Origin: an uncultured Rickettsiales bacterium
Lineage (GTDB): Bacteria; Pseudomonadota; Alphaproteobacteria; Rickettsiales; RI-342
Length of the DNA: 64,000 nucleotides
Assembly: GCA_964435165.1 (NCBI GenBank)
Contig: CAYSXY010000002.1
Location: forward strand, 8,126-72,125
Reading direction: 5' to 3'
Part shown: positions 1 through 64,000 of the stretch, one piece after another
How positions within the stretch are numbered: position 1 is the first letter of the stretch
How the letters are laid out: each line of letters starts with the position of its first letter
Notes under the pieces: generated by a model
Databases searched by the model: none
Told to the model about the DNA's origin: nothing
What the model saw: the letters and a program-made list of their open reading frames with translations, nothing else
Made by a program: the position numbers and the translations under genes

Positions 1-203
1 GGGCTCTGCTCTTCCTCATGACATTGCGCATAGAGCATGTCTGTGTTGTCTTCCAGTAACAACGCGTTTTCTGGCAATGAAACGAGCGAAGCCCCTTCCT
101 GCACAGCGTGTCGAATATAACGATCGGCTGTTTGCAGGTTCGTCTCAACATGGCGTCCCGAGCATAATTGAACGCAGGAAACGGTGATCTGATCTGGTAT
201 CAT
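1..203 (-). CDS. carbon-nitrogen hydrolase (nitrilase superfamily) protein, N-terminal fragment; the gene continues beyond the window start
   Basis: Not in the ORF track because it runs off the window. The reverse complement from the ATG ending at 203 reads MIPDQITVSCVQLCSGRHVETNLQTADRYIRHAVQEGASLVSLPENALLLED..., the typical CN-hydrolase opening with the LPE catalytic-Glu motif. Confidence 0.55.
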   Translation of the reverse strand, partial: MIPDQITVSCVQLCSGRHVETNLQTADRYIRHAVQEGASLVSLPENALLLEDNTDMLYAQCHEEEQS

Positions 204-512
204 CTGATAGGTCCGAGTAAAAAAATGCGACAACAGCGAATGATGTATTGATGCTACAGTATTTCGCGTTGACTGACTATTCTGACATATATCCTACGCA
301 TAGGCGGTCTACCAGCCACTACATCTGGTAGGGTGAAAGAAGAGGCACAACAAAAATGGGCAGCTTGCGTCTTAAGATACAGCCCTAAATATAGTAGCCG
401 GCCTGTGGATAAAATGGTGTATAACAACAGCAAGAGCGGTCTATCTCGCTAAATTGTCAATGTTTTCAATGAGTTTTTTGGAATGATTCTAATATAGAGT
501 AATTATTAAAAA

Positions 513-528
513 ACACTATATATAGTGT
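513..528. promoter_or_regulatory. NrdR box 1 (perfect palindrome acactatatatagtgt)
   Basis: A 16 bp perfect palindrome matching the known NrdR operator pattern acaCwAtATaTwGtgt, about 140 bp upstream of nrdA. Confidence 0.75.
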
Positions 529-542
529 CTATGTCCGGCTTG

Positions 543-558
543 AGATACTATATGTGTA
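543..558. promoter_or_regulatory. NrdR box 2 (degenerate: atactatatgtgt)
   Basis: An imperfect copy of the box centred about 31 bp (three helical turns) downstream of box 1. This is the usual tandem NrdR arrangement. The right half is shortened. Confidence 0.4.
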
Positions 559-668
559 AAAAAAGCTGGACGCTGTCGCACAAGATATGGTATATAGATA
601 ATACTGATTCGCTAAAAATGTATAAATCTTGTAGCGTATGATGTGCATGTTCAATTCGGGAGAATGTA

Positions 669-2576
669 ATGCTGAAAGAAGAGACCAGGGAGCGCGTGAA
701 GCACGTAACGGTAGATCGTTCGCGTGATGCTAATTTGTCTGATTTTGGGCGCGCCGTATTAGAGGATCGTTACCTGCTCGAAGGAGAGGGGTTTCAGGAT
801 ATGTTTGCCCGCGTCGCATCCTATTATGGTGATGATTCAGAGCATGCGCAGCGTCTCTATACCTATATGAGTCAACAATGGTTCACCCCTGCAACGCCTA
901 TTTTGAGCAATGGCGGTACATCACGTGGCCTGCCCATTTCCTGCTTCCTCAACGAAGCAGAGGACAGTCTTGAGGGGATCGTTGATTTATGGAATGAAAA
1001 TGTCTGGCTGGCTGCCCGGGGTGGCGGCATTGGAAGTTACTGGGGTAATCTGCGTTCGATCGGCGAGCGTGTGCGCGGCAATGGAAAAACATCCGGTGTG
1101 ATTCCGTTTATCCGTGTCCAGGATTCATTGACCCTGGCAATTTCACAAGGATCGTTACGGCGCGGCAGTTCTGCCGTTTACATGCCGATTGATCATCCGG
1201 AGATTGAGGAGTTTGTTGATATTCGCCGTCCGACCGGTGGCGATCACAACCGTAAGGCACCCAATATTCACCATGGCGTGACGATCACGGACGCGTTCAT
1301 GGAGGCCGTTGAGAAGAACGAAGAATGGACATTGCGCAGCCCGAAAAATGGTGAGCCGATGGGGACGGTACAGGCGCGGGCATTGTGGATTAAGCTGCTC
1401 TCGGCGCGCATCGAGACCGGTGAGCCATATATGATTTTTATTGATAATGTGAACCGTTCAATTCCAGAACATCACCAGCAATTAGGGCTTGATGTCAAAA
1501 TGTCCAACCTCTGCAGTGAAATTACGCTGCCGACAGGGGAGGATCATTTGGGCAAAGAGCGCACCGCCGTGTGTTGTTTGTCTTCTCTGAATCTGGAAAC
1601 CTTTTTCGAGTGGCGCAATGATCCGCAATTCATTCCGGATGTAATGCGTTTTCTTGATAATGTATTGCAGGATTTTATCGAACATGCACCACCCAGCATG
1701 GCGCGCGCCGCTTACTCCGCCTCGCGCGAGCGTAGTGTTGGGCTGGGCGTAATGGGCTTTCACTCCTTCCTGCAGGCAAACAATATTCCATTTGAGTCGG
1801 TCATGGCCAAAGTGTGGAACACCAAAATGTTCGAACATATTCGCAAACATGCGGATCATGCCTCGCGTGAATTGGCAGAAGAGCGCGGCCCCTGCCCGGA
1901 CGCTGAAGAATGCGGCCTGATGGAACGATTCTCCAACAAAATGGCGATTGCGCCGACGGCGTCCATTTCCATTATTACTAATAATTCTTCGCCTGGGATT
2001 GAGCCTTACGCGGCCAATAGCTTTACGCAAAAAACGCTGACAGGCTCATTTACCATACGCAATAAGCATTTGAAAAAGCTGCTGGCCGAAAAAGGAATGG
2101 ACACCGATGATGTCTGGTCGTCCATTGCGACGAATGAAGGGTCGGTGCAGCATCTCGACTTTTTGAACGATGATGAAAAAGCGGTGTTTAAAACAGCGCA
2201 GGAGATTGATCAGCGCTGGGTTGTGGAGCATGCGGCTGACCGCACGCCATATATCTGCCAGGCGCAATCAGTCAATTTGTTCCTGCCGGGCAATGTCCAT
2301 AAACGTGATTTGCACCGAATTCACTTCGATGCCTGGAAGAAAGGGGTGAAAAGCCTGTATTACTGCCGCTCTACCTCTATTCAGCGTTCCGACAAAGTGT
2401 CGCATAAGCTCGATCCGATTCAGATGGAAATGTCGCTGATGCGCCAAAAGCGGTCGCTACCGCCAGAACTTCAAACGCCCGCCCTGAACGGAGCCGTCGT
2501 GGCAAACGGCGCCGCTCCAACAGGTCAGCCTGCCAGCTCGTCAACCAACTATGAGGAGTGCCTGGCCTGCCAGTAA
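669..2576 (+). CDS. nrdA: ribonucleoside-diphosphate reductase, class I alpha subunit
   Basis: 635 aa. Carries RNR large-subunit motifs (LSNGGT, SNLCSEI, GLGVMGF, PTASIS) and the C-terminal redox tail YEECLACQ. NrdR boxes lie upstream and nrdB lies downstream. Confidence 0.95.
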   Translation: MLKEETRERVKHVTVDRSRDANLSDFGRAVLEDRYLLEGEGFQDMFARVASYYGDDSEHAQRLYTYMSQQWFTPATPILSNGGTSRGLPISCFLNEAEDSLEGIVDLWNENVWLAARGGGIGSYWGNLRSIGERVRGNGKTSGVIPFIRVQDSLTLAISQGSLRRGSSAVYMPIDHPEIEEFVDIRRPTGGDHNRKAPNIHHGVTITDAFMEAVEKNEEWTLRSPKNGEPMGTVQARALWIKLLSARIETGEPYMIFIDNVNRSIPEHHQQLGLDVKMSNLCSEITLPTGEDHLGKERTAVCCLSSLNLETFFEWRNDPQFIPDVMRFLDNVLQDFIEHAPPSMARAAYSASRERSVGLGVMGFHSFLQANNIPFESVMAKVWNTKMFEHIRKHADHASRELAEERGPCPDAEECGLMERFSNKMAIAPTASISIITNNSSPGIEPYAANSFTQKTLTGSFTIRNKHLKKLLAEKGMDTDDVWSSIATNEGSVQHLDFLNDDEKAVFKTAQEIDQRWVVEHAADRTPYICQAQSVNLFLPGNVHKRDLHRIHFDAWKKGVKSLYYCRSTSIQRSDKVSHKLDPIQMEMSLMRQKRSLPPELQTPALNGAVVANGAAPTGQPASSSTNYEECLACQ

Positions 2577-2706
2577 GCGCTAAAGCCCGTGAGTCTGCGT
2601 TTGCGGCGGCGTTGTTCTGCCCTTGAGGCAGGATGTGTTACAGCGATGTAACCGGCTTGAATGTTCGGCCCGCATCGTGCGTGAATCACCAAGGGAGGAG
2701 GTGTGT

Positions 2707-2892
2707 ATGCCAGCGCAACCACAATTCGGTCTGTCTGATTTGGTACGTAACAAGCAAAATCGGTTGCTAACCATTGATAATATCGATGCTGAAGGAAAGG
2801 TATATGTCAAAGAGGAGCAATCAGCGTATTTGCCATACGAACTGGAACCGGTAGACCCAACCAATGTGATTCGATTTAAGCCTCGTTATTAG
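2707..2892 (+). CDS. small hypothetical protein (61 aa) between nrdA and nrdB
   Basis: The internal ATG at 2707 of track ORF 2623..2892 follows a very strong SD (aagGGAGGAGGtgtgtATG, 2693-2701). A rho-independent terminator follows. No recognisable family. Confidence 0.45.
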   Translation: MPAQPQFGLSDLVRNKQNRLLTIDNIDAEGKVYVKEEQSAYLPYELEPVDPTNVIRFKPRY

Positions 2893-2919
2893 ACAGTTTC
2901 TGCCACAACACTCATATTT

Positions 2920-2948
2920 CAGGGCAATCCGCAGATTGCCCTGTTTTT
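2920..2948 (+). terminator. rho-independent terminator between nrdA/small ORF and nrdB
   Basis: A 10 bp perfect stem, cagggcaatc (2920-2929) with gattgccctg (2934-2943), a cgca loop, then ttttt. Confidence 0.7.
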
Positions 2949-3038
2949 GTCGGCAAGATTGACCTTGCCATCCACATGAACATCCGACATTGTCATGATA
3001 ATGCCGGATAAGATGCATCTTAGAAAACGGAGATGATT

Positions 3039-3998
3039 ATGCCATTGCTCGACGCCAAGCCGATTTACAAGCCATTTGAATATCCCTGGGCCTATGATGC
3101 ATGGCTGACGCAACAACGCATCCACTGGTTGCCGGAAGAAGTGCCGCTGGCCGATGATGTGAAGGACTGGAAGCATAATCTGACAGCGGGAGAAAAGCAC
3201 CTGCTGACCCAGATTTTTCGTTTCTTTACCCAGGCGGATATTGAAGTGAACAATTGCTACATGAAGCACTATTCGCAGGTCTTCCAGCCCACGGAAGTGC
3301 AGATGATGCTCTCAGCATTTTCCAACATGGAAACCATTCATATTGCCGCTTACTCCCACCTGCTTGACACAATCGGCATGCCGGAATCGGAATATACTGC
3401 CTTCATGAAATACAAGGAGATGAAGGATAAATATGATTATATGCATCAATTCAGGACCGATACGCCGACCGGTATTGCCAAAACACTGGCAGCATTCGGA
3501 GCATTTACGGAAGGCGTGCAGTTATTTGCCTCTTTCGCCATTTTAATGAACTTTCAGCGCTTTGGCAAAATGAAAGGCATGGGGCAGATTGTTGCCTGGA
3601 GTGCGCGTGATGAAACATTGCACAGCGCCTCGATTATCCGCCTGTTCCGTGCTTTTATTCAAGAGCATGAATCCGTGATGAACGAGGAATTTAAGCGCGA
3701 TATTTACGTGATTTGCTCGACCATCGTCGATCTGGAAGATTCATTCATTGATCTGGCATTTGGCTTGGGTGGTGTACAAGGGTTGGAATCGGAAGAGGTC
3801 AAGCGCTATATTCGCTTTGTCGCGGATCGTCGGCTGATGCAGCTTGGCTTCCAGCCACTGTTTCATATTGAAAAAAATCCATTGCCCTGGATGGATGAAA
3901 TCCTGAATGGTGTGGAACACACCAACTTCTTCGAAAACCGTGTGACGGAATATTCCAAGGCGGCTACTCAGGGTACATGGGAAGAAGCGTTTGATTAA
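3039..3998 (+). CDS. nrdB: ribonucleoside-diphosphate reductase, class I beta subunit
   Basis: R2 ferritin-like fold motifs (EVNNCYMKHY, SNMETIHIAAYSHL, FASF..., RDETLH). The track ORF starts at 3033, but the ATG at 3039 has proper spacing from the SD aacGGAG. Confidence 0.95.
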   Translation: MPLLDAKPIYKPFEYPWAYDAWLTQQRIHWLPEEVPLADDVKDWKHNLTAGEKHLLTQIFRFFTQADIEVNNCYMKHYSQVFQPTEVQMMLSAFSNMETIHIAAYSHLLDTIGMPESEYTAFMKYKEMKDKYDYMHQFRTDTPTGIAKTLAAFGAFTEGVQLFASFAILMNFQRFGKMKGMGQIVAWSARDETLHSASIIRLFRAFIQEHESVMNEEFKRDIYVICSTIVDLEDSFIDLAFGLGGVQGLESEEVKRYIRFVADRRLMQLGFQPLFHIEKNPLPWMDEILNGVEHTNFFENRVTEYSKAATQGTWEEAFD

Positions 3999-4025
3999 TT
4001 GTTGCTGATAGCGAGGGCGATTATA

Positions 4026-4053
4026 ATGGCTGTCCGATTCATCGGGCAGCCAT
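4026..4053 (+). terminator. hairpin downstream of nrdB (possible terminator, weak U tract)
   Basis: atggctgtccg / cgggcagccat forms a stem of about 11 bp with one G-U pair, 28 bp after the nrdB stop. It is followed only by tagcttgtt. Confidence 0.35.
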
Positions 4054-4288
4054 TAGCTTGTTAGTATGATAACCAGGTCATTCAATGATAGGTTGAATAA
4101 TTGCGATTGCAGCCAATATAGATACAAATGTGCTGGGAACAGCAGTTTTTCTGATGTCTGTCATAAAACCATCATACTTTCGCGCTACATCACAGGCGGA
4201 AAATGCCGTATCATGCACAACTTGCCTGTTAGCTTATCCTTACGATGCGTTAATTGATCGCGTTTAGGATAATAGGCTGAAGCAAGAA

Positions 4289-5638
4289 GTGCATAAAAAA
4301 GAAAATAGCACAATGCCTGAACAGACAGACAAAGAACAGATCAACATACTGGTGATAGGCGTCGGTAATGTTGGCAGTCACACGGCGAGAGAGCTGGCTG
4401 CCTGGCGCGATAGGTTGGGTGTGGAGGCAGAGATTACCCTTATTAACCGGCATCATGGAAAAGCGGCAGGGGTAGCAAATGATATTAATGTAAGTCGAAG
4501 CTTATGGGGGGCAACGGCAGTCAAAACAGTACCAATTTGGCAGCCAGGCGCAGCCGGTAGTGATCACTATGTGATGGATGAGGCGCAGCTAAAAATATTA
4601 TTGGATAATCATGATATAGTAGTGCTTGCGCATGGTTTGAATACGCGAACTGCAGGAGTCAAGGATCGTCAGGGATTAGCAGAAGCCAATTATCCGATGA
4701 TGGAAGAACTGGCGAAGCTGGCGGTGGATTCTCCGGCCACCTTTCTGGTGGCAACCAACCCTTGCGATGATATGACCCGGGCATTTTATCAGGAATGGGT
4801 AGAAGCAGTTGAGCGTGAGGGAAGCGATATAGACGATTTGTCGCATCGCGTAGTTGGGATTGGCACGAACCTTGATGCTATTCGTCTGCAATTCTTCCTT
4901 GGTCAGCTTTTTCAGTGCCATCCGGATGAGGTGCAGGTCGGGATGATCGGGCTGCATTCGCAGCATGAAATGATTGGCATACCGGATATGGTGTTCATAA
5001 AAGGAGAGCCGCTGCGCGAGGCCATCCACACACTCGATCTCGGCCCGTGGGACGTACGTGACGGTCACGTGATCAGCGATCACCCGCTCATTCAGGGTGA
5101 TGTGTACTATCAGACAGCACTGAAACATGCACACACCATTGCCACGGACTACCGACTCTCAGACGATGAAGCATTATATAATACGAAAGAAACACTGGTG
5201 AGTGCTGCTTTTGAGAAAGCAAGGCAAGAGGGCATGAAAGCGATTACTCTGATGGGGCAGGCGGCGGGGTCATCCACAGCTCATGCAATCGTCGATATGG
5301 TGGATGTGCTGGCACGCGGCCGCGAGGAAAAAATCGTCTATGGCACCACGATCGTGCCGGAATCCTGGCAAGACATGCTTGAACTCGATAATGCGCACGG
5401 GCTGATGGCTGGCTTGCCATTGGTGGTGAGCCCTAATGGCGGGTTTCGTGCGCTGTATCCTCAGGAAATGCTGGGTGAGTCAGCTAGCACGGGTATACAC
5501 CGTGTAACCCATCAGGCAATTTCACGGATTTTTGAGGAAGCTGCTAAACGCCAGGCTGACTTGCTCTCCTGCATGGATGGTGAAGATGGCCGACCGGAAA
5601 AATGTTCCGGTCATAGCCACAATGCGACAGTTGCTTAG
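4289..5638 (+). CDS. divergent lactate/malate dehydrogenase superfamily protein (449 aa, extended)
   Basis: N-terminal Rossmann motif INILVIGVGNVGS. Also has an LDH/MDH-like GLNTRTAGVKDRQGL loop, ATNPCDDMT (compare TNPVD), GIGTNLDAIR and GLHSQHE. It is about 130 aa longer than canonical enzymes. The start (GTG 4289 or ATG 4313) is uncertain. Confidence 0.55.
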   Translation: MHKKENSTMPEQTDKEQINILVIGVGNVGSHTARELAAWRDRLGVEAEITLINRHHGKAAGVANDINVSRSLWGATAVKTVPIWQPGAAGSDHYVMDEAQLKILLDNHDIVVLAHGLNTRTAGVKDRQGLAEANYPMMEELAKLAVDSPATFLVATNPCDDMTRAFYQEWVEAVEREGSDIDDLSHRVVGIGTNLDAIRLQFFLGQLFQCHPDEVQVGMIGLHSQHEMIGIPDMVFIKGEPLREAIHTLDLGPWDVRDGHVISDHPLIQGDVYYQTALKHAHTIATDYRLSDDEALYNTKETLVSAAFEKARQEGMKAITLMGQAAGSSTAHAIVDMVDVLARGREEKIVYGTTIVPESWQDMLELDNAHGLMAGLPLVVSPNGGFRALYPQEMLGESASTGIHRVTHQAISRIFEEAAKRQADLLSCMDGEDGRPEKCSGHSHNATVA

Positions 5639-5668
5639 CCGTGATTGACATCGGGCAATAAAGTAGCA

Positions 5669-7423
5669 CTAAATATTAAAATACTTCGCTTGCGGATGGT
5701 GAACAACGATTGCAGAGGTCGATTGCTCTGGGTGCAGCTGGAACTCATCAGACAACTCCACGCCAATGCGCTCGGCGCCAAGCAGGCTGAGCAGCAATTC
5801 CTGATCTTCTAATTTCGGGCAGGCAGGATAGCCAAAACTATAGCGAGAGCCGCGATAACCTTGCTTGAGCAATTCTTTCATCTCCCGTGCATCCTCATTA
5901 CCATAGCCAAGTTCTGCCCGAATGCGCTTATGGATATATTCGGCCATCGCTTCCGCCACTTCCACTCCCAGCCCATGCAAGTAGAGGTAGTCCTGATAGC
6001 GGTCACCGGCAAACCATTCACGGGCGGTGTCGGCCACCTTTTGTCCGGCGGTCACCACCTGCAGGCCAATCACATCACGTTCGCCGCTTGAGGCGTCACG
6101 GAAAAAGTCAGCAATACAAATGCCTCCCTGTTTATCCTGACGTGGTAGCTGAAAGCGGCCGAGTTCTTTATTGTTATCCTGAATATCGAAAATAATCAGA
6201 TCATTACCGTCTGCATTGCAAGGGAAATAACCATAGGCTGCTTTTGGATGTAGGATGTCATCTTTTTCGCATTCTTCCAAAAGGCGCGTTAAAATGGGAC
6301 GGACTTCCTGGTCGATCCATTTCCAGTAATCTGTCAGGCTCTTACCGGCCTTTTTGAACCCCCAATGGAAGGTAAAAAGCATTTGATCGTTGAGAAAAGG
6401 TAAGACGGCTTTGGGTGTCACTTTGTCGATAACTTTTGAGCCCCAAAATGGGGGTTCTGGCACGACAGCCTCTTTTGCCAGCTCAGCGCGTTTAAGGCGA
6501 ATTTCTTCGACTTCCACAGGCCGTAATTCCGCGGTGATCTCGCCCTCCTTATAGACACCGCCGCGTTCTTTTTTTCGGCTGTGTTTACGCTTGCTACGCT
6601 TTTCTTTGATTTCAACCAGATACTCATCAAAACTGCCTTCGGCGATACGATTCATTAGCTCAAGTCCGGCAAATGCGTCCTGCGCGTAGGCAACGCGCTT
6701 GGCTCCATAGGCTTCCACACAGTCCTCTTCTACATAGGCGCGCGTTAAGGCGGCGCCGCCAAGCAAAACGGGTATATCAAGCCCGGCCCGAGTCATTTCT
6801 TCGAGGTTTTCTCGCATGATGACGGTGGATTTTACCAGCAGACCGCTCATGCCGACAGCGTCGGGTTGATGCTCGTCCACGGCTTGCATAATGGTGGCAA
6901 TGGGCTGTTTGATACCCAGATTAAGCACTTTGTAACCATTATTGGTCAGGATAATATCGACAAGATTTTTACCGATATCATGTACATCACCTTTCACCGT
7001 AGCCAGGACGATGATCCCTTTCTCCTGACCCTCAACCTTCTCCATATGCGGTTCAAGATGAGCCACGGCTTTTTTCATGGTCTCCGCTGATTGCAACACA
7101 AAAGGCAACTGCATTTTACCAGCGCCAAATAGCTCCCCTACCACCTTCATCCCGTCCAGAAGGAAGGTGTTGATAATGGTGAGTGGATCATGTGCCTTCA
7201 AGGCTTCGTCCAGCTCGTCTTCCAATCCTTTTTTATCACCATCAATGATGCGGTCTTTAAGGCGCTCTTCCACCGTTTCTGCGCGTTTTTTTTCTTTTTT
7301 TGCTTCGCCGCTACGCCCTTCAAATAAAGCGATAAAATATTGCAGCGGATCATACGGATCATCATCCGTGCCAGAAGGCCTGGGCGGATATGAAGGAGGG
7401 GATTCGGAGGTCTTGTTGCTCAT
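5669..7423 (-). CDS. metH: methionine synthase C-terminal half (B12 cap + B12-binding + AdoMet reactivation domains) as a separate gene
   Basis: Contains the DxHxxG cobalamin motif GDVHDIGKNLV, MSGLL and LLGGAA, plus the activation-domain end GYPACP...HPQAKYFNI. It aligns to about residues 650-1227 of E. coli MetH from memory. The track ORF extends to 7519, but the likely start is the MSNKTSE ATG at 7423. Confidence 0.85.
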   Translation of the reverse strand: MSNKTSESPPSYPPRPSGTDDDPYDPLQYFIALFEGRSGEAKKEKKRAETVEERLKDRIIDGDKKGLEDELDEALKAHDPLTIINTFLLDGMKVVGELFGAGKMQLPFVLQSAETMKKAVAHLEPHMEKVEGQEKGIIVLATVKGDVHDIGKNLVDIILTNNGYKVLNLGIKQPIATIMQAVDEHQPDAVGMSGLLVKSTVIMRENLEEMTRAGLDIPVLLGGAALTRAYVEEDCVEAYGAKRVAYAQDAFAGLELMNRIAEGSFDEYLVEIKEKRSKRKHSRKKERGGVYKEGEITAELRPVEVEEIRLKRAELAKEAVVPEPPFWGSKVIDKVTPKAVLPFLNDQMLFTFHWGFKKAGKSLTDYWKWIDQEVRPILTRLLEECEKDDILHPKAAYGYFPCNADGNDLIIFDIQDNNKELGRFQLPRQDKQGGICIADFFRDASSGERDVIGLQVVTAGQKVADTAREWFAGDRYQDYLYLHGLGVEVAEAMAEYIHKRIRAELGYGNEDAREMKELLKQGYRGSRYSFGYPACPKLEDQELLLSLLGAERIGVELSDEFQLHPEQSTSAIVVHHPQAKYFNI

Positions 7424-7718
7424 GGTTCCATCATATGGTGACAAATCAAACACGGCTGACACGCCGGGAATACGGCAATCATCGGCATTTCTAGCATATC
7501 TCTGGCTTGACGCCAGCATATGTGTCCGTGCCGTGGTTATGACAATTCTATATTGACGGTATCAGACCATTAAAGACCCATATATAGATTGGCAAGCAGG
7601 AAAAAATACCATATATAGTTTTTTAAGGCGGCACTATCTTTTGGTTAACAATTTAGCATTTGTTAACTGGCTTGGCGTTATATTAGTTAACGCATCACAT
7701 TGACGATCGGGGGAAATA

Positions 7719-8012
7719 ATGACAGGAATATACGGCGCAATCTCTGCGTATAAAAGTGCTCCCTTAGCCCAGCAAGCATCAAAACAAAATAGTGCTGGGG
7801 GCCAAAATAACACAGCGAATACCGTGTCCATCACGGATCAGGATGCGAATGCAACAGCGCAAGACAAGGCACCCAATTCAGCCAGCGCAGCGACGACCTA
7901 TAATTACCGTGAAGCGGTGCAAGCGATCAACGAAGAGAACGGCACACAGCTTGATGTTGATGTGGAGCGGCGTGCACAAGGGGCGCAAACCGTACTGGAT
8001 ATTCTGGTTTGA
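7719..8012 (+). CDS. hypothetical Q/N/A-rich low-complexity protein (97 aa)
   Basis: ORF with a good SD (cggGGGaaataATG). No family recognised; the composition suggests disorder. Confidence 0.4.
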   Translation: MTGIYGAISAYKSAPLAQQASKQNSAGGQNNTANTVSITDQDANATAQDKAPNSASAATTYNYREAVQAINEENGTQLDVDVERRAQGAQTVLDILV

Positions 8013-8145
8013 CTGTCATCTAACACACGATTCCACTTTAAATCACGAAAATCTATTCTCTATTATTTAAAAAATCCTCGCATTCTCAGGGTTTTGCCGC
8101 TATTTCATGCTCTTTTTCCAATTCGGGCAATAAAGAGCAACCGTT

Positions 8146-9390
8146 GTGGCCGTGATTGTACAAAAATTTGGGGGAACCTCTGTCGGGGATATCGAGCGTA
8201 TCCGCCACGTGGCAACCCTGGTAAAAAAAGAGGTGGATAAAGGCCATCAGGTGGCCGTTGTCGTGTCCGCGATGGCGGGTCAGACCAATCAGCTGGTAGG
8301 TTGGGCAACCGAGGTTAATACGCTGCAAACCAAAGACGCGCTCGAAGAATATGATGCGGTGGTGGCCACCGGTGAACAGGTCACCAGTGGCTTGCTGGCA
8401 TTGACATTGCAACAGATGGGCGTATCCGCACGGAGCTGGCATGGCTGGCAGATTCCGTTCCGCACAGATAAGGCACATTCACGGGCACGTATCGACCATA
8501 TTGATGGTGAAACGCTGCGAAAGGCGATGGCGCATGATGTCGCCGTCATTGCGGGATTCCAGGGCATCAGCCCGGAGGGACGCATCACCACGCTGGGTCG
8601 GGGTGGTTCGGATACAACGGCAGTAGCCGTGGCGGCGGCCATTGGTGCGGATCACTGCGATATTTATACGGATGTAGATGGTGTCTATACGTCAGACCCG
8701 AGAATTGTCACCAAAGCCCGAAAACTTCACAAAGTAGCCTATGAAGAAATGCTGGAAATGTCGTCGCTGGGGGCCAAAGTGTTGCAGGTGCGCTCGGTGG
8801 AGATGGCGATGAAACACGCGGTGCGTGTGCAGGTGCGGTCAACCTTTGATGATGTGCCGGGCACGTGGCTGGTCGATGAGGAGGAAGTGATGGAACGACG
8901 GATTATTACCGGAATTACCTACAGCCGAGATGAGGCGCGGGTGACTCTGATCAAGGTGCCGAACCGTCCGGGCATGGCGGCCGGTGTGTTCGGTCCACTG
9001 GCGGATGCCGAAATCAATGTTGATATGATTATTCAAAATCTCAGTGAAGACGGTCAGGAAACGGACATGACCTTTACGGTCGGCAAGTCGGATTTAGATC
9101 GTGCCAAAGAGATTCTTGAGAGCAATCAACCGAAGCTTGGGTACAAAAAACTGGTGGCAGATGGAAATGTTGCCAAAATTTCAGTCATTGGCGTGGGGAT
9201 GAAGAGCCATGCAGGCGTGGCGCAGCAGATGTTCCGTACCCTGTCCGAAAAAGGAGTCAATATCCTCGCCATTTCAACATCGGAAATTAAAATCAGCACC
9301 CTGATTGAAGAGGCCTATGCAGAACTGGCCTTACGGGCATTGCATACGGCCTATGGTCTGGATGCCGTTGAGGAAGACCCTCGAAGCTGA
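8146..9390 (+). CDS. lysC: aspartate kinase
   Basis: N-terminus VIVQKFGGTSVGD, plus GRGGSDTTA and two C-terminal ACT-like repeats. Confidence 0.95.
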   Translation: MAVIVQKFGGTSVGDIERIRHVATLVKKEVDKGHQVAVVVSAMAGQTNQLVGWATEVNTLQTKDALEEYDAVVATGEQVTSGLLALTLQQMGVSARSWHGWQIPFRTDKAHSRARIDHIDGETLRKAMAHDVAVIAGFQGISPEGRITTLGRGGSDTTAVAVAAAIGADHCDIYTDVDGVYTSDPRIVTKARKLHKVAYEEMLEMSSLGAKVLQVRSVEMAMKHAVRVQVRSTFDDVPGTWLVDEEEVMERRIITGITYSRDEARVTLIKVPNRPGMAAGVFGPLADAEINVDMIIQNLSEDGQETDMTFTVGKSDLDRAKEILESNQPKLGYKKLVADGNVAKISVIGVGMKSHAGVAQQMFRTLSEKGVNILAISTSEIKISTLIEEAYAELALRALHTAYGLDAVEEDPRS

Positions 9391-9463
9391 CCACGTCGAT
9401 CACCTCGCCGAATGATACCCATGATAAATAACGGGGTAGTAAAGCTCAGCGCGTTGCATCTTG

Positions 9464-10543
9464 ATGGCAATCGGCTATGATTGCGCCATGCAGGAGATCA
9501 TTCAACCCGTATCCGGCAGTGCGCCGACCAATCCCGCTGAGACGCGACTAGCCAGCTTATGGCGGCGTGGCATTGCGCTGCTGGGCTGCGACTATGCTAT
9601 CATGGGTGGTGCCATGTCCTGGGTATCGGAACGCACGCTCGTCTCGGCTATTTCCAATGCCGGTGGATTTGGTGTCATTGCCTGCAGTTCCATGTCACCG
9701 GCATTACTCAAGCAGGAAATCAAGGCCACGCAGGCGCTGACAGAGAAGCCATTTGGTGTCAATCTGATATTGATGCACCCTGAGCTTGAGGCGCTCTTTG
9801 ATGTCTGTATCGCCATGCAGGTGAGCCATGTTGTGCTGGCGGGGGGGATTCCAAAAAAATCACATATCGACAAGCTGAAAGAGCAGAATATTCGTGTCAT
9901 TGCCTTTGCGCCTGCTTTGCCCATTGCCCGGCGATTGGTTAAAATGGGCGTTGATGCGCTGGTGATTGAAGGGATGGAGGCAGGTGGCCATGTTGGCCCG
10001 GTGTCAACCTCTGTGCTGGCGCAGGAGATATTACCGCATGTTCAGGATGTTCCTGTATTTGTCGCTGGCGGCATCAGCCGCGGCGAGACCATTGCCGGAT
10101 ATCTGGAGATGGGTGCGGCCGGTGTTCAGATGGGCACGCGTTTTGTCTGCGCGCAGGAGTCGATTGCTCATGACAAATTCAAACAGGCATTTATTCGCAG
10201 TCATGCGCGCGATGCTATTTTGTCCGTGCAATATCATGAAGAATTTCCGGTCATCCCGGTGCGGGCGATTCATAACGAGGCGAGCCGTGAATTTCTGGCC
10301 AAACAGCGTGACGTGGTGGAGCGCTGGCAGCGCGGTGAAATTTCAAAAGAAGAAGGCCAATTGGAAATCGAGCATTATTGGGCGGGCGCGCTGCGCCGTG
10401 CGGTCATTGATGGTGATATTGAACGCGGCTCGTTAATGGCTGGGCAGAGCGTCGGTATGGTCAGCACCATCCAGCCAGTGCAAGATATTATGGATGAATT
10501 AGTCGCGCAGGCCCAGGAGTTTCTCACCGCGAACCAGGCGTAA
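9464..10543 (+). CDS. nitronate monooxygenase / FabK-like NAD(P)H-dependent flavin oxidoreductase
   Basis: NMO family motifs (IMGGAMSWVS, GGFGVIA, IEGMEAGGHVG, GVQMGTRF). The start is ambiguous: 9461 TTG, 9464 ATG or 9488 ATG. Confidence 0.8.
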   Translation: MAIGYDCAMQEIIQPVSGSAPTNPAETRLASLWRRGIALLGCDYAIMGGAMSWVSERTLVSAISNAGGFGVIACSSMSPALLKQEIKATQALTEKPFGVNLILMHPELEALFDVCIAMQVSHVVLAGGIPKKSHIDKLKEQNIRVIAFAPALPIARRLVKMGVDALVIEGMEAGGHVGPVSTSVLAQEILPHVQDVPVFVAGGISRGETIAGYLEMGAAGVQMGTRFVCAQESIAHDKFKQAFIRSHARDAILSVQYHEEFPVIPVRAIHNEASREFLAKQRDVVERWQRGEISKEEGQLEIEHYWAGALRRAVIDGDIERGSLMAGQSVGMVSTIQPVQDIMDELVAQAQEFLTANQA

Positions 10544-10548
10544 CGCGG

Positions 10549-12825
10549 ATGGCCCCGTCGCAGACAACATCGAGCGCACTATCGCTGCTGAAAAAGGTGC
10601 GCGATATCATCGTCTCTGGCGATACCGTCCAGTCCAAACTAGATCATATCGTCACAAATATTGCCGATAGGCTGAATGTAGACGTGTGTTCACTTTATCT
10701 GCTCAGGGCAGGGGATGTGCTGGAGCTCTGTGCCAGTGAAGGGCTGGATATCGCTTCGCTACACCAGGTGAGGTTGATGGTAGGGCAGGGGCTGGTAGGT
10801 GACATTGCCGCATTTGGTCGTCCTTTAAATATCGGCAATGCGCCGGAACATCCGCAATTTCTTTACATTCCCCAAACCGGCGAAGAGCGATTTCACAGTT
10901 TGGCGGGGGTGCCGGTCATTCGCCGGGGGCAGGTGATTGGCGTGCTATCGACACAATGTGAGACGAGCGAGCCACTTGGCGACGATGCATTTGATGTGCT
11001 GCAAACGATCGGCTTGATTATTGCCGAATTACTCGGGGAGGCTGAATTGCTCTACGGCGCGGAACTGGCCTATGCCAGTAGCCAAAGCCTGGAGACGCAT
11101 CATATTACTGGCAGTGCGCTGGCGCCGGGACTGGCGATAGGCCCGGTCGTGATTCATCAGCGTAGCCAGGCGGCCCACGCAGTGATCGCTGATAATCCTG
11201 TTGCCGAACAGGCAAGGCTGGAAGGTGCAATGACAGCTTTCCGCCAGTCAATGGATCGTCTGGTGGCACAATCACGTCACCATACTGATGCCGAATCACG
11301 CGCGATTATCGAGACCTATCGTCTCTTTGCCTATGATCAAGGCTGGCTAAGACGCATGGAGGTGGCGATTGAGGCCGGGCTGACAGCCGAGGCGGCAGTG
11401 CGTCGGGCACAAAATGAAGTGAGTGCCCACCTGGCCAAATCCAGTAGCGGCTATTTGCGTGATCGCATGCGCGACATTGAAGATATCAGCGACCGGCTGA
11501 TTTTGCACTTAAGTGGTAGCATCTCACCAAAAGACCGCACCGATTTACCAGATCAGTTCATTCTGGTCGCACGTTCCATCAGTGCCGCAGATTTGCTGGA
11601 ATATTCTCCTGGATCGATAAAGGCGTTAGTGCTGGAAGAAAACCCGGCAACCGCACATATTGTCATTATTGCCAAATCCCTGAATATCCCGGTTGTAGGA
11701 TATATTCGCCAGTTATTGCGCTTAGCACGAGTCGGTGATCTTGTGGTGGTCGATGGCAGCCATGGAGACGTCTTTTTACGCCCATCCGAAGAGATAGAAC
11801 AGACGGTCAGGCAGCATATTGAAGAACAGCATCAGCGACGTAAAGCAGTGCAATCGGTCGATAATGAGCCTGCCGTTACAAAAGATGGCCATGCTGTCAC
11901 ACTCTATGTCAATGCCAGCTTGTTTGTTGATGTGATGGAAATGCAAAAGGTAGGGGCAGGTGGTGTTGGGTTGTTTCGCACTGAAATTCCTTACATGGTC
12001 TCACGCCACTTTCCAGATATTGAAGAGCAATATCAGACCTATGCGCGGGTGCTGAAGCAGGCGGACGGCAAACCGGTCATCTTCCGCACTTTTGATATCG
12101 GCGGCGATAAACAATTACCTTACTTGGCGCTGCCTTATGAACCCAATCCGGCTATGGGCTGGCGGGCAACGCGTATCGGGCTTGATCGCCCTTCCTTGCT
12201 CAAGCGCCAATTGCGAGCCATGCTCATGGCAGCGGCAGGGTCTGAATTGCAGGTCATGTTCCCCTTCATTACGGAAGTCTCAGAGATTCGCCGCGCCAAG
12301 GAGATGCTGGAGACTGAAATCATACGCATGCGTCAGGACAACAAAGAGGTTTCGCATTCCGTGACGATTGGCGTTATGCTGGAGATCCCGGCATTGCTAT
12401 GGCAGATGACGGAGTTGCTGGAAGAAGTGGATTTTATCTCCGTCGGCAGTAACGACCTGCTGCAATATTTATTTGCCGCCGATCGGGAAAGCCCGATGCT
12501 AGGTAGGCGATATAATGGCTTCTCCCCGGCGGCGATGCGTGTGTTTCGTGATATCATCAGGCGCTGTGATGAAGCGGAGGTGCCTGTCTGTTTCTGTGGC
12601 GAATTTGCTGCCGACCAGGCAGGGCTGATGGCTTTGTTGGGGCTGGGGGCACGGCGTTTTTCCATGGCGCCGTCTGCGATTATGGCGGCGCGCCACCTGG
12701 TGCGCCAGGTCGATACAGTGGCGCTTGCGTCATATGTGTTCCAGCAACTGGAAAAAGGTCGATCACTACGCTATGATCTGCAGGATTATGCCCGGGATCA
12801 TGCGATTCAGTGGTATCAACCGTAA
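10549..12825 (+). CDS. ptsP: phosphoenolpyruvate-protein phosphotransferase EI-Ntr with N-terminal GAF domain
   Basis: 758 aa. GAF-like N-terminus, then PEP-utilising enzyme motifs (GGVGLFRTE, FRTFDIGGDK, SVGSNDLLQY). The lysC-ptsP adjacency is typical of Alphaproteobacteria. Confidence 0.9.
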   Translation: MAPSQTTSSALSLLKKVRDIIVSGDTVQSKLDHIVTNIADRLNVDVCSLYLLRAGDVLELCASEGLDIASLHQVRLMVGQGLVGDIAAFGRPLNIGNAPEHPQFLYIPQTGEERFHSLAGVPVIRRGQVIGVLSTQCETSEPLGDDAFDVLQTIGLIIAELLGEAELLYGAELAYASSQSLETHHITGSALAPGLAIGPVVIHQRSQAAHAVIADNPVAEQARLEGAMTAFRQSMDRLVAQSRHHTDAESRAIIETYRLFAYDQGWLRRMEVAIEAGLTAEAAVRRAQNEVSAHLAKSSSGYLRDRMRDIEDISDRLILHLSGSISPKDRTDLPDQFILVARSISAADLLEYSPGSIKALVLEENPATAHIVIIAKSLNIPVVGYIRQLLRLARVGDLVVVDGSHGDVFLRPSEEIEQTVRQHIEEQHQRRKAVQSVDNEPAVTKDGHAVTLYVNASLFVDVMEMQKVGAGGVGLFRTEIPYMVSRHFPDIEEQYQTYARVLKQADGKPVIFRTFDIGGDKQLPYLALPYEPNPAMGWRATRIGLDRPSLLKRQLRAMLMAAAGSELQVMFPFITEVSEIRRAKEMLETEIIRMRQDNKEVSHSVTIGVMLEIPALLWQMTELLEEVDFISVGSNDLLQYLFAADRESPMLGRRYNGFSPAAMRVFRDIIRRCDEAEVPVCFCGEFAADQAGLMALLGLGARRFSMAPSAIMAARHLVRQVDTVALASYVFQQLEKGRSLRYDLQDYARDHAIQWYQP

Positions 12826-12848
12826 ACTGTATCATCGACCTTCTTATT

Positions 12849-13421
12849 ATGGCACCTGCTGACCACCCACATCCTACCCCTCAGGAAGAGACGATAGGCT
12901 ATCTGCTCTGGCAGCGACGCTTGGCGCTGGGGCTGGAACCGGAGGAGATCGAAACACAAATTAAAATTCGCCATCATTATCTGACAGCAATCGAACATAA
13001 TGATTATGAGGACTTGCCTGGCCCTGCCTATACGCTGGGTTATATTAAAAACTATGCGCGATTTCTGGGCATCGATCCGAATGAAATAGAGGCACGTTTT
13101 CTCTCAGAACAAGAGGCATTCCATAAAGAGCAGGCCTTTTATCTGCCGGAGCCGGCGCGTCAACGCCGCGGGGCAGAGCGGGTGCCGCTGATGCTTTCGC
13201 TCTTACTGGCGGTACTGATTTATACGGGCTGGTTTTTGCTGATACACCGTGATGAACCGCGTTATGCTGGCATACAGGTGCAGCCCGTTCCGGATCGTCT
13301 CATGACCGGGGAACGACCATCCGCCTCCAGAGAGATGATGGTGGGGCCAATGCTGCCACAAACGCAGCGGCCAGCGCGCGGCACGGCAAACACGGTGGAC
13401 AGAACCACGTCAGCACCGTAA
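12849..13421 (+). CDS. RodZ-like helix-turn-helix membrane protein
   Basis: HTH segment IGYLLWQRRLALGLEPEEIETQIKIRHHYLTAIE, followed by the YTLGYIKNYARFLG motif and one TM helix (PLMLSLLLAVLIYTGWFLLI). The ATG at 12849 avoids overlap with ptsP. Confidence 0.6.
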   Translation: MAPADHPHPTPQEETIGYLLWQRRLALGLEPEEIETQIKIRHHYLTAIEHNDYEDLPGPAYTLGYIKNYARFLGIDPNEIEARFLSEQEAFHKEQAFYLPEPARQRRGAERVPLMLSLLLAVLIYTGWFLLIHRDEPRYAGIQVQPVPDRLMTGERPSASREMMVGPMLPQTQRPARGTANTVDRTTSAP

Positions 13422-13479
13422 AAAAACCTGCCAGCCACCAAGCGCATGTGCTCACCAGTGAGGGACGGATCATTACGCT

Positions 13480-14733
13480 ATGTCACATAAATGCCAGCCG
13501 GTTCGCGGCACTCATGACTGTCTGCCTGATGAGCAACATAAACGCAATGCTATCATCGCCGAAGCGGCGCTGATAGCCGTAGCTTATGGTTATCGGCCAA
13601 TATCAACGCCTATCTTTGAATTTACAGAGGTATTTGCCCGCACCCTTGGCGATAGCTCGGATATCGTCACCAAAGAGATGTATACATTTGACGATCGTGG
13701 TGGTGAAAGCCTGACATTACGTCCTGAATTTACGGCAGGTATCGCCCGGGCCTTTCTTTCTAACGGCTTGCAGCAGCAGTTACCGTGTAAATTTTTTGCA
13801 CATGGCCCGGTCTTTCGCTATGAACGCCCCCAAAAAGGGCGGATGCGGCAATTTCACCAGTTGGATGTCGAATGTATCGGCATTGCCGAGCCTTTGGCCG
13901 ATGCCGAAGTCATCGCCATGGGCCACCAATTGCTGGCGGCGCTGGGATTGACCAATAAAACAACACTGGAATTAAATTCTCTGGGGGATGTACAGAGTCG
14001 CATGGCGCATCGTGAAGCGCTGGTGACATATTTTGAGCACTTTCGTGGCGAGCTATCGGAAGATAGTCAGCGCCGGTTGAGTGTCAACCCGCTTCGGATC
14101 CTGGATTCGAAAGACCCGGGCGATAGGAAACTGGTCGCCGATGCACCGTCGATTGCTGATTATTATACTGACGAATCGCGCCGCTTTATCGATCAATTGC
14201 AGGAATATCTGGGCCTGCTCGGGATTGACTATCAGTGGAATGATCGGTTGGTGCGCGGGTTGGATTATTATAATCACACTGTTTTTGAATTTACGACCGA
14301 CCAACTCGGAGCGCAGGGAGCAGTATTATCAGGTGGGCGGTATGACGGGCTCATGGAGATGATGGGTGGCCCACACATGTCGGCCATTGGCTGGGGTGCT
14401 GGTCTGGAACGCCTGGAGGCATTGTATGAAAAAACCCTGCCCGTACCACGACCCATAGCTGTCATCCCCATTTCACCCGATGAGATGAATGAAGCCTTTC
14501 GCTTGACACAGGAATTGCGGAGTCATGGTGTGATGACGACGCTCGATGCCACAGGAAATATGAAAAAACGCCTGACCCGCGCCGGTAAAGCGAATGCAAG
14601 ACTGGCCCTGATTCTGGGGGCGGATGAAGTCGCCAACGGTAAGGTAACGCTGCGCCATTTGGATGATGGCGAACAGCAATTGCTGGCGCGGGATTCGGTC
14701 GTGGACTATTGCAAAGGTGTGGTGCAGGGATGA
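13480..14733 (+). CDS. hisS: histidine--tRNA ligase
   Basis: Class II aaRS HisRS motifs ([38 protein letters not shown]). Confidence 0.95.
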
Positions 14734-15803
14734 GCATCGACGATAAAATGCAGCAACTGAAGCGCCGTCATGAGGAGTTGCAGGCGCTGCTGGCAAGCCC
14801 GGATGCATTATCGGCCGATGAGTTTACATCGCATTCACGTGAATATGCCGAATTAACTCCAGTGGTTGAACAGATATTGGCGCTGCAAACCGCGATGGAT
14901 GAGCATCGTGATGCGCAAGAGTTGCTGCAGGATAAGGCCACAGATGCCGACATGCAGGCGCTGGCGAAAGAAGAATTAAATCATCTGGAGAAATTGATTC
15001 CTGAGTTGGAATCACAGGTCAAACTGGCATTGATTCCAAAAGATGAGGCAGATAAACGCAGCGCGATTGTTGAGATTCGCGCTGGCACAGGAGGCGATGA
15101 AGCGGCCTTATTCGCGGCAGATTTGCTGCGCATGTATCAACGCTATGCTGAGCAACATGGCTGGAAAACATCGCTGCTGTCCATCAGCGATACCGGCATT
15201 GGTGGTTGTAAGGAGGCGGCACTGGAAATCAATGGCCGTGGTGTGTTTGAGCGTCTCAAATTTGAATCCGGAGTCCATCGCGTGCAACGTATTCCCGTGA
15301 CCGAGTCCGGGGGACGTATTCACACCTCAGCTGCGACGGTTGCCGTGATGCCCGAAGCCGAAGAGGTGGATGTGGCGATTGAGGATAAGGACATACGCAT
15401 TGATGTGTTTCGCGCCAGCGGAGCCGGAGGACAGCATGTCAACACGACGGATAGCGCGGTGCGGGTGACGCACCTGCCGACCGGCATTGTCGTTAGTCAG
15501 CAGGATGAGAAATCGCAGCATAAAAATAAGGCCAAGGCCATGAAAGTACTGCGTGCCCGCTTATATGATCTGGAGCGGCGACAAAAAGAGGAAGCGCGTG
15601 CGGCGGAGCGTAAATCGCAAGTAGGCAGTGGTGACCGATCCGAGCGCATTCGCACCTATAATTTCCCACAGGGCAGAGTCACGGACCATCGCATTAATCT
15701 GACACTGCATAAATTGCAGGATATCCTCGACGGGGCAGCCCTCGATGACGTGGTGGATTCGTTGCTTGCGGAAGACCGGGCAAATCGGCTGTTGGACATA
15801 TAA
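14730..15803 (+). CDS. prfA: peptide chain release factor 1
   Basis: Contains the GGQ motif ([23 protein letters not shown]) and the RF1-type PVT tripeptide (RIPVTES). The ATG at 14730 overlaps the hisS stop (ATGA). Confidence 0.95.
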
Positions 15804-15985
15804 TTATGGCATGCCATTATTCAGTGCTGGATACAGTTGTCGCGAGATGGAGAATGTGACGAAAATGGCCCTTTTTGAGAAATGGAAGTTCCCGTGTATA
15901 TCAATATATGAAAGCCGGAAGCACAGAAAATGGCCGTTTTGCAGGCCATTAAACATCTTGTGACGACACTATCTAAGCGAAGCGC

Positions 15986-16873
15986 ATGAAAGAAAACACT
16001 TGTTTTTCCGAGCAACAGCGCGTAACTGTTAAACAAGCTTGCGAATGGGGCGCACAAATACTCCGTTTGGCAGGCATTGACAGCTATCGGTTGGATGCAC
16101 GCGTGTTATTAGGCCACGTCATTGGCCAGACAAGCGATGTTGTGTATAGTCATCCGGAGAAAGAAATAAGCAATCGCCAGCGTGATGCATATAAAAACGT
16201 GATTGAGCGTCGTGCGGCCTGTGAGCCTGTGGCTTACGTGACTGGAGAAAAAGAATTTTGGGGGCGGGCATTTACGGTCACTTCCGCAACATTGATTCCA
16301 CGACCTGAAACAGAAACATTGATAGAATTTATTTTGGCACAATTTTCGACCACACACCCATTATCATTGTTAGACCTGGGCACAGGGTCCGGCTGCATTG
16401 CCCTGACGGTGCTGTGTGAATATCCAAAAGCAACCGCAGTGGCGGTCGATAGCAGCGGCGATGCACTGGAAATTGCGCGCCGGAATGCGCACAGCTTAGG
16501 CGTGGCAGATCGCTGCCGCTTCGTAGAATCGGATTGGGATAATGCCGTTGAGCCGGAGATGAGCGCCGATCTGGTAGTGAGCAACCCCCCTTACATCGCG
16601 CATGGAGAGTTGGCATCCTTATCCCGCGATGTGCGTGATTATGAACCGCATCAAGCGCTGCTGGCAGGAGATGATGGCTTGCAGGCCTATCGCGAAGTGG
16701 CGGATGTTGCGCATCGCCGTATGGCTGAAACCGGTTGCACGGTTATAGAGTCTGGCGCCGGACAGGACGCTGCCATTACTGATATATTTCACCATCATGC
16801 GATGCATTGCATCGCCAGAAAACAAGATTTGTCGGGCATTACCCGTGCCCTGGCATTTACCCACAATGAATGA
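15986..16873 (+). CDS. prmC: release factor glutamine N5-methyltransferase
   Basis: Motif I LDLGTGSGCIA and the NPPY motif (VSNPPYI). Located downstream of prfA. Confidence 0.9.
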   Translation: MKENTCFSEQQRVTVKQACEWGAQILRLAGIDSYRLDARVLLGHVIGQTSDVVYSHPEKEISNRQRDAYKNVIERRAACEPVAYVTGEKEFWGRAFTVTSATLIPRPETETLIEFILAQFSTTHPLSLLDLGTGSGCIALTVLCEYPKATAVAVDSSGDALEIARRNAHSLGVADRCRFVESDWDNAVEPEMSADLVVSNPPYIAHGELASLSRDVRDYEPHQALLAGDDGLQAYREVADVAHRRMAETGCTVIESGAGQDAAITDIFHHHAMHCIARKQDLSGITRALAFTHNE

Positions 16874-16898
16874 ATAACGACAAAGGAACTGATTGACC

Positions 16899-17735
16899 AT
16901 GCGAAGAAAAACCAAGATGAATACATCCATGCGTCACCAACCCCACCGCAAACCAAATGGTGGCGGTCGCCGCGGTCAGCGCGGTCGGCATAACAATCCG
17001 CGTGGTCGCGTATTCGAAGGTAAAACGCGTCAACAGGCTGAACAACTCAAAGAAAAATATACGGCGATGGCTCATGATACGCTGGCTCAGGGTGATCGTG
17101 TCGAAGCCGAAAATTACTGGCAGCATGCCGACCATTATCAGCGTATCGTCAATCATTTTGAAGAACAGGATCGGCAGATGGAAGCCGCTGCCGCATTTGA
17201 AGAAGATATGTGGAATGAGTCCGACGATAATGACTCGCAAGTGGCAGAAGAATCAGTAAACAAAGGCGATGAGCGCCAGTCACGTGGCCGGGCCAATGGT
17301 CGCTCTCAAGACGAGTCACAAGCATCATCAGAGGCACTGGAAACGTCCAGCCCTTACAGTCAGCGAGAAGCGGGTGAAGCCGATCCGCTTGTACAGGATT
17401 CTCCGGAGATGGACAGTGCCGGTAATGTCATTACGATGAAGAATGCCCGCCCTCCGCGTCGCAAGCCACGCATGGTCGGGGGAGATCAGTCAAAAGAGGT
17501 GTCAGACGAGATGGAACAGGCACCGCGCCGTCGCGGTCGTCCTCGCAAGAGCGAGTCAGTCGATGCTGCACATGACGTGGCCAGTGATGGCGATGAATCC
17601 AAGCGCCGCCGTGGCCGCCCTCGCAAAAGTGAGAGCATCGAAGCGGCGAATGAAGAGCAGGGGGATGAGATGCCAAAACGCCGCCGCGGCCGTCCGCGAA
17701 AAACAGAAATCAGTGACGAAAACGCGGCTGGCTAA
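16899..17735 (+). CDS. DUF4167 domain protein with three C-terminal AT-hook-like RRRGRPRK repeats
   Basis: Basic N-terminus plus the conserved LAQGDRVEAENYWQHADHYQRI core typical of alphaproteobacterial DUF4167. Its position after prmC is the usual synteny. The track ORF begins at TTG 16893. Confidence 0.75.
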   Translation: MRRKTKMNTSMRHQPHRKPNGGGRRGQRGRHNNPRGRVFEGKTRQQAEQLKEKYTAMAHDTLAQGDRVEAENYWQHADHYQRIVNHFEEQDRQMEAAAAFEEDMWNESDDNDSQVAEESVNKGDERQSRGRANGRSQDESQASSEALETSSPYSQREAGEADPLVQDSPEMDSAGNVITMKNARPPRRKPRMVGGDQSKEVSDEMEQAPRRRGRPRKSESVDAAHDVASDGDESKRRRGRPRKSESIEAANEEQGDEMPKRRRGRPRKTEISDENAAG

Positions 17736-17743
17736 CACCGCGT

Positions 17744-18664
17744 TCACGGTGCATATTGCGCCATACAACTGTCAAAATCGGCGCATAGTTGTTTCAGGTG
17801 ACCTACCGCTGTGCCGAGTGCTGCGGTGCCCACGGCTTTGAGTGGAATCATATCGTCCGGGTCGAGATAGAGATCAATGACCGGATCGGTCTCCTCCATA
17901 CGCTTCCATTCATTTTCGGTAAAACCGGCCAGCGGCGTGCGGCGCAGCGTGAAGTGGAGTGCCTCCCGTTTGCGGCGCTTAGGATTGCGTGCATTGCGGC
18001 TGGAGATGGTGACCAGGCCTTCATAGGTAAAGATGAGGTCAGTCCGCCGCCGCCCATCATAGACTGGCATTACAAACGAATCGCCACCGTTGGAGGCGAT
18101 ATCGGCAGCGGCACGACGCACCTGCAGACCAGTCGTCAGCGGATCGAAGGTATGATCGCGCTGTTCTTGTTCCACATCCGGCCGCTTTTGCCGGTTTTCC
18201 AACGGGTCATAATGCCGCTTCGTTTGGCGTCCCTGCACATCATAGGCCAGCGTAATGCGCTTGCTGCGACCTCGCAGATTGAAGCGGGATTGAAATTTTT
18301 CCGGGTGGTAATGACTCGGCCCAATACGCCCCTGGCTGTAACTGATGCTGTAATAATTGCTGATCAGGCGCGCCAGCCCTCGGCTTTCAATGGCCGTGCG
18401 CACCAGGTAGCGTCCGTCCTCTTCTTCCACCCCTAAAATTAAATCACCCACATGCAAGCCGGACCAGTAGACAGAAAAAATACCGGCCAGATTGAGTGGT
18501 GGCAGTTGCGGCAAGGATGGCTTTATTTGCGGCACGGGTGTGTCACTGGCCTGGGCAGTTGGAACGGAAAATACCGCCATCATTCCCATTGCCATTATAG
18601 CCAATAGGACTCTGTATATGCGAAAATAAGATAGAACGGAGATGCGGTTCATAATGGGCGGCAC
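17744..18664 (-). CDS. secreted DUF3108-like protein
   Basis: Signal peptide (LLAIMAMGMMAVFSVPTAQA). The beta-rich body with YWSGLHVGDL...GRYLVRTAIESRGLARL resembles DUF3108, recognised from memory only. Alternative ATG start at 18652. Confidence 0.5.
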   Translation of the reverse strand: MPPIMNRISVLSYFRIYRVLLAIMAMGMMAVFSVPTAQASDTPVPQIKPSLPQLPPLNLAGIFSVYWSGLHVGDLILGVEEEDGRYLVRTAIESRGLARLISNYYSISYSQGRIGPSHYHPEKFQSRFNLRGRSKRITLAYDVQGRQTKRHYDPLENRQKRPDVEQEQRDHTFDPLTTGLQVRRAAADIASNGGDSFVMPVYDGRRRTDLIFTYEGLVTISSRNARNPKRRKREALHFTLRRTPLAGFTENEWKRMEETDPVIDLYLDPDDMIPLKAVGTAALGTAVGHLKQLCADFDSCMAQYAP

Positions 18665-18766
18665 TTGAATTGACCATTGTCAGCACACATATTTTACATA
18701 CATGCTATAAGCAGATTATGCCTGCCATCGGCAGAAAACAAAAGGGAATTAAGGAAGTATCGCCCC

Positions 18767-21370
18767 ATGGATATGAACCGCTACACCGACCGCGCCCGTG
18801 GATTTATTCAGGCTGCCCAAACAATTGCTTTGCGTGAAGGGCATCCGCAACTCACGCCCGAGCATCTCTTCAAAGCATTGATTGACGACAATGAAGGGGT
18901 TGCGGCACGCCTCATTGAAGCAGCTGGTGGCGATGTACGTACAGCGGCCAGCGGCGTGGAGCAGGCACTGGCAAAGCTGCCAAAAGTTGAAGGGCAGGGC
19001 GCTGGGCAAATGTCCCTCAGCCCTCAAACAGCGCGAGTATTCGGCTTTGCCGAAGAAGCAGCCAAACGCGCTAAGGATGATTTTGTCACGGCAGAGATGT
19101 TGCTCCTGGGTCTGAGCATGTCAGACGATGCCGATGCAGGAAAAATACTGGCAGAGGCTGGCGTGACACCGCAAAAGCTGAATCAGGCGATCAAGGATTT
19201 GCGCAAAGGCAAAAAAGCCGATTCAGCCAATGCCGAGAGCAATTATGAAGCACTGGAAAAATACACCAAGGATCTGACGGCGCTCGCCAGTGAAGGCAAG
19301 CTTGACCCGGTGATTGGCCGTGATGAAGAGATTCGCCGCACCATGCAGGTGCTCTCGCGCCGCACGAAGAATAACCCGGTGCTCATTGGTGAGCCGGGCG
19401 TGGGGAAAACAGCCATCGTTGAAGGTTTAGCTCAGCGCATCATCGCCGGGGATGTGCCGGATAGCCTCAAAAACAAACGATTATTGACGCTTGACCTTGG
19501 CGCGCTCATTGCCGGGGCGAAATATCGCGGCGAATTTGAAGAGCGGCTCAAAGCGATTTTGCAGGAAGTCACCAGCGCTGCCGGGGAAATTATCCTCTTT
19601 ATTGATGAAATCCACACGCTGGTGGGAGCGGGTGCGGCTGAAGGCTCGATGGATGCGTCCAACTTGCTCAAACCTGCCCTGGCACGAGGTGAGCTGCATT
19701 GCGTTGGTGCGACAACGCTTGATGAATATCGCAAATATATCGAAAAAGACGCTGCCCTTGCCCGGCGTTTTCAATCAGTCTTTGTCGCTGAGCCGACAGT
19801 GGAAGACAGCATTGCGATCCTGCGTGGGTTAAAAGAAAAATACGAGGTGCATCACGGGGTGCGCATCAGCGACACCGCCATTGTGGCGGCCAACACGCTT
19901 TCACATCGTTACATCACTGACCGCTTTTTGCCGGATAAAGCGATTGATCTGATGGACGAAGCAGCAAGCCGGTTGCGCATGCAGGTGGATAGCAAGCCGG
20001 AAGAAATCGATGAATTGGATCGAAAAATCATCCAGTTGAAGATTGAACGTGAAGCGCTGAAGAAAGAAGATGATGCGGCATCGAAAGACCGGCTGGAAAA
20101 GCTGGAAAAAGAACTGGCCGATCTGGAAGAAAAGGCCCGTGAACTCACCGCCAAATGGGAAGCCGAGCGCGACCAACTCGATGAAGGCAAACAGCTCAAG
20201 GCCAAGTTAGAAGAAGCACGAAAGCAATTGGAAATTGCTCAGCGTGAAGGCAATCTCGGCCGCGCCGGGGAGCTGACCTACGGCATCATTCCCGATCTGG
20301 AGAAAAAGTTAGAGACGGCGGAAGCTGATGATGGCACCGTGACGTCCGAGATGTTGCGCGAGCAGGTCACCGCAGAAGATATCGCCTCCATCGTCTCGCG
20401 CTGGACAGGAATCCCAGTTGAGAAAATGCTGGAAGGGGAACGCGAAAAACTACTGCAAATGGAAGAGATTATCGGCCAGACTGTCATCGGCCAGTCAGAT
20501 GCGGTGCGCGCCGTCAGCAACGCCGTGCGCCGTGCCCGCGCCGGCTTGCAGGATCAGGACCGGCCTATCGGCTCGTTCCTCTTCCTCGGCCCGACAGGGG
20601 TCGGAAAGACTGAGCTGACCAAGGCCTTGGCCCAGTTCATGTTTGATGATCCTGCGGCCATGCAACGCATTGACATGTCTGAATATATGGAAAAGCACGC
20701 TGTGGCGCGGCTGGTGGGCGCCCCTCCGGGCTATGTCGGTTATGAAGAGGGCGGGGTGCTGACCGAGGCCGTGCGTCGGCGGCCATATCAGGTCATCCTG
20801 TTCGATGAGGTGGAAAAGGCGCACCCGGACGTGTTCAATATTCTGCTTCAAGTGTTGGATGAAGGTCGCCTGACGGACAGTCAGGGCCACACCGTTGATT
20901 TTCGCAATACCATCATTGTCTTAACCTCAAATCTTGGGGCAGAATATCTGGTCAACGCCAAGCCGGATGATCACCCGGATGTGATTCGCGAGAAAGTGAT
21001 GGAGGTGGTGCGCGGGGCGTTTCGACCGGAATTTTTGAACCGGTTGGATGAAGTCATCCTGTTCCACCATTTGGCTCGGGAGCATATGGACGGCATTGTC
21101 GAGATTCAACTCGCGCGGGTAGAGCAGCGGCTGGAAGATCGCAAGATTGTGCTGCAGTTGGAACCCTCGGCGAAACAGTGGTTGGCCAATGAAGGTTATG
21201 ACCCGGCCTATGGGGCGCGTCCGCTCAAGCGCGTTATCCAGCGTGAATTGCAAAATCCCTTAGCAACGCTCATCCTCGACGGCACGGTGAAAGATGGCGA
21301 CACCGTCACCATCGCCGCCGGGGAGGGCGGCCTGACCTTCAACAACCGCCCGGTCAAGGCCGTGGCGTGA
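18767..21370 (+). CDS. clpB: ATP-dependent chaperone ClpB
   Basis: Two AAA+ modules ([13 protein letters not shown]; [14 protein letters not shown]), a long coiled-coil middle domain and a Clp N domain. The likely start [10 protein letters not shown] at 18767 follows SAGG aaggaag; the track ORF starts at 18677. Confidence 0.95.
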
Positions 21371-21572
21371 CGGCTTAACGTCATTCCCGAGAGCATAGCG
21401 AGTCGGACCCAAAGGGAGGTGCAGCCAAATCCATTCAGCCATAAGGCGAAGCGATGACGATCAATAGGTCTGACTAATCCATATGACACAAGTCAGGGTG
21501 AGTGAAGAGGTGAGATCAGGCAGCCCCATAGGGCCGCCCTCTCTCGGGTGTGAATTGGGAACGGGTTGGTAA

Positions 21573-21998
21573 TTAGGCGTGTGCCACTTCCTCAGCGTAC
21601 CAGCGGTCCATCTGGACTTGGTCGCCACTCAGGCTGAGTCGCACTGCGGTGCCCGCATTTTTGTACGGGACGACGCTTTCCAGCGGCTTTTCACGCCATG
21701 GCGATGACCTGAAAACACGCCAGTTGCCATTGTCTTCAAGCTGGAGTTTGATGTGGATGTTGTTATCGCCGATAATCGGTTCAACGACTTGGACTTGCTC
21801 CAGCGGCACCAGCACGCTCAACGGCATTTCGTGGGCATATTCGCTTACAGAGTTCGGAAGTACCGTCAGTAGATTGCTGAGGTCTCCAGCCCTCCCTGAT
21901 AGTATTTCCAAGCTATGATTCGACCAGATCGAGAACGTTATATCTCCACCTGCCACATCACCTTTCCTCACTACTAGTTCAATGATCGTTCCTTGCAT
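21573..21998 (-). CDS. hypothetical protein (141 aa)
   Basis: The ATG at 21998 has an excellent SD (aAAGGAGctgtgtcATG). No family recognised. GC is lower than in neighbouring genes. The track ORF extends to 22115. Confidence 0.45.
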   Translation of the reverse strand: MQGTIIELVVRKGDVAGGDITFSIWSNHSLEILSGRAGDLSNLLTVLPNSVSEYAHEMPLSVLVPLEQVQVVEPIIGDNNIHIKLQLEDNGNWRVFRSSPWREKPLESVVPYKNAGTAVRLSLSGDQVQMDRWYAEEVAHA

Positions 21999-22262
21999 GA
22001 CACAGCTCCTTTTGAGTGTGCTATTGGCGGCTTCCTCAAGGGTCGCGCGCCATATTCCATCGATAAACCCTATGACGAACGTCAGAGGGGTAAAGCATGG
22101 GATGCTAGTTATCACAGGAATATGAGGCTTTTATGACAATATTGGGGTTGCCCCCATGCTGTACCTTACCGTCAATGTTTAAGGTTGCGGGAGATTCTTG
22201 CCCTCTTCCCATTAAACCCTTTGTAACCCTTCTTTTATAAGCTGGTGCGTCGACATCACTAC

Positions 22263-22514
22263 ATGGGTTCAACCATGCTTTTATTGCTAATTTTACTGCT
22301 GTTGCCGTCTCCTGCCTTTGCCTATATCGATCCGGGCACCGGCAGCCTCATTTTTCAGGCATTGGTAGCCATGCTTGCCGGGGTGCTGGTGTTTTTCAAC
22401 ACGCTGAAAATCAAGGTATTGCAATGGCTGGGCAAACTGCCTCCACCGGAAGAGAGCGAGGCAGACGATTTGGACCAGCGCCCTTCATCACATAAAGATG
22501 ATCATGTCGGCTGA
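22263..22514 (+). CDS. small membrane protein with YIDPGTGS motif
   Basis: Two hydrophobic helices (LLLLILLLLPSPAFA; LIFQALVAMLAGVLVFF). Overlaps the next gene by 17 nt. The start is uncertain (22245 GTG, 22263 or 22275 ATG). Confidence 0.45.
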   Translation: MGSTMLLLLILLLLPSPAFAYIDPGTGSLIFQALVAMLAGVLVFFNTLKIKVLQWLGKLPPPEESEADDLDQRPSSHKDDHVG

Positions 22515-23883
22515 GCCGCACCCGGCCTCATTTCGTGACCCCAAGGCCCACATATGCTGTCATGACGGGCGCATATTACGCATGTTGACTGACGAGTATC
22601 TGCCGGACTACCGCCAATTGATGGATAGTGGGCTTTATGATGCCTTACAGGAAAAGCAGTGGCTTATTAGCCATCACGAACTCTCAGCCAATGACGCGCC
22701 GGAAGGCGTGGACGCTGCGCTGGTGCTGGAGCATCCCGTCATTCCACTCATCACCTATCCCTATGAATGGTGCTTCTCGCAGTTGAAAGAGGCCGCGATC
22801 CTGACCCTGAAGATTCAGCAATTGGCCATGCGCTGCGATATGGAGTTGAAAGATGCCTCGGCATTCAACCTGCAGTGGCAGGAAGGGCGCTGGCTGCACA
22901 TCGATACGGCGTCGTTCACACGCTATAAAGAAGGGGCGCCCTGGGTGGCCTATCAGCAATTCTGCCGCCACTTCCTCGCGCCACTATTGCTGATGGCTTA
23001 TGGAGACTTACGCGCGAACGCGCTGATGCGCGTCCATCTGGACGGCATTCCGCTGGAGTTGGCCTCCACCCTGCTGCCCTATAAAACCCGATTAAAGCCC
23101 GCTATATTGATGCATATTCACTGGCATGCCCGTTCGTTGCAATCGGCCATGCAAGGTGGGGCAGGCAAGCGCGACCACCAGGTGCCCAAAGCACGACTTG
23201 AAAAGCTCATTGATCACCTGACATTGACGGTTCAGGGTTTGTCGCTTGCCAAGACTCTGACACGCTGGGGCGATTATTATACCGATACCAATTACAGCGA
23301 CGCGGCGCGCCTGCACAAAGAGCAACTGGTGCAGCAATGGGTCGCTGAGATGGCACCCTCCACCCTGTGGGATTTAGGCGCCAATACCGGCCATTACAGT
23401 AAGATCGCGCAAGGACAAGGTGCGAAAGTAGTGGCGGTGGATGAAGACCCGCTGGCGGTTGAGCGGCTCTATCACACCTTGGGGCGTGGCAATGATGCGC
23501 TGCAATGCCTGCGGATTGATCTGACCAATCCATCTCCAGCACTTGGCTGGGCGCATAAAGAGCGCGCCAGCCTGCAGCAGCGCTGCAATGCAGATATGTG
23601 TATGGCTCTGGCCTTAATTCATCATTTGACCATTGGCTGCAACATTCCTTTTTCGCATGTTGCTGGCTGGTTCAGCCGACTGGCGCCAACGCTGCTCATT
23701 GAATTTGTCGATAAAGCCGACTCACAAATTCAGGAAATGCTGCAACACCGCGAAGATGTGTTCAGTGATTACAATCTGGCATCGTTTCGCACTGCCTTTG
23801 GCGAGTATTATGACATCGTGCGCGATGAGCCGATCACAGACAGTCAGCGACGCCTGCTGCTCATGCGTCGTCGTGAGGCATAA
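22498..23883 (+). CDS. class I SAM-dependent methyltransferase with a large N-terminal domain
   Basis: SAM motif I LWDLGANTGHYS, followed by VVAVDEDP. The roughly 280 aa N-terminal domain (ASFRDPKA...) is seen in NoeA-like methyltransferases, recognised from memory. Confidence 0.6.
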   Translation: MIMSAEPHPASFRDPKAHICCHDGRILRMLTDEYLPDYRQLMDSGLYDALQEKQWLISHHELSANDAPEGVDAALVLEHPVIPLITYPYEWCFSQLKEAAILTLKIQQLAMRCDMELKDASAFNLQWQEGRWLHIDTASFTRYKEGAPWVAYQQFCRHFLAPLLLMAYGDLRANALMRVHLDGIPLELASTLLPYKTRLKPAILMHIHWHARSLQSAMQGGAGKRDHQVPKARLEKLIDHLTLTVQGLSLAKTLTRWGDYYTDTNYSDAARLHKEQLVQQWVAEMAPSTLWDLGANTGHYSKIAQGQGAKVVAVDEDPLAVERLYHTLGRGNDALQCLRIDLTNPSPALGWAHKERASLQQRCNADMCMALALIHHLTIGCNIPFSHVAGWFSRLAPTLLIEFVDKADSQIQEMLQHREDVFSDYNLASFRTAFGEYYDIVRDEPITDSQRRLLLMRRREA

Positions 23884-23886
23884 GAG

Positions 23887-25527
23887 ATGGTGAGCAAATC
23901 AACTTTGCCAGCCTATTGGTATCTTCCGGCTGTGACCGGGCTTATCGCCCCGTTGGAAGCCTATCGCATTGGCCATGATTGGTGGTCCGTCGGCGACACG
24001 TTGCTGCCAATTATGCTGATTATCCTGTTTGCGTATGCGGTGGCAGCGTTGGTCTATTGGCGTACAAAAAACGGGCCATTTTCCTTACTCATGGCGAGCA
24101 GCGCCACCTACCTATTGTTCAAATATGAAGAATTGACGATAGCCGTGAGTGCTATTGGGCCATGGATAGTCCATGATACGTTTCCAATCTTCATCGCGAT
24201 GATGATGATTGCGCTCATGCTTCGGCTGCTTGGCCATGTGCTGCGCCAGCCAAACGCTCTGCTGGCTCGCCGAGCGGTGCATGTGTTGATTCTCGTTCAC
24301 GCCGGGGTGCTCGCCGCGCTTGCAGCTCCGGTTGCTATCTCACATTCATGGCTGAATCATGACAAGACAGCATCACATGAGATGAGCATGGAAGCCGTGG
24401 ACGTCACGTCACCTGACCGCGAACTGCCGGATATCTATTATATTATTCCGGATGGTTATGCGAATGCGCGCCATGTGTTGCAGCCACTATATGGCATGGA
24501 GGCCAACCCGTTACTGCCGTTTTTAAGAGAAAAAGGCTTCTATATCGCTGAGGATAGCCGGAGCAATTATGTGCAGACAATGCTGTCGATACCTTCCAGC
24601 CTGAATATGGAATATCTGCAAACCATCTATCCGGAAATGAATCCGAAGGAAGCGAGTCGGGCTCCTTTATCCGGTTTGGTAAAGAATAACACCGTGATGA
24701 ATAACCTTCGTCATTTGGGATATGATATCAATATCCTTGAAAATGGTTTTTTGGATCGCGAAGAATCTAATGCGCTGATGTCCCTCCACGATAGGGTGAT
24801 CAAGATGTCACCGCTAACATTACTGACTTTCTTTCAGGCGGGGTACAATTTTAATCGCTTACATATTCAGTTGATTGAGGATGGAATCGCTGCGATCAAA
24901 CAGGCGGCACACCGCACAAATCACGCAAACCCTGTATTTTTTCTCGCACATTTTATCAATCCTCACCCCCCTTTCCTGGCAACCAGGGATGGGTGGATTG
25001 AGCCGGGGCCTCTCTACCGACTGTCTGATGGATCACACTTAATCGATTGGTGGGGCATGCATGACCTGCATGGCGATAATCGAGAAGAACGCCAAGCCTA
25101 TTATCGTGAAGCGTACCGTGACCAATTACTCTATTTCAATACACGCATCATGGAGATGGTTGAGACAATATTGGCGCATAATGCACGTCCGGTGTTGATT
25201 ATACTGCAGGCAGATCATGGTCCAGGCTCGCTCTGGCGTTGGGATGTGGCAGACAAGCAGGCGATCGGGCCTGCCAGTATCAATGAGCGTACCGGCATCA
25301 TCAATGCCTATTATTTTCATGACCAGCGCTATGATGCGCTATATCCGCACATCACCCCCGTCAATAGCTTTCGGGTAATGCTCAACCAGTATTTTGGACA
25401 ATCCTTACCTTTGCTGGATGATCGCGTCTTTGTCTCATTGTGGGAGCGGCCCTACGATTTTCGTGACGTCACGTCCCAACTGCGCGACATGAATCATAAC
25501 GAGGCCAGCAGGCCGGGTCAGCCTTGA
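23887..25527 (+). CDS. membrane-anchored sulfatase-like (alkaline phosphatase superfamily) hydrolase/transferase
   Basis: About five N-terminal TM helices, then PDIYYIIPDGY, FLAHFINPHPPF and ILQADHGPG, which are typical of LTA-synthase / phosphoethanolamine-transferase-like sulfatase folds. Confidence 0.6.
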   Translation: MVSKSTLPAYWYLPAVTGLIAPLEAYRIGHDWWSVGDTLLPIMLIILFAYAVAALVYWRTKNGPFSLLMASSATYLLFKYEELTIAVSAIGPWIVHDTFPIFIAMMMIALMLRLLGHVLRQPNALLARRAVHVLILVHAGVLAALAAPVAISHSWLNHDKTASHEMSMEAVDVTSPDRELPDIYYIIPDGYANARHVLQPLYGMEANPLLPFLREKGFYIAEDSRSNYVQTMLSIPSSLNMEYLQTIYPEMNPKEASRAPLSGLVKNNTVMNNLRHLGYDINILENGFLDREESNALMSLHDRVIKMSPLTLLTFFQAGYNFNRLHIQLIEDGIAAIKQAAHRTNHANPVFFLAHFINPHPPFLATRDGWIEPGPLYRLSDGSHLIDWWGMHDLHGDNREERQAYYREAYRDQLLYFNTRIMEMVETILAHNARPVLIILQADHGPGSLWRWDVADKQAIGPASINERTGIINAYYFHDQRYDALYPHITPVNSFRVMLNQYFGQSLPLLDDRVFVSLWERPYDFRDVTSQLRDMNHNEASRPGQP

Positions 25528-25745
25528 GCTATGCCTCATCGCTGAGTCAGTAGACGAAGCGGGAGGCAAAACAAAAAGTGGCCACCAGCCTTGAGCCAGC
25601 CTCATGGGGATGCAACGCATCACCGGAGGCGAACACAATAACTCCAAGCCAGCCTTGATCTGCTCTATGTGGATCCGCACGCCCACTGCAAGCGCTTATC
25701 TCACGTCGAGCATCGCTGAGTCAGTAGATGAAGCGGGAGGTGATA
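25519..25745. repeat. degenerate tandem repeats (about 64-67 bp period) bounded by two 30 bp near-identical copies
   Basis: cagccttgagNNNgcctcat recurs at 25519, 25586 and, degraded, at 25650. catcgctgagtcagtagaYgaagcgggagg occurs at 25537-25566 and 25711-25740 with 1 mismatch. The first unit overlaps the stop codon of the sulfatase-like gene. Confidence 0.6.
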
Positions 25746-25746
25746 A

Positions 25747-25849
25747 TATAGCCATTCACATTAATTTTCATACAATCTGAATGGCTATGAGGCCGCGACT
25801 CCTGCCTGCGCCATAGTTGGCGCGTAAGCCTTAGTGGGAAAAGCTATAG
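25747..25849 (+). repeat. 103 bp dispersed two-hairpin repeat, copy 1
   Basis: 100 of 103 positions are identical to 60165..60267. Hairpin 1 pairs atagccattca (25748-25758) with tgaatggctat (25778-25788). Hairpin 2 pairs tgcgcc with ggcgcg (25807-25824). Confidence 0.85.
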
Positions 25850-25977
25850 TCGTTTAAAGTTAAATGACTATATAAATGTGTCATTGCCGGGCCTGACCCG
25901 GCACAATCCGGATGACTGGTTTGAAAGTAACACGCGATAACGTTGCGATAGAGCAAGGTAAAGCTTCAGGTTTCTCG

Positions 25978-28443
25978 CTATTTCGAGGTGGCGATAAACA
26001 CACCATTCCAGTCAGCCGGTGGTGGTGATATGCGGAAATCAGCAATGCGCTCACGATATAATGCCCAGAAGATATTAAGGTCTGGCCATAATTCCTCGCC
26101 CTTGGCAATTAATTGCTCGGCAACATCAAATTTCTGGCTGCGATAGGCATTGAGCATTTCGGTATTGAGTGTAGAGAGTGCTTTGAAACGGTCACTCGAT
26201 GCCATCATATTGTCACCTAAAATAGCAAAAATACGGACCGGCTCTGTTTTGCCTTTCACCTGAAGCAGGTCAAGTTCGATGATGGCAAAGGTACCATCCG
26301 GTAACTGATTGACGGAATATTCACTGATAACGATATCTACGCCATAGGTTTTCGACTGGCCTTCCAGGCGGGAAGCAAGGTTTACATGGTCACCCAATGC
26401 GGAATAATCAAAGCGCTGGTCAGACCCCATATTACCGACGCAACAATCACCGGTATTGATGCCGATACCAATAGCAATGGGGATATGGGGGCGACCTTCA
26501 TTTTTTGCCTCGCGCTCCATATAGCGATTCATACGGTTTACTTCGTCGATCATATCCAGCGCAGCCTGGCAGCTACGCACCGGGTGGTTGGTCACCGGCA
26601 GCGGGGCATTCCAAAATGCCATAATGGCATCGCCCATATATTTGTCGATAGTCCCTTTATGTTCCAAAATCACATTGGTCATAGGTGTAAGGAAGCGATT
26701 GATGAATTTGGTCAGTCCCTCTGCATCAAATTGCTCCGAGATCGTGGTGAAACCACGAATGTCACTGAATAACAGGGTAATGTTGCGTGTCTCACCCCCC
26801 AATTTGAGCTTGTCCGGGTTATCCGCCAGCTCTTCGAGCAAGGCCGGAGAGACATAGTGAGAAAAGGCCGTTTTGACCTGCCGCCGTTCCTGTTCTTCGC
26901 GGATGTAATTAAGGTAACTCAGGCTGACAGACATGCCGAAGATCACCAGGCTGGGAAAGGCAGCATCGATCAGCATCTGCCGTGTCATATAGTAATGCCA
27001 GGCGGTATAGCACAAAATACTGATGAGACTGACAGAAAGCAGGAAGTTCCATAAAGCACTAAGCCGTGGTACCAGTGCTATCAGGAGCAGGCCGGCGGCG
27101 ATCATCATGCCGAGTTCGATCATAATGGCGAAATCTGGCCGGGTCAGGTGGGTGTGTGAGAGAATATTCTCCAGCACCTGAGCATGCACTTCAACGCCGG
27201 GAAGGGCGCCGTTTATCGGAGTCGCCCGGATATCTTTCAGCCCAATGGCCGAGGTGCCGATAATCGCCAAATGTCCTGCCAGCCGCCGCTCTGGGTGTTT
27301 GACGGTTTTTAAGAGTATATCCGTTGCCGAGACATAGATGGGGTCGGTGATGTTATAATTGGCAAAATGCACCCATATCTCGCCATAAGGCGTGGTGGGA
27401 ATTTCATATCCGCCGCCAAAGCCGCTTTTAACAACAATACTTTCAATACCGCTACCATCTTTGTGGGTTTTGAGGAAATAATCATCTCTTCCTTGCAGGG
27501 CAACGCGGATCATCTCCAGCGTCAGGGCTGGAAATATCTGGTCACCGACACGCGACATTAAGGGCACCCTGCGATAAATACCGTCCTGATCCGGCTGCGA
27601 TGAAAACAAGCCAATCCCGTTCGCGGCCTCTTCAAGCAATGGCAGGTTGCGGATGATACCAGGATAGCGCGGCAGAAATGGCTTTGGGTCATTATTCATA
27701 AAGCCGAAACCAACTTTACGCGGGAGGTTTTCCAGTTGCGTCGGTTTGTGCGTACCCACATGACCCAGTACGACCCGGCTGTTAGCAATAGCTTGACTAA
27801 AAACATCTTCATTGCTCGGAAGTGCGCGTAAAATATCCTGCACGCCGGATTCCAGCCCGTCGATTTCTTCCGCCAGTTTGGGAGGAGACATGCGATCTTC
27901 CTCGGCAAAAATCATATCGAAGCCCACCACCATCACGCCATATTCAGTGAGGTTCTGCACCAGTTGCGCGATGAGGGTACGCGGCCATGGCCATTGACCG
28001 AACTCGCTTAATGATCGATCGTCAATATCAATGATCACCACGCCGGCTTCCATTGTGGATGGGTCTGGCTGGCGCGGTTCAATACGCTGATACATATCGA
28101 ATGTTTTATGGCGCAGCATCTCCAACGTAGGATTGTCGCCTGCATTGACATATAAAATGCCCGCTAAAAAGCCAAAGCCAAGCAGGTAATGGAAGGCCAT
28201 GCCGCGGATCAGGCCGCCCATTTTGCCATAGGCACGCTTCCACAGACCAGGCGATACTTCTTTCTTAGTGCGAGACGAGCGGCGTTGAGACGATGAACTG
28301 CCGCTTCGTCCTGTTGATGAACGACGGTGTGAATGACGACCCTCGCGTGATGACGATGATGAACGCCGCCGTCTGCGGCGCTTCTTCCTATCGCCCTGAG
28401 TTGAATTATCGTCAGCAGAAGGAGCTTTCGGTTCATCGGTCAT
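25978..28443 (-). CDS. CHASE2 sensor domain adenylate/guanylate cyclase (class III)
   Basis: 821 aa. Has a TM helix, a periplasmic domain of about 300 aa, three TM helices, and a class III cyclase domain (ITLLFSDIRGFTTISE, KYMGDAIMAFWNAP, GINTGDCCVGNMGS, ALGDHVNLASRLE). The ATG lies 1 nt after the HlyD stop. Confidence 0.85.
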   Translation of the reverse strand: MTDEPKAPSADDNSTQGDRKKRRRRRRSSSSSREGRHSHRRSSTGRSGSSSSQRRSSRTKKEVSPGLWKRAYGKMGGLIRGMAFHYLLGFGFLAGILYVNAGDNPTLEMLRHKTFDMYQRIEPRQPDPSTMEAGVVIIDIDDRSLSEFGQWPWPRTLIAQLVQNLTEYGVMVVGFDMIFAEEDRMSPPKLAEEIDGLESGVQDILRALPSNEDVFSQAIANSRVVLGHVGTHKPTQLENLPRKVGFGFMNNDPKPFLPRYPGIIRNLPLLEEAANGIGLFSSQPDQDGIYRRVPLMSRVGDQIFPALTLEMIRVALQGRDDYFLKTHKDGSGIESIVVKSGFGGGYEIPTTPYGEIWVHFANYNITDPIYVSATDILLKTVKHPERRLAGHLAIIGTSAIGLKDIRATPINGALPGVEVHAQVLENILSHTHLTRPDFAIMIELGMMIAAGLLLIALVPRLSALWNFLLSVSLISILCYTAWHYYMTRQMLIDAAFPSLVIFGMSVSLSYLNYIREEQERRQVKTAFSHYVSPALLEELADNPDKLKLGGETRNITLLFSDIRGFTTISEQFDAEGLTKFINRFLTPMTNVILEHKGTIDKYMGDAIMAFWNAPLPVTNHPVRSCQAALDMIDEVNRMNRYMEREAKNEGRPHIPIAIGIGINTGDCCVGNMGSDQRFDYSALGDHVNLASRLEGQSKTYGVDIVISEYSVNQLPDGTFAIIELDLLQVKGKTEPVRIFAILGDNMMASSDRFKALSTLNTEMLNAYRSQKFDVAEQLIAKGEELWPDLNIFWALYRERIADFRISPPPADWNGVFIATSK

Positions 28444-28444
28444 C

Positions 28445-29740
28445 TCAACGCTCCCTGAATGCTTCGGAGGTGACTTTAAGCAATGGTTTGAGCAAATATT
28501 GCATCACCGTCTTGCTACCGGTTTTGATATCAGCAGAGGCTTGCATGCCAGGGGTGATAGGCAACTGGCCCGGGAGGTCTCCAAGGTAGTTTTTATTGGT
28601 ACGGATAATCACTTCAAAATAGATTTCACCGGATTTCTCATCCGTGTAGGAATCGGCTGAGACGGATTGCACCGTCCCTTCTAATCCACCAAATCGCATA
28701 TAATCATAGGTATTGACCTTCACCAGCGCATGCTGGCCATTGGTCACAAACCCGACATCATTGGGGTTAAGTCGCGCTTCGACGACAAGATTGTCACTGA
28801 TCGGCACTATTTCCATAATCACCTCTCCGGGTTTGACAACCCCGCCGAGCGTATGATTTTTGAGTGATTTTACCACGCCATCAATGGGACTTTTAATGGT
28901 GGTACGGAGCACCTGATCGGTAGCGCGGGTCAGCATTTCCTGCGAGCGGGCAATTTCCAATTCAGTATCACGCAGCAGTTCCTGCGCCTGGTTTTGATAG
29001 GTCACTTCTTCGCTTCGCAGGCGCTCTTTTGTTTCTTTTAACGCAGCACGTGAACGAGGAATGGCAACGTCAATAATTTCCAAACGACCTGTTAATTCCT
29101 GTACTTCACTCTCTAGCTGAAGGTGGTCGAGTTTCGACGTCAGTTTGTCTTTAATCAACTCGTTGGAAATGCGCATTTTTTCACGCAACACATTCAGGTT
29201 TTTCTTAATGGAGGCGCGCTCGGTCTCCAACTGGGTGACATCCAGTTCTTTTTGTTGCACCTGTTCATGTAATACGCTCAAGCTACTCTCTAACCGGCGG
29301 CGATTGCCTTCAAATGTCATAATTTCCGAGTGTACCAGTTCAGGCCGATATTCCCCATTCTCATTGGGAATGGATAGCCGCTCATCACCTCGTGCTTCAG
29401 CCATCAGGCGCAAGCGCTTGAGTTTTAGGCCTTCCAAATTCACCATTAATTCTTCTTTATTGGCAACAAAGGAGGTGATGTTCAGCTGCATGAGTTCTTC
29501 ACCCTGACTGACATGTCCACCTTCTTTCACGTGGATTTTTTCGATAATACCGCCTTCCAAATGCTGGATGGTTTGAATTTGCTCCTGTGGCACGATTTCG
29601 CCTTGCGCGACAGACACTTCTTCCACACGCGCAAAAAATGCCCACACCATCATCCCGGCCAGTAACATCATGACGAGGCGAGCCATCAGTGGCAGGTTGC
29701 TGCGTGGTGGTTGCTCCAATAATTCATCGAGTTTACTCAC
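28445..29740 (-). CDS. type I secretion membrane fusion protein, HlyD family
   Basis: N-terminal TM helix, lipoyl-like hairpin (GGIIEKIHVKEGGHVSQGEELMQL), a long coiled coil and a C-terminal beta domain ending TVMQYLLKPL. The GTG start overlaps the ABC stop (GTGA). Confidence 0.9.
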   Translation of the reverse strand: MSKLDELLEQPPRSNLPLMARLVMMLLAGMMVWAFFARVEEVSVAQGEIVPQEQIQTIQHLEGGIIEKIHVKEGGHVSQGEELMQLNITSFVANKEELMVNLEGLKLKRLRLMAEARGDERLSIPNENGEYRPELVHSEIMTFEGNRRRLESSLSVLHEQVQQKELDVTQLETERASIKKNLNVLREKMRISNELIKDKLTSKLDHLQLESEVQELTGRLEIIDVAIPRSRAALKETKERLRSEEVTYQNQAQELLRDTELEIARSQEMLTRATDQVLRTTIKSPIDGVVKSLKNHTLGGVVKPGEVIMEIVPISDNLVVEARLNPNDVGFVTNGQHALVKVNTYDYMRFGGLEGTVQSVSADSYTDEKSGEIYFEVIIRTNKNYLGDLPGQLPITPGMQASADIKTGSKTVMQYLLKPLLKVTSEAFRER

Positions 29741-31623
29741 GACGTGCCTCCTTGCCCTGTAGGTGGCATGGGTGCCGCAGGAGTATGTGGCTGTTGCGTT
29801 GCAGGCCCTGATGGTGCTGCTGGTTGTGGCGTGGCTGCGGTGGCTGGTGCCGATGGTTGGGCTGGTGCCGCAGACTGAGGGCTTGCCTGCGTGGTCTGCG
29901 GATGCGCATCATCTGGTTTGCCGCTCAACCTGGCCATCACCTTGTCCCCTGGGCCCATCATGGCAATGCGGCCGCGTTCTAGGACGATAATTCGGTGGCA
30001 CATGGTGAGCAGGGGAATGGAATGCGTCGCCAAAATAATCGTGCGGTGGGTGGCCAGTTCACGAATTGTCTGTGCAAGGCGCATTTCCGCCTCATTATCC
30101 AGATTGCTGGTAATTTCATCAAACAGGAGCACGGGGGGATTTTTCAGCAAAGCACGGGCAATGGCGAGCCGCTGACGCTGACCACCGGAGAGCTTAAACC
30201 CACCTTCGCCAATTTCTGTGGCATAGCCGTCAGGTAAATCACTAATAAACCCATCGGCATCAGCGAGCTTGGCCGCTTTGAGCACGACCTCATCCGGTGC
30301 CTCGGGCCAGGATTTGGTGATGTTATCGCGAATGGTTCCATCGAACAGGAAGCATTCCTGCGGCACATAGCCAACCCATTGCGACAATTGCTCGCGCGTA
30401 AACTGGCTGATATCCGCATTATCCAACAAAATGCGGCCCTTTTGCGGTTCATAAAGCCCCTGCAGACATTTAATCAGCGTGGTTTTGCCGCAGCCATTGC
30501 GCCCAACCAGGGCTGTCATCTCGCCGGGTTGAAACAGGCAACTTACCTCTTCCAATATTGGTTGTTGTGCATCATAGCCAAAGGTGAATTGCTCAACCGC
30601 CATATGTCCCATTGGGCGTTCACGCTCAATACCCGCTTCTTCACGCTCGGAGTCAAGGTGAAATAGCCGGTCCAGCCGAACGATGGCCTGTTTACAGGCC
30701 GCATAATTTTTCCAGTTGCCCAGCAATTGATTGAGTGGGGCGATGATCCGGCTGGCCAGCATATTAGCGGCGATCAGCGAGCCAATGGTCATCTCGCGCT
30801 CAATAATCGCGAGCGCCCCGGTCGTCACCATCATCACGGTGGTGAGCATCATCAGGCTGTGGCCTAAGCTGATGAATCCATCAGTACGCGAGCCGCGCTC
30901 ATAGGCCTGTGTGATGGATTCGGCATGCACATCTTCCCATTTCGGGGCGATGATTTTATCAATCATCAATGCTTTCACCGTGGTGCGCCCGCCCATCAGT
31001 TCGGCGACCATCGCATCGCGGTGCAGGCCTTTATGCCGCTCCTTGGCGGTGTCGACATCCTGCACATGCGATGAAAACCAGGTGAGCAGAAGAAAAAGCG
31101 GCACCACCAGCAGCAACACCCAGGCAATGGGCATGGCGATGATGCAAATCACAACGATGAAAATAATGGCAAACGGCAAATCAGCCAGCAACAATGCCGC
31201 CGGGCCGGAGAAAACACCGCGAACAGTGGCAGCATCCTGAAACAGTGATTGCCAATAGCTGGTGGGGCGCGATTCCAATGTCAGCAGCGGAAGGCTGGTG
31301 AGCTTGTGATAGAGGGCGCGGCCCAGATGCGCGTCAATATGCAGTGCGGTGGATTGCAGCATGCGACTGCGTGCCTGTCGCAATAAATAGTCAAACCCCA
31401 GTGCCAGCAACACCCCCACCACCAGCGCATAGAGCGTGCTGATACCATTATGCCCCACTACCCGGTCATACACTTGCAGGGTGAAGAGCGGTACAGCCAG
31501 CGCCAGCATGTTGGAGAAAAAGGAAACCGCCATCACCTCGCCAAACCGCGGCAATAGGGGACGCAGAATATCTTTTAACCATAGTGCATGAGGTGATTTC
31601 CACCATCCGATCATGATGTTCAA
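29737..31623 (-). CDS. type I secretion system permease/ATPase (PrtD-like, no C39 peptidase domain) with a Pro/Ala-rich C-terminal tail
   Basis: TMD opening FTLQVYDRVV, Walker A GRNGCGKTTL, signature LSGGQRQRLAIARA and Walker B VLLFDEITSNLD. The last 60 aa or so are PQTTQASPQSAAPAQPSAPATAATPQPAAP.... Confidence 0.9.
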   Translation of the reverse strand: MNIMIGWWKSPHALWLKDILRPLLPRFGEVMAVSFFSNMLALAVPLFTLQVYDRVVGHNGISTLYALVVGVLLALGFDYLLRQARSRMLQSTALHIDAHLGRALYHKLTSLPLLTLESRPTSYWQSLFQDAATVRGVFSGPAALLLADLPFAIIFIVVICIIAMPIAWVLLLVVPLFLLLTWFSSHVQDVDTAKERHKGLHRDAMVAELMGGRTTVKALMIDKIIAPKWEDVHAESITQAYERGSRTDGFISLGHSLMMLTTVMMVTTGALAIIEREMTIGSLIAANMLASRIIAPLNQLLGNWKNYAACKQAIVRLDRLFHLDSEREEAGIERERPMGHMAVEQFTFGYDAQQPILEEVSCLFQPGEMTALVGRNGCGKTTLIKCLQGLYEPQKGRILLDNADISQFTREQLSQWVGYVPQECFLFDGTIRDNITKSWPEAPDEVVLKAAKLADADGFISDLPDGYATEIGEGGFKLSGGQRQRLAIARALLKNPPVLLFDEITSNLDNEAEMRLAQTIRELATHRTIILATHSIPLLTMCHRIIVLERGRIAMMGPGDKVMARLSGKPDDAHPQTTQASPQSAAPAQPSAPATAATPQPAAPSGPATQQPHTPAAPMPPTGQGGTS

Positions 31624-31733
31624 CCGGCCTTGTTGTTCTTATTTCACAGGCCATCATCAAACCATCAAGGCATTAATATTTACCTTTTATTTTGTTATCA
31701 GCTGGTTAAATCTCCCTCTTCCGAGTCTAGTTT

Positions 31734-33284
31734 GTGTGGCGTAGCGTTGATGCTATGGGCGGATGCACAACAGATATTGGTGGTTTGAGTGAGCAGCTAG
31801 CTACGCTGCGGCAGATGCGCGCGGATGATCAGACTGCCTATCGCTCCATGCGCGATGCGGTGATCATCGCCTCGCTTCCACATAGTAGTAATTACAGTAA
31901 AGACCGTGAGCGGGCCTGGTATCAGCGGGCGCGGGCGCGTCAGGGCGACCATGTGGAGACGGTGCTGTATGGTGCCATCTGGGAGGCATTGCGGCCCAAT
32001 GAGCGGCTGGTGATCGAGCAGCTCTATTACGAACATCCGCCGCTGGTGGCCGAGACGACCGGGCTGTATAAAGCGCTTCACGCCTTTGCAGAGGCGCGCG
32101 AGTCCGGCGACACGGCGCTGGCCCGGCAGCATCTACGCCATGCATTGTGGGAGCTGCTGCACAACTCGCCCTACCCGGCGCGTAATGACCTGGAGCGCGA
32201 CAAGGCCAGGCGGCGCCGCACGGCGCAAGCCATGATGCTCAATAGTATGAGCTGCTGTTTAAAGAGCCTGCCCACGCCGGATTATATCATCGAACCATTG
32301 CGGCAGCGCTATGCCAAAATGCCGCTGGAAAACTTATTGCCTGATATTGTGTTTCCGCTGGAGGAAAATGCCCGCACCATCGCCGAGGAAATTCAGCGGA
32401 TTAATGCACAGATGCAGCAGGGAATTGAAAAACTCACTGCCACCGAGCAAAAATCTATTGTCACAGACGCTGTCACCATTCCAGAAGCGACTCATGCATT
32501 TTCTGATCTCTACATGGGCATTGTTGAGACCGGGACTCGCACGCTCATTGATCAGAAGCTCGAAAAACTTGCCCAGCGAGGCTTAAACGAAGCCGAGATC
32601 AGAACAGCTCTCGAAGAAGTCTTGAGCAATCACCAAAATAACACGATCCCCTATAAGACAGAAATGCTCGCCATACATTTTCATGGCAAACTGAACGAGG
32701 TTCGGATGCGACAGGCAGGGCATACGCATTATATGTGGTTGTCCATGGATGACGACCGTGTGCGTTCGAGTCACAGCGCAAATGATGGCCAAATTTTCTC
32801 GTTTGATAATCCGCCACCCACCGGCCACCCCGGCGAAGATTATAATTGCCGCTGTCAGGCTGCACCGGTGCAGTTGGCAGCGCTGAACCTACCGCCTGCC
32901 CTCATTGCCGCCGCCATCGCAGCGACAAAAGCGACCATCAAGCGATCACAGCAAAAGATCAAAGATGCTGCGGCGAAGGTCAGAAAAAATCCTGTGGTGC
33001 GGGGAGAAAAAGCACCTAAAGGCGGCAGGAAAGATACGGACTGGTCATTTGATAAAAATAAGTCTCCAAAAAAATGGGAAAATCAAAAAAGAGAGCGAGA
33101 TTGGACGGATGAGGAGATTACAAAGGCTATAAAGCATGGTGATGCGTATCGAACTGAGAATTACAGAACTAACAAGCCAGCTACCTTATATGAATACAAT
33201 GGAAAGTATGTGGTCAGAGATGATACTACAAAAGAAATCATTCAGATTGGTTGCAAAGGATTTGAGCATCCATCGCTACCATAG
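31734..33284 (+). CDS. MuF (phage Mu F / SPP1 gp7) domain protein with a lysine-rich C-terminal module: candidate polymorphic toxin
   Basis: The MuF signature WLSMDDDRVRSSHSANDGQIFSFDNPPPTGHPGEDYNCRC lies at about 32730-32858. It is followed by a hydrophobic linker (LAALNLPPALIAAAIAA) and a basic, AT-rich tail of about 110 aa. The start is uncertain (GTG 31734 or ATG 31755). Confidence 0.7.
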   Translation: MWRSVDAMGGCTTDIGGLSEQLATLRQMRADDQTAYRSMRDAVIIASLPHSSNYSKDRERAWYQRARARQGDHVETVLYGAIWEALRPNERLVIEQLYYEHPPLVAETTGLYKALHAFAEARESGDTALARQHLRHALWELLHNSPYPARNDLERDKARRRRTAQAMMLNSMSCCLKSLPTPDYIIEPLRQRYAKMPLENLLPDIVFPLEENARTIAEEIQRINAQMQQGIEKLTATEQKSIVTDAVTIPEATHAFSDLYMGIVETGTRTLIDQKLEKLAQRGLNEAEIRTALEEVLSNHQNNTIPYKTEMLAIHFHGKLNEVRMRQAGHTHYMWLSMDDDRVRSSHSANDGQIFSFDNPPPTGHPGEDYNCRCQAAPVQLAALNLPPALIAAAIAATKATIKRSQQKIKDAAAKVRKNPVVRGEKAPKGGRKDTDWSFDKNKSPKKWENQKRERDWTDEEITKAIKHGDAYRTENYRTNKPATLYEYNGKYVVRDDTTKEIIQIGCKGFEHPSLP

Positions 33285-33293
33285 GAGGAGATT

Positions 33294-33521
33294 ATGAAAA
33301 CGATAAAACTTTATGTACAGCTCTTAGGTGAGGCTGTTCCTACTGTTCGCCCTACAGAAGCTGAAGTGTTGAGTAACGGCCTGTATAAGCTGCTACCAAC
33401 AGAGAGCTATAATCCTGAGGATGAAGTATGGGAGTTTCTCCCAGGCAGTATTGTGAGCAGAAAGGAAATAAAAAATATTAAAGGTCAAAACATGAATGTT
33501 GCAATAGCACCTGAAAAATAA
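33294..33521 (+). CDS. candidate cognate immunity protein (75 aa)
   Basis: Starts 9 nt after the toxin stop and has a strong SD (tAGGAGGagattATG). It shares the AT-rich composition of the toxin C-terminal module. No family recognised. Confidence 0.45.
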   Translation: MKTIKLYVQLLGEAVPTVRPTEAEVLSNGLYKLLPTESYNPEDEVWEFLPGSIVSRKEIKNIKGQNMNVAIAPEK

Positions 33522-33588
33522 TCTAAGCTTTTTATTAAATCGGATAGGGCTTCATTTACTCTACTATCGCTGGACAATCGTCAGCGAT

Positions 33589-34035
33589 GTGCGGCCAAAA
33601 GTCGATGAGGAAATCACTAAGCAGGCTGAGCAGGGTAAGACGGAAAATGAGATAGATGAACACCTGACGCAGGTGATCGCACATTATCAGGATACGACCA
33701 TTCCCTACAAAACGCAGATGCTGGCGACGCATAGCTTTATACTATTGATTCATTTCTTAACAGGCATGAATCAGCGCTCAAATGGCGCTAAGCCTCACGC
33801 GCCATAAGGCGCGACGCGTAGTCACGCTTGCTCGCCATTCCAACGATTGGAATGGCGAGAATAGTAAGCTCAGCGAATTGGCGATGCGTGAGCAGGGCTA
33901 CACCACTATATCTGGCATTCGCAGGATGACCCCAAAGTACGGCCCGACCATGCCGCCAATGATGGCCAGATTTTTTCTCTTGATAACCCGCCACCCACGG
34001 ACCACCCGGGCGAAGATTACAAATGGCCGGAATGA
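33589..34035 (+). pseudogene. orphan, disrupted MuF-domain fragment (paralogue of the 3' half of the 31734 gene)
   Basis: The block 33589-33732 (VDEEITKQAEQGKTENEIDEHLTQVIAHYQDTTIPYKTQMLATH) matches IDQKLEKLAQRGLNEAEIRTALEEVLSNHQNNTIPYKTEMLAIH. The block 33925-34035 (DDPKVRPDHAANDGQIFSLDNPPPTDHPGEDYKWPE*) matches DDDRVRSSHSANDGQIFSFDNPPPTGHPGEDY. Both blocks are in the same frame, separated by about 123 extra bp that contain stop codons. Confidence 0.65.
33785..33865 (-). repeat. diverged, inverted member of the two-hairpin repeat family, inserted in the MuF remnant
   Basis: ctaagcctcacgcgccataaggcgcg...ctcgccattcc-aacgatt-ggaatggcgag parallels the reverse complement of the 103 bp repeat (ctaaggcttacgcgccaactatggcgc...atagccattca-loop-tgaatggctat). 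It has the same order of a GC hairpin followed by a gccatt / aatggc hairpin. Confidence 0.4.
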
Positions 34036-34048
34036 ACGCCAGACAGGC

Positions 34049-34606
34049 TTAAGCGGTCAATTTATGGGTATATTGAACAAATCTCTCGACAGTGCGCGTT
34101 ACGTCGCGCGACACCACAGGGTGATGTATGGTGCCATCCTCATCGAATTGCTGAAAAGCATCGGACACAGTGATCATACTGGGATAGACATAAGTGCCAA
34201 GTGCCTCCAGCGGCACGCGAAAATGCAGCAGCCCTTTGATGCCACCCTGCAGTGATGGCGAGGCGGACAAGAGCAGGGCAGATTTACCGGCAAGAGGCAC
34301 TGGGCGCAGACGCGAAATCCAATCAATGATATTTTTCGCGCTGCCGGGGTACGACCAGTTATATTCCGGCAGGGCGATCATCAGGCCATCATGCGCCATA
34401 ATCTGGTCAGCAAGGCGCTGGGCGGCTTCCGGCAGGCCATTATGCTCAAACAAATGGTCGTTATAGGCGGGCATATCCAGGGTGCAGTAATCTACCAAAG
34501 TGACATTCGCATCCTGCGCTTCGGCGCGTCCGGCGGCATAAGTGACGAGCTTGCGGTTGACAGAGCCTTCACGAGCTGAAGCGGCAAAGGCGAGTAGAGA
34601 AACCAT
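34049..34606 (-). CDS. NADPH-dependent FMN reductase family oxidoreductase
   Basis: FMN_red motifs (LLAFAASAREGSVNRKL at the N-terminus, LPEYNWSYPGSAKNIIDW). The track ORF extends to 34651; the MVSLLAF start at 34606 fits the family. Confidence 0.8.
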   Translation of the reverse strand: MVSLLAFAASAREGSVNRKLVTYAAGRAEAQDANVTLVDYCTLDMPAYNDHLFEHNGLPEAAQRLADQIMAHDGLMIALPEYNWSYPGSAKNIIDWISRLRPVPLAGKSALLLSASPSLQGGIKGLLHFRVPLEALGTYVYPSMITVSDAFQQFDEDGTIHHPVVSRDVTRTVERFVQYTHKLTA

Positions 34607-34767
34607 AATAACCCCTGATAATGCACATATATGATAAGGCCTAGTCGTCATACCGGTTAATACAGGCCTGTCAATGCACAGACAAAGCCGTTACATGCTG
34701 AAAAGAGATGCTTGCACGGCATCATCTTCCTTAACAACCGCGGCCGGATGCCGCATAATAGCGCGCT

Positions 34768-36084
34768 ATGGATAAAGAAGACATACTTGCGAATTTTCTG
34801 GATGCCCTGTATCGCGAAATCCGCGACATGGAAATGGCGTGCCGAATGCAGGCGGCGCCAGATGATCTGCGACCACCGATAGACGTACACCATGATGCGG
34901 TTCGGGCGATTTTATCGAAACAGCAGGGCTATGCGCCGGGCCAACGCCTGTCCGTCACATGGTTGTCGCATGATATCATGGCGCTCCGTCAACGTGCACG
35001 CTGGCTACGCAGCGGGCCACATGTCTGGTGGGAAGGACGTGATCCACACTATGCTAAAACACGGGATCAATGCATTGCCTTCAAGCGTCAGTTGATTCGC
35101 AGCAAGGCGGAGATTGATATTCCGCTGGAGATATTACAGCAGGACCTTGCAGATTTCGCCAGGCGTTATGTCAATGAACGGCATTTGCTGGATGGCGCTC
35201 TGTATGAGCGTAACGCCCAAAAATGGGCGCGGCGTGCCGGTCGCCATCACTGGCAGGCAGTCTCAGGTGAGGAGTTCTGGAAAGGGCTACGTTATACGGC
35301 GCGTTATTTTTCCAGCTTGCTGCAGCGATTAGCAGAGCAGGGGGCTCCCGGCCTGTTAGCGCATGAAGCAAAAACGCAACAGACGGTAACGCCCTCAGAC
35401 CAGTTAGCTGAAAGTCGGCGGGCACTTAAAAATTTATGGCTACAAATTGTGCATCCGCTTGTACTACGCGGCAGCATTGTGCCGGATGAGACGCGTGAGC
35501 ATCATTATCACCTGGATACATCACGCCACATTCCTGAGCGCCATTGGCAGCAAATGGGCAGTGAAGCTGCAGAACTGGCGGATGCCTATGACCGCTATAC
35601 GGTGATGTTTGCGGCGATGACAGCCGATACGGTGGATTATCATTATAAGGCATTGCTGGACGACCTGGACCAGCAGGTGATAGATGTAGCAGCGCTGATT
35701 CGGGAAATCGAGGCGCTGGAACGTGGCGGCAACAAGCTTGAGCTGCATCAACTCGAGCGGATGGTCCGTGAATTGGAAAATGAAGAACTCAAGCGCCGAC
35801 TGCTTGAATTGCTCGAGAAATATAAGGCCGATACGAGTGGAAATGCGACGCTGAATGCTACGGAAGCAGCCAATCAGGTCATGGATGAAGTTGATCAGCA
35901 AATCGACAAGCTGGAGCAGGCACATTTTGATTTTCTGGCGACGCAGTTCACTGTCTATGAAGAATCGCAGGATGTGGTGCGCAAACTGGCCGGGCAGGGG
36001 CTGAATATTGCTGGCAAATTTGTTGAAGCGGCAGCCGCCATGGCCGCGGCACGGCAGCAGGATCGCGGCAATCGCGGGCGGTGA
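34768..36084 (+). CDS. hypothetical 438 aa protein with a coiled-coil C-terminal half
   Basis: Long ORF with genome-like codon usage. Has no signal peptide or TM helix. Contains heptad-like acidic segments (IREIEALERGGNKLELHQLERMVRELENEELKRRLLELLEKYK). No family recognised. Confidence 0.5.
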   Translation: MDKEDILANFLDALYREIRDMEMACRMQAAPDDLRPPIDVHHDAVRAILSKQQGYAPGQRLSVTWLSHDIMALRQRARWLRSGPHVWWEGRDPHYAKTRDQCIAFKRQLIRSKAEIDIPLEILQQDLADFARRYVNERHLLDGALYERNAQKWARRAGRHHWQAVSGEEFWKGLRYTARYFSSLLQRLAEQGAPGLLAHEAKTQQTVTPSDQLAESRRALKNLWLQIVHPLVLRGSIVPDETREHHYHLDTSRHIPERHWQQMGSEAAELADAYDRYTVMFAAMTADTVDYHYKALLDDLDQQVIDVAALIREIEALERGGNKLELHQLERMVRELENEELKRRLLELLEKYKADTSGNATLNATEAANQVMDEVDQQIDKLEQAHFDFLATQFTVYEESQDVVRKLAGQGLNIAGKFVEAAAAMAAARQQDRGNRGR

Positions 36085-36096
36085 CGGACGAAACGC

Positions 36097-37395
36097 CTAG
36101 CGTAAGAATAATGCTGGGGTGAGTTGCCCCATCGCCTGCAGCAGGCGATAAACAGCCGTGTAATAATCATAGCGTGCAGAGGCGGCGTCGATTTTCGCAC
36201 GGAATAATTCATTTTCCGCATCCAGTACATTAATAGCCGTCTCGCTCCCTGCATCCCGTAATTTGGTACGAGAGTCATAGACTTCCGCCGCAATGTTGAC
36301 GGCATTTTCCAATAAATCGAGCCGTTTCTGACTGACAGTTAAGGAGGTCCAGGCCAGCTTGACTTCCTGCACGGTCTGTCGCATCGCCTGGCGGTAATTC
36401 TCACCGGTTGCTTCATAATTAGCGGCGGCTTGTTTAACACGGGCAACATCGGCTCCGCCATTATAGAGGTTCCAGCTCATCCGCCCTGTGACCGAAAATC
36501 GTGTCTCCGTGCCGGACACGCCACTGACATTATCGTCATAATTACCGGCAGATACCAGATCAACGGACGGGTAATAAGCAGATTTGGCGACATCGCGGGC
36601 CAGGCTGGCCACTTCCACCCCATATTTACTGGCGAGTAACCCTCGGTTGGCCTGCAGGGCGGCCTGAATCGCTTCATCAATACTCGGTGGTATCTGTTTG
36701 AAAGGAATATCCGGAATCTGCAGGTTGCCTAAATCCGGTTCACGGTCAAACACCTGCGTGAAGCGGCTGATCGCATCTTTCAGATTGCCCTGAAAGGCAG
36801 TGTAACGCTCTTTGGCGATTTGCAGGCGTGATTTGGCTTGAAGCACATCCACGGCAATGCCGGAGCCGCGCTGTACGCGTTCATCCTCTAACTGCAACTG
36901 CCGTTTCAATGTCTCAATATTCTCAAGTGACAGATTGTTAAGTTCAATCTGTCGCAGAATATCCAGATAGGAATTAATAGCTTCGAACATGACCTGCTGC
37001 TGCACCTGTTCGAGCGTCATTTCCGCGACGTCGACGCCAATTTTGGCGGACTCATGCGATGAGCTAACCCGGTAGCCGGTAAAAAGGGGTTGCGTAACGG
37101 TCAGGCTGTGGCTATCGGTCGGATAATTCGTATAATTACCCGCAGGGTTGGTTTCAGTACGATCAATCGTCTCATATCCAATATTAACTGCCGCATCAAC
37201 GCGCGGCAAATATCCGCCTAGCGCTTCCCGTTCGGCAGCTTCTGAGGCATCCACACCCGATTCAGCGGCTTTAATCAGCGGATGGTCGGCCAGCAGGTCC
37301 TGAATCAAATGCGGTAGTGGCCCGGCGCTAGCCGAAGAACTGCCAAACCATACAATACATGTGGCGAACAAGACAGAATACCGCGCAGTCACCAT
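36097..37395 (-). CDS. tolC: TolC family type I secretion outer membrane protein
   Basis: Signal peptide (VLFATCIVWFGSSSASA) after the ATG at 37395, which has the SD tGAGGAGc. Shows the two-fold OEP repeat architecture with typical TolC motifs (LLADHPLIKAAE, YLPRVD, ALQANRGLLA, YYPSVDL). The track ORF extends to 37500. Confidence 0.85.
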   Translation of the reverse strand: MVTARYSVLFATCIVWFGSSSASAGPLPHLIQDLLADHPLIKAAESGVDASEAAEREALGGYLPRVDAAVNIGYETIDRTETNPAGNYTNYPTDSHSLTVTQPLFTGYRVSSSHESAKIGVDVAEMTLEQVQQQVMFEAINSYLDILRQIELNNLSLENIETLKRQLQLEDERVQRGSGIAVDVLQAKSRLQIAKERYTAFQGNLKDAISRFTQVFDREPDLGNLQIPDIPFKQIPPSIDEAIQAALQANRGLLASKYGVEVASLARDVAKSAYYPSVDLVSAGNYDDNVSGVSGTETRFSVTGRMSWNLYNGGADVARVKQAAANYEATGENYRQAMRQTVQEVKLAWTSLTVSQKRLDLLENAVNIAAEVYDSRTKLRDAGSETAINVLDAENELFRAKIDAASARYDYYTAVYRLLQAMGQLTPALFLR

Positions 37396-37577
37396 GCTCC
37401 TCAATGCACGAGGATAAAGTGAGGGTCGTCGCCTGTAGCGACGGTGAGTCAAAACGTAATGGCGGCTCATAACCAAGGTTGCTAACAATGACACAGCCAA
37501 AGCTGCTTATGCATTCTTTATGAATGGGCCATGTAAACAATCCCTTAATTGATAAAAAGCAGGGAGATAATTTATGC

Positions 37578-37606
37578 TTGACCTGTGATATGCTTGTGAT
37601 TATGTT
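37578..37606 (+). promoter_or_regulatory. putative sigma70-type promoter of the str operon
   Basis: TTGACC, a 17 bp spacer, then TATGTT, about 75 bp upstream of rpsL. Confidence 0.35.
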
Positions 37607-37680
37607 CCCACTCCCTAATTTAACGGGCATATGCCCCGACAAATGTGCGTAAATAAATAAGATGAGGAGTGTGCCAGGGC

Positions 37681-38052
37681 ATGCCTACCATTAACCAGCT
37701 TGTCCGCAAGCCACGTAAGCCAGAAGTAAAGCGTAATAAAGTGCCGGCCATGCAGGCTTGTCCGCAGAAACGGGGTGTGTGCACGCGTGTATATACGACA
37801 ACGCCGAAAAAGCCGAACTCAGCATTACGGAAAGTCGCCCGTGTGCGACTGACCAACGGCTTTGAGGTCACGGCTTATATCCCGGGTGAGGGCCATAATT
37901 TGCAGGAACACTCGGTGGTGTTGATCCGCGGTGGTCGTGTAAAAGATTTGCCGGGTGTGCGCTACCACATCATCCGCGGCACGCTGGATACCCAGGGTGT
38001 GCAGGGCCGTAAACAAAATCGTTCGCACTATGGTGCGAAACGTCCAAAATAA
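37681..38052 (+). CDS. rpsL: 30S ribosomal protein S12
   Basis: [13 protein letters not shown]... and [16 protein letters not shown]. The ATG at 37681 lies inside track ORF 37669..38052. Confidence 0.97.
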
Positions 38053-38072
38053 TATAGTCAGGATTAGTCTCT

Positions 38073-38543
38073 ATGTCTCGTCGTCGCGCAGCAGAAAAAC
38101 GCCCACTCCTTCCCGATGCAAAATATGGCAACCGTGTCGTGAGTAAATTCATCAATGCCATCATGCTGGATGGTAAAAAGTCGATTGCCGAAAGTACGGT
38201 GTATGGGGCATTTGACATTATTCAGAAAAAAACCAGCAATGACCCGCTTGCCGTCTTTGAAGAGGCGATTGAAAATGTGAGCCCGGCCATTGAAGTGCGT
38301 TCGCGCCGTGTGGGTGGTGCGACCTATCAGGTGCCGGTTGAAGTGCGTGATGAGCGTCGCCTTGCGCTGGCCATCCGCTGGTTGATTAATGCGTCGCGCG
38401 CCCGTTCAGAGCGCACTATGCGTGAGCGGCTGTCGGCCGAGTTCATCGATGCATCCACCAAGCGTGGTGGTGCGGTGAAAAAGCGCGAAGATACGCACCG
38501 CATGGCTGAGGCAAACAAAGCCTTCTCGCATTACCGTTGGTAG
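38073..38543 (+). CDS. rpsG: 30S ribosomal protein S7
   Basis: [19 protein letters not shown]... and a C-terminal [10 protein letters not shown]. Confidence 0.97.
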
Positions 38544-38683
38544 GATTTGCCGAATGGTGCGCCATTCTGGTGCGCAGCGCTGATATTTGTCTGCACTAAA
38601 TGATGAAAAAGCTTGTAATTTTTGCGGGGTGACGCTACATCCCGCCGCATATCGCTTTGACTGGATAACTATAAGGATAAACC

Positions 38684-40762
<2,079 letters not shown>

Positions 40763-40789
40763 CGGTTGCCATACAGAGTTCATTTACAA

Positions 40790-40814
40790 GGGCCGCCGTC
40801 GCGGCCCTTTTTTT
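40790..40814 (+). terminator. rho-independent terminator after fusA
   Basis: gggccgc-cgtc-gcggccc stem-loop followed by ttttttt. Confidence 0.85.
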
Positions 40815-40896
40815 GTGGAATATGGGCGGGTTTGAATCTCATTTATTCTGAGGAGGCGAGGCTATCTCATTTAAGAAAATAACGGTGAATTAATTC

Positions 40897-40924
40897 TTGA
40901 CTCCCGGGGCTAAACTGCTATGTA
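40897..40924 (+). promoter_or_regulatory. putative promoter of the S10 operon
   Basis: TTGACT (40897-40902), a 16 bp spacer, then TATGTA (40919-40924), about 110 bp upstream of rpsJ. Confidence 0.3.
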
Positions 40925-41031
40925 TTGCGCCCCTCGCGAAAAGAAGGGTGGCTGCAGGCCTCCTGGCGAGCTTAGAGACAGAGTACAAAACGATAATATC
41001 AGTCGCTATTTGACAGCGTGTTGAGGAAAAG

Positions 41032-41358
41032 ATGCAAGGACAACGAATTCGTATCCGGCTTAAGGCGTTTGACCATCGAGTATTGGATCAATCAACTTCT
41101 GAAATTGTGAGTACCGCTAAGCGCACAGGTGCGCAGGTGCGTGGCCCCATTCCTCTTCCGCGTCGCATTGAGCGCTTCACGGTGCTGCGTTCCCCTCATG
41201 TGAATAAGAAATCGCGTGAGCAGTTTGAGATCCGCACCCATAAGCGTCTTATTGATATTGTTGATCCAACCCCGCAAACGGTCGATGCGCTGATGAAGCT
41301 TGATCTGGCGGCGGGTGTAAATGTTGAAATTAAATTGGCTGGTGGAGCCGCGGCATGA
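41032..41358 (+). CDS. rpsJ: 30S ribosomal protein S10
   Basis: [18 protein letters not shown]...RGPIPLP. Confidence 0.95.
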
Positions 41359-42128
41359 GAACCGGACTGATTGCAAAAAAACTGGGCATGACCCGTGTCT
41401 TTACGGAGGATGGCGAGCATTTGCCGGCAACGCTGCTTCAGGTGGAGCAGGCGCAGGTGGTGGCGCAGCGCACGGTGGAGAAAGACGGATATACGGCATT
41501 GCAGCTGGGTGTAGGTAAGCGCAAGGTAAAAAATGTCTCTAAGGCAATGCGGGGGCATTATGCCAAGGCAAAGGTTGAGCCGAAAATGATGGTAAAGGAA
41601 TTTCGCGTCGCTGAGGATGCAATGGTTCCTGTGGGAAGTGACATTCCGGCAACGCATTTTATTCCTGGCCAGTATGTAGATGTCGCAGGCATTTCAAAGG
41701 GTCGTGGTTTTTCCGGTGGGATGCGCCGACATAATTTTGGTGGTTTGGAGGCATCGCATGGTGTTTCTATTTCGCACCGTTCGCACGGCTCGACGGGTCA
41801 GTGTCAGGATCCGGGGAAAGTGTTTAAGGGTAAGAAAATGGCGGGCCAGTACGGAAATGCCAGTGTTACCGTGCAAAATTTAACAGTTATCTCCAGCGAC
41901 GCCGAGACGGGTGTCATCGTCGTGAGGGGTGCGGTGCCCGGGTCTAAGGGTGGTTACGTCTTTATTCGTGATGCGGTTAAGCGCGCGGTATCGCCGGATG
42001 CTCCTTACCCAACCGTGTTGAAGGAAGAGCCAGAGGCGGCGGAAGAACCCGGTGCTGAGGGTGAAAACCAGGCGGGCGTGCAGGCCGCCTCAGAAGATAA
42101 GCAAGAGGGTCAGGGCAATGAAGCTTAA
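41355..42128 (+). CDS. rplC: 50S ribosomal protein L3 (acidic C-terminal extension)
   Basis: [20 protein letters not shown]... and [12 protein letters not shown]. The tail is [18 protein letters not shown].... Confidence 0.95.
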
Positions 42129-42738
42129 GGTAACGACTCTTGACAATAAGGCGGCGGGTGAGATTTCGCTAAAGCCGGAAGTGTTCGGTCTGGAAGAGCG
42201 CGCTGATCTGTTGCATCGCATGGTGCAGTATCAGTTGGCGAAGCGTCGCGCAGGTACGCACAAAGTCAAGGCTGTTGGCGAAGTGAGCGGTTCCAACGCC
42301 AAGCCATTCCGCCAAAAAGGCACGGGCCGGGCGCGGCAGGGTTCGAGTCGTGCATCTCAGATGCGTGGCGGTGCGGTGACGTTTGGGCCGGTAGTTCGCA
42401 GTCATGCCCAGAGCTTGCCCAAAAAAGTGCGTAAACTGGCGCTAAAGACGGCGCTGTCAGTGAAAGCCAAAAATGGTGAATTAAAAATTGTGGACTCGCT
42501 GAATCTGAAAGAAGCCAAGACGAAGCTGCTGCGAGAAAATCTGGCAAAGCTTGGTCTGGAAAAGGCGCTGTTTATTGACGCGTCCGAAATAAATGAAAAT
42601 TTTCGCAAAGCATCTGCGAATTTGCACCAAATCAATGCATTGCCGCAAATTGGTGCCAATGTATACGATATTCTGCGTCACCAGCAGGTGGTGCTGACGA
42701 AAGACGCTGTTGAACAGTTACAAGCGAGGCTGTCATGA
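42118..42738 (+). CDS. rplD: 50S ribosomal protein L4
   Basis: [18 protein letters not shown]... and [15 protein letters not shown]. The ATG at 42118 lies inside track ORF 42052..42738. Confidence 0.95.
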
Positions 42739-43031
42739 CCATCGCCCTGACCCATTATGATGTGTTGCTCTCTCCGGTGATTACTGAAAAATCAACGGTT
42801 ATCTCTGAATTGAATAAAATGACGTTCCGCGTCAATACGATGGCAACAAAAAAGCAAATCAAAGAAGCGGTTGAGTCGCTCTTTAAGGTAGAGGTGCTGT
42901 CGGTAAACACACTCAATGTTAAAGGTAAAACAAAGCGTTTCCGTGGTCGCCCAGGCCGCCGGAGTGATGTGAAAAAAGCAATTGTGACGATTAAGGAAGG
43001 TCAAACAATAGACCTGACGGCAGGAGTCTGA
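42735..43031 (+). CDS. rplW: 50S ribosomal protein L23
   Basis: [13 protein letters not shown]... and [11 protein letters not shown]. Confidence 0.95.
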
Positions 43032-43035
43032 TCCG

Positions 43036-43869
43036 ATGGCATTAAAGAAATATAATCCAACCACCCCGTCGCAGCGTCAGCTGGTTCTGGTTGATCGTGG
43101 CGCGCTCTGGAAGGGCAAGCCTGTTAAAGAGTTGACGGAAGGTCTGACCAAATCGGGTGGTCGTAATAATAATGGGCGCATTACCGCTCGCCGCATCGGC
43201 GGGGGGCACAAGCGTCGTTACCGCGTTATTGATTTCAAGCGTATGAAGCGCGATATGATGGCGACGGTTGAGCGTCTGGAGTATGATCCTAACCGTTCCG
43301 CTTTTATTGCGCTTGTAAAATATGAGGATGGTGAGCAGGCATATATTCTGGCGCCGCAGCGCTTGTCCGTAGGAGACAAAATTCAGGCGGGTAAAGGTGC
43401 GGATATTAAGCCTGGTAATGCACTGCCGTTGAGTTCGATTCCGGTGGGCACGCTGGTGCACAATATTGAAATCAAGCCGGGCAAGGGCGGTCAGATTGCG
43501 CGCGCCGCAGGAGCATATGCTCAGTTGGCGGGTAAGGATAGTGGTTACGCGCTGCTCAAATTACGCTCGGGCGAGACACGTATGGTGCCTGCAAGTGCAT
43601 ATGCAACGGTGGGTGCGGTGTCGAACCCGGATCACCAGAATATTAATTTAGGTAAGGCGGGTCGCAACCGTTGGCTGGGCAAGCGTCCATCTGTACGCGG
43701 TGTCGCGATGAACCCGGTTGATCACCCGCATGGTGGTGGTGAGGGCCGTAGCTCCGGTGGTCGCCATCCGGTGACGCCGTGGGGTAAGCCGACCAAGGGT
43801 AAGCGGACGCGCTCAAATAAGGCGACGGATAAATATATCGTCACCAGCCGTCACCGCCGGAATAAATAA
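43036..43869 (+). CDS. rplB: 50S ribosomal protein L2
   Basis: [14 protein letters not shown]... and [13 protein letters not shown]. Confidence 0.97.
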
Positions 43870-43880
43870 GGAGAAGCTTG

Positions 43881-44159
43881 ATGCCACGTTCTGTATGGAA
43901 AGGCCCGTTTGTCGATGGCTACTTGCTGAAAAAAGTTGAGCAGGTGCGTTCGTCCGGCAAAAACACCGTGATCAAAACCTGGTCACGCCGTTCAACGATC
44001 ATTCCTCAATTCGTTGGTGTGACGTTTGGTGTGTATAACGGCCAGAAATTCATTCCTGTCTCGGTGAGTGAAGATATGGTTGGGCATAAGCTGGGTGAAT
44101 TTTCGCCGACTCGTACCTATTACGGGCACGGCGTGGATAAGAAAGCAAAAAGGAAATAA
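43881..44159 (+). CDS. rpsS: 30S ribosomal protein S19
   Basis: [12 protein letters not shown]... and [12 protein letters not shown]. Confidence 0.97.
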
Positions 44160-44161
44160 TC

Positions 44162-44545
44162 ATGGGCAAGGCAGCAGCTCCCCGTCGCTTGGCAGATAAT
44201 GAGGCAATGGCTACGCTCCGCATGGTGCGCACCAGCCCGTATAAGCTTAACCAAGTGGCTACCATGATTCGCGGCATGCATGTGAATGATGCGCTGGTGC
44301 AGCTGACATTCTCGCGGCGTCGCGTGGCTGGCGATATTAAAAAGCTTTTGCAGTCGGCCGTTGCAAATGCCGAAAACAATCATAACCTCGATGTGGATAA
44401 TCTCTACGTGTCCGAGGCGACTGTTGGTAAGGCGCTGGTGATGAAGCGTTTTCGTGCTCGCGCACGGGGCCGTGCTGCTAAAATTATGAAGCCGTTCAGC
44501 AATATGCGTATTGTAGTGCGCGAAATACAAGAGGACGAAGGATAA
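44162..44545 (+). CDS. rplV: 50S ribosomal protein L22
   Basis: [14 protein letters not shown]... and [14 protein letters not shown]. Confidence 0.95.
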
Positions 44546-45222
44546 TGGGCCAGAAAGTCAACCCAATAGGATTGCGTCTTGGCATCAATCGCACATGGGA
44601 TTCCCGCTGGTATGCCAGTGCTGATTATGCAGATAAATTGCATGAGGATTTGAAGATCCGCCAATATGTCAAGAAGGCGCTTAAAAGTGCTGGCGTTAGC
44701 AAAGTGGTGATCGAGCGTCCTACGAAAAAAGTGGTCGTGACGATTCAATCAGCCCGCCCTGGCGTGGTGATCGGTAAAAAAGGTGCTGATATCGAGAAAT
44801 TAAAAAAGGACTTGTCCAAATTTACCGACGATGAAGTGAATTTGAACATTGTCGAGGTTCGCAAGCCGGAAATTGATGCCAATCTGGTGGCGGAAGGTAT
44901 TGCGCAGCAGCTAGAGCGCCGTGTGTCGTTCCGTCGTGCCATGAAGCGCGCGGTTCAATCTGCTCAGCGCATGGGGGCATTGGGTATTCGTGTGAATTGC
45001 GCCGGTCGCTTGGCTGGGGCGGAGATTGCACGCACGGAATGGTATCGCGAAGGGCGTGTGCCATTGCATACGTTGCGTGCCGATATCGATTACGGGACGG
45101 CCCGTGCCAATACGACCTATGGGGTGATTGGCGTGAAGGTGTGGATTTTCCGGGGTGAGATTCTTGCCCATGATCCACTGGCATCAGAAAAACGTGCTGT
45201 TGAGCAGCAAGTGCTGCGCTAA
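44545..45222 (+). CDS. rpsC: 30S ribosomal protein S3
   Basis: [24 protein letters not shown].... Confidence 0.97.
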
Positions 45223-45239
45223 GCAAAGGATGAAGAGCG

Positions 45240-45656
45240 ATGTTGCAACCAAAACGAACAAAATTCCGCAAAGCGCATAAAGGCCGCATTCACGGCAACG
45301 CCAAAGGCGGAACGGATTTGAATTTTGGCTCATATGGAATGAAAGCCATGCAGCCGGAGCGCGTGACGGCGCGTCAGATTGAGGCCGCTCGTCGTGCCAT
45401 TCAGCGCCGCTTGCGCCGGGCAGGCCGCCTATGGATTCGTATTTTTCCGGATGTGCCTGTGTCAAGCAAGCCGGCAGAAGTACGGATGGGTAAAGGTAAG
45501 GGTTCGCCCGAATATTGGGTGGCAAAAGTCAAGCCTGGCCGCATTATGTTTGAGTTGGATGGGGTGCCGGAAGATGCTGCCCGTGATGCATTTGAACTTG
45601 CCGCAGCTAAACTGCCGCTGCGTGTGCGGTTCGTAAAGCGTCCAGATGAGGATTGA
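45240..45656 (+). CDS. rplP: 50S ribosomal protein L16
   Basis: [19 protein letters not shown].... Confidence 0.97.
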
Positions 45657-45660
45657 TGCC

Positions 45661-45861
45661 ATGCAGTCAACAGAATTACGCAATATGAGTGTTGATCAGT
45701 TGAAGGATCAGCTGTCAACAATGAAAAAAGAAGCCATGAACCTCCGCTTTCAACAGGCGACAGGTGAATTGCAAAATACGAATCGCCGCCGCCAGGTGCG
45801 CCGCGACATTGCGCGTGTGCAAACAGTCCTGTCGGAAAAGCGCCATGAGACGAAGAAGTAG
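45661..45861 (+). CDS. rpmC: 50S ribosomal protein L29
   Basis: [14 protein letters not shown]...[14 protein letters not shown]. The ATG at 45661 lies inside track ORF 45646..45861. Confidence 0.9.
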
Positions 45862-45872
45862 GAGTTGCAGAG

Positions 45873-46109
45873 ATGCCTAAGCGTATATTACAGGGCGTGG
45901 TTGTTAGCGATAAGCGCGATAAAACAGTGACGGTGTTGGTTGAGCGTCGTCTGAAACACCCACTGTACCAGAAAACCATTCGCCGCTCGAAAAAATATGC
46001 AGCGCATGATCCGGAGAACCGTTTCAAAGAAGGGGATAATATCCGCATTGTTGAAACGAAACCAATTTCGAAACAAAAAACCTGGCTCGTAATGTACGAC
46101 GCCGCGTAA
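45873..46109 (+). CDS. rpsQ: 30S ribosomal protein S17
   Basis: [21 protein letters not shown]...KKYAAHD. Confidence 0.95.
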
Positions 46110-46126
46110 GAAGCGAGGATAACGCC

Positions 46127-46495
46127 ATGATTCAGATGCAGACGACCTTGGAAGTCGCCGATAATTCCGGCGCCCGCAAGGTGCAGTGTATCAAAGTGTT
46201 GGGAGGATCGAAGCGTCGCTCTGCTGGTATCGGCGATGTGATCGTCGTATCGGTTAAAGATGCGATCCCACGCGGTAAGGTTAAAAAAGGTGAGGTGCAC
46301 CGCGCTGTTGTGGTGCGTACGGCAAAAGATATGCGTCGTTCAGATGGTAGTGCGATTCGCTTTGATCGTAACGCCGCAGTTCTGATCAATAAGCAGGGTG
46401 AGCCGATTGGAACACGTATTTTCGGCCCGGTTACGCGTGAGCTGCGCTACAAAAAATACATGAAGATCATTTCTCTTGCCCCAGAGGTACTATAA
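46127..46495 (+). CDS. rplN: 50S ribosomal protein L14
   Basis: [28 protein letters not shown].... Confidence 0.97.
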
Positions 46496-46824
46496 TGGCG
46501 AACCAGCAGAAACTAAAAATTAAAAAAGGTGACGCGGTCATTGTCACCACTGGTAAGGATAAAGGTAAACGCGGTGAAGTGCTGCGCGTGATTCCTGAGC
46601 AAAAGCGTGTCGTTATTTCGGGGGCAAATGTAGCAACCCGTCACAACCGGCCTTCGCAATTCGATGCAGGGGGTATCGCCAAGAAAGAAATGCCGATTCA
46701 TATTTCCAATGTGGCGTTGGTGGATCCCAAGCAGGATGTGGCGACGCGTGTAGGGTATAAAACCCTCAAAGATGGTAGAAAAGTACGCTTCGCTAAGAAA
46801 TCTGGCGAAGTGATTGATGCGTAG
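46495..46824 (+). CDS. rplX: 50S ribosomal protein L24
   Basis: [25 protein letters not shown] (KOW motif). Confidence 0.95.
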
Positions 46825-46835
46825 AGGAAACGGCC

Positions 46836-47375
46836 ATGGCCAGATTATTAAAAGATTATAATGAGCGCATTCGTAAAGAACTTCAGCAGGAGTTGAATTT
46901 CACGAACCCGATGCAAGTGCCGAAAATTGAGAAAATCGTACTCAATATGGGCGTGTCGGAAGCGGTTGGTAATTCAAAAGTGCTGACGTCAGTGTCCGAT
47001 GAATTAGGTATGATTGCCGGGCAAAAGCCTGTCATCACGCGTGCCAAGAAATCGATCGCCAGCTTTAAGCTGCGTGAGGGCATGCCCTTGGGTGCGAAGG
47101 TGACGCTACGTGGTGAGCGTATGTATGAATTTCTGGATCGTCTGGTGACCATTGCCATGCCGCGCATTCGGGATTTTCGTGGACTGAATCACAAAAGTTT
47201 CGATGGTTGCGGAAATTATGCCTTTGGTATAAAAGAGCACATCATTTTCCCGGAAATAAATTATGACAAAGTGGATAAAATCCGGGGTATGGATGTGATT
47301 ATCACCACGTCGACCGCAAATGACAATGAAGCGCTGGCTTTGTTGAAGAAACTTAATTTGCCATTTGCGGCCTGA
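46836..47375 (+). CDS. rplE: 50S ribosomal protein L5
   Basis: [14 protein letters not shown]...[13 protein letters not shown]. Confidence 0.95.
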
Positions 47376-47394
47376 GTGGAACGGAGAGAGTAGT

Positions 47395-47700
47395 ATGGCT
47401 AAGAAAAGTTCAGTTGAGAAAAATAAACGCCGTCAGCGCATGGCAGATAAGTTTTCCAACAAGCGTGAAGCACTGAAAAAAGTGATCATGGACAAGGAAA
47501 CCTCGTTTGAGGATCGTTTGGAGGCGTCGCTGAAGTTGGCAAAACTGCCACGCAATAGTGCGCCGATTCGCCAGCGTAACCGTTGCGAAGTCAGTGGTCG
47601 TCCGCGCGGATATTATCGTAAATTAAAAATGTCGCGTATTGCGCTGCGCGAGCTTGGGTCAGCCGGTGAGCTGCCAGGCATTGTTAAATCGAGCTGGTAA
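47395..47700 (+). CDS. rpsN: 30S ribosomal protein S14
   Basis: [14 protein letters not shown]... and a C-terminal LPGIVKSSW. The ATG at 47395 lies inside track ORF 47365..47700. Confidence 0.95.
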
Positions 47701-47716
47701 AGGTGGAGTCACGATC

Positions 47717-48115
47717 ATGTCAATGAATGATTTGTTATCAGATATGCTGACACGCATCCGCAATGGCCAGCAGGCACGCCTCTCTGTCGTCAGTGCTCCG
47801 GCGTCTAATTTGTCGGAAAATGTGCTGAAGGTGCTGGCGGAAGAAGGTTATATTCGTGGTTACAGTCGCAATGAGGAAGATTCGGCAAAGCCGCAGCTGA
47901 ATATTGAGCTGAAATACCACGATGGCGAGCCGGTCATTAAAGAATTAAAGCGTAAATCCAAACCAGGGCGGCGTGTATACACTTCCGTCAAAGAGATGCC
48001 GCGTGTGCATAACGGTTTGGGTATGGCCATTATTTCGACCCCTAAAGGGGTGATGTCTGACTATCAGGCGCGCGTCGACCATGTGGGCGGCGAAGTGCTT
48101 TGCAGTGTATTCTAG
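47717..48115 (+). CDS. rpsH: 30S ribosomal protein S8
   Basis: [17 protein letters not shown].... The ATG at 47717 lies inside track ORF 47639..48115. Confidence 0.95.
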
Positions 48116-48124
48116 GAGAGAATC

Positions 48125-48658
48125 ATGTCACGCGTAGGTAAACTGCCCATAGCGATTCCGGATGGAGTTTCCGTCTCTCTGACAGAGTCGGAAATCACTG
48201 TCAAAGGGTCGAAAGGCGAATTAAAAACATCCTTCACCAAAGATGTTTCCATCACACAGGAAGATGGGCAGATTGTGGTGAAGCCTGCCAATAACGGCCA
48301 TCGTGCACGCTCCATGTGGGGTACCATGCGCAGCGTCATCGCGAGTCTGATCGAAGGGGCGTCGCAAGGATTTGTGCGCCGCCTGGAGATTGTTGGAGTT
48401 GGATATCGGGCCGCTCTACAGGGAGATATGCTCAACCTGTCATTGGGATATAGTCATGATGTGCGCTTTGCCTTGCCGGAAGGGGTTAGTGTGAAGTGCG
48501 AAAAACCAACCTCCATTGAAATCAGTGGAGCTAATAAACAGTTAGTAGGTCAAGTTGCATCGGATATTCGCGCGTTGCGTCCGCCTGAGCCGTATAAAGG
48601 CAAGGGGGTGCGCTTTGAGGGTGAATTTATCATGATGAAAGAAGGTAAGAAAAAGTAA
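48125..48658 (+). CDS. rplF: 50S ribosomal protein L6
   Basis: MSRVGKLPIAIPDGVSV... and PEPYKGKGVRF. Confidence 0.95.
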   Translation: MSRVGKLPIAIPDGVSVSLTESEITVKGSKGELKTSFTKDVSITQEDGQIVVKPANNGHRARSMWGTMRSVIASLIEGASQGFVRRLEIVGVGYRAALQGDMLNLSLGYSHDVRFALPEGVSVKCEKPTSIEISGANKQLVGQVASDIRALRPPEPYKGKGVRFEGEFIMMKEGKKK

Positions 48659-48668
48659 GGTGTGAATC

Positions 48669-49031
48669 ATGGCTCAGTCAGCCCAGGCATTATTTGAACG
48701 TCGTCGTCGCCGTGTGCGCTACAAGATTCGCAACGTACAGGGCGATCGCAATCGGTTAGCGGTGCATCGCACGAATCAACATATCTATGCGCACATTATC
48801 AATGCGCAAGGCAAGGTCGTGGCAAGTGCATCGTCGGTAGACAAAGACATTCGCAAGTCTCTTGGCAACGGTTCCAATGTTAAAGCGGCTGAAGCCGTCG
48901 GCAAGCTAATTGCTGACCGTGCGAAAAAGGCGAAAATTGCCGATGTGGTGTTCGACCGTGGTGGATATATTTATCATGGCCGCGTGAAGGCGCTGGCAGA
49001 TGCTGCCCGCGCGGGTGGTTTGGCATTTTAA
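48669..49031 (+). CDS. rplR: 50S ribosomal protein L18
   Basis: [10 protein letters not shown]...[15 protein letters not shown]...[21 protein letters not shown]. Confidence 0.95.
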
Positions 49032-49057
49032 TAGAGTAAAGCAATAAGGACAATTAC

Positions 49058-49747
49058 ATGTCGAGAAACGCAGCTCCAGCAGAACGCAGCTCGCAGCAGG
49101 AAGTCGATCTGATTGATCGTCTGGTATCCGTCAATCGCGTAGCCAAAGTGGTGAAGGGTGGCCGCCGATTCGGCTTCGCCGCGTTGGTGGTTATTGGGGA
49201 TGGTAAAGGCCGAGTCGGTTATGGCACAGGTAAAGCGAAAGAAGTGCCGGATGCGGTGAAAAAAGCAACCGATATGGCTCGTAAATCCATGATTCGTGTG
49301 CCACTGCGTGAAGGTCGTACTCTGCATCATGATGTGAAAGGTCGCTATGGGTCGGGTAAAGTGATTCTCCGTGCGGCACCGGCCGGTACTGGTATTATTG
49401 CCGGTGGTCCGATGCGTGCTATTCTGGAAGCATTAGGTGTTCAGGATGTTGTGGCAAAATCAACCGGGTCATCGAATCCACATAATATGGTGAAAGCAAC
49501 ATTGGATGCGTTGCAAGCTATTCGCTCACCACGAGCAATTGCTGGAAAGCGTGGCAAGAAAATTGGTGATGTGATTGCACGTCGTGAGATTATTCTCGGT
49601 GGTGGCACATCACAAGATTCGGAAGAGGAAAAAACAGAAGTCACGACAGCGAAAAAAGAAGTGAAAAAAGCGGCTGCGGCTAAAAAGTCGGCTGCTAAGA
49701 AGTCGGCCGCAAAAAAACCTGCGGTTACCTCGGTCAAAAAGAAATAA
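49058..49747 (+). CDS. rpsE: 30S ribosomal protein S5 (Lys/Ala-rich C-terminal extension)
   Basis: [27 protein letters not shown].... The tail is [32 protein letters not shown]. Confidence 0.95.
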
Positions 49748-49762
49748 ATTAGGATTAGAATC

Positions 49763-49960
49763 ATGCCAGCAGCAATAAAGAGTACGGTGACAGTTCGTCA
49801 GATCGCAAGTCCCATCGGTCGGCCGAAGGACCAGCGCCAGACGCTGGTTGGGCTTGGGTTGAACAAAATGAACCGCACCCGGACGCTGGAAGATACACCG
49901 GCGATACGTGGAATGATCAATAAAGTTCATCACTTAGTGGAAGTGGTGGACGAGTCGTAA
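49763..49960 (+). CDS. rpmD: 50S ribosomal protein L30
   Basis: [25 protein letters not shown]. Confidence 0.93.
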
Positions 49961-50006
49961 GACAATGAACCCGGCTCGATTGCCGGAAGGATAGAGGATA
50001 CAAGCC

Positions 50007-50573
50007 ATGCAGTTGAATCAACTCAAAGATAACGAAGGTGCACGCCAGTCGCGCACGCGGGTAGGGCGTGGCATTGGTTCCGGCAAAGGAAAAACCTGTG
50101 GCCGTGGCATGAAAGGACAAAAGTCACGCAGTGGTGTGGCGATCAAAGGCTTTGAAGGGGGGCAAAACCCGCTTTATTTGCGCCTGCCAAAGCGTGGGTT
50201 TATCAATTCGGGCCGTAAAGAATATGCCACGATCAACACGGGTGACTTGCAGCGTTTTGTTGATAGTGGTCGGCTGAGTGAAAAAGATAAGATTACCTCG
50301 GCGCTGTTGGCAGAGAAGAACATTCTCAAGCCGACGAAAGCAGGGGTGAAAGTGCTGGCCAAAGGTGAGCTGAAAGCGAAGTTGAATATCTCGGTTGAAG
50401 CATTCTCTGTCGCTGCTGAAAAAGCGGTGAGCAAAGCTGGGGGATCTTTAGTCAAGGTTGAGGCGGCGACTGCAGAGGCGGCGAAAACACCCAAGAAATC
50501 AGCCGCAAGCAAATCGGGTGCTAAAACCGAGAAAAAGCCTGCGAAAAAAGCTGCGTCAAAAGCAAAAGACTGA
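50007..50573 (+). CDS. rplO: 50S ribosomal protein L15 (Lys/Ala-rich C-terminal extension)
   Basis: MQLNQLKDNEGARQSRTRVGRGIGSGKGKTCGRG.... The tail is AAKTPKKSAASKSGAKTEKKPAKKAASKAKD. Confidence 0.95.
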   Translation: MQLNQLKDNEGARQSRTRVGRGIGSGKGKTCGRGMKGQKSRSGVAIKGFEGGQNPLYLRLPKRGFINSGRKEYATINTGDLQRFVDSGRLSEKDKITSALLAEKNILKPTKAGVKVLAKGELKAKLNISVEAFSVAAEKAVSKAGGSLVKVEAATAEAAKTPKKSAASKSGAKTEKKPAKKAASKAKD

Positions 50574-50644
50574 TACATCACTATGTTGCCATCTCATGCG
50601 AGTCGGCATAGCGTCACTTCCATAAAATGAGCATAGCGTAACTC

Positions 50645-51997
50645 ATGGTATCTGCAGCAGAAAGGCTGGCAGCCAATATTAATATTGGCGTTCTCTCCCG
50701 CGCAACAGAATTGAAAAAGCGTCTTATTTTTGTTGTCGGCGCGCTGGTCGTTTATCGTATCGGCACCTACATTCCTCTGCCTGGGATTGATCCGGTCGTG
50801 CTGGATGAAATATTCCGGCAGAATGCCGGCGGTATTCTCGGCATGTTCAATATGTTCGCCGGCGGTGCATTGGGGCGTATGACCATTTTTGCCCTCAACA
50901 TCATGCCGTATATTTCTGCCTCCATCATCATGCAGTTGATGACCGTGGTGTCCAAGCAATTAGAGCAGCTTAAAAAAGAGGGCGAATCCGGACGGCGGAA
51001 AATCAACCAATATACTCGTTATGGTACTGTGCTGCTGGCATTTCTCCAGGGCTATGGCCTGGCGATTGGGTTGGAAGGCATGGCAGCGTCTTCAGGCTCG
51101 GCAGTGATTGAACCAGGCCTGATGTTCCGCCTCACCACGGCCATCACACTAACAGGGGGTACGGTTTTCCTGATGTGGCTGGGTGAACAGATTACGGCGC
51201 GTGGCATCGGCAATGGTATTTCATTGATTATTTTCGCCGGGATTGTGGCGGAATTTCCGGGAGCTTTGGCGAGTACCTTTGAATTGGGTCGCCGCGGCGC
51301 CATATCAATTGAATTTATCTTGTTTATGATTCTGCTGGCAGTCTCTCTCATTGGTTTTATCGTTTTTATGGAGCGCGCTCAGCGGCGCATTCTGGTGCAA
51401 TATCCCAAGCGCCAGGTGGGCAATAAAATGTATGGCGGGGAAAACTCGCATCTGCCGCTCAAATTGAACACGGCAGGCGTTATTCCGCCGATTTTTGCCA
51501 GCTCTCTCCTGCTATTTCCGGTGACGATTGCCGGGTTCAATGCATCATCCGAACCATCCATGCTGAACACCATCACCGCTTATTTGGCGCACGGGCAGCC
51601 GCTCTATATTGCATTGTATATTCTGGCGATCGTTTTCTTCTGCTTCTTCTATACGGCGATTGTGTTCAATCCCAAGGATACAGCAGATAATCTCAAAAAA
51701 CATGGCGGGTTTATCCCGGGGATTCGACCCGGCAAGAATACGGCGGAGTATCTGGATTTTGTTCTGACACGGTTGACCGTGGTTGGCGCGCTCTATCTCT
51801 CACTGGTGTGTGCCGTGCCGGAGCTACTCATTTCCAATTATTCTGTGCCATTTTACCTTGGCGGTACCAGCCTGCTGATCGTGGTGAATGTCACCATGGA
51901 CACCATTGCTCAGATCCAGTCGCATTTATTTGCGCACCAATATGAAGGGTTGATCAAAAAATCAAAACTCGTGCAGAAAAAAGGACGTAGACGGTGA
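50645..51997 (+). CDS. secY: preprotein translocase subunit SecY
   Basis: 450 aa with 10 TM helices. Motifs include FALNIMPYISASIIMQL and GTSLLIVV. Confidence 0.97.
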   Translation: MVSAAERLAANINIGVLSRATELKKRLIFVVGALVVYRIGTYIPLPGIDPVVLDEIFRQNAGGILGMFNMFAGGALGRMTIFALNIMPYISASIIMQLMTVVSKQLEQLKKEGESGRRKINQYTRYGTVLLAFLQGYGLAIGLEGMAASSGSAVIEPGLMFRLTTAITLTGGTVFLMWLGEQITARGIGNGISLIIFAGIVAEFPGALASTFELGRRGAISIEFILFMILLAVSLIGFIVFMERAQRRILVQYPKRQVGNKMYGGENSHLPLKLNTAGVIPPIFASSLLLFPVTIAGFNASSEPSMLNTITAYLAHGQPLYIALYILAIVFFCFFYTAIVFNPKDTADNLKKHGGFIPGIRPGKNTAEYLDFVLTRLTVVGALYLSLVCAVPELLISNYSVPFYLGGTSLLIVVNVTMDTIAQIQSHLFAHQYEGLIKKSKLVQKKGRRR

Positions 51998-52647
51998 ATG
52001 TGATTTTGTTGGGGCCGCCGGGCGCAGGCAAAGGAACGCAGGCAGATTTACTGAAGGACCGGCATGGGCTGGCCAAACTCTCAACAGGAGATATGTTGCG
52101 CGCATGCGTTGCAGAAGGATCTGATATAGGCCAGCAAATATCGGATATCATGAATCGCGGCGAACTGGTGCCGGACGATATTATGGTCGCCATGATTGAA
52201 AATCGTATTCAGCAGGCAGATTGTGCGCGCGGATTTATTCTGGATGGCTTTCCGCGCACCGTGGTGCAGGCAGAAGCGTTGGACACTATGCTGGAAAAAA
52301 CGGGCTGCCAGCTTGCCGCTGTGATTGAGCTGAGAGTTGATGATGCCATACTTGTCGATCGTATTTCAGGGCGCTTTAGTTGTGTCACCTGCGGTGCGGG
52401 CTATCATGACACATTCAAGCCAACGCAGCAGGAAGGGGTATGTGACCAGTGTGGAGGGACGGAATTTTCCCGCCGGTCTGACGATAATGCCGAGACGGTT
52501 GCGGCGCGTTTGACATCTTATCATCGACAAACCGAACCACTGCTCCCATATTATACGGAAAAGGGCCTGTTGCGACCGGTCGACGGCATGGCTGACATGC
52601 CAGAAGTGGCGCGGCAAATCGAAGAAGCGGTGAACATTCCTGCGTGA
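51994..52647 (+). CDS. adk: adenylate kinase (zinc-lid type)
   Basis: ILLGPPGAGKGTQA, and a CVTCG...CDQCGG lid. The GTG start overlaps the secY stop. Confidence 0.95.
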   Translation: MNVILLGPPGAGKGTQADLLKDRHGLAKLSTGDMLRACVAEGSDIGQQISDIMNRGELVPDDIMVAMIENRIQQADCARGFILDGFPRTVVQAEALDTMLEKTGCQLAAVIELRVDDAILVDRISGRFSCVTCGAGYHDTFKPTQQEGVCDQCGGTEFSRRSDDNAETVAARLTSYHRQTEPLLPYYTEKGLLRPVDGMADMPEVARQIEEAVNIPA

Positions 52648-52681
52648 TGTGGCGAAATCATGCGAGCGGGTGATCTAACCG

Positions 52682-52709
52682 TTGACTTGCGATTAATTAT
52701 CCCTATAGT
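52682..52709 (+). promoter_or_regulatory. putative sigma70-type promoter of the alpha operon (rpsM-rpsK-rpoA-rplQ)
   Basis: TTGACT (52682-52687), a 16 bp spacer, then TATAGT (52704-52709), about 105 bp upstream of rpsM. Confidence 0.5.
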
Positions 52710-52815
52710 ACCGGCTCTTTTGAGGAAGATGGTGCGAAAAAACCCAATAAGATTGGATAAGCACCTGAAATGCGACATGCAACAGTAGACGTAAGTGTCT
52801 GACAGGAGATAAAAA

Positions 52816-53184
52816 GTGGCTCGTATTGCCGGTGTAAATATACCAACATCTAAGCGCATTGAAGTAGCGCTCACCTACATTCATGGAATCGGACATACCA
52901 CCTCGCGCGAAATTATGGCGAAGGCGAAAATGACCGATAATAAGCGGGTGCATGAATTGAGTGAGGAAGAAGTCGCTCGCCTGCGTGAGATCATCGACCG
53001 TGAATATACAGTAGAAGGCGATGTGCGTCGTCAGCGCTCAATGAATATCAAGCGATTGATGGATCTGGGCTGTTACCGTGGCTTGCGCCATCGTCGCGGC
53101 CTGCCGGTGCGCGGTCAACGGACGCATACCAATGCGCGTACCCGTAAAGGGAAGGCCAAACCAATCGCCGGTAAGAAGAAATAA
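52816..53184 (+). CDS. rpsM: 30S ribosomal protein S13
   Basis: [28 protein letters not shown] start after the SD cAGGAGa. Confidence 0.97.
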
Positions 53185-53203
53185 GGGGTAAGGAATTAGA
53201 CCA

Positions 53204-53599
53204 ATGGCAGTAAAAGATCAAAAAGCCCGGGTGCGTCGTAAAGACCGGAAAAACATCACCACCGGCATTGCGCATGTTAATGCAACGTTTAATAACACGA
53301 TCATTACCATTACCGATCAGCAGGGTAATGTCATTTCCTGGTCGTCGGCGGGTTCGAACAATTTCAAAGGCTCACGCAAATCGACGCCGTATGCCGCCCA
53401 GGTGGCGGCGGAGAAAGCAGGCCTGGCCGCTATTGAGCATGGCATGCAAACCGTCTCTGTTTGTGTGAAAGGGCCGGGGTCAGGGCGTGAATCTGCCCTG
53501 CGTGCGTTGCAATCGGTCGGTTTTACCGTAACCGCTATTCGTGATGTGACGCCGATTCCACATAATGGATGCCGTCCGCCGAAGCGTCGTCGCGTGTAG
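53204..53599 (+). CDS. rpsK: 30S ribosomal protein S11
   Basis: [18 protein letters not shown]... and [20 protein letters not shown]. Confidence 0.97.
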
Positions 53600-53653
53600 A
53601 GCGGCGAATATCGGATTGAATATTAATGCTTTTAGAATGCATGGGGTGAGAAG

Positions 53654-54673
53654 GTGATTAGCAGAAACTGGAAAGAACTGATTAAGCCAACAAAGCTGGA
53701 TATCCAGACGCCGAAAGACGCGTCGCGTCATGCGGTGGTGGTGGCTGAGCCACTGGAGCGTGGATTTGGTATTACCATTGGTAATGCGCTGCGTCGTATT
53801 CTGCTGTCATCGCTGCAGGGTGCCGCCGTCACTTCGGTGAAAATTGACGGCGTGCTTCATGAATTTTCGTCGGTGACCGGCGTGAATGAAGATGTCACCA
53901 ACATGATCCTCAATATCAAACAGCTGGCAATCCGTGCCCATTCGGCGGATCCGAAAAAGCTTGTGTTGAAAGCCAAAGGCCCATGCGAAGTGACCGCATC
54001 GATGATCACCTGCCCGCATGATGTTGAGATTATTAATGGTAATTTGCGTATCTGCACCTTGGATAAAGGCGCAGAACTGAACCTCGAAATGCAGGTGGGA
54101 ACGGGTAAAGGTTATGTGCCGGCTGCAATGAATCGTTCCGATGATGCCCCGATTGGCGTTATCCCGGTCGATGCCCTCTACAGCCCGGTCAAACGCGTTA
54201 CCTACGAAGTTGATAATGCGCGCGTCGGTCAGGTAACCGATTATGACAAGCTGATTCTGGAAGTGGAAACCAACGGTGCCGTATCGCCGGAAGACGCGGT
54301 AGCATACGCTGCACGTATTCTGCAGGATCAATTGAATCTGTTCATCAATTTTGAGGATGTGTCCGAAGAGACCCGTCAGGAAGAAAGCCCGGAAGACCAG
54401 ATCAACCCGAATCTGCTCAAAAAAGTGGAAGAGTTGGAATTGTCGGTACGCTCTGCCAATTGCCTGAAGAACGACAATATCGTTTACATTGGCGATCTGG
54501 TTCAGAAAACCGAAGCCGAAATGCTGAAAACACCGAATTTTGGCCGCAAGTCACTCAACGAGATAAAAGATGTGCTCGTGACCATGGGGCTTAAATTTGG
54601 CATGGAGATCGACAACTGGCCGCCGGAGAATATCGAAGAGCTGGCGAAAAAGTTTGAAGACCCCTTTGCGTGA
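53654..54673 (+). CDS. rpoA: DNA-directed RNA polymerase subunit alpha
   Basis: [12 protein letters not shown]...[11 protein letters not shown]..., and a C-terminal domain [15 protein letters not shown]. Confidence 0.97.
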
Positions 54674-54721
54674 AATAAGAGATAATAATAACCTAAGACG
54701 TTAATCGATAGGATTGGAACC

Positions 54722-55168
54722 ATGCGACATCGCGTAGCAGGACGAAAATTAAACCGCACCAGCGCACATCGTAAAGCCATGTTTAAAAATATGGCCGATG
54801 CATTGGTTAAGCACGAGCAAATTACCACCACGTTGCCCAAAGCGAAAGAGTTACGCCCCTATGTGGAAAAGCTCGTGACGCTCGGCAAACGTGGCGATCT
54901 GCATGCGCGCCGGCAAATCTTATCGCAGACCAATGATGCAAAAACGGCTGCAAAGCTTATTGACGTGCTGGCAGAGCGCTATAAAGAGCGTCAGGGCGGC
55001 TATCTGCGCATTCTAAAGGCGGGCTTCCGCTACGGCGATTCAGCACCGGTGGCAATTATCGAATTTGTCGATCGCGACGAAGAAGCGAAAGGCCAGGATT
55101 CCGGCCCAATCATGATGGATGATGAGTTGGATATGGAATTGCCGGAAGGCGGTGAAAAAGCCGCGTGA
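54722..55168 (+). CDS. rplQ: 50S ribosomal protein L17
   Basis: [25 protein letters not shown].... Confidence 0.97.
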
Positions 55169-55192
55169 TACCGGTTTCATAATTGATTGACT

Positions 55193-55230
55193 AAAGAGCC
55201 GCCAACCACTGTTGGCGGCTCTTTGCGTTT
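55193..55230 (+). terminator. rho-independent terminator after rplQ
   Basis: A 14 bp stem, aaagagccgccaac with gttggcggctcttt, a cact loop, and a U-rich 3' side. Confidence 0.7.
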
Positions 55231-55297
55231 ACAGGTAAGAAGAATGCATACGTTACGAAACTCTACAAACATGATCATCTTACCCTATATGTGACAT

Positions 55298-56716
55298 ATG
55301 ATAAAAAATCTCGTCTCCCTATCGCTGTGTCTGTGTCTGTGCTTCTCTCTGGCAAAAGGGGCACAGGCATTGTTTGAGCGTGAGGTGCCGCAAACCCAGC
55401 AACAGGTGCAGCTTTCTTACGCGCCCTTGGTCAAAAAAACGGCTCCGGCAGTGGTCAATATTTACACCAAACGCACGGAGAAAGTAGAGTTATCACCCCT
55501 GTTTAATGACCCGCTGATGAAACTGTTCATGGGCGATGCGCTCCGGCGGTTGGGTGTCGCGCCTGAACGTGTGGTTAGTTCGCTTGGCTCCGGGGTCATT
55601 GTCCGCCCCGAAGGGCTGATCATTACCAACAACCACGTGATTCAGGGAAGCGATGAAATTCGCATCGTGCTGAATGATCGCCGCGAGTTTGATGCGGAGC
55701 TGATCGCCACCGACGAACAGACTGATCTGGCTGTGCTGCGTGTGCGTCAGCAGGGCTTGTCTTTGCCTTATCTCAGACTCAATGATTCTGACCGGCTGGA
55801 GGTTGGAGATCTGGTGCTCGCCATCGGCAACCCCTTTGGTATCGGCCAAACGGTTACCAGTGGTATTGTCTCCGCCCTTGCACGCACATCGGTTGGGGCG
55901 ACGGATTACCAGTTTTTCATCCAGACCGACGCCGCGATCAATCCCGGTAATTCCGGGGGGGCACTGGTGACGATGGATGGCAATCTGGTCGGCGTGAATA
56001 CAGCCATTTATTCACGCTCCGGCGGGTCTAATGGAATCGGTTTCGCCATTCCTGCCAATCTGGTACGCACGGTCGTGGACAGTATTGAAAAGCGTGGACG
56101 CATCGTCCGGCCCTGGCTGGGTGCCGCCGTACAAACGGTCACCAGTGATATTGCCCAGTCACTGGGTATGGAGCGCACAGCGGGCGTCATTCTTAGCCGC
56201 ATTTATGAAGGTGGCCCGGCGGACCGTGCGGGATTGATCGTTGGAGATATCATTATTGCCATGGACGGGTACGATATTCAGGATGCACAGGCCCTGCGCT
56301 ACCGGGTGGTCACGTTCGATCCCACACGTCCTGCGGAAGTGCGCTTCATTCGTCAGGGGCGGGTAGAAACAACACGAATGCAACTGGAATATCCGCCCTA
56401 TGACCCAGAGCCGGACGAGCGGCGGCTGGAGGGACGACAGCCGCTTGCAGGCTCAGTGGTAGCAAATCTGTCGCCCGCGCTGGCGCTTGAACTGGGGCTG
56501 GATATGAATCAACGCGGCGTGGCGGTGTTGGGAGTGGTCGAGGAGTCACTGGCCGCCAGCTATGGCGTACAGCGCGGTGATATTATCCTACAGGTGAATC
56601 GTACAACCATTTCCAGCAGTCGTGAACTGGCGGCCACCATGGCCACGCCGACGCGCCGCTGGCAGGTGGTGGTAGAGCGTGCAGGGCGCCGCCTTTCGCT
56701 GGATGTGGCAGGGTAG
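55298..56716 (+). CDS. degP: periplasmic serine endoprotease, DegP/HtrA (Do) family
   Basis: Signal peptide, catalytic motifs (ITNNHV, TDLAVL, GNSGGALV) and two PDZ-like regions. Confidence 0.9.
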   Translation: MIKNLVSLSLCLCLCFSLAKGAQALFEREVPQTQQQVQLSYAPLVKKTAPAVVNIYTKRTEKVELSPLFNDPLMKLFMGDALRRLGVAPERVVSSLGSGVIVRPEGLIITNNHVIQGSDEIRIVLNDRREFDAELIATDEQTDLAVLRVRQQGLSLPYLRLNDSDRLEVGDLVLAIGNPFGIGQTVTSGIVSALARTSVGATDYQFFIQTDAAINPGNSGGALVTMDGNLVGVNTAIYSRSGGSNGIGFAIPANLVRTVVDSIEKRGRIVRPWLGAAVQTVTSDIAQSLGMERTAGVILSRIYEGGPADRAGLIVGDIIIAMDGYDIQDAQALRYRVVTFDPTRPAEVRFIRQGRVETTRMQLEYPPYDPEPDERRLEGRQPLAGSVVANLSPALALELGLDMNQRGVAVLGVVEESLAASYGVQRGDIILQVNRTTISSSRELAATMATPTRRWQVVVERAGRRLSLDVAG

Positions 56717-56717
56717 G

Positions 56718-58049
56718 ATGACCGACGATCTGTTTGCACAATCCATCCCAACAGTGAAAGGCTATGTGCCTCTGGCTGAGCAGTTGCGACCCACCACGCT
56801 GGAAGATGTACTTGGCCAGCCGCATTTGCTGGAGGATGATGGAGCGCCCTTAACAGCCATGCGCCAAAGTGGGCAGCTCGTCTCGCTGATTTTCTGGGGG
56901 CCGCCCGGCAGTGGCAAAACCACATTGGCGCGCCTGTTAGCCGATGCATTTGGCCATGCGTTGGAAGCCGTATCTGCTGTAACGACAGGTGTAGCGGCCC
57001 TGAAAAAAATCTGTGATCAGGCTGTGGAGCGCCAACACCAAGGCCGCATGACCGTCCTGTTTGTGGACGAGATTCACCGCTTCAATCGTGCGCAGCAGGA
57101 TGTATTTCTGCCGTTTGTGGAAAGCGGCGCCATTATTCTCATTGGCGCGACCACCGAAAACCCTTCCTTTGAACTGAACGCGGCACTTCTCTCACGCTGC
57201 CGGGTGTTAACCGTCAAGCCGCTCAACCATGTGGCATTGCTGAAACTGCTGGAGCGGGCAGAGAGCCATCTGGGGCAAGATTTGCCATTGACGGAGGCAG
57301 CACGGCAGGCACTGGTGGTGATGGCCGATGGTGATGGCCGCTATCTGCTTGGCATGGTCGAACAGTTGGCAGTGCTGTCCGCAGATACTGAGCCGTTGGA
57401 TGAAGCCGGGCTACGCCGTACATTACAGCAACGCCTTCCAGTGTATGACAAGCAGCAGGATAGTCATTACAACTTAATCAGTGCCGTGCACAAGGCATTG
57501 CGAGGATCGGATACCGATGCAGCGCTCTACTGGACGGCACGCATGATGCTGGCGGGTGAAAGCCCACATTATCTGTTGCGGCGATTAACGCGCTTTGCCG
57601 TGGAGGATATAGGCCTGGCTGATCCACAAGCCCTGCAACAGGCAATCAGCGCCTGGCAGGCATATGATTATCTCGGTAGCCCCGAGGGCGACCTTGCCAT
57701 TACCCAGTTGGTTGTCTATCTGGGCACGGCGCCAAAATCCAATGCGCAATATAAAGCACATAAGGCGGCCTATCGTATAGCCAAAGAACAAGGCTCGCTG
57801 ATGCCGCCTATGCATGCCGTCAATGCACCAACCAAGCTTATGAAAGAGCAAGGATATAGTGCCGGCTACCGCTATGATCATGATACGGCGGAGGGGTGCG
57901 CCGGGCTCAATTATTTTCCGGACAGTTTGCCGCGCCAGCGTTTTTATCAACCGCAGGAACGTGGTTTTGAGCGGGAAGTCAAAAAGCGCCTTCATTATTG
58001 GGATAGCATCCGCCAGCGGGTAGAACAGGCAGAGGAAGCGCCGACATGA
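56718..58049 (+). CDS. rarA: replication-associated recombination protein A (AAA+ ATPase)
   Basis: LAEQLRPTTLEDVLGQ, GPPGSGKTTLARLLA, FVDEIHRFN and the MgsA C-terminal domain. The ATG at 56718 lies inside track ORF 56679..58049. Confidence 0.9.
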   Translation: MTDDLFAQSIPTVKGYVPLAEQLRPTTLEDVLGQPHLLEDDGAPLTAMRQSGQLVSLIFWGPPGSGKTTLARLLADAFGHALEAVSAVTTGVAALKKICDQAVERQHQGRMTVLFVDEIHRFNRAQQDVFLPFVESGAIILIGATTENPSFELNAALLSRCRVLTVKPLNHVALLKLLERAESHLGQDLPLTEAARQALVVMADGDGRYLLGMVEQLAVLSADTEPLDEAGLRRTLQQRLPVYDKQQDSHYNLISAVHKALRGSDTDAALYWTARMMLAGESPHYLLRRLTRFAVEDIGLADPQALQQAISAWQAYDYLGSPEGDLAITQLVVYLGTAPKSNAQYKAHKAAYRIAKEQGSLMPPMHAVNAPTKLMKEQGYSAGYRYDHDTAEGCAGLNYFPDSLPRQRFYQPQERGFEREVKKRLHYWDSIRQRVEQAEEAPT

Positions 58050-58435
58050 GTATGAGCCTGACGAGTCTGGGAGCCGTAGCAGCAGGTGGTGCGATGGGTG
58101 CAACCTTGCGCTATATGGTTAGTGTCATAATTGGCGTTACGGGTTTTCCAATCGCGACCTTGCTTGTGAACGTCATCGGCTCGCTGATGATGGGAGTAAT
58201 CGCGGCGCTTGCGATGCAGTGGGAGGGGTTTCACCATGGCTGGCGTTTATTTCTGATGGTTGGTGTGCTGGGCGGATTTACCACCTTTTCTTCCTTTGCG
58301 CTGGATAGTGTCAGTCTTTGGCAGCGCGGAGAGGTCATCGCAACCATAGGCTATATCGGTGCCTCTGTGATGCTTTCCATCGCTGCGTTTGCTGCAGGTA
58401 TCGTGCTTATGCGTTTGGTGGCAGGCGTATCATGA
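58046..58435 (+). CDS. crcB: fluoride ion channel CrcB/FluC
   Basis: 129 aa with four TM helices. Motifs GGAMGATLRY, LLVNVIGSLMMG and GGFTTFSSF. Confidence 0.9.
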   Translation: MSMSLTSLGAVAAGGAMGATLRYMVSVIIGVTGFPIATLLVNVIGSLMMGVIAALAMQWEGFHHGWRLFLMVGVLGGFTTFSSFALDSVSLWQRGEVIATIGYIGASVMLSIAAFAAGIVLMRLVAGVS

Positions 58436-59427
58436 CTCGCCACACCTCATCAGACCATCCACAGCATCGTGAGCTCACTGTTGCTTCCGGTGATGACGGA
58501 CAGCGGCTGGATCGCTGGCTCAAACGCCATGCCCCGGAAGTGCCATATGGACTGATGCAAAAATGGTTGCGTAAAGGTGCCATTCGGGTCAATCGGCAAA
58601 AAGCCAAGGGTGATCTGCGACTCCAGGCCGGGCAGCAGGTCAGTCTCCCATCCATGGCTGATGCGCAAACACCAGGTGAGCCTGCCCGATCGGCATCTAA
58701 ACATGTCCCTATTACCAAAGCGGAACGCCGCCGCGTAGAAGAAATGCTGATCGAAGAAGATGATGAACTGATTGTCATCAACAAGTCGGCCGGTCTCTCT
58801 GCCCAGGGTGGAAGTAAGGTCGGGGCGAGTGTTGATAGCTTGCTGCGTCGTTATTATGCGGGGCGATGCGAACCAAGGCTCATCCATCGGTTGGATCGGG
58901 ACACCTCCGGTGTCATGGTCATGGCAAAACACCGTGAAGCAGCCGCACAGCTCTCCGCTAAACTGCAACAACAGCAATGGCAGAAAACCTACTGGGCTGT
59001 GGTGGTTGGCGTGCCGACACCGCAGGAAGGAAGCATCATTCTGCCGCTGGCGAAAGAAGCGAAAGGAAAGCATTCCCGCACCATGCCAAGCCGTGAGACT
59101 ATGCAGCCGAATGAGCGCGGCAAATATGCAGAGACTCAGTTCCGCGTGTTGGACAAGGCCGCGCAAACACTGTCATGGCTGGAAATGACTCCCATTACCG
59201 GTCGTACCCACCAATTGCGCGTCCACAGTGAAGCCATCGGCCACCCGATTGTGGGTGATGGAAAATATGGCGGAAATGCAGCCTTTATCGATGGGCTGGC
59301 CCAACAGTTGCACCTGCATGCACGAACCATTGAAATTCCGCGCAAGAAAGGTAAAACAGTGACTTATGAGGCTCCATTGCCGCCGCATATGAAAGACACC
59401 TTCGCTCTCTTTGGATTTACGCTATGA
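58432..59427 (+). CDS. rluC: RluA/RluC family pseudouridine synthase
   Basis: S4-like N-terminus (GQRLDRWLK...VRVNRQK) and catalytic HRLDRDTSG. The ATG at 58432 overlaps the crcB stop (ATGA). Confidence 0.85.
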   Translation: MTRHTSSDHPQHRELTVASGDDGQRLDRWLKRHAPEVPYGLMQKWLRKGAIRVNRQKAKGDLRLQAGQQVSLPSMADAQTPGEPARSASKHVPITKAERRRVEEMLIEEDDELIVINKSAGLSAQGGSKVGASVDSLLRRYYAGRCEPRLIHRLDRDTSGVMVMAKHREAAAQLSAKLQQQQWQKTYWAVVVGVPTPQEGSIILPLAKEAKGKHSRTMPSRETMQPNERGKYAETQFRVLDKAAQTLSWLEMTPITGRTHQLRVHSEAIGHPIVGDGKYGGNAAFIDGLAQQLHLHARTIEIPRKKGKTVTYEAPLPPHMKDTFALFGFTL

Positions 59428-60131
59428 AACTGGCTGACATCATCACAGTGACCGAACATCACGATCCGGTCGGTTTTGGGGTCTCAGCTCGGCATAACCC
59501 GATCAAGACTCCCGCAGGTTATCCGTTGGTGCTTCCCTATCGTTTGCTGGCAGAAGCCATCGCAGATGAATGGCGTTCGCAGGAAAGCATCCAGAAGATA
59601 AGCCCGGCAAGTATGCCGTTTTATGGGTTGAGTGTGCTGGCGCTGGACATGATGTCGCAGGAGCGTGAGCGCAAGCAGGCAGAGCTTGTCTCTTTCGCCC
59701 GGAATGATTTGCTCTGCTACCGCGTGGATGAACCCGCCGCACTGGTGGAAGAACAATCCAAACTCTGGGATCGCTGGCTAAGCTGGGGCGAGGAGATTTA
59801 TGGCGTGCCGCTCATTGTCACTAAAAGCATCATGCCAATTGAACAGCATGAATTGGTCACGGAGCGTGCCGACGCACTACTCACGGAGATGAATGTGTTC
59901 GAATTGGCCGGGTTTTATCAGGCGGTGCGCTTATCAGGCTCGTTTATTCTGGCCTTGGCGTTTCAGCGTCAACTGCTCTCGCCGAACAAGCTGTATGAAC
60001 TCTCGCAGCTTGAAGAGCGTTTTCAACAGCGTCAATGGGGAGAAGATAGTGAGGCGAGGGAACGTCTGGAGCAACGGCGTCAAGAGTTACATCTGATCTA
60101 CCGCTATGGCCAGTGTATCTCGCATGCGTGA
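59424..60131 (+). CDS. ATP12 family F1-ATPase assembly chaperone
   Basis: LKTPAG.PLVLP...LAEAIADEW pattern. Located after rluC, as in many Alphaproteobacteria (recognised from memory). Confidence 0.7.
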   Translation: MKLADIITVTEHHDPVGFGVSARHNPIKTPAGYPLVLPYRLLAEAIADEWRSQESIQKISPASMPFYGLSVLALDMMSQERERKQAELVSFARNDLLCYRVDEPAALVEEQSKLWDRWLSWGEEIYGVPLIVTKSIMPIEQHELVTERADALLTEMNVFELAGFYQAVRLSGSFILALAFQRQLLSPNKLYELSQLEERFQQRQWGEDSEARERLEQRRQELHLIYRYGQCISHA

Positions 60132-60164
60132 CATGTGATCTCTGTCGTGTCTATTACCGTTATT

Positions 60165-60267
60165 TATAGCCGTTCACATTAATTTTCATACAATCTGAAT
60201 GGCTATGAGGCCGCGACTGCTGCCCGCGCCATAGTTGGCGCGTAAGCCTTAGTGGGAAAAGCTATAG
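60165..60267 (+). repeat. 103 bp dispersed two-hairpin repeat, copy 2
   Basis: 100 of 103 positions are identical to 25747..25849. Located 34 bp after the ATP12 stop and about 70 bp before the ABC-like gene. Confidence 0.85.
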
Positions 60268-60335
60268 GCGTATTTCCCGCCATTTCTTGTCGAATAAGAT
60301 ACCCAACGGCTCGATTTTCACCTATATAGCCCGCG

Positions 60336-62080
60336 GTGAAATGGCTGGAGATAAAGGTGCATCAAATCCCTGCAACGGCGAATGAATTATCACAGGAGAT
60401 AAAACGGCTGATATCGCTGATTATCGCCGATGATAATCGGTTGATCGGCCTAGCATTGATTTATGGGATTGGTATCAGCCTGCTGACACTGTCTGTTCCA
60501 ACAGCCGTACAGATGCTGATTAACTCCGTGGTTCATACCACGTCTGTCACGGCAGTGATGACCCTGGCATTTGTTTTGCTGCTACTGCTGTTGGTCTCCG
60601 GCTTGTTTAATGCGGTACAGGCTTACGTCATGGAGCTGTTCGAACGGCGGTTCTATGCGCGCATCACATCGGAATTTACGCTGCGTATTATCTATGCCGA
60701 TCACACCTATTTTGACCGGATCAACCGCTACGAACTGGTCAATCGCTATTTTGACATCATGACGGTACAATCCATCATACCCAATCTCATTGTCGGTTTG
60801 TTCGCGCTCATTCTGCAAATGATCGTCGGATTTACACTAGTCTCGTTTTATCACCCGTGGCTGTTTCTGTTCAATCTGGGTATCATCATCGTATTATACT
60901 TAATCTGGCGCATCTGGGGACATAATGCCATACGGACCGTTTTTCCTTATCGGCGGCGAAATATGCAACCGCCCATCATTTAGAAGATATCGCACGCGCC
61001 AACAGTTTTTTCAAAACCGCGACCCACATCAATCAGGCATTGAAGAAAAGCGACAGCATGACAGGGCGCTATATTCAGGAACGGCGCCAGCATTTTCGTT
61101 ATACCTTTTCGCAGCATGTTGCCTTGCTCCTATTATACGCCGTTGCCAGTGCACTTCTGCTGGGAGTGGGTGGAATTCTGGTGCTGAGGGCAGAATTGAC
61201 CATTGGCCAGCTTGTGGCGGCGGAGCTGGTGCTAACCGCGGTATTTTACGGGCTTTCACGGGCAGGCTATTATCTTCAGCAATGCTATAAGCTGTTTGCC
61301 GCATTAGAAGAAATATCGCTGTTTTTCGATGTGCCGCTCGAAGCAATGGAGGGAACGAAGACGCTGGACTCCACAGAGTCACTGGTCATTTCCTACCGGC
61401 AGGCAGCCTTTACCGAGGGTGAGAAAGAGACGCGATTCAATTTCGAGATCGAGTCGGGCAAAAATATACTGATCAGTTGCCAAAGCCAGTCTTTGGAGGC
61501 GTTACTGCTTGATACGCTCAAATATTATCGCAAACCGGATAAAGGAAGCATTCTGGTCAATGATCATGCGCTGGAAGATTATGATGTACAGCATATGCGT
61601 GGTCAGATTATCATTCAGGACAGACCGACCATTGTGGAATGCACAGTGGAAGAATATCTGCAATTTGCCTCGTCAGAGAAGATCAGCGCAACCGAGATGA
61701 ATCATGTGCTTGCGCTGGTGGAGCTGGATCAGAAGATCGCCTCGTTGCCACAAGGACTAGCCACCAGCCTCACCGTGACCGGGCTGCCGCTGTCTCTGTC
61801 CGAAACCTTGCGCCTCAAACTTGCCCTGGCATTGTTATCGAAGCCCAAAATACTCGTACTGACGGAATTATTCGACATGATTTCAACCAAGCGCCGTAGG
61901 CGGATTCTGGTCCGGCTGTGCGATGAACCGTCCTTTTCAGTGCTGTATGTGTCGAACCGCATCGATGTAGAGATGTTCGATGACTATTTATATGTGGGAG
62001 CCCGGGAACAGATATGGCTGCCTGATGCCAATGCATTAAGGTCAGTGGAAGAAAGCAACGTTGAGACAGCACATGACTGA
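60336..62080 (+). pseudogene. ABC exporter-like protein (TMD + catalytically degenerate NBD), interrupted by a frameshift
   Basis: ORFs 60336..60983 and 61040..62080 together form one ABC TMD-NBD. The two frames overlap at 60926-60983, and adding one T to the T5 run at 60940-60944 restores ...NAIRTVFSLSAAKYATAHHLEDIARANSFFKT.... In the NBD, Walker A is ESGKNILISCQSQSLEA, the signature is LPLSLSE, Walker B is ILVLTELFD and the H-loop is VSNR. Confidence 0.7.
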
Positions 62081-63098
62081 GCCTTTTTTGCCTGAGCATC
62101 GCGCAGCGTTTCGCCAACTACATGCACTCAAAATTCTGTCACGTACCCATGCGGCCGGGCGCATTCTGCTCATCTTCATGCTTAGCATGTTGCTCTTTAT
62201 GATGCTGGTACCATGGGTGCAAACGGCGCCTGGGCAGGGATTTATCACAGCGCTTCATCCGGAAGACAGGGCGCAGCAAATCAGTGCCATGGTACCGGGG
62301 CGCATCCAGCAATGGCATGTACAGGAGGGTAGCGTTGTCAGTCAGGGGGATCCCATCGTTGAAATTCTCGATAATGATGACCAGCTTATCCAGCGGCTGA
62401 TGGCAGAACGTAATGCCTTGCAGCAAAATATTGAGTTGGATCGGATTGCGGCCTAAACCGCGCGATTGGATTATCAGCGCCAGCGCGATTTGCTATCGAG
62501 CCAGTTGAGCGCACCGCGAGATGTAGAAAATGCCAAAATTCGTTACAAATCCCTGCTTGCGACTCTGGAGCAATCCAAGGTGCAGTTAAATCAAATGGAG
62601 GTGCGGCTGGCGCGACAGCAGGCGCAGACATTGCGGGCGCCTCGGGATGGCACGATCACGCGTATTATTGCGGCCAATATCGCAACGTTGGTGAATCAGG
62701 GAGAGCCATTGGCAACCTTTGTGCCAAAAGACAGTGAGCCTGCTGTGGAACTTTATGTCCGCGGTATCGATATTCCGCTGATTTATCCGGGTCGCAAAGT
62801 CCGGCTGGAGTTTGAAGGATGGCCTGCTGTTCAGTTTTCCGGCTGGCCCTCTGCCGCGGTGGGAACGTTCGGTGGTGTCGTGCAGGTGGTGGACCCATCC
62901 GTCACGCCAACAGGCCAGTTTCGTGTGCTGGTGGTGCCGGATCCCGATGATATGCCGTGGCCGGATCAGCAATTTTTGCGGTATGGTGCCCGTGCAAAGG
63001 GCTGGGTGCTGTTAGATGAGGTCAAAGTAGGGTTTGAATTGTGGCGTCAACTCAACAACTTTCCCCCCGTGGCCGTGAGCGATATTCCCGTGCAATAA
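62073..63098 (+). pseudogene. HlyD family periplasmic adaptor interrupted by an in-frame TAA
   Basis: ORFs 62061..62456 (TM helix plus lipoyl hairpin VPGRIQQWHVQEGSVVSQGDPIVEI) and 62466..63098 (coiled coil plus beta domain) are in the same frame. Only the TAA at 62454-62456 separates them (...ELDRIAA*TARLDYQRQRDLL...). Confidence 0.7.
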
Positions 63099-63230
63099 TG
63101 GTGAAGCATGACGCTGCATACACTATCCGCTTGGAACTGGGGTTCATATTTGCTAACTAGGTACGTTACTATTTCTGCAGCATCATTCTGACGCTGCCGC
63201 TATGTCTGAACAGCGATGGAAAGAATCCCT

Positions 63231-64000
63231 ATGCTTGTGAACACTGTCGTGCGTGAACTGGAACATAAACGTGAACTGGCGCGGCTTGGCGGCGGGCAAA
63301 AGCGAATCGATTCTCAGCATGAGCGTGGTAAGCTGACAGCGCGTGAGCGCATTGAGGTGCTGCTGGACGAAGACTCCTTTGAAGAATTCGACATGTTCAT
63401 GGAGCATCGCTGCACCAGTTTCGGGATGGAGAAAAAGCAGATTCCGGGGGATGGGGTGGTGATCGGCCACGGCACGATTAACGGACGGCTCGTCTTCCTC
63501 TACAGTCAGGATTTTACGGTCTATGGCGGGTCGCTGAGTGAGACCAATGCGAAGAAAATCTGTAAAATTCAAGATATGGCCATGCGCAATGGGGCGCCTC
63601 TGATTGGCATTAATGATTCCGGCGGTGCACGCATTCAGGAAGGAGTGGATTCCTTAAGCGGATTTGCCGAAATTTTTCAGCGCAATGTCCTGGCATCCGG
63701 GGTTATTCCTCAATTGTCTCTTATAATGGGGCCATGTGCGGGTGGCGCTGTTTATTCCCCGGCACTGACAGATTTCATTATGATGACGCGTGGCTCTTCT
63801 TATATGTTCGTTACCGGCCCGGACGTGGTGAAAACCGTGACGCATGAGACGGTCAGCCGGGAAGATCTGGGCGGTGCGGATGTGCATACTCATAAAACAG
63901 GGGTGGCTGATCTCGCTTACGATGATGATATTCAGCTGCTCATGCAAACCCGTCGTCTCATCAACTTTCTGCCATTATCAAACAAAGAAAAACCGCCGGT
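63231..64000 (+). CDS. pccB: propionyl-CoA carboxylase beta chain / carboxyltransferase, 5' part (continues beyond the window end)
   Basis: Not in the ORF track because there is no stop in the window. The translation reads [56 protein letters not shown]...[13 protein letters not shown]...[18 protein letters not shown]. An alternative ATG lies at 63216. Confidence 0.9.

Follow-up and report, generated by a model that had tools for sequence, protein, structure and literature searches.

A candidate MITE-like intergenic repeat family at gene 3′ ends in an uncultured Rickettsiales bacterium

Bacteria commonly carry small palindromic or MITE-like intergenic repeats. Those of the alphaproteobacteria include RIME (Rhizobium-specific intergenic mosaic elements) and Bru-RS1/2 of Brucella, which are intergenic, ~100–110 bp long and contain two large palindromes. 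The Correia elements start with TATAG, as does the element described here. Bacterial MITEs measure 100–200 bp, carry terminal inverted repeats (TIRs), form stable folds and typically have TA ends (Delihas 2008, PMC2229807, Table 1); their features are also given by Minnick (2024, PMC10969869). CIR1–4 are CcrM-associated intergenic repeats of Caulobacter (Chen and Shapiro 2003, in the form in which Delihas 2008, PMC2229807, summarizes them). RUP, the repeat unit of pneumococcus, is a 107-bp MITE mobilized by IS630-Spn1 (PMC2229807), and the Correia elements (NEMIS) of Neisseria are co-transcribed as folded RNA, with promoter-like hexamers in some subtypes (PMC2229807; PMC10969869).

The element considered here, A, occurs as two near-identical copies, A1 and A2, within a window of 64,000 nucleotides (the whole stretch of DNA that was analyzed), together with one diverged member, B. 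By architecture and host class, its closest described relative is CIR of Caulobacter and Brucella. Like A, CIR repeats are alphaproteobacterial, ~110 nt long and strictly intergenic, with stops in all frames and TA termini (PMC2229807), and they are built as two independent stem-loop arms with a linker between them. Unlike A, they carry a phylogenetically conserved GANTC (CcrM) site at a terminal loop and show no pairing between their 5′ and 3′ ends, whereas the ends of A pair at 14 of 18 positions. Of the two copies of A, only A1 has such a site, GACTC, in its linker, A2 having lost it; in B, GANTC is found only in an extra hairpin, against a background of 0.32 sites per 100 nt. Since no conserved terminal-loop GANTC is found, the family is not filed as CIR, the comparison being one of published descriptions.

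By size and termini, the closest systems are RUP and Correia. RUP shares with A the length of 107 bp, a short TIR, TA termini or target, an intergenic location, stops in six frames and the existence of near-identical copies suggesting recent mobility (PMC2229807). It differs in that its TIRs match a known IS630 and that it has about 108 copies, whereas for A two copies and one diverged relative are seen, with no known cognate IS. The two elements come from unrelated hosts and share no sequence similarity. Correia elements resemble A in length (about 107–155 bp), in TA termini and in the presence of TIRs (PMC2229807; PMC10969869). They differ in having TIRs of 24–26 bp, one long hairpin, hundreds of copies and, in the long form, an IHF site; the TIR of A, in contrast, is short and imperfect, its interior is multi-hairpin, and its promoter-like site is not conserved between copies. 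RIME and Bru-RS1/2 are like A in host class, size and intergenic palindromes, a likeness drawn by description only. Small palindromic and MITE-like intergenic repeats are, in short, a well-known class, and the A/B family is best seen as a new member of it, specific to its lineage.

Structure and setting of the two near-identical copies

The earlier note, made from the letters of the window, had reported a repeat in two dispersed copies, and this holds: positions 25747–25849 and 60165–60267 are identical at 100 of 103 positions in the same orientation, with mismatches at element positions 8 (A/G), 55 (C/G) and 61 (T/C). When the comparison is extended to 25747–25853 and 60165–60271, the copies agree at 103 of 107 positions, the fourth mismatch falling at position 104; outside these 107 nt the flanks are unrelated and the boundaries of homology are sharp. 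A1 and A2 are thus direct repeats 34.4 kb apart. A 46-nt probe, with up to three mismatches allowed, matches the A1 and A2 sites only, and shuffles (n = 100) give 0 expected matches. The features of A are as follows.

25747–25853, + strand: copy A1; TIR-bounded core 25747–25848, likeness to A2 running to 25853
60165–60271, + strand: copy A2; begins 33 nt past the ATP12 stop and stops 86 nt short of the called start of the frameshifted ABC exporter
25747–25764, + strand: 5′ TIR arm, TATAGCCATTCACATTAA, which doubles as the 5′ arm of hairpin 1; A2 equivalent 60165–60182
25831–25848, + strand: 3′ TIR arm, TTAGTGGGAAAAGCTATA, complementary to the 5′ arm at 14/18 bases; A2 equivalent 60249–60266
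25748–25788, + strand: hairpin 1, with a stem of 11–15 bp and a loop of 11–19 nt
25807–25824, + strand: hairpin 2, the GC hairpin YGCGCC-ATAGTT-GGCGCG
25845–25872, unstranded: 28-nt palindrome TATAGTCGTTTAA-AG-TTAAATGACTATA, abutting A1 and overlapping its last bases; absent at A2

The ends of A form an imperfect TIR, TATAGCCATTCACATTAA / TTAGTGGGAAAAGCTATA, the complementarity of which has a probability of about 1e-4 by shuffling: the same level was reached by 2 of 20000 shuffles of the element and by 8 of 20000 random 107-mers drawn from the window. Because these 18-nt ends are complementary, the core can be delimited as a 102-nt unit with TA/TATAG at each end (TATAG...CTATA in both A1 and A2). 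The likeness between the copies overruns the inverted repeat by 5 nt (G-N-CGT), which a strictly TIR-bounded unit does not predict. It should be noted that the TA/TATAG at both ends falls inside the shared sequence and is inseparable from a target-site duplication (TSD); the flanks contain no other clear direct repeat. The 5′ arm has two possible partners, namely the perfect internal arm that completes hairpin 1 and the 3′ terminus. Elsewhere in the window, the terminal motif TATAGCCATTCA, with up to two mismatches, occurs only at chance frequency.

Both hairpins that had been proposed are present. The 11-bp stem ATAGCCATTCA/TGAATGGCTAT, with its 19-nt loop, is perfect in the first copy and contains one G·T in the second, and the GC hairpin is found in the form given above. 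On either strand, A folds better than shuffled sequence (z = −2.7 to −4.0). Two of the A1/A2 differences are stem substitutions (A-U to G·U and U·G to C-G) that keep pairing on the plus strand only. The near-perfect palindrome at the end of A1 has arms that resemble the element terminus TATAGYCATT, and it may represent a minimal or solo unit of the A family or, equally, a nested insertion at the terminal TA.

As had been stated, neither copy contains an ORF of note, all six frames of the repeat holding stop codons. The G+C content of the element is 47–50%, as against ~52% in the window, and the element is not clearly AT-rich. A conserved mini-ORF was considered and rejected: A encodes MAMRPRLLPAP and a stop, with both substitutions synonymous, and the ORF of B that begins at the same ATG encodes the unrelated MASKRDYASRLMAREA and a stop. 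A built-in promoter was likewise rejected, the candidate TAGCCA-16-TACAAT being found in A1 only, weakened in A2 and without its corresponding loop in B.

The flanking gene calls place both copies in intergenic DNA. A1 lies, as expected, between a sulfatase-like gene (23887–25527, +) and a CHASE2 adenylate/guanylate cyclase gene (25978–28443, −), in a spacer of 450 nt; the cyclase is the last gene of an ABC-HlyD-cyclase operon. The product of the sulfatase-like gene scores 19.1 bits for the Sulfatase family, below the curated cut-off of 25 bits, and two large ORFs, 22498–23883 (461 aa) and 34768–36084 (438 aa), match no Pfam family at the thresholds used. Copy 1 had been described as preceded by a block of degenerate tandem repeats; Tandem Repeats Finder detects no tandem array there, and what stands is one pair of 30-nt direct repeats. 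This repeat, CATCGCTGAGTCAGTAGAYGAAGCGGGAGG, is located at 25537 and 25711, 174 nt apart, in the spacer 25528–25746, which also contains three AGCCTTGA motifs, the first of them overlapping the stop of the sulfatase-like gene. Within 90 kb (the window and 26 kb of additional DNA from the same genome), the spacer repeats do not recur.

A2 lies between the ATP12 gene (59424–60131, +) and the ABC exporter gene (from 60357, +). A1 is therefore downstream of and antisense to the intact ABC-HlyD operon, and A2 is upstream of and sense to a degraded paralogue; this opposite placement indicates that the element was not copied along with the operon. The operon paralogues beside A1 and A2 are much more diverged than the element, sharing one 35-nt match at 71%. 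The T1SS-type ABC exporter (60357–63098 region) is frameshifted into 208 + 340 aa, its homologues being about 570 aa long, and the HlyD-like gene that follows is also split (62061–62456 / 62466–63098). These split gene calls are repeated on a Logan contig, and the intact ABC-HlyD-CHASE2 cyclase operon at 25978–31623 appears to have a decaying paralogue in 60357–63098.

Separate Logan contigs of run SRR7048223 extend into both A1 and A2 with copy-specific variants, which confirms both copies in the reads. Contigs end inside the element at positions 38, 74 and 75. A k = 31 assembly graph of two copies that differ at positions 8, 55, 61 and 104 predicts exactly these ends; hence they carry no information on extra copies.

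A diverged third member and the reach of the family

A1 and A2 were combined into a covariance model, which was run with filters off over the window and the 26 kb of extra DNA (90 kb). It returned one further full-length match, B, at 25.3 bits (E about 0.002), the next unrelated match in the 90 kb scoring 10.6 bits.

33766–33862, − strand: diverged member B, found by the covariance model; limits by eye from a closing inverted repeat at about 33732–33877

B is also the top non-self match of a sequence-only nhmmer profile of A1/A2 (E = 0.009), and the reciprocal nhmmer search with B alone did not recover A. Our confidence in the relationship between B and A is modest.

All five predicted helices are kept in B, as judged from pair counts in the alignment fitted to the model. 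In the same model-fitted alignment, hairpin 1 of B shows three double changes from A-U to C-G, and its loop is 3 nt long as compared with 19 nt in A. The feature conserved across A and B is thus the stem, rather than fixed spacing. The GC hairpin and the short unpaired motifs GACT and CTTAG are also common to A and B. The fold of B is very stable (z = −4.6 to −5.5). B has an extra 8-bp hairpin and a closing inverted repeat of its own, AGCTTACTATT / AATAGT-ATA-AAGCT, of 11 bp with a 3-nt bulge, which was identified by eye only. A double-stranded operator for a dimeric regulator was rejected as an interpretation of the family, the spacing of the half-sites differing by 16 nt between A and B.

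B sits between a 75-aa ORF (33294–33521, +) and an FMN reductase gene (34049–34651, −), which are convergent, 187 nt past the stop of the FMN reductase gene. All three members are accordingly intergenic and lie 3′ of a gene end, and two are between convergent genes. As to the neighborhood of B, the 31734–33521 region encodes a 516-aa protein with a Phage_Mu_F domain and a C-terminal Colicin E5 ribonuclease domain, with the 75-aa ORF, which has no Pfam match, directly after it. This pair looks like a MuF-type polymorphic toxin and its immunity gene, divergent from the ABC/HlyD/cyclase operon.

The earlier note had raised the case that only its two copies exist; instead, three family members, two near-identical and one diverged, are found within the 90 kb available. 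A model rebuilt to include B finds no fourth member in the 90 kb, and the Logan contigs of SRR7048223, which extend the window by 8.1 kb on its upstream side and by 1.8 kb on its downstream side, contain no additional copy. Wider searches for the element were negative. Among GTDB representative genomes (the host genome is not one of them), the 20-mer TCTGAATGGCTATGAGGCCG gave three matches, all chance matches inside coding sequence; in JGI metagenomes, CCATAGTTGGCGCGTAAGCC gave one chance match; IMG/VR contained no match to the element. BLASTN (word size 11) against plasmids and phages returned nothing; the plasmids, to which both A and B were compared, numbered 72,556 and were drawn from any host group. 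The host itself, by this analysis an orphan alphaproteobacterium close to Rhodospirillales, has no close sequenced relative, the best identities among 5.8 billion proteins being 82% for EF-G, 49% for the ABC exporter and 44% for ATP12, and exact window proteins are found only on one NCBI contig and in Logan run SRR7048223.

A probable MITE-like element and the competing readings

In our opinion, the family probably represents a lineage-specific, non-autonomous MITE-like (CIR/RUP/Correia-like) element that is tolerated at the 3′ ends of transcription units, a reading that we adopt with some reserve. It is drawn from the combination of small size, absence of coding capacity, sharp ends, TA termini, an imperfect TIR, a stable fold, intergenic sites at 3′ ends, and young copies accompanied by an older relative. 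MITEs are shorter than 500 bp, usually 100–200 bp, and non-coding, and A is 102–107 nt long with stops in six frames; MITE TIRs are about 4–30 bp long, and A has 14/18 complementary termini; MITEs have 5′-TA-3′ termini, and so do both A copies. Under this reading, the best explanation of the three members is that A1 and A2 are two recent copies and that B, also of this family, is older and has diverged. The choice between a dispersed REP/MITE-like element and a structured sRNA, which the earlier note had left standing, can thus be narrowed: sharp limits, TA/TATAG ends, the 14/18 TIR, unrelated contexts and the existence of B favor the former, and the sRNA part of the proposal finds no Rfam family, shared promoter or terminator.

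We infer a transposition step in which a transposase encoded elsewhere would recognize the inverted termini TATAG...CTATA, the terminal hairpin, or both, and would copy or move the ~102–107-nt unit into TA-containing, AT-rich intergenic DNA. Insertions would survive where harm is small, i.e., at the 3′ ends of transcription units, and there the element would probably be transcribed along with the unit, forming a folded 3′ tail. No transposase, integrase or Y1 transposase was seen among the window ORFs scanned, nor among the called genes of two flanking contigs, and neither the window nor the flanking contigs showed a longer element with these ends.

An unlikely alternative is that the family is a hairpin-recognized element of the REP/REPIN type or derived from IS200/IS605, moved as single-stranded DNA by a single-copy Y1 (RAYT-like) transposase. 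There would then be no true TIR or TSD, and the TATAG at each end would be a cleavage or target motif. Several observations are consistent with this. The hairpins are conserved between A and B, their stems through double changes and with free loop length; an identical 5-nt TATAG stands at both ends of A; the members lie at the 3′ ends of genes; and the palindrome that abuts A1 has the same arm motif, a mosaic arrangement like that of BIME/REP clusters. REP, BIME and REPIN elements are indeed palindromic extragenic units at gene 3′ ends that show compensatory hairpin change and mosaic clustering. REP units, however, are 20–40 nt long, and a REPIN consists of two inverted REPs and a spacer that form one long hairpin (PMC3337134); A is a composite of ~100 nt with several hairpins, in which hairpin 1 alone fits the one-hairpin architecture loosely. 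A 14/18 TIR is unexpected for the class, no Y1 transposase is encoded in the window, and no RAYT gene was seen there.

That the members form a paralogous family of structured RNAs, either sRNA genes or 3′-UTR-derived RNAs, with a fold under selection at the RNA level, also seems to us improbable. In its favor stand the retention of every helix in B, with double changes, the A1/A2 stem substitutions that keep pairing on the plus strand only, the shared unpaired GACT and CTTAG motifs and the position of each member downstream of a gene on its own strand. Against it, two transitions that preserve pairing would arise by chance with a probability of about 0.1–0.25, the opposite strand folds equally well, and orientation is uninformative in convergent intergenic regions. 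A1 and A2 have no promoter-like site in common, and none of the copies contains an intrinsic terminator or is followed by one. A scan of the whole window against Rfam 15, which the earlier note had proposed, gave no match at the gathering threshold, with only sub-threshold noise near A1 and B.

A stronger functional version, to which we give still less credence, would take the members as functional structured RNAs (or single-stranded DNA hairpin elements) of a deep, unsampled, Rhodospirillales-like lineage that act at 3′ ends and are not passive transposon relics. The fold would be held by compensatory change between subfamilies, and the elements could serve, for example, in mRNA stabilization or processing or as 3′-UTR-derived regulators.

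We think it quite doubtful that the copies arose by non-mobile duplication, a single event of recombination or gene conversion affecting a structured 3′-end module and possibly connected with the paralogous ABC/HlyD export loci. Only two near-identical copies are documented, A1 and A2 both adjoin paralogous ABC-HlyD loci, and the likeness runs 5 nt past the inverted repeat, all of which would fit such an event. The placement of A1 downstream and antisense and of A2 upstream and sense speaks against joint copying with the operon, however, and the far greater divergence of the operon paralogues, the sharp homology boundaries and the presence of B in a third, unrelated context also weigh against a non-mobile duplication. 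Finally, the reading of A1 and A2 as attL/attR of an integrated island or prophage spanning 25.8–60.2 kb, which might be suggested by direct repeats of ~100 nt in the same orientation 34.4 kb apart, is refuted by the gene content of the interval, which holds the S7, EF-G, S10/spc ribosomal protein, SecY, Adk (adenylate kinase), MgsA and ATP12 genes and shows no integrase and no composition shift.

Significance for the host genome and lineage

Taken by itself, the family is of small importance. It is of practical use in three ways. The repeat marks repeat-induced assembly breaks in the host genome, and the 34-kb segment between its two direct copies, which contains the ribosomal protein operons, could be deleted or amplified through them. 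The A/B model provides a seed for cataloguing mobile DNA in a lineage that lacks close sequenced relatives. Should it be true that the conserved fold is selected at the RNA level, the family would constitute a new RNA family.

Follow-up and report, generated by a model that had tools for sequence, protein, structure and literature searches.

The 64,000 nucleotides of uncultured Rickettsiales DNA analysed here (the window) carry an intact polymorphic toxin gene of the MuF family, and directly behind this gene and its presumed immunity partner lies a second piece of MuF sequence that is interrupted by extra DNA. A first-pass annotation, made from the letters alone, took this orphan piece for the displaced 3' end of an older allele, later hit by a small mobile hairpin element. 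The locus raises the question of where such an orphan comes from, what broke it, and whether it still does anything behind a toxin gene that is complete. The features that bear on this question are collected in Table 1.

Table 1. Positions of the toxin gene, the orphan and its parts, the repeat copies and neighbouring genes in the window
Feature	Position	Strand	Remarks
Repeat, second copy	25745..25852	-	Intergenic, between convergent genes; nhmmer; covariance model 130 bits
T1SS gene, HlyD	28445-29740		
T1SS gene, ABC	29737-31623	-	
Intact MuF-family polymorphic toxin gene	31734..33284	+	516-aa ORF; Pfam, TIGR01641
Presumed cognate immunity gene	33294..33521	+	75 aa; 9 nt after the toxin stop, behind GGAGGAG
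Orphan block 1, TIVSDVRPKVDEEITKQAEQGKTENEIDEHLTQVIAHYQDTTIPYKTQMLATH	33571..33732	+	Residues ~262-315 of the intact protein; allele type B; tblastn, blastp, family alignment
Inserted copy of the dispersed hairpin repeat	33731..33864	+	~126 nt (33735-33860); ends uncertain by ~6 nt
Hairpin B of the repeat	33831..33859	.	Perfect 13-bp stem, CTCGCCATTCCAA / TTGGAATGGCGAG; stem kept in the other copies
Orphan block 2a, (N S) K L S E L A M R E Q G Y T	33860..33903	+	Homologous, +1 frame relative to block 1
1-nt deletion site	33903..33904	+	ACx to AC in a Thr codon; codon alignment with 9 family genes
Orphan block 2b, HYIWHSQDDPKVRPDHAANDGQIFSLDNPPPTDHPGEDY	33904..34020	+	Residues ~332-370 of the intact protein
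Tail past the end of homology	34021..34048	+	KWPE* at 34021-34035
FMN-reductase gene	34049-34651	Convergent to orphan	Pfam FMN_red, E 6e-32
T1SS gene, TolC-like	36097-37500		
Repeat, third copy	60163..60270	-	Intergenic; nhmmer (60165-60272) E 1.7e-28 against the 25.7-kb copy; covariance model 127.7 bits

The intact toxin gene, its neighbours and its relatives

MuF polymorphic toxins have been described mainly from Firmicutes, as genes carried by prophages beside those for portal and terminase (Jamet et al. 2017, PMC5576092), and as toxins of temperate phages also by Zhang et al. 2012 (PMC3482391). Like these toxins, the intact gene of the window is predicted to encode a MuF/SPP1-gp7 domain joined to a variable C-terminal toxin domain, in this case a colicin-E5-like tRNase, and it is followed by a small immunity ORF. 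From N to C terminus, the protein is laid out as a family-specific N-terminal region, the MuF domain, a linker, a GKVRKNP-type junction and the tRNase domain, with Pfam matches to Phage_Mu_F (PF04233) at residues 273-376 (E 9e-18, 65 bits against a cutoff of 29.6) and to Colicin_E5 (PF12106) at residues 443-506 (E 1e-9, 38.6 bits against a cutoff of 25). It is matched as well by TIGR01641 (E 1e-17, 64.5 bits against a cutoff of 39.65) and by PHROG head-morphogenesis families, and the family alignment places its likely true start at the ATG at 31755. The 75-aa ORF behind it has no family match in Pfam, PHROGs or NCBIfam, and a homologous ORF of 73-75 aa stands behind every E5-bearing relative, with identities of 55/75 in locus L003, 55/75 in L004 and 37/75 in L007. 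This conserved pairing suggests that the ORF encodes the immunity protein, and that the two genes form the toxin/immunity pair expected for a polymorphic toxin.

Across the 16 relatives, the C-terminal domains differ downstream of a GK(V/I)(R/F)K(N/D)P junction in the family alignment. The toxin domain of the window protein is 86% identical to that of P0001 while its N-terminal region is only 55% identical, and the toxin domain and immunity gene (window 32976-33570) have a GC content of 0.39, whereas the window has 0.52 and the orphan 0.50-0.56. Because the cassette is more conserved than its carrier and differs from the window in GC content (0.39 vs 0.52), horizontal cassette exchange is indicated, and the active toxin/immunity cassette looks imported. 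Over the relatives as a whole, identities of the E5 toxin domain are 86%, 75% and 60%, and those of the carrier N-terminal region 52-55%.

Unlike the MuF toxins described so far, the window locus has T1SS genes, an FMN-reductase gene and the rpsL operon around it, its neighbours being T1SS ABC/HlyD/TolC, FMN reductase, rpsL-fusA, hisS, prfA and clpB. The intact toxin gene does not have the portal and terminase neighbours of the prophage-borne examples (PMC5576092), and no portal or terminase gene was found within 10 kb in any of the eight relatives' loci retrieved (0/8), two of which have only an integrase nearby. Viral contigs of IMG/VR match only the MuF domain itself. The T1SS ABC protein of the window matches an LssB-type profile only from profile position 136 and lacks the N-terminal C39 peptidase-like domain, and in L004 (6733-8118) and L007 (14770-16515) the family gene has RTX-type proteins encoded nearby. 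Large ORFs without a Pfam match lie at 34768-36084 (+), 22498-23883 (+) and 23887-25527 (+) of the window; the one of 438 aa between the FMN-reductase and TolC-like genes, which forms a singleton cluster, is also without a match in PHROGs or NCBIfam and has no relation to the toxin family.

The family is small, with 16 close members and 25 matches in all in a word-indexed search, and its N-terminal region is common to only 29 cluster representatives of 1.84 billion in an exhaustive phmmer search. Two of its loci are instructive with respect to the orphan. In L007 (GCA_964484565.1, 10001-14855), a full E5 gene and a homologous immunity gene are followed by three orphan modules, each made up of a MuF fragment, a different toxin domain and an immunity gene; the arms of these modules match the main gene at 97-100% identity, and there is a frameshift within the second module. 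In L008 (11300-14700), the main gene ends exactly at the NCRC motif, and many small ORFs and MuF fragments lie downstream. Judged by these loci, orphan arrays, of which there is no mention in PMC5576092, are a property of the MuF toxin family to which the window gene belongs, and their occurrence in relatives makes it reasonable to read the window orphan as a displaced allele. Elsewhere in the family, the 632-aa protein P0010 (L005, 10001-11899) has ~110 C-terminal residues that resemble a separate 114-aa immunity ORF of L007 (...LEDVEFKEEGPFYYFS...), and would be either a toxin-immunity fusion or an artefact of sequencing or gene calling.

A second MuF allele, broken at three points

When the window is searched by tblastn with the intact 516-aa protein, a second family match is returned at 33565-34020 (E 6e-24); each of the 16 close family members hits this interval too, and no other family fragments were found in the window. 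With the insert removed, the orphan passes Pfam Phage_Mu_F at E 3.6e-13 (50.7 bits against a cutoff of 29.6). The homology first proposed for two blocks of this region is thus significant, at 52% protein and 58% nucleotide identity to the intact gene. Its limits required revision at one end only. Homology does not start at the GTG at 33589, as first thought, but at ~33571 (TIVSDVRPK), at the junction after the PEATDAF motif and 49 nt past the immunity stop; and the residue ranges originally given for the two blocks, 283-330 and 355-385, exceed by ~15 the numbers obtained when counting from the ORF start at 31734. Counted from that start, the orphan at 33571-34020 corresponds to residues ~262-370, which is the MuF domain alone. 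At the other end, homology stops right after GEDY (34020) and the remnant closes as KWPE*, both as annotated. In proteins of the family this point is followed by NCRC, ~40 residues of linker, the GK(V/I)(R/F)K(N/D)P junction and then the variable toxin domain. The orphan has neither NCRC motif nor linker nor toxin domain past GEDY, it is without an immunity gene as well, and no toxin domain belonging to it was found elsewhere in the window. Only 28 nt separate the end of homology from the stop codon (34049-34051) of the convergent FMN-reductase gene.

The orphan is not simply a copy of its neighbour. In a blastp comparison with the family, the reconstructed orphan protein is 52% identical to the intact neighbour, against 68-69% to P0008, P0010 and P0002, and in the family alignment the MuF domains split just after PEATDAF into two types: type A, which reads GTRxLIDxELEKL... 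and includes the intact gene, and type B, which reads DVRxKIxxEIxKQAxQGKTExEI... and includes the orphan. By these sequence comparisons the orphan is a different allele and not a recent duplicate. The first-pass description of it as the displaced 3' end of an older allele therefore holds as regards a different allele (52% vs 68%), and fails as regards the 3' end, since what remains is an internal piece of the MuF domain; "older" and "displaced" are plausible terms for a history that is reconstructed. High DNA similarity of the orphan to the intact gene is confined to one stretch of 72 nt, 32777-32848 against 33954-34025, at 85% identity. Within this stretch identical residues have the same codon in 12/21 cases, as against 8/32 elsewhere (Fisher p = 0.02), and relatives have no comparable rise; it may represent an old gene-conversion tract or crossover point, and the signal is a weak one.

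Both likenesses to and differences from known orphans follow from this composition. As with the orphan modules of CdiA-CT/CdiI, Rhs-CT and MafB-CT loci (Zhang et al.), the fragment lies directly behind a full-length toxin/immunity pair, shares homology with the main gene's conserved part, and has neither a 5' end nor a start. Unlike those orphans it consists of the carrier domain only and is broken by an insertion and a frameshift, and the absence of an alternative toxin domain and a cognate immunity gene sets it apart from classical orphan modules. It differs also from the L007 orphans, with their near-identical arms, in having only 58% nucleotide identity to the active gene, which makes it a poor recombination substrate and, with the 72-nt stretch as the sole similar segment, unfit as a switchable cassette. 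The likeness to orphan modules that had been proposed from the window alone is therefore borne out by the arrays of L007 and L008, and is limited by the lack of toxin domain and immunity gene.

The interruption of the orphan is more intricate than it first appeared. Between the MLA(T/I)H and DD(P/D)(K/R)VR motifs the orphan has 192 nt (33733-33924) and the intact gene 69 nt (32679-32747), as reported at the outset; positions 33589 and 33925 do lie in one reading frame, and the first in-frame stop, a TAA at 33805-33807, does fall within the extra DNA. The extra DNA does not, however, run up to the second block. Forty-four nucleotides that had been overlooked (33860-33903) read NSKLSELAMREQGYT, the counterpart of HGKLNEVRMRQAGHT in the intact gene, in the +1 frame; blastn matches to L008/L009 begin at window position 33860, and to L005 at 33866. 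A 1-nt gap follows (GGC TAC AC- CAC TAT), which brings back the frame of block 1, and if one base (N) is restored at 33903/33904 the orphan reads GYTHYIW, the exact family consensus. The net excess of 123 nt was correctly given, and is the sum of an insertion of ~126-130 nt, a shortening by one or two codons at the insertion site, and the separate 1-nt deletion. Either the native sequence at the insertion site must fall one or two codons short of that of every relative, or the insertion was accompanied by a small deletion.

Because an insertion of ~126-130 nt is no multiple of three, and the frame is reset by a separate 1-nt deletion, the frame shared by the outer blocks is coincidental and not, as had been supposed, kept by the insertion; and because the stop in that frame sits inside the insert, the shared frame has no functional meaning. 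The orphan thus has three lesions: the insertion, which brings a stop and a +1 frame shift, the 1-nt deletion 40 nt further on, and the 3' truncation at GEDY. A different delimitation of the insertion, as 87 nt between the 11-nt direct repeats GCGACGCATAG and GCGACGCGTAG, was rejected, as its removal fails to restore the family reading.

A dispersed hairpin repeat

At the site that matches the insertion, all nine of the aligned family genes are uninterrupted and run CA(T/C) TT(T/C) to AA(T/C) GG. AAG (H-F-N-G-K). In the orphan, ATAG direct repeats at 33731-33734 and 33861-33864 flank the insert, with 126 nt between them, and the insert folds as DNA at -41.6 kcal/mol (z = -6.2 against shuffled sequence). 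Two further copies exist in the window, and finding them depended on structure as well as sequence: a search of the window for the hairpin core with up to 3 mismatches gave no second match, and blastn-short of the insert against the window missed both copies, which were recovered by hairpin inventory, alignment, Smith-Waterman and nhmmer only. The hairpin inventory pointed to 25748-25788, where a GCCATTC...GAATGGC core is held in common with the insert, and the insert aligned to the 25.7-kb copy with a Smith-Waterman score of 61, shuffles scoring 27.9 +/- 4.8. A three-sequence HMM and a covariance model, run with filters off, return exactly three sites in the window, the insert among them at 33733-33862 (+).

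The copies, three in 64 kb, are 108-130 nt in size, the one in the orphan being ~37-45 nt longer near its left end. All have in common a left end (T)ATAGCTTT, a hairpin A (CGCGCC..GGCGCG) and hairpin B, and five stem pairs are kept by compensatory changes, as with ATA/TAT in place of CTC/GAG. All three are bracketed by (T)ATAG...(T)ATA(G/T/A), the two outside the orphan by TATAG...TATA(T/A). A target duplication of 4-5 bp would give such a bracket, and in the two copies outside the orphan so would terminal inverted repeats (TATAGC/GCTATA); because the TATA at the repeat ends is palindromic, both readings fit the three copies. The intergenic region of the 25.7-kb copy also contains a 30-nt direct repeat, CATCGCTGAGTCAGTAGA(C/T)GAAGCGGGAGG, at 25537-25566 and 25711-25740, the two units being 97% identical and 174 nt apart.

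Outside the window the repeat has no convincing counterpart among the data searched. Across 185,579 species genomes the hairpin core had one match, a Flavobacteriales terminator, and the hairpin-A core had one in JGI metagenome contigs, inside a GC-rich coding region; both were set aside as chance. Neither the perfect core nor a degenerate consensus matched viral contigs, and an HMM search of the relatives' loci found no copy. Rfam gave nothing at gathering level for the region, the whole window or the 25.7-kb copy, the best weak match, to Pseudomonas sRNA P9, scoring 22 bits where the cutoff is 43 and being rejected. Searches for tRNA and tmRNA genes were negative, no terminator or promoter accounts for the insert, neither hairpin is followed by a T-run on either strand, and no transposase or RAYT partner for the repeat was found within the 64-kb window. 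An origin of the hairpin as a quasi-palindrome made by template switching, suggested by a 10-nt match to the intact gene (TGCTCGCCAT), was discarded as well, since the sister copies place the hairpin in the repeat.

Small non-autonomous repeats of bacteria include MITEs (such as Correia elements), REP/BIME sequences and IS200/IS605-derived palindrome-associated elements; of these, REP/BIME are imperfect palindromes, extragenic and of high copy number, and are accompanied by a RAYT transposase. Like members of these classes, the window repeat is ~100-130 nt long, non-coding, endowed with stable hairpins, dispersed and otherwise intergenic, and a MITE-like element would likewise be short, non-coding and present in dispersed copies. 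Its hairpins are palindromic, and two of the three copies in the 64 kb are extragenic. It matches no Rfam family, and within the 64 kb only three copies and no transposase or RAYT partner were found. On sequence and predicted structure, the insert can be accepted as a small dispersed hairpin element for which MITE, REP-like and IS200/IS605-derived are all candidate classes. The hairpin element proposed in the first-pass annotation is in this sense upheld by its two further copies, and its mobility is what those dispersed copies, three in one window, would imply.

Origin and fate of the orphan

The reading preferred here, with a probability of about 0.8, is that a second MuF toxin allele has left at 33571-34035 a pseudogene fragment, decaying and without function, directly downstream of an active toxin/immunity pair, and the orphan probably does nothing today. 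A type-B allele would formerly have occupied the locus, until the low-GC cassette of E5 toxin and immunity gene, together with a type-A MuF segment, recombined in upstream. The old MuF segment would have been left stranded, in the same manner as orphan modules arise at CdiA, Rhs and MafB loci and as can be seen in L007 and L008, and the stranded piece, without selection, would have lost its toxin/immunity tail. A small non-autonomous repeat, otherwise intergenic only, would then have colonised it, a site where such a repeat could be tolerated because a pseudogene fragment is not under selection. In a search for sister strains the contig's tested proteins were all singletons at 90% identity, and the only other contig with the immunity protein is 100% identical to the window DNA, so that the order of these events is a reconstruction.

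A different origin is conceivable, in which the orphan came along with the E5/immunity cassette as the already truncated first member of a donor's orphan array. The homologous E5 pair of L007 does have an orphan MuF module within ~30-55 nt, a spacing that includes the 49 nt seen in the window. The orphan's GC content, however, is like that of the host window and unlike that of the cassette, blastn homology to the L003/L004 cassettes ends at 33508-33511, ahead of the orphan, and at its 3' end the orphan has the same codons as the resident intact gene more often than elsewhere; a joint arrival is unlikely, if still worth keeping in mind. Nor do the two blocks seem to be independent fragments from separate displacements. 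Relatives such as L007 and L008 do stack several short MuF fragments, but the blocks of the window orphan are of the same allele type and follow one another in order and without a break along the protein (...MLATH | (F)N(G/S)KLSE...), and what separates them is precisely one unit of a repeat that has other copies in the window, making two separate fragments a highly improbable arrangement.

Function has likewise been considered for both the orphan and its insert. It would be very surprising if the ORF at 33589-33807 were expressed as a small protein of 72 aa with a GTG start, a free-standing N-terminal half of a MuF domain. Its 72 codons are open and its first 48 residues are MuF-like, yet no promoter-like site is present on the + strand between 33521 and 33589, no Shine-Dalgarno sequence precedes 33589, and no gene was called over the orphan in an independent Logan assembly of the same DNA; moreover, the last 24 residues are translated repeat DNA, and further downstream the homology resumes in two other frame segments, a pattern characteristic of a gene that has been disrupted. 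Better founded, and nevertheless quite unlikely, is the proposal that the insert is no transposable element and is instead a structured functional module, copied by recombination and serving as an RNA stabiliser, terminator or protein-binding site, as REP can be. Maintenance of hairpins A and B by compensatory changes would be expected of such a module, the other copies lie in intergenic regions at gene ends, and neither a transposase nor unambiguous terminal inverted repeats nor an unambiguous target duplication could be made out. Against it, the orphan copy sits inside dead coding sequence with no obvious gene to serve, the hairpins lack a T-run and the repeat an Rfam match, and the (T)ATAG-like direct repeats that bracket all three copies are what insertion events would give.

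As a pseudogene fragment, and an ordinary product of decay at a toxin locus, the orphan is best regarded as a molecular fossil, which would record past allele turnover at a toxin locus and point to a small hairpin repeat that has been active in the genome. It also offers a caution for annotation, as a reading frame common to both sides of an insertion can arise by accident. Its wider value is contextual: a MuF toxin lineage outside prophages is a more interesting lead than the orphan itself, the MuF toxin architecture being found here and in eight relatives in ordinary chromosomal settings with cassette exchange, and with orphan arrays in L007 and L008. It is possible, though the proposal is a tentative one and more doubtful than not, that the locus represents a rare lineage of MuF polymorphic toxins outside a phage context (chromosomal, no portal or terminase nearby), which would swap toxin/immunity cassettes at the GKVRKNP-type junction, build orphan arrays in the manner of CdiA/Rhs, and thereby imply a delivery other than by the phage head, possibly by the flanking T1SS, and that the insert would in addition belong to a new family of small hairpin elements duplicating or targeting (T)ATAG. 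If the non-prophage setting holds, the delivery of MuF toxins without a phage head would become testable in this lineage.

Follow-up and report, generated by a model that had tools for sequence, protein, structure and literature searches.

A three-hairpin intergenic repeat of about 103 nt, probably a small non-autonomous mobile element, and the limited weight of its one-strand wobble pairs

When two nearly identical copies of a hairpin-forming repeat differ at paired positions, and the differences preserve pairing on one strand only, the question arises whether the sequence is maintained as an RNA transcribed from that strand or as a palindrome at the level of the DNA. This question is raised by a short sequence, c2, in a stretch of 64,000 nt of DNA (the whole of which is referred to here as the window). 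A preliminary description of c2 proposed that two of its three substitutions relative to an upstream copy, c1, are compatible with wobble pairing only on the + strand, and that this favours an RNA-level structure transcribed from that strand. The analysis described here leads to a different reading, which is considered on balance probable: that the element is a small lineage-specific non-autonomous mobile palindromic intergenic repeat, of the MITE, REP-BIME or RIME kind, which is passively co-transcribed.

The extent of the repeat follows directly from the comparison of c1 with c2 (the coordinates of all features are collected in Table 1). A repeat search of the window finds a direct repeat, 25747-25853 / 60165-60271, with both members on the + strand and 96% identity over 107 nt, within which c1 and c2 are 97% identical (blastn E=2e-48). 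The block of identity starts abruptly at TATAGCC and ends at GCTATAG(N)CGT; in the 60 nt on either side the similarity between the two loci is not significant, the flanks being unrelated, and the two copies are separated by 34 kb and have different genes around them. Within element positions 1-103 there are exactly three differences, the number originally given, and a fourth (25850 T, 60268 G) is found at the base immediately following the range 60165-60267. An artefact of assembly is not the source of c2, because its ends are also present in an independent Logan assembly, where one contig stops after the first 38 nt of the element and a second begins at its position 75 (contigs L001 and L027). 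The contig break at position 38 was considered as a possible sign of many copies, but c1 and c2 suffice to account for it in full (k=31 following the variant position 8). The element is of practical interest as a cause of assembly breaks, as the Logan contigs end inside it. Three copies occur within the ~74 kb examined, which comprise the window and flanking Logan sequence, and a covariance model made from all three (R2) recovers only these in 90,301 bases (comprising the window, 8.1 kb upstream in L024 and 1.8 kb downstream in L027).

Table 1. Coordinates, hairpins, sequence differences and predicted RNA folding energies of the repeat copies
Feature	Coordinates	Strand	Description
Copy 1 (c1)	25747..25849	+	100/103 identical to c2; covariance model 137.7 bits
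Copy 2 (c2), element under study	60165..60267	+	covariance model 138 bits
Copy 3 (c3), diverged	33776..33860	-	~70% identity to c1/c2 over core; covariance model R1
Hairpin 1 of c2	60165..60207	+	12-bp stem (positions 1-12 with 32-43), 19-nt A/T-rich loop
Middle GC hairpin of c2	60209..60224 (positions 45-60)	+	pairs G45-C60, G46-C59, C47-G58, G49-C56, C50-G55 in minimum-energy fold
GC hairpin of c2	60225..60242 (positions 61-67 with 72-78)	+	7 bp; CGCGCCA-UAGU-UGGCGCG
Left end of c2	60165-60182	+	TATAGCCATTCACATTAA
Right terminal inverted repeat of c2	60249..60266	+	TTAGTGGGAAAAGCTATA
End sequence of the element			TATAGCCATTCAC
c1/c2 difference 1	element position 8		A at 25754, G at 60172
c1/c2 difference 2	element position 55		C at 25801, G at 60219
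c1/c2 difference 3	element position 61		T at 25807, C at 60225
c3 hairpin 1			CTCGCCATTCCAA-TCG-TTGGAATGGCGAG; 13 perfect pairs, 3-nt loop
c3 middle hairpin			GCGUG-ACUA-CGCGU
c3 GC hairpin			CGCGCC-UUAU-GGCGCG, then UGAGGCUUAG (vs UAAGCCUUAG in c1/c2)
c1 RNA fold			sense -35.9 kcal/mol (z -2.95); antisense -38.4 (z -4.20)
c2 RNA fold			sense -42.7 kcal/mol (z -4.19); antisense -39.2 (z -3.50)
c3 RNA fold			sense -58.1 kcal/mol (z -4.81); antisense -56.9 (z -4.09)

In predicted RNA folds the element of c1 and c2 consists of three hairpins: hairpin 1, a small middle GC hairpin, and a GC hairpin which is followed by UAAGCCUUAG and has no U-tract. Hairpin 1 of c2 includes the pairs G8·U36 (60172/60200) and, at its end, U1·G43, and the closing pair of the GC hairpin is C61-G78 in c2 and U61·G78 in c1. 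The predicted fold agrees with what had been proposed for two of the three substitutions: the change of A to G at 60172 converts the pairing of position 8 with U36 from A-U to G-U, and the change of T to C in the GC hairpin converts the pairing of position 61 with G78 from U-G to C-G. The third substitution had been assigned to an unpaired spacer, but it is not clearly unpaired, since in the minimum-energy fold of c2 itself C55>G creates the C50-G55 pair of the middle hairpin.

On the complementary strand the minority states at positions 8 and 61 do both produce C·A or A·C mismatches, as had been pointed out, so that the direction of the wobble pattern is not in dispute. The weight that the pattern can bear is a separate matter, which depends on the null expectation. 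When one member of a Watson-Crick pair undergoes a transition, one strand acquires G-U and the other A·C, and without selection the two outcomes divide 50/50 between the strands. Since c3, the diverged third copy, carries A8 and C61, the G8 of c2 and the U61 of c1 are independent derived changes, and two out of two such events favouring the + strand corresponds to p=0.25; if the U1·G43 pair common to c1 and c2 is added, all three independent events give G-U on the sense strand, with no A·C among them, which corresponds to p=0.125. The wobble pattern is as first described, but the sample is too small to carry the RNA conclusion drawn from it, for which it has almost no statistical weight. One-strand wobble pairing derived from two substitutions is a signal at the level of a coin flip, and should not be used on its own to call an RNA gene.

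The RNA-level interpretation is that the element is a three-hairpin structured RNA made from the sense strand, which acts as a 3'-UTR stabiliser or processing site or as a multi-copy sRNA, and in which selection acts on the fold. The three G-U pairs (U1·G43, G8·U36 and U61·G78) are the first point in its favour, and this 3:0 ratio points weakly towards a strand-specific constraint and, to that extent, against a mobile repeat. The energy cost of the two derived changes, G8 and U61, is a second: ~0.4 + 1.7 kcal/mol (~2.1 in total) on the + strand as against ~4.4 + 2.5 (~6.9) on the - strand. The overall stability of the element, on the other hand, is not strand-biased, neither the energies nor the z-scores of the whole element showing a strand preference. 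Taken by itself, hairpin 1 has its more stable form on the minus strand, and in folds with DNA parameters both strands are stable, with z from -3.1 to -6.9. Furthermore, the ends of IS200/IS605-type elements and the substrates of REP/RAYT systems are recognised as strand-specific single-stranded DNA hairpins (PMC6006769, PMC3116915), and by analogy elements mobilised as ssDNA would likewise tolerate G·T on one strand. Because hairpins in ssDNA predict the same asymmetry, even a significant asymmetry in wobble pairing would not separate RNA from ssDNA.

The conservation of the fold in a further copy, which could have shown a random loss of pairing, can be assessed from c3. A sequence-only HMM from c1 and c2 (nhmmer) gives a marginal match at 33786-33849 on the minus strand, with E=0.0088. 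A covariance model (R1) of the three helices, trained on c1 and c2 and run over the whole window with filters off, scores 33776-33860 (-) at 27.6 bits, E=1.3e-5, while all other matches, except self matches and matches to the reverse of the palindrome, reach at most 10 bits. The order of the modules in c3 is the same as in c1 and c2, all three hairpins are kept, and the strings GCCATTC/GAATGGC, GACT, GCGCC..GGCGCG and CTTAG are common to the three copies. In a model-guided alignment of the copies 96.9% of the cells are standard pairs, compared to 30-46% when the pairing partners are slid by 1-3 columns. Five pairs are changed on both sides between c1/c2 and c3: in hairpin 1 three A-U pairs are replaced by C-G, and the other two lie in the middle helix. 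The observed values of pairing and compensation are attained by only 3 of 500 shuffles, in a test that involves n=3 sequences, an alignment fitted to the model, and a structure derived from the same three sequences. The fold is regarded as conserved because c3 keeps the three hairpins with five compensatory changes, and this is fair evidence that the hairpins have been maintained across the copies.

This evidence is neutral with respect to the strand question. Compensation from one Watson-Crick pair to another is symmetric, so the five changes tell neither which strand nor which nucleic acid is involved, and they fit a DNA-level palindromic mobile element as well as they fit an RNA-level one. 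The middle hairpin of c3 does contain two further G-U pairs on the sense strand, which would count towards RNA, but these are biased because they were found by folding that strand. A candidate of another kind, a peptide gene, was rejected: the ORF content of the unit of ~103 nt is 11 codons in c1 and c2 (MAMRPRLLPAP, read from the sequence, in which two of the c1/c2 differences happen to be synonymous), and this ORF is not kept in c3, where an unrelated one of 16 codons (MASKRDYASRLMAREA) is found.

Conservation in c3 also bears on the possibility that there is no mobile family, c1 and c2 being remnants of gene conversion or a local duplication, with c3 as a chance look-alike cluster of hairpins. 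There are only two close copies, a local tandem duplication is present beside c1, and the case for c3 is made by model scores only, all of which this interpretation can use. It is much harder to reconcile with the sharp edges of the identity and the unrelated flanks, with the separation of 34 kb and the different gene contexts, with the E-values of c3 under both the covariance model and the HMM when unrelated matches do not exceed 10 bits, and with the module order and strings that c3 shares with c1 and c2; its chance of being correct is judged to be slim.

All three copies are intergenic and downstream of genes; two have convergent genes on either side, and no copy occupies a divergent promoter region. 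A location downstream of genes is the bias which has been described for REPs (PMC3184786). On the two sides of c1 are a sulfatase-like gene ending at 25527 and a convergent gene for a CHASE2 adenylate/guanylate cyclase ending at 25978, and c3 lies between the gene for a MuF/colicin-E5 polymorphic toxin, with small ORFs downstream of it, and a convergent FMN reductase gene. The orientation of c1 and c3 is uninformative because they are between convergent genes, and this removes a potential source of support for an RNA-level element. The remaining copy, c2, is in the sense orientation between co-directional genes: upstream is ATP12, which closes a run of CrcB, pseudouridine synthase and ATP12 genes, and ~90 nt downstream is the start of an ABC gene. 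Two details of this arrangement require correction. The spacer between the ATP12 stop and c2 is 33 nt (60132-60164) rather than 34 bp, and the ABC-like gene, which does lie downstream of c2 as described, has its recorded start not at 60336 but at a GTG at 60357 (with GGAG before it), and is frameshifted. Co-transcription of the copies is probable, given their position immediately after genes. The sense orientation of c2 closely behind ATP12, with no intervening terminator, is consistent with an RNA-level element; it fits a DNA-level mobile element equally well.

The same placement, between convergent genes or at the ends of operons, would also suit a function for the host at the level of the DNA, the element being either a protein-binding or topological site, of the kind that BIMEs provide for gyrase or IHF, or a site of recombination between convergent units. 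Palindromes that are kept with compensatory changes are consistent with such a site, as is the feasibility of cruciform or ssDNA folding on both strands. But the IHF consensus WATCAANNNNTTR (with at most one mismatch) is present in none of the three copies, no binding protein is indicated, and three copies in 74 kb, two of which are near-identical, resemble recent copying more than an ancient site, so that a host function of this kind must be rated very unlikely.

Several features were observed in the regions around c1 and c2. Beside c1, at 25519-25746, there is a decayed tandem triplication with a period of ~64-77 nt. Its start falls within the 3'-terminal part and stop codon of the sulfatase-like gene; it contains CAGCCTTGAGC three times, a 30-nt repeat at 25537 and 25711 has 29/30 identity, and the Logan contig L028 breaks inside it. 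A longer module shared by the regions upstream of c1 and c3 was considered and rejected, as the similarity is not significant (p=0.065). Downstream of c2 a frameshift divides the ABC gene (60357-60983 + 61040-62080) and an in-frame stop an HlyD gene (62061-62456 + 62466-63098), and the same breaks are present in the independent Logan assembly; the ABC and HlyD genes within 60336-63098 look like pseudogenes. They are only 22-30% identical to an intact ABC/HlyD pair at 28445-31623, and a segmental duplication that carried the element along with such genes was rejected on the basis of this low identity and of the differing positions and orientations of the elements. A 16-nt inverted repeat, 60271-60286 / 60338-60353, 88% complementary with its arms 51 nt apart, extends from just after c2 to the first codons of the ABC ORF, and it could sequester the ABC translation start.

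Searches for known signals yielded nothing that would identify the element as a functional RNA. Terminator-like sites, consisting of a hairpin and a T-run, are present at none of the three loci, and an intrinsic (Rho-independent) terminator is rejected because no U-tract directly follows the GC hairpin. Promoter matches at the three loci are at chance level and none is convincing. Rfam 15 has no match in the window at the gathering score, and with E relaxed to 5 it gives only sub-threshold chance matches, the best of which (P9) has 22 bits against a cutoff of 43. A tRNA-like element was also rejected, ARAGORN finding no tRNA or tmRNA. Taking these results together with the p-values of 0.125-0.25 for the wobble pattern, the RNA-level interpretation is considered unlikely, although it would be of some consequence, since if it were true of many copies the element would represent a new 3'-UTR or sRNA family.

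A comparison with known repeat systems provides the background for the reading of c2 as a mobile repeat. Bacterial MITEs are defined as small, non-coding sequences with terminal inverted repeats (TIRs) and a stable fold (PMC3184786), and the features of the element fit this definition in part, its TIR being weak and its target duplication ambiguous: its 103 nt are below the limit of <~400 bp, it contains no transposase or conserved ORF, and it has multiple dispersed copies in one genome (three in ~74 kb). Like the Correia/CREE elements of Neisseria, ERIC/IRU of enterobacteria, RUP of Streptococcus and Nezha of cyanobacteria, which are ~100-150 bp, non-coding and intergenic, it has putative TIRs, would form stable hairpins when transcribed, and occurs as near-identical dispersed copies, and its terminal TA is as in Correia and ERIC-type elements (PMC3184786). 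It differs from them in that the TIR is ~18 nt and imperfect, whereas that of Correia is at least 26 nt, in that an internal segment can also pair with its 5' end, so that it forms a mosaic of three hairpins rather than a single long one, and in that an IHF site, a cognate IS and a proven target duplication are absent from the DNA examined.

The element resembles REP, BIME and REPIN sequences, including the GTAG- and CGTC-tagged REPs, in being made of short GC-rich palindromes, in its location downstream of genes or between convergent genes, and in its mosaic of hairpin modules (PMC3116915, PMC3733652). Y1 transposases have been proposed to mobilise REPs as ssDNA, and CGTC REPs predominate in Alphaproteobacteria (PMC3116915, PMC3733652). 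REPs are, however, 20-40 bp long or form an inverted doublet, while the element is ~100 bp and includes a hairpin with an A/T loop. In a CGTC-type REP the stem is 8-9 bp and starts with A/T pairs, the loop is 4-5 nt and the tail is CCA (PMC3733652); the element has a stem of 6-7 bp that is all G/C save for a loop-closing A-U, a loop of 4 nt, and a TAA/TGA tail. As for the tag (PMC3733652), c1 and c2 carry GCCT and GCCC 5' of the GC hairpin, and CGTC is found in c3 only. Membership of the CGTC- or GTAG-tagged REPs was rejected for these reasons, as neither the tag, nor the composition and length of the stem, nor the tail fits.

With the non-autonomous elements derived from IS200/IS605 (PATE-like elements) the repeat shares sub-terminal hairpins near both ends and strand-specific ssDNA folding (PMC6006769), which would account for the tolerance of wobble pairs on one strand, but PATE-like elements have no TIRs and integrate on the 3' side of a fixed tetra- or pentanucleotide (PMC6006769), whereas the element has a putative TIR and its left flanks differ, GATAA at c1 and TTATT at c2. 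The TIR itself is modest: the first 18 nt, TATAGCCATTCACATTAA, match the reverse complement of the last 18 nt, TATAGCTTTTCCCACTAA, at 14/18 positions without gaps (p ~0.025 against shuffles), and the inverted repeat is not evident in c3. In both c1 and c2 a TA flanks TAGC...GCTA on each side, and this could be a target duplication or part of the element's own sequence. The 5' end can pair either with its internal complement, as in hairpin 1, or with the 3' end; as RNA the closed form is ~3 kcal/mol less stable, while for c2 as ssDNA pairing from end to end is the minimum-energy structure.

Among alphaproteobacterial repeats, the RIME (Rhizobium-specific intergenic mosaic elements) and the Bru-RS1 and Bru-RS2 elements of Brucella are intergenic repeats of ~100 bp composed of two or more large palindromes. 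The element is likened to these by description only and homology is not claimed; the host here is Rhodospirillales-like and not a member of the Rhizobiales.

The history proposed for the element can be outlined. The unit would be ~103 bp long, bounded by imperfect terminal inverted repeats TATAGC...GCTATA with a TA on each side, and would comprise a 12-13-bp hairpin with an A/T loop, a small GC hairpin, and a GC hairpin of 6-7 bp. We infer that a transposase acting in trans inserts copies of it, as DNA, at new intergenic sites, and that this enzyme is either of the DDE type, duplicating TA, or of the Y1/HUH type, recognising hairpins in ssDNA; c1 and c2 (97% identical) would then have been copied recently, and c3 long ago. 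Co-transcribed copies would fold as stable stem-loops at the 3' ends of transcripts, where they may incidentally slow the 3'-5' decay of the upstream mRNA. What the sequence itself establishes is the repeat with its abrupt ends, the kept hairpins, the placement after genes and the lack of terminator, Rfam and coding signals; mobility, the type of transposase and an influence on mRNA belong to the proposed history.

This MITE- or REP-like reading is preferred because the near-identical copies are dispersed and have unrelated flanks, because the copies share their hairpins, because of the TIR and TA and the location downstream of genes, and because no known family matches. It is weakened by there being only three copies, by the short and imperfect TIR, by the ambiguity of the TA, and by the absence from the ~74 kb examined, in which the ORFs of the window were scanned with Pfam, of a transposase, an IS with matching ends, RAYT, TnpA or TnpB. 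A more ambitious alternative is that an RNA module, read from the sense strand, has spread through an isolated Rhodospirillales-like lineage to the 3' ends of operons, where the alternative pairing of the 5' arm would act as a conformational switch or nuclease-processing site that sets the stability of mRNA 3' ends, the whole constituting a new family absent from Rfam; this is considered distinctly unlikely. If the element is instead a passively co-transcribed mobile repeat, it is one more lineage-specific small palindromic repeat, and serves as a marker of genome dynamics in a near-unsampled alphaproteobacterial lineage.

No further copies were found in any public collection searched. The exact word GAATGGCTATGAGGCCGC gave 21 chance matches of 18-23 nt in unrelated phyla among contigs of species-representative genomes, a collection from which the host genome is absent; a scan of metagenome contigs with CCATAGTTGGCGCGTAAGCC gave one chance match of 21 nt; the scans of viral contigs gave none and two chance matches; and BLAST in distant mode against plasmids and phages gave no match. 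The open frames of the element were also compared with 5.8 billion proteins in order to find spurious ORFs annotated over other copies, and no candidate and no protein relatives were found. The position of the host is relevant here. Its best EF-G homologues, from Varunaivibrio, Roseospira, Magnetospirillum, Magnetovibrio and other Rhodospirillales, are at most 82% identical, identity to the nearest ATP12 homologue is 44%, and exact matches to the proteins are confined to a single NCBI contig (97,419 nt) and Logan run SRR7048223. On these sequence identities the host appears to be a deeply isolated Rhodospirillales-like alphaproteobacterium, and with EF-G at no more than 82% and ATP12 at no more than 44%, there are no orthologous intergenic regions that could be compared.

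Two sequences near the copies resemble parts of the element. An A/T-rich hairpin of 13 bp, TATAGTCGTTTAA/TTAAATGACTATA, at 25845-25872 overlaps the 3' end of c1, and its arm matches the 5' end of the element at 9-10 of 13 positions, which is not statistically significant; it may be a solo hairpin-1 module or a remnant of an end. The sequence TATAGCCCGCGGTGAAATGGCTGGAG at 60325-60350, just before the ABC start, is like a collapsed hairpin 1 (TATAGCC ... GAATGGCT). It is not detected by the covariance models, and the likeness may be due to chance, as TATAGCC occurs five times on the + strand.

Other observations concern further genes of the window. Between fusA (38684-40762) and rpsJ (41032-41358) there is a gap of 269 nt (40763-41031) with no tuf gene, an unusual arrangement compared to the order fusA-tuf-rpsJ, which is common in the str operon of alphaproteobacteria. 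Near c3, within 31734-33521, the polymorphic toxin of 516 aa combines a Phage_Mu_F (MuF) domain with a colicin-E5 ribonuclease domain at its C terminus, and the ORF of 75 aa that follows it probably encodes its immunity protein. A T1SS ABC/HlyD pair lies upstream of the toxin gene, and a gene for a TolC-like OEP is located at 36097-37500.

Follow-up and report, generated by a model that had tools for sequence, protein, structure and literature searches.

A probable, recently inactivated export cassette and its family of ABC-exporter-like proteins with degenerate ATPase motifs

ABC exporters are defined by the ATP-driven dimerisation of their nucleotide-binding domains (NBDs). In heterodimeric exporters of the TmrAB, TM287/288, BmrCD and CydDC type, one consensus site is kept and ATP is still bound at the degenerate site. 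PET pumps (AaeAB and the FusC/FuaABC type) are tripartite systems organised without any ATPase, and have LysR-type genes as neighbours. An ABC-exporter-like transmembrane domain (TMD) can also work without ATP: SbmA/BacA (SLiPT) runs on the proton gradient (PMC8442886, PMC13316013).

The 64,000-nucleotide stretch of DNA analysed here (the window) contains an ABC-exporter-like gene that has a broken reading frame and an NBD without recognisable catalytic motifs. An earlier note on this DNA had considered a pseudo-ATPase scaffold in decay, a phase-variable gene or a homopolymer sequencing error. When the locus is compared with its relatives, it is best explained as a copy, inactivated not long ago, of a conserved envelope export cassette whose three genes encode an ABC-like protein, a HlyD-like periplasmic adaptor and a TolC-like channel; we put the probability of this reading at roughly three in four.

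The ABC-exporter-like gene and its NBD-like domain

Elsewhere, the window has genes for EF-G and a ClpB-type AAA+ protein. Size and order of the ORFs suggest a block resembling a ribosomal protein operon, and one ORF is RarA-like by its sequence. EF-G shares no more than 82% identity with Rhodospirillales-like sequences, and the host, an uncultured alphaproteobacterium, has a Rhodospirillales-like appearance. An Rfam scan of the window gave no matches.

The ABC-exporter-like gene (60336-62080, forward strand) is split by a deficit of one nucleotide at 60939-60946 and encodes 581 amino acids after repair. Its beginning is a frame 0 reading frame with a GTG start, present in the ORF listing of the window as 60336-60983, and its continuation lies in frame 2, which follows a TAA at 60923-60925, is open from 60926 until its stop codon (62078-62080) and is listed from position 61040. 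Given these extents, the two frames can be joined solely within 60926-60983, exactly where the earlier note had placed the break. A tblastn search with the nearest intact homologue as query returned two HSPs, 60387-60938 (query residues 11-194) and 60947-62059 (query residues 198-566), and the switch of frame between 60938 and 60947 confirms this position. The eight nucleotides in between (60939-60946, forward strand, GTTTTTCC) stand opposite three codons of the homologue, and the T5 run at 60940-60944 lies within them. The suggestion that one extra T in this run rejoins the TMD proved correct too: it yields a protein of 581 amino acids that is colinear with the homologues of about 570 amino acids and has no gap at the repaired junction. 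By itself, the T5 run is unremarkable, as the window has 259 homopolymer runs of at least five nucleotides, 84 of at least six and 18 of at least seven; the lesion is assigned to the T5 region because the homologue alignment puts it there, not because of the length of the run.

The 5' fragment (60336-60983, forward strand, frame 0) encodes the elbow helix, TM1 to TM3 and the first part of TM4; its homology to the family ends at 60938 and the remainder is off-frame until a TAG at 60981-60983. The 3' part (60947-62080, forward strand, frame 2) encodes the rest of TM4, TM5, TM6 and the NBD-like domain and ends with a TGA at 62078-62080. Database annotation of the gene comprises only the ORF from 61058 (340 amino acids, P0001), and pipelines that name this fragment "ABC transporter ATP-binding protein" mislead on two counts.

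In the degenerate NBD-like domain (61370-62077, forward strand), the equivalence of motifs was fixed by aligning the family profile to ABCB1 and HlyB. In this alignment, the Walker A motif GxxGxGKS is replaced by CQSQSLEA (61478-61501), the LSGGQ signature by LSLSE (61790-61804), the Walker B motif hhhhDE by ILVLTE with loss of the Asp (61850-61867), and the His of the H-loop by Asn (61955-61957). All four replacements had been named in the earlier note; its further claim, that the Q-loop Gln is retained within IIIQDRP, does not hold. The canonical Gln is opposite family residue D429 of the LDRP motif (codon 61619-61621), and the adjacent Q428 of the window protein is found in only one of 120 family members, all others having L, I or V. 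Judged by the alignment, the Q-loop of the window protein is degenerate too.

Domain models reflect this mixture. ABC_membrane (PF00664) passes with 35.2 bits (cut-off 28), ABC_tran (PF00005) remains just under its cut-off (24.3 bits, cut-off 25) and all NCBIfam exporter models score far under theirs, including the curated models for ABC proteins of type I secretion systems (T1SS): TIGR01846 (89.9, cut-off 725.55), TIGR03375 (64.8, cut-off 693) and TIGR01842 (62.9, cut-off 510). Thus, of the features of a type IV exporter, the protein has the six-helix ABC_membrane TMD and an NBD fold C-terminal to it, but it lacks Walker A, LSGGQ, the Walker B Asp, the H-loop His and the Q-loop Gln.

An ATPase-dead family and its conserved operon

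A database search returned 1654 matches. The best is a 340-amino-acid fragment of the same genome; the nearest intact relatives have 550-620 amino acids and identities of at most 55%. In a scan with one genome per species, relatives were confirmed at no fewer than 577 stretches among the 600 matches listed. Among these matches, relatives occur in Alpha-, Beta- and Gammaproteobacteria and in Myxococcota: the listed alphaproteobacterial relatives belong to Sphingomonadales, Kordiimonas, Caulobacterales and Gemmobacter, the gammaproteobacterial ones to Xanthomonas, Alteromonas, Wenzhouxiangella, Woeseiaceae and Halieaceae, and a further one is Hydrogenophaga. The family is also present on 15 sphingomonad plasmids. 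It spans hundreds of species, including plant pathogens (Xanthomonas) and degraders (Novosphingobium, Sphingobium). A search with the NBD only, against 1.84 billion representatives, found 658 matches at 1e-10 or better, among which family members are intermixed with ABCB-type NBDs from about 1e-23, and gives no clean count of the family.

A canonical Walker A motif (G..G.GK[ST]) or LSGGQ signature is found in none of 120 database members and in none of the 82 sequences of a locus-derived alignment, which consists of 81 relatives and the repaired window protein. In the alignment of the 120 members, the former P-loop columns are variable across the family. The other sites have a consensus of their own: PLSxSE at the signature, LVLN(E/Q) at Walker B, SNR at the H-loop and LDRP at the Q-loop. 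Flanking structural positions are conserved (G404, R422, LDRP, PLSxSE..LRLKLA, LFD and YFSNR). Of 14 closely related species pairs that were compared, 11 per domain have unsaturated dS; in these 11 pairs, dN/dS is 0.017-0.110 for the NBD-like domain versus 0.009-0.092 for the TMD.

AlphaFold2, run with the 120-sequence alignment, predicts a full ABC half-transporter with six long TM helices (pLDDT 91.9, pTM 0.86). Foldseek matches this model to TmrAB (6rai_B, TM-score 0.86) and HlyB (8dck, 0.85), and also to PCAT1 and MsbA, at 15-20% sequence identity; the TM-scores to TmrAB, HlyB and MsbA span 0.83-0.86. Strong purifying selection on a dead domain indicates a functional non-catalytic module, and together with the confidently predicted full ABC fold it identifies the NBD-like domain as conserved, folded and non-catalytic. 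Judged by these alignments, the dead NBD is the conserved, ancestral state of a large proteobacterial family and not a product of decay. Of the pseudo-ATPase scaffold undergoing decay that the earlier note envisaged, the pseudo-ATPase therefore stands, but the decay does not: canonical motifs are absent from all 120 and all 82 sequences and dN/dS is 0.02-0.11. The earlier note had also treated the dead NBD and the frameshift as parts of one process; these are two separate things, the frameshift being a separate, recent lesion.

The gene organisation is equally constant. An adaptor gene (HlyD-like, about 346 amino acids) lies directly 3' of the ABC-like gene in 81 of 81 distinct loci of relatives, and a TolC/OEP-like OMF gene (about 470 amino acids) follows the adaptor gene in 80 of 81, usually with overlapping stop and start codons between the genes of the cassette. 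The lone exception with no adjacent OMF gene, L011 (Myxococcota), is an intact relative. RefSeq annotates the same trio of ABC-like protein, adaptor and OMF on pNL2 of N. aromaticivorans (SARO_RS19820-19810), and Xanthomonas arboricola has another intact orthologue. Clustering of the neighbouring ORFs of 83 loci found no second ABC gene, no cargo gene and nothing else that is widely conserved. A cluster of LysR-type regulators is present in 26 loci, in about 20 of them directly upstream of the cassette; these regulators are most similar to OxyR, yet under the OxyR cut-off. The combination of ABC protein, membrane fusion protein and OMF that characterises a T1SS is thus found in the family loci (adaptor 81/81, OMF 80/81), while the window has an adaptor gene with a stop codon and no OMF gene.

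No description of an ATPase-dead family of this kind was found in the open-access full-text literature, which is absence of evidence and not proof, and a Chem Rev review of tripartite systems does not describe it. Published pumps of Zymomonas are different ones. The family appears to be undescribed so far.

State of the cassette in the window and alternative readings

In the window, the gene for the HlyD-like periplasmic adaptor (membrane fusion protein; 62073-63098, forward strand) overlaps the end of the ABC-like gene, and its reading frame is broken by a TAA at 62454-62456. At this position Glu is found in the closest relatives and Gln, Ala or Arg in others; by this comparison, a single change from GAA to TAA accounts for the stop. 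Behind the adaptor gene, the site that holds the OMF gene in 80 of 81 loci of relatives is an intergenic gap of 117 nt (63099-63215) before an unrelated carboxyltransferase gene. Within this gap there is no convincing OMF remnant, only a TAATG stop-start overlap and an ORF of 20 codons, and homology searches found neither an OMF homologue nor an ABC-like paralogue in the window. The absence of the OMF gene is by itself no sign of decay, since the intact L011 likewise has no adjacent OMF gene.

The ABC-like gene is disrupted relative to its intact orthologues, as expected of a pseudogene, and the adjoining adaptor gene carries its in-frame TAA. In all other respects, both broken genes look like those of intact members: 74 of 76 and 73 of 75 family-conserved residues are kept, and two deviations each from the 76 and 75 conserved columns are within the range of intact members (family median 1). 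GC3 of the cassette matches the neighbouring genes and there is no sign of a recent horizontal transfer. Because nearly all family-conserved residues are kept in both broken genes, inactivation of the cassette is, on this sequence evidence, recent. The steps would be the deletion of one nucleotide in or beside the T5 run of the ABC-like gene and the gain of a nonsense codon in the adaptor gene, with the channel gene absent. For this genome the message is a modest one: a cassette on its way out.

The pristine state of the broken genes is also the main argument that keeps another explanation alive, namely that the lesions are errors of sequencing or assembly and that the cassette is in truth intact and functional, with T6 in the ABC-like gene and a sense codon in place of the TAA of the adaptor gene. 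The genes do look freshly functional, the frameshift is in a homopolymer, and the sequence is found in one genome and sample only, its protein clusters being singletons. The well-preserved sequence fits two assembly errors or very recent mutation equally. The independently made Logan assembly of SRR7048223, however, is 100% identical over 3762 nt (60239-64000), T5 run and TAA included, although the NCBI and Logan assemblies may stem from the same run and the identity would then be no proof of the T5. Moreover, the second lesion is a substitution rather than a homopolymer indel, and both lesions are within one operon, which is also without an OMF gene. The window is densely filled with long ORFs and has 84 runs of six or more nucleotides (18 of seven or more), yet a further broken gene was not detected, and an error process that strikes a T5 run but none of the longer ones is unlikely. 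We consider the homopolymer error, which the earlier note had listed as an option, improbable: the identity of the Logan sequence and the absence of damage at the 84 longer runs disfavour it, even if the otherwise pristine sequence would also fit an error.

A different objection concerns the assembly of the transporter: the dead-NBD protein could pair with a half-transporter that is competent for ATP and be the silent partner in the heterodimer. The search for such a partner, suggested in the earlier note, was successful in so far as a regex scan of the window identified a canonical LssB-type T1SS ABC gene (29737-31623, reverse strand) with Walker A motif GRNGCGKT and LSGGQ, and exporters with one degenerate site do exist (TmrAB, TM287/288). 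This canonical ABC exporter and a HlyD-type adaptor are in the same window as the cassette, but the adaptor is the T1SS's own (28445-31623, reverse strand, for the pair), the pair is 30 kb away from the cassette, and in the 81 loci the cassette is co-conserved neither with this gene nor with any second ABC gene. In addition, the dead-NBD protein has lost both the Walker A/B/H-loop side and the signature side, and neither of the two composite sites of such a heterodimer would be a consensus site. We regard a heterodimer as very unlikely.

Still less can be said for a phase-variable or recoded gene, in which slippage at the T run (of DNA, transcriptional or by a -1 ribosomal frameshift) would restore the full-length protein in some cells or in some transcripts. 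Moving back by one nucleotide on TTT (from 60942-60944 to 60941-60943) would give exactly the repaired protein, but the tracts known for contingency or slippage are far longer than T5. Frame 0 has no X XXY YYZ heptamer (ACC GTT TTT CCT), the ORF of the relatives is uninterrupted and has no T run at this site in the 82-sequence alignment, and the adaptor gene would need a separate readthrough of its stop codon. JGI metagenomes had no match to either the T5 or the T6 allele. With neither a long tract nor a slippery heptamer, no alternative allele in the databases and a second, non-homopolymer lesion in the operon, the phase-variable gene proposed in the earlier note has very little in its favour.

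Lineage-specific decay, with NBD motifs lost only in this genome and canonical ATPases as orthologues, can be dismissed: only the co-occurrence of frameshift and dead motifs in one gene would suggest it, and it is rejected because the same degenerate motifs are common to 120 of 120 database homologues and 81 of 81 genomic orthologues, at a dN/dS of 0.02-0.11. The comparison of orthologues called for in the earlier note hence shows the degenerate NBD to be conserved under purifying selection, and the canonical motifs that it thought orthologues might carry are found in none of them.

Possible mechanism of intact members and comparison with known systems

The recently inactivated cassette leads to the question of how its intact counterparts work. 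All residue classes for ATP binding and hydrolysis are gone, on the P-loop side and on the signature side alike. According to the alignments, the loss on both sides precludes a consensus ATP site, whether the protein pairs with itself or with a canonical partner. The family has nevertheless kept the whole fold together with adaptor and channel partners, and this raises the question of what powers its members.

The intact members are probably the ATP-independent inner-membrane part of a three-part exporter, as far as their sequences tell. The pump would most likely be driven by the proton-motive force or act as a gated conduit; alternatively, it may bind nucleotides in a non-canonical way or be energised by a partner that is encoded elsewhere. 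The probable role of the NBD-like domains would be that of a dimerisation clamp, structural or regulatory, by which the coupling helices are held. Motifs of the coupling helices are conserved (ELFERRFYAR, NRYFDI), and together with the conserved core of the helical subdomain they suggest that the NBD-like domains are still mechanically attached. The alignment contains the invariant residues P55, Q59, H173, Q292 and E297, the last two within GQLVAAEL; by the helix boundaries of the model, invariant polar residues are close to where TM1 and TM6 are predicted to reach the periplasm and in the turn between TM3 and TM4. Q59, H173, Q292 and E297 are candidate sites for proton coupling or for contacts to substrate or adaptor. 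The lack of a conserved cargo gene and the frequent adjacent LysR regulator make a small molecule the probable substrate, as far as gene neighbourhood can tell.

Taken together, the family could represent an undescribed class of tripartite exporters, with a homodimeric type IV fold that neither binds nor hydrolyses ATP any longer, is energised by the proton-motive force or works as a gated conduit, and with the NBD-like domain as non-catalytic clamp, widespread in Sphingomonadales, Xanthomonas, Alteromonas and many marine Proteobacteria. We put this forward tentatively, as a proposal with slightly less than even chances. Next to SbmA, such a class might be another case that connects primary with secondary transport, here in an exporter spanning both membranes.

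The likeness to SbmA is a functional analogy only: both would be ABC-like TMDs that are independent of ATP. SbmA is an importer that lacks an NBD and works without adaptor or OMF, whereas the family keeps the NBD fold and has both partners. AaeAB and the PET pumps of the FusC/FuaABC type resemble the family in combining an inner-membrane protein with a HlyD-like adaptor and a TolC-like OMF without any ATPase, and often also in the adjacent gene for a LysR-type regulator; their inner-membrane component, however, is of an unrelated fold. The operon organisation of FusC-type pumps was used for this comparison (PMC11989028). MacAB-TolC is likewise an ABC-type tripartite efflux pump, its adaptor is of similar size and MacA is a weak match for the adaptor, but MacB is of the type VII fold, its N-terminal NBD is active and it is unrelated to the TMD of the family.

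Among heterodimeric exporters (TmrAB, TM287/288, BmrCD, CydDC), TmrAB provides the best structural match (6rai_B, TM-score 0.86), and the group as a whole shows that type IV exporters can have non-catalytic ATP sites. In contrast to these, the family has no P-loop Lys, signature, Walker B Asp or H-loop His and is encoded by a single gene, presumably forming a homodimer; it is set apart from heterodimers with one degenerate site by having no competent site whatever.

The overall architecture is closest to HlyB-HlyD-TolC of E. coli and to T1SS of the LssB/PrtD type: a type IV exporter fold (TM-score 0.85 to HlyB, 8dck), a profile alignment that spans HlyB residues 142-686, and an operon with a HlyD-like adaptor, having a single TM helix, and a TolC-like OMF. 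Differences are the absence of an N-terminal C39 or C39-like domain (the alignment begins at HlyB residue 142), the absence of any motif for ATP binding or hydrolysis, a short adaptor (about 346 amino acids) that is closer to adaptors of the RND/MacA type, and family loci with no conserved gene for an RTX protein or other cargo. As judged from sequence and predicted structure, the family has a HlyB-HlyD-TolC-like architecture with a type IV fold that fails the defining features of an ABC ATPase.

Genes flanking the cassette in relatives

About 20 of the relatives' loci have a LysR-type regulator gene immediately upstream of the cassette of ABC-like, HlyD-like adaptor and TolC-like outer-membrane channel (OMF) genes, in variable orientation; examples are found at positions 6787-7662 of locus L008, 3011-3922 of L016, 6926-7861 of L077 and 6989-7888 of L082. 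The best likeness of these regulators is to OxyR, with a score of 179.7 bits that is under the cut-off of 329. The recurrent position of the regulator upstream of the cassette suggests regulated small-molecule efflux. No LysR-type gene is present in the flanks of the cassette copy of the window: upstream of it there is instead an ORF assigned from its sequence as ATP12-like.

Downstream of the cassette, the Myxococcota relative L011, which has no adjacent OMF gene, has genes for a flavin reductase and for a protein resembling acyl-CoA dehydrogenase (10875-13392, reverse strand). In Novosphingobium aromaticivorans pNL2 (locus L084) a gene of the acyl-CoA dehydrogenase family follows the cassette directly (10203-11177, forward strand). 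The presence of an acyl-CoA-dehydrogenase-type gene in both may be a coincidence.

An intergenic repeat upstream of the ABC-like gene

A repeat of about 110 nucleotides is present in two intergenic copies on the forward strand (25745-25855 and 60163-60275), about 97% identical to each other and with an exactly shared 33-mer (at 25811 and 60229; chance expectation 0). The second copy ends 60 nucleotides upstream of the start of the ABC-like gene. Structure prediction gives three to four strong hairpins for the repeat, with a folding energy of -47.6 kcal/mol (z = -4.4). The repeat has no match in Rfam; a MITE/REP-like element and a small RNA are possible identities. The Logan contig (run SRR7048223) breaks within the repeat, suggesting that there are further copies in the genome.

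Proteins without close relatives

All window proteins that were looked up are singleton clusters at 90% identity, and no other sequence exceeds 82% identity to the window EF-G, indicating a genome without closely related sequenced genomes. At a threshold of E <= 0.001, Pfam gives no match to three ORFs: 22498-23883 (461 amino acids) and 22245-22514 (89 amino acids), both forward, and 21573-22115 (180 amino acids), reverse.

The canonical T1SS genes and a divergent toxin-like gene

Three neighbouring genes on the reverse strand (25978-31623) apparently form one operon: an LssB-type T1SS ABC permease/ATPase, predicted to be ATP-competent (29737-31623), an HlyD-type T1SS adaptor with a score above its cut-off (28445-29740) and an 821-amino acid protein with CHASE2 and adenylate/guanylate cyclase domains (25978-28443). 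Divergent from this operon is a forward-strand gene (31734-33284) for a protein of 516 amino acids with a phage Mu F/SPP1 gp7-like domain and a C-terminal colicin E5 ribonuclease domain; the architecture of this predicted fusion is that of a MuF-type polymorphic toxin.
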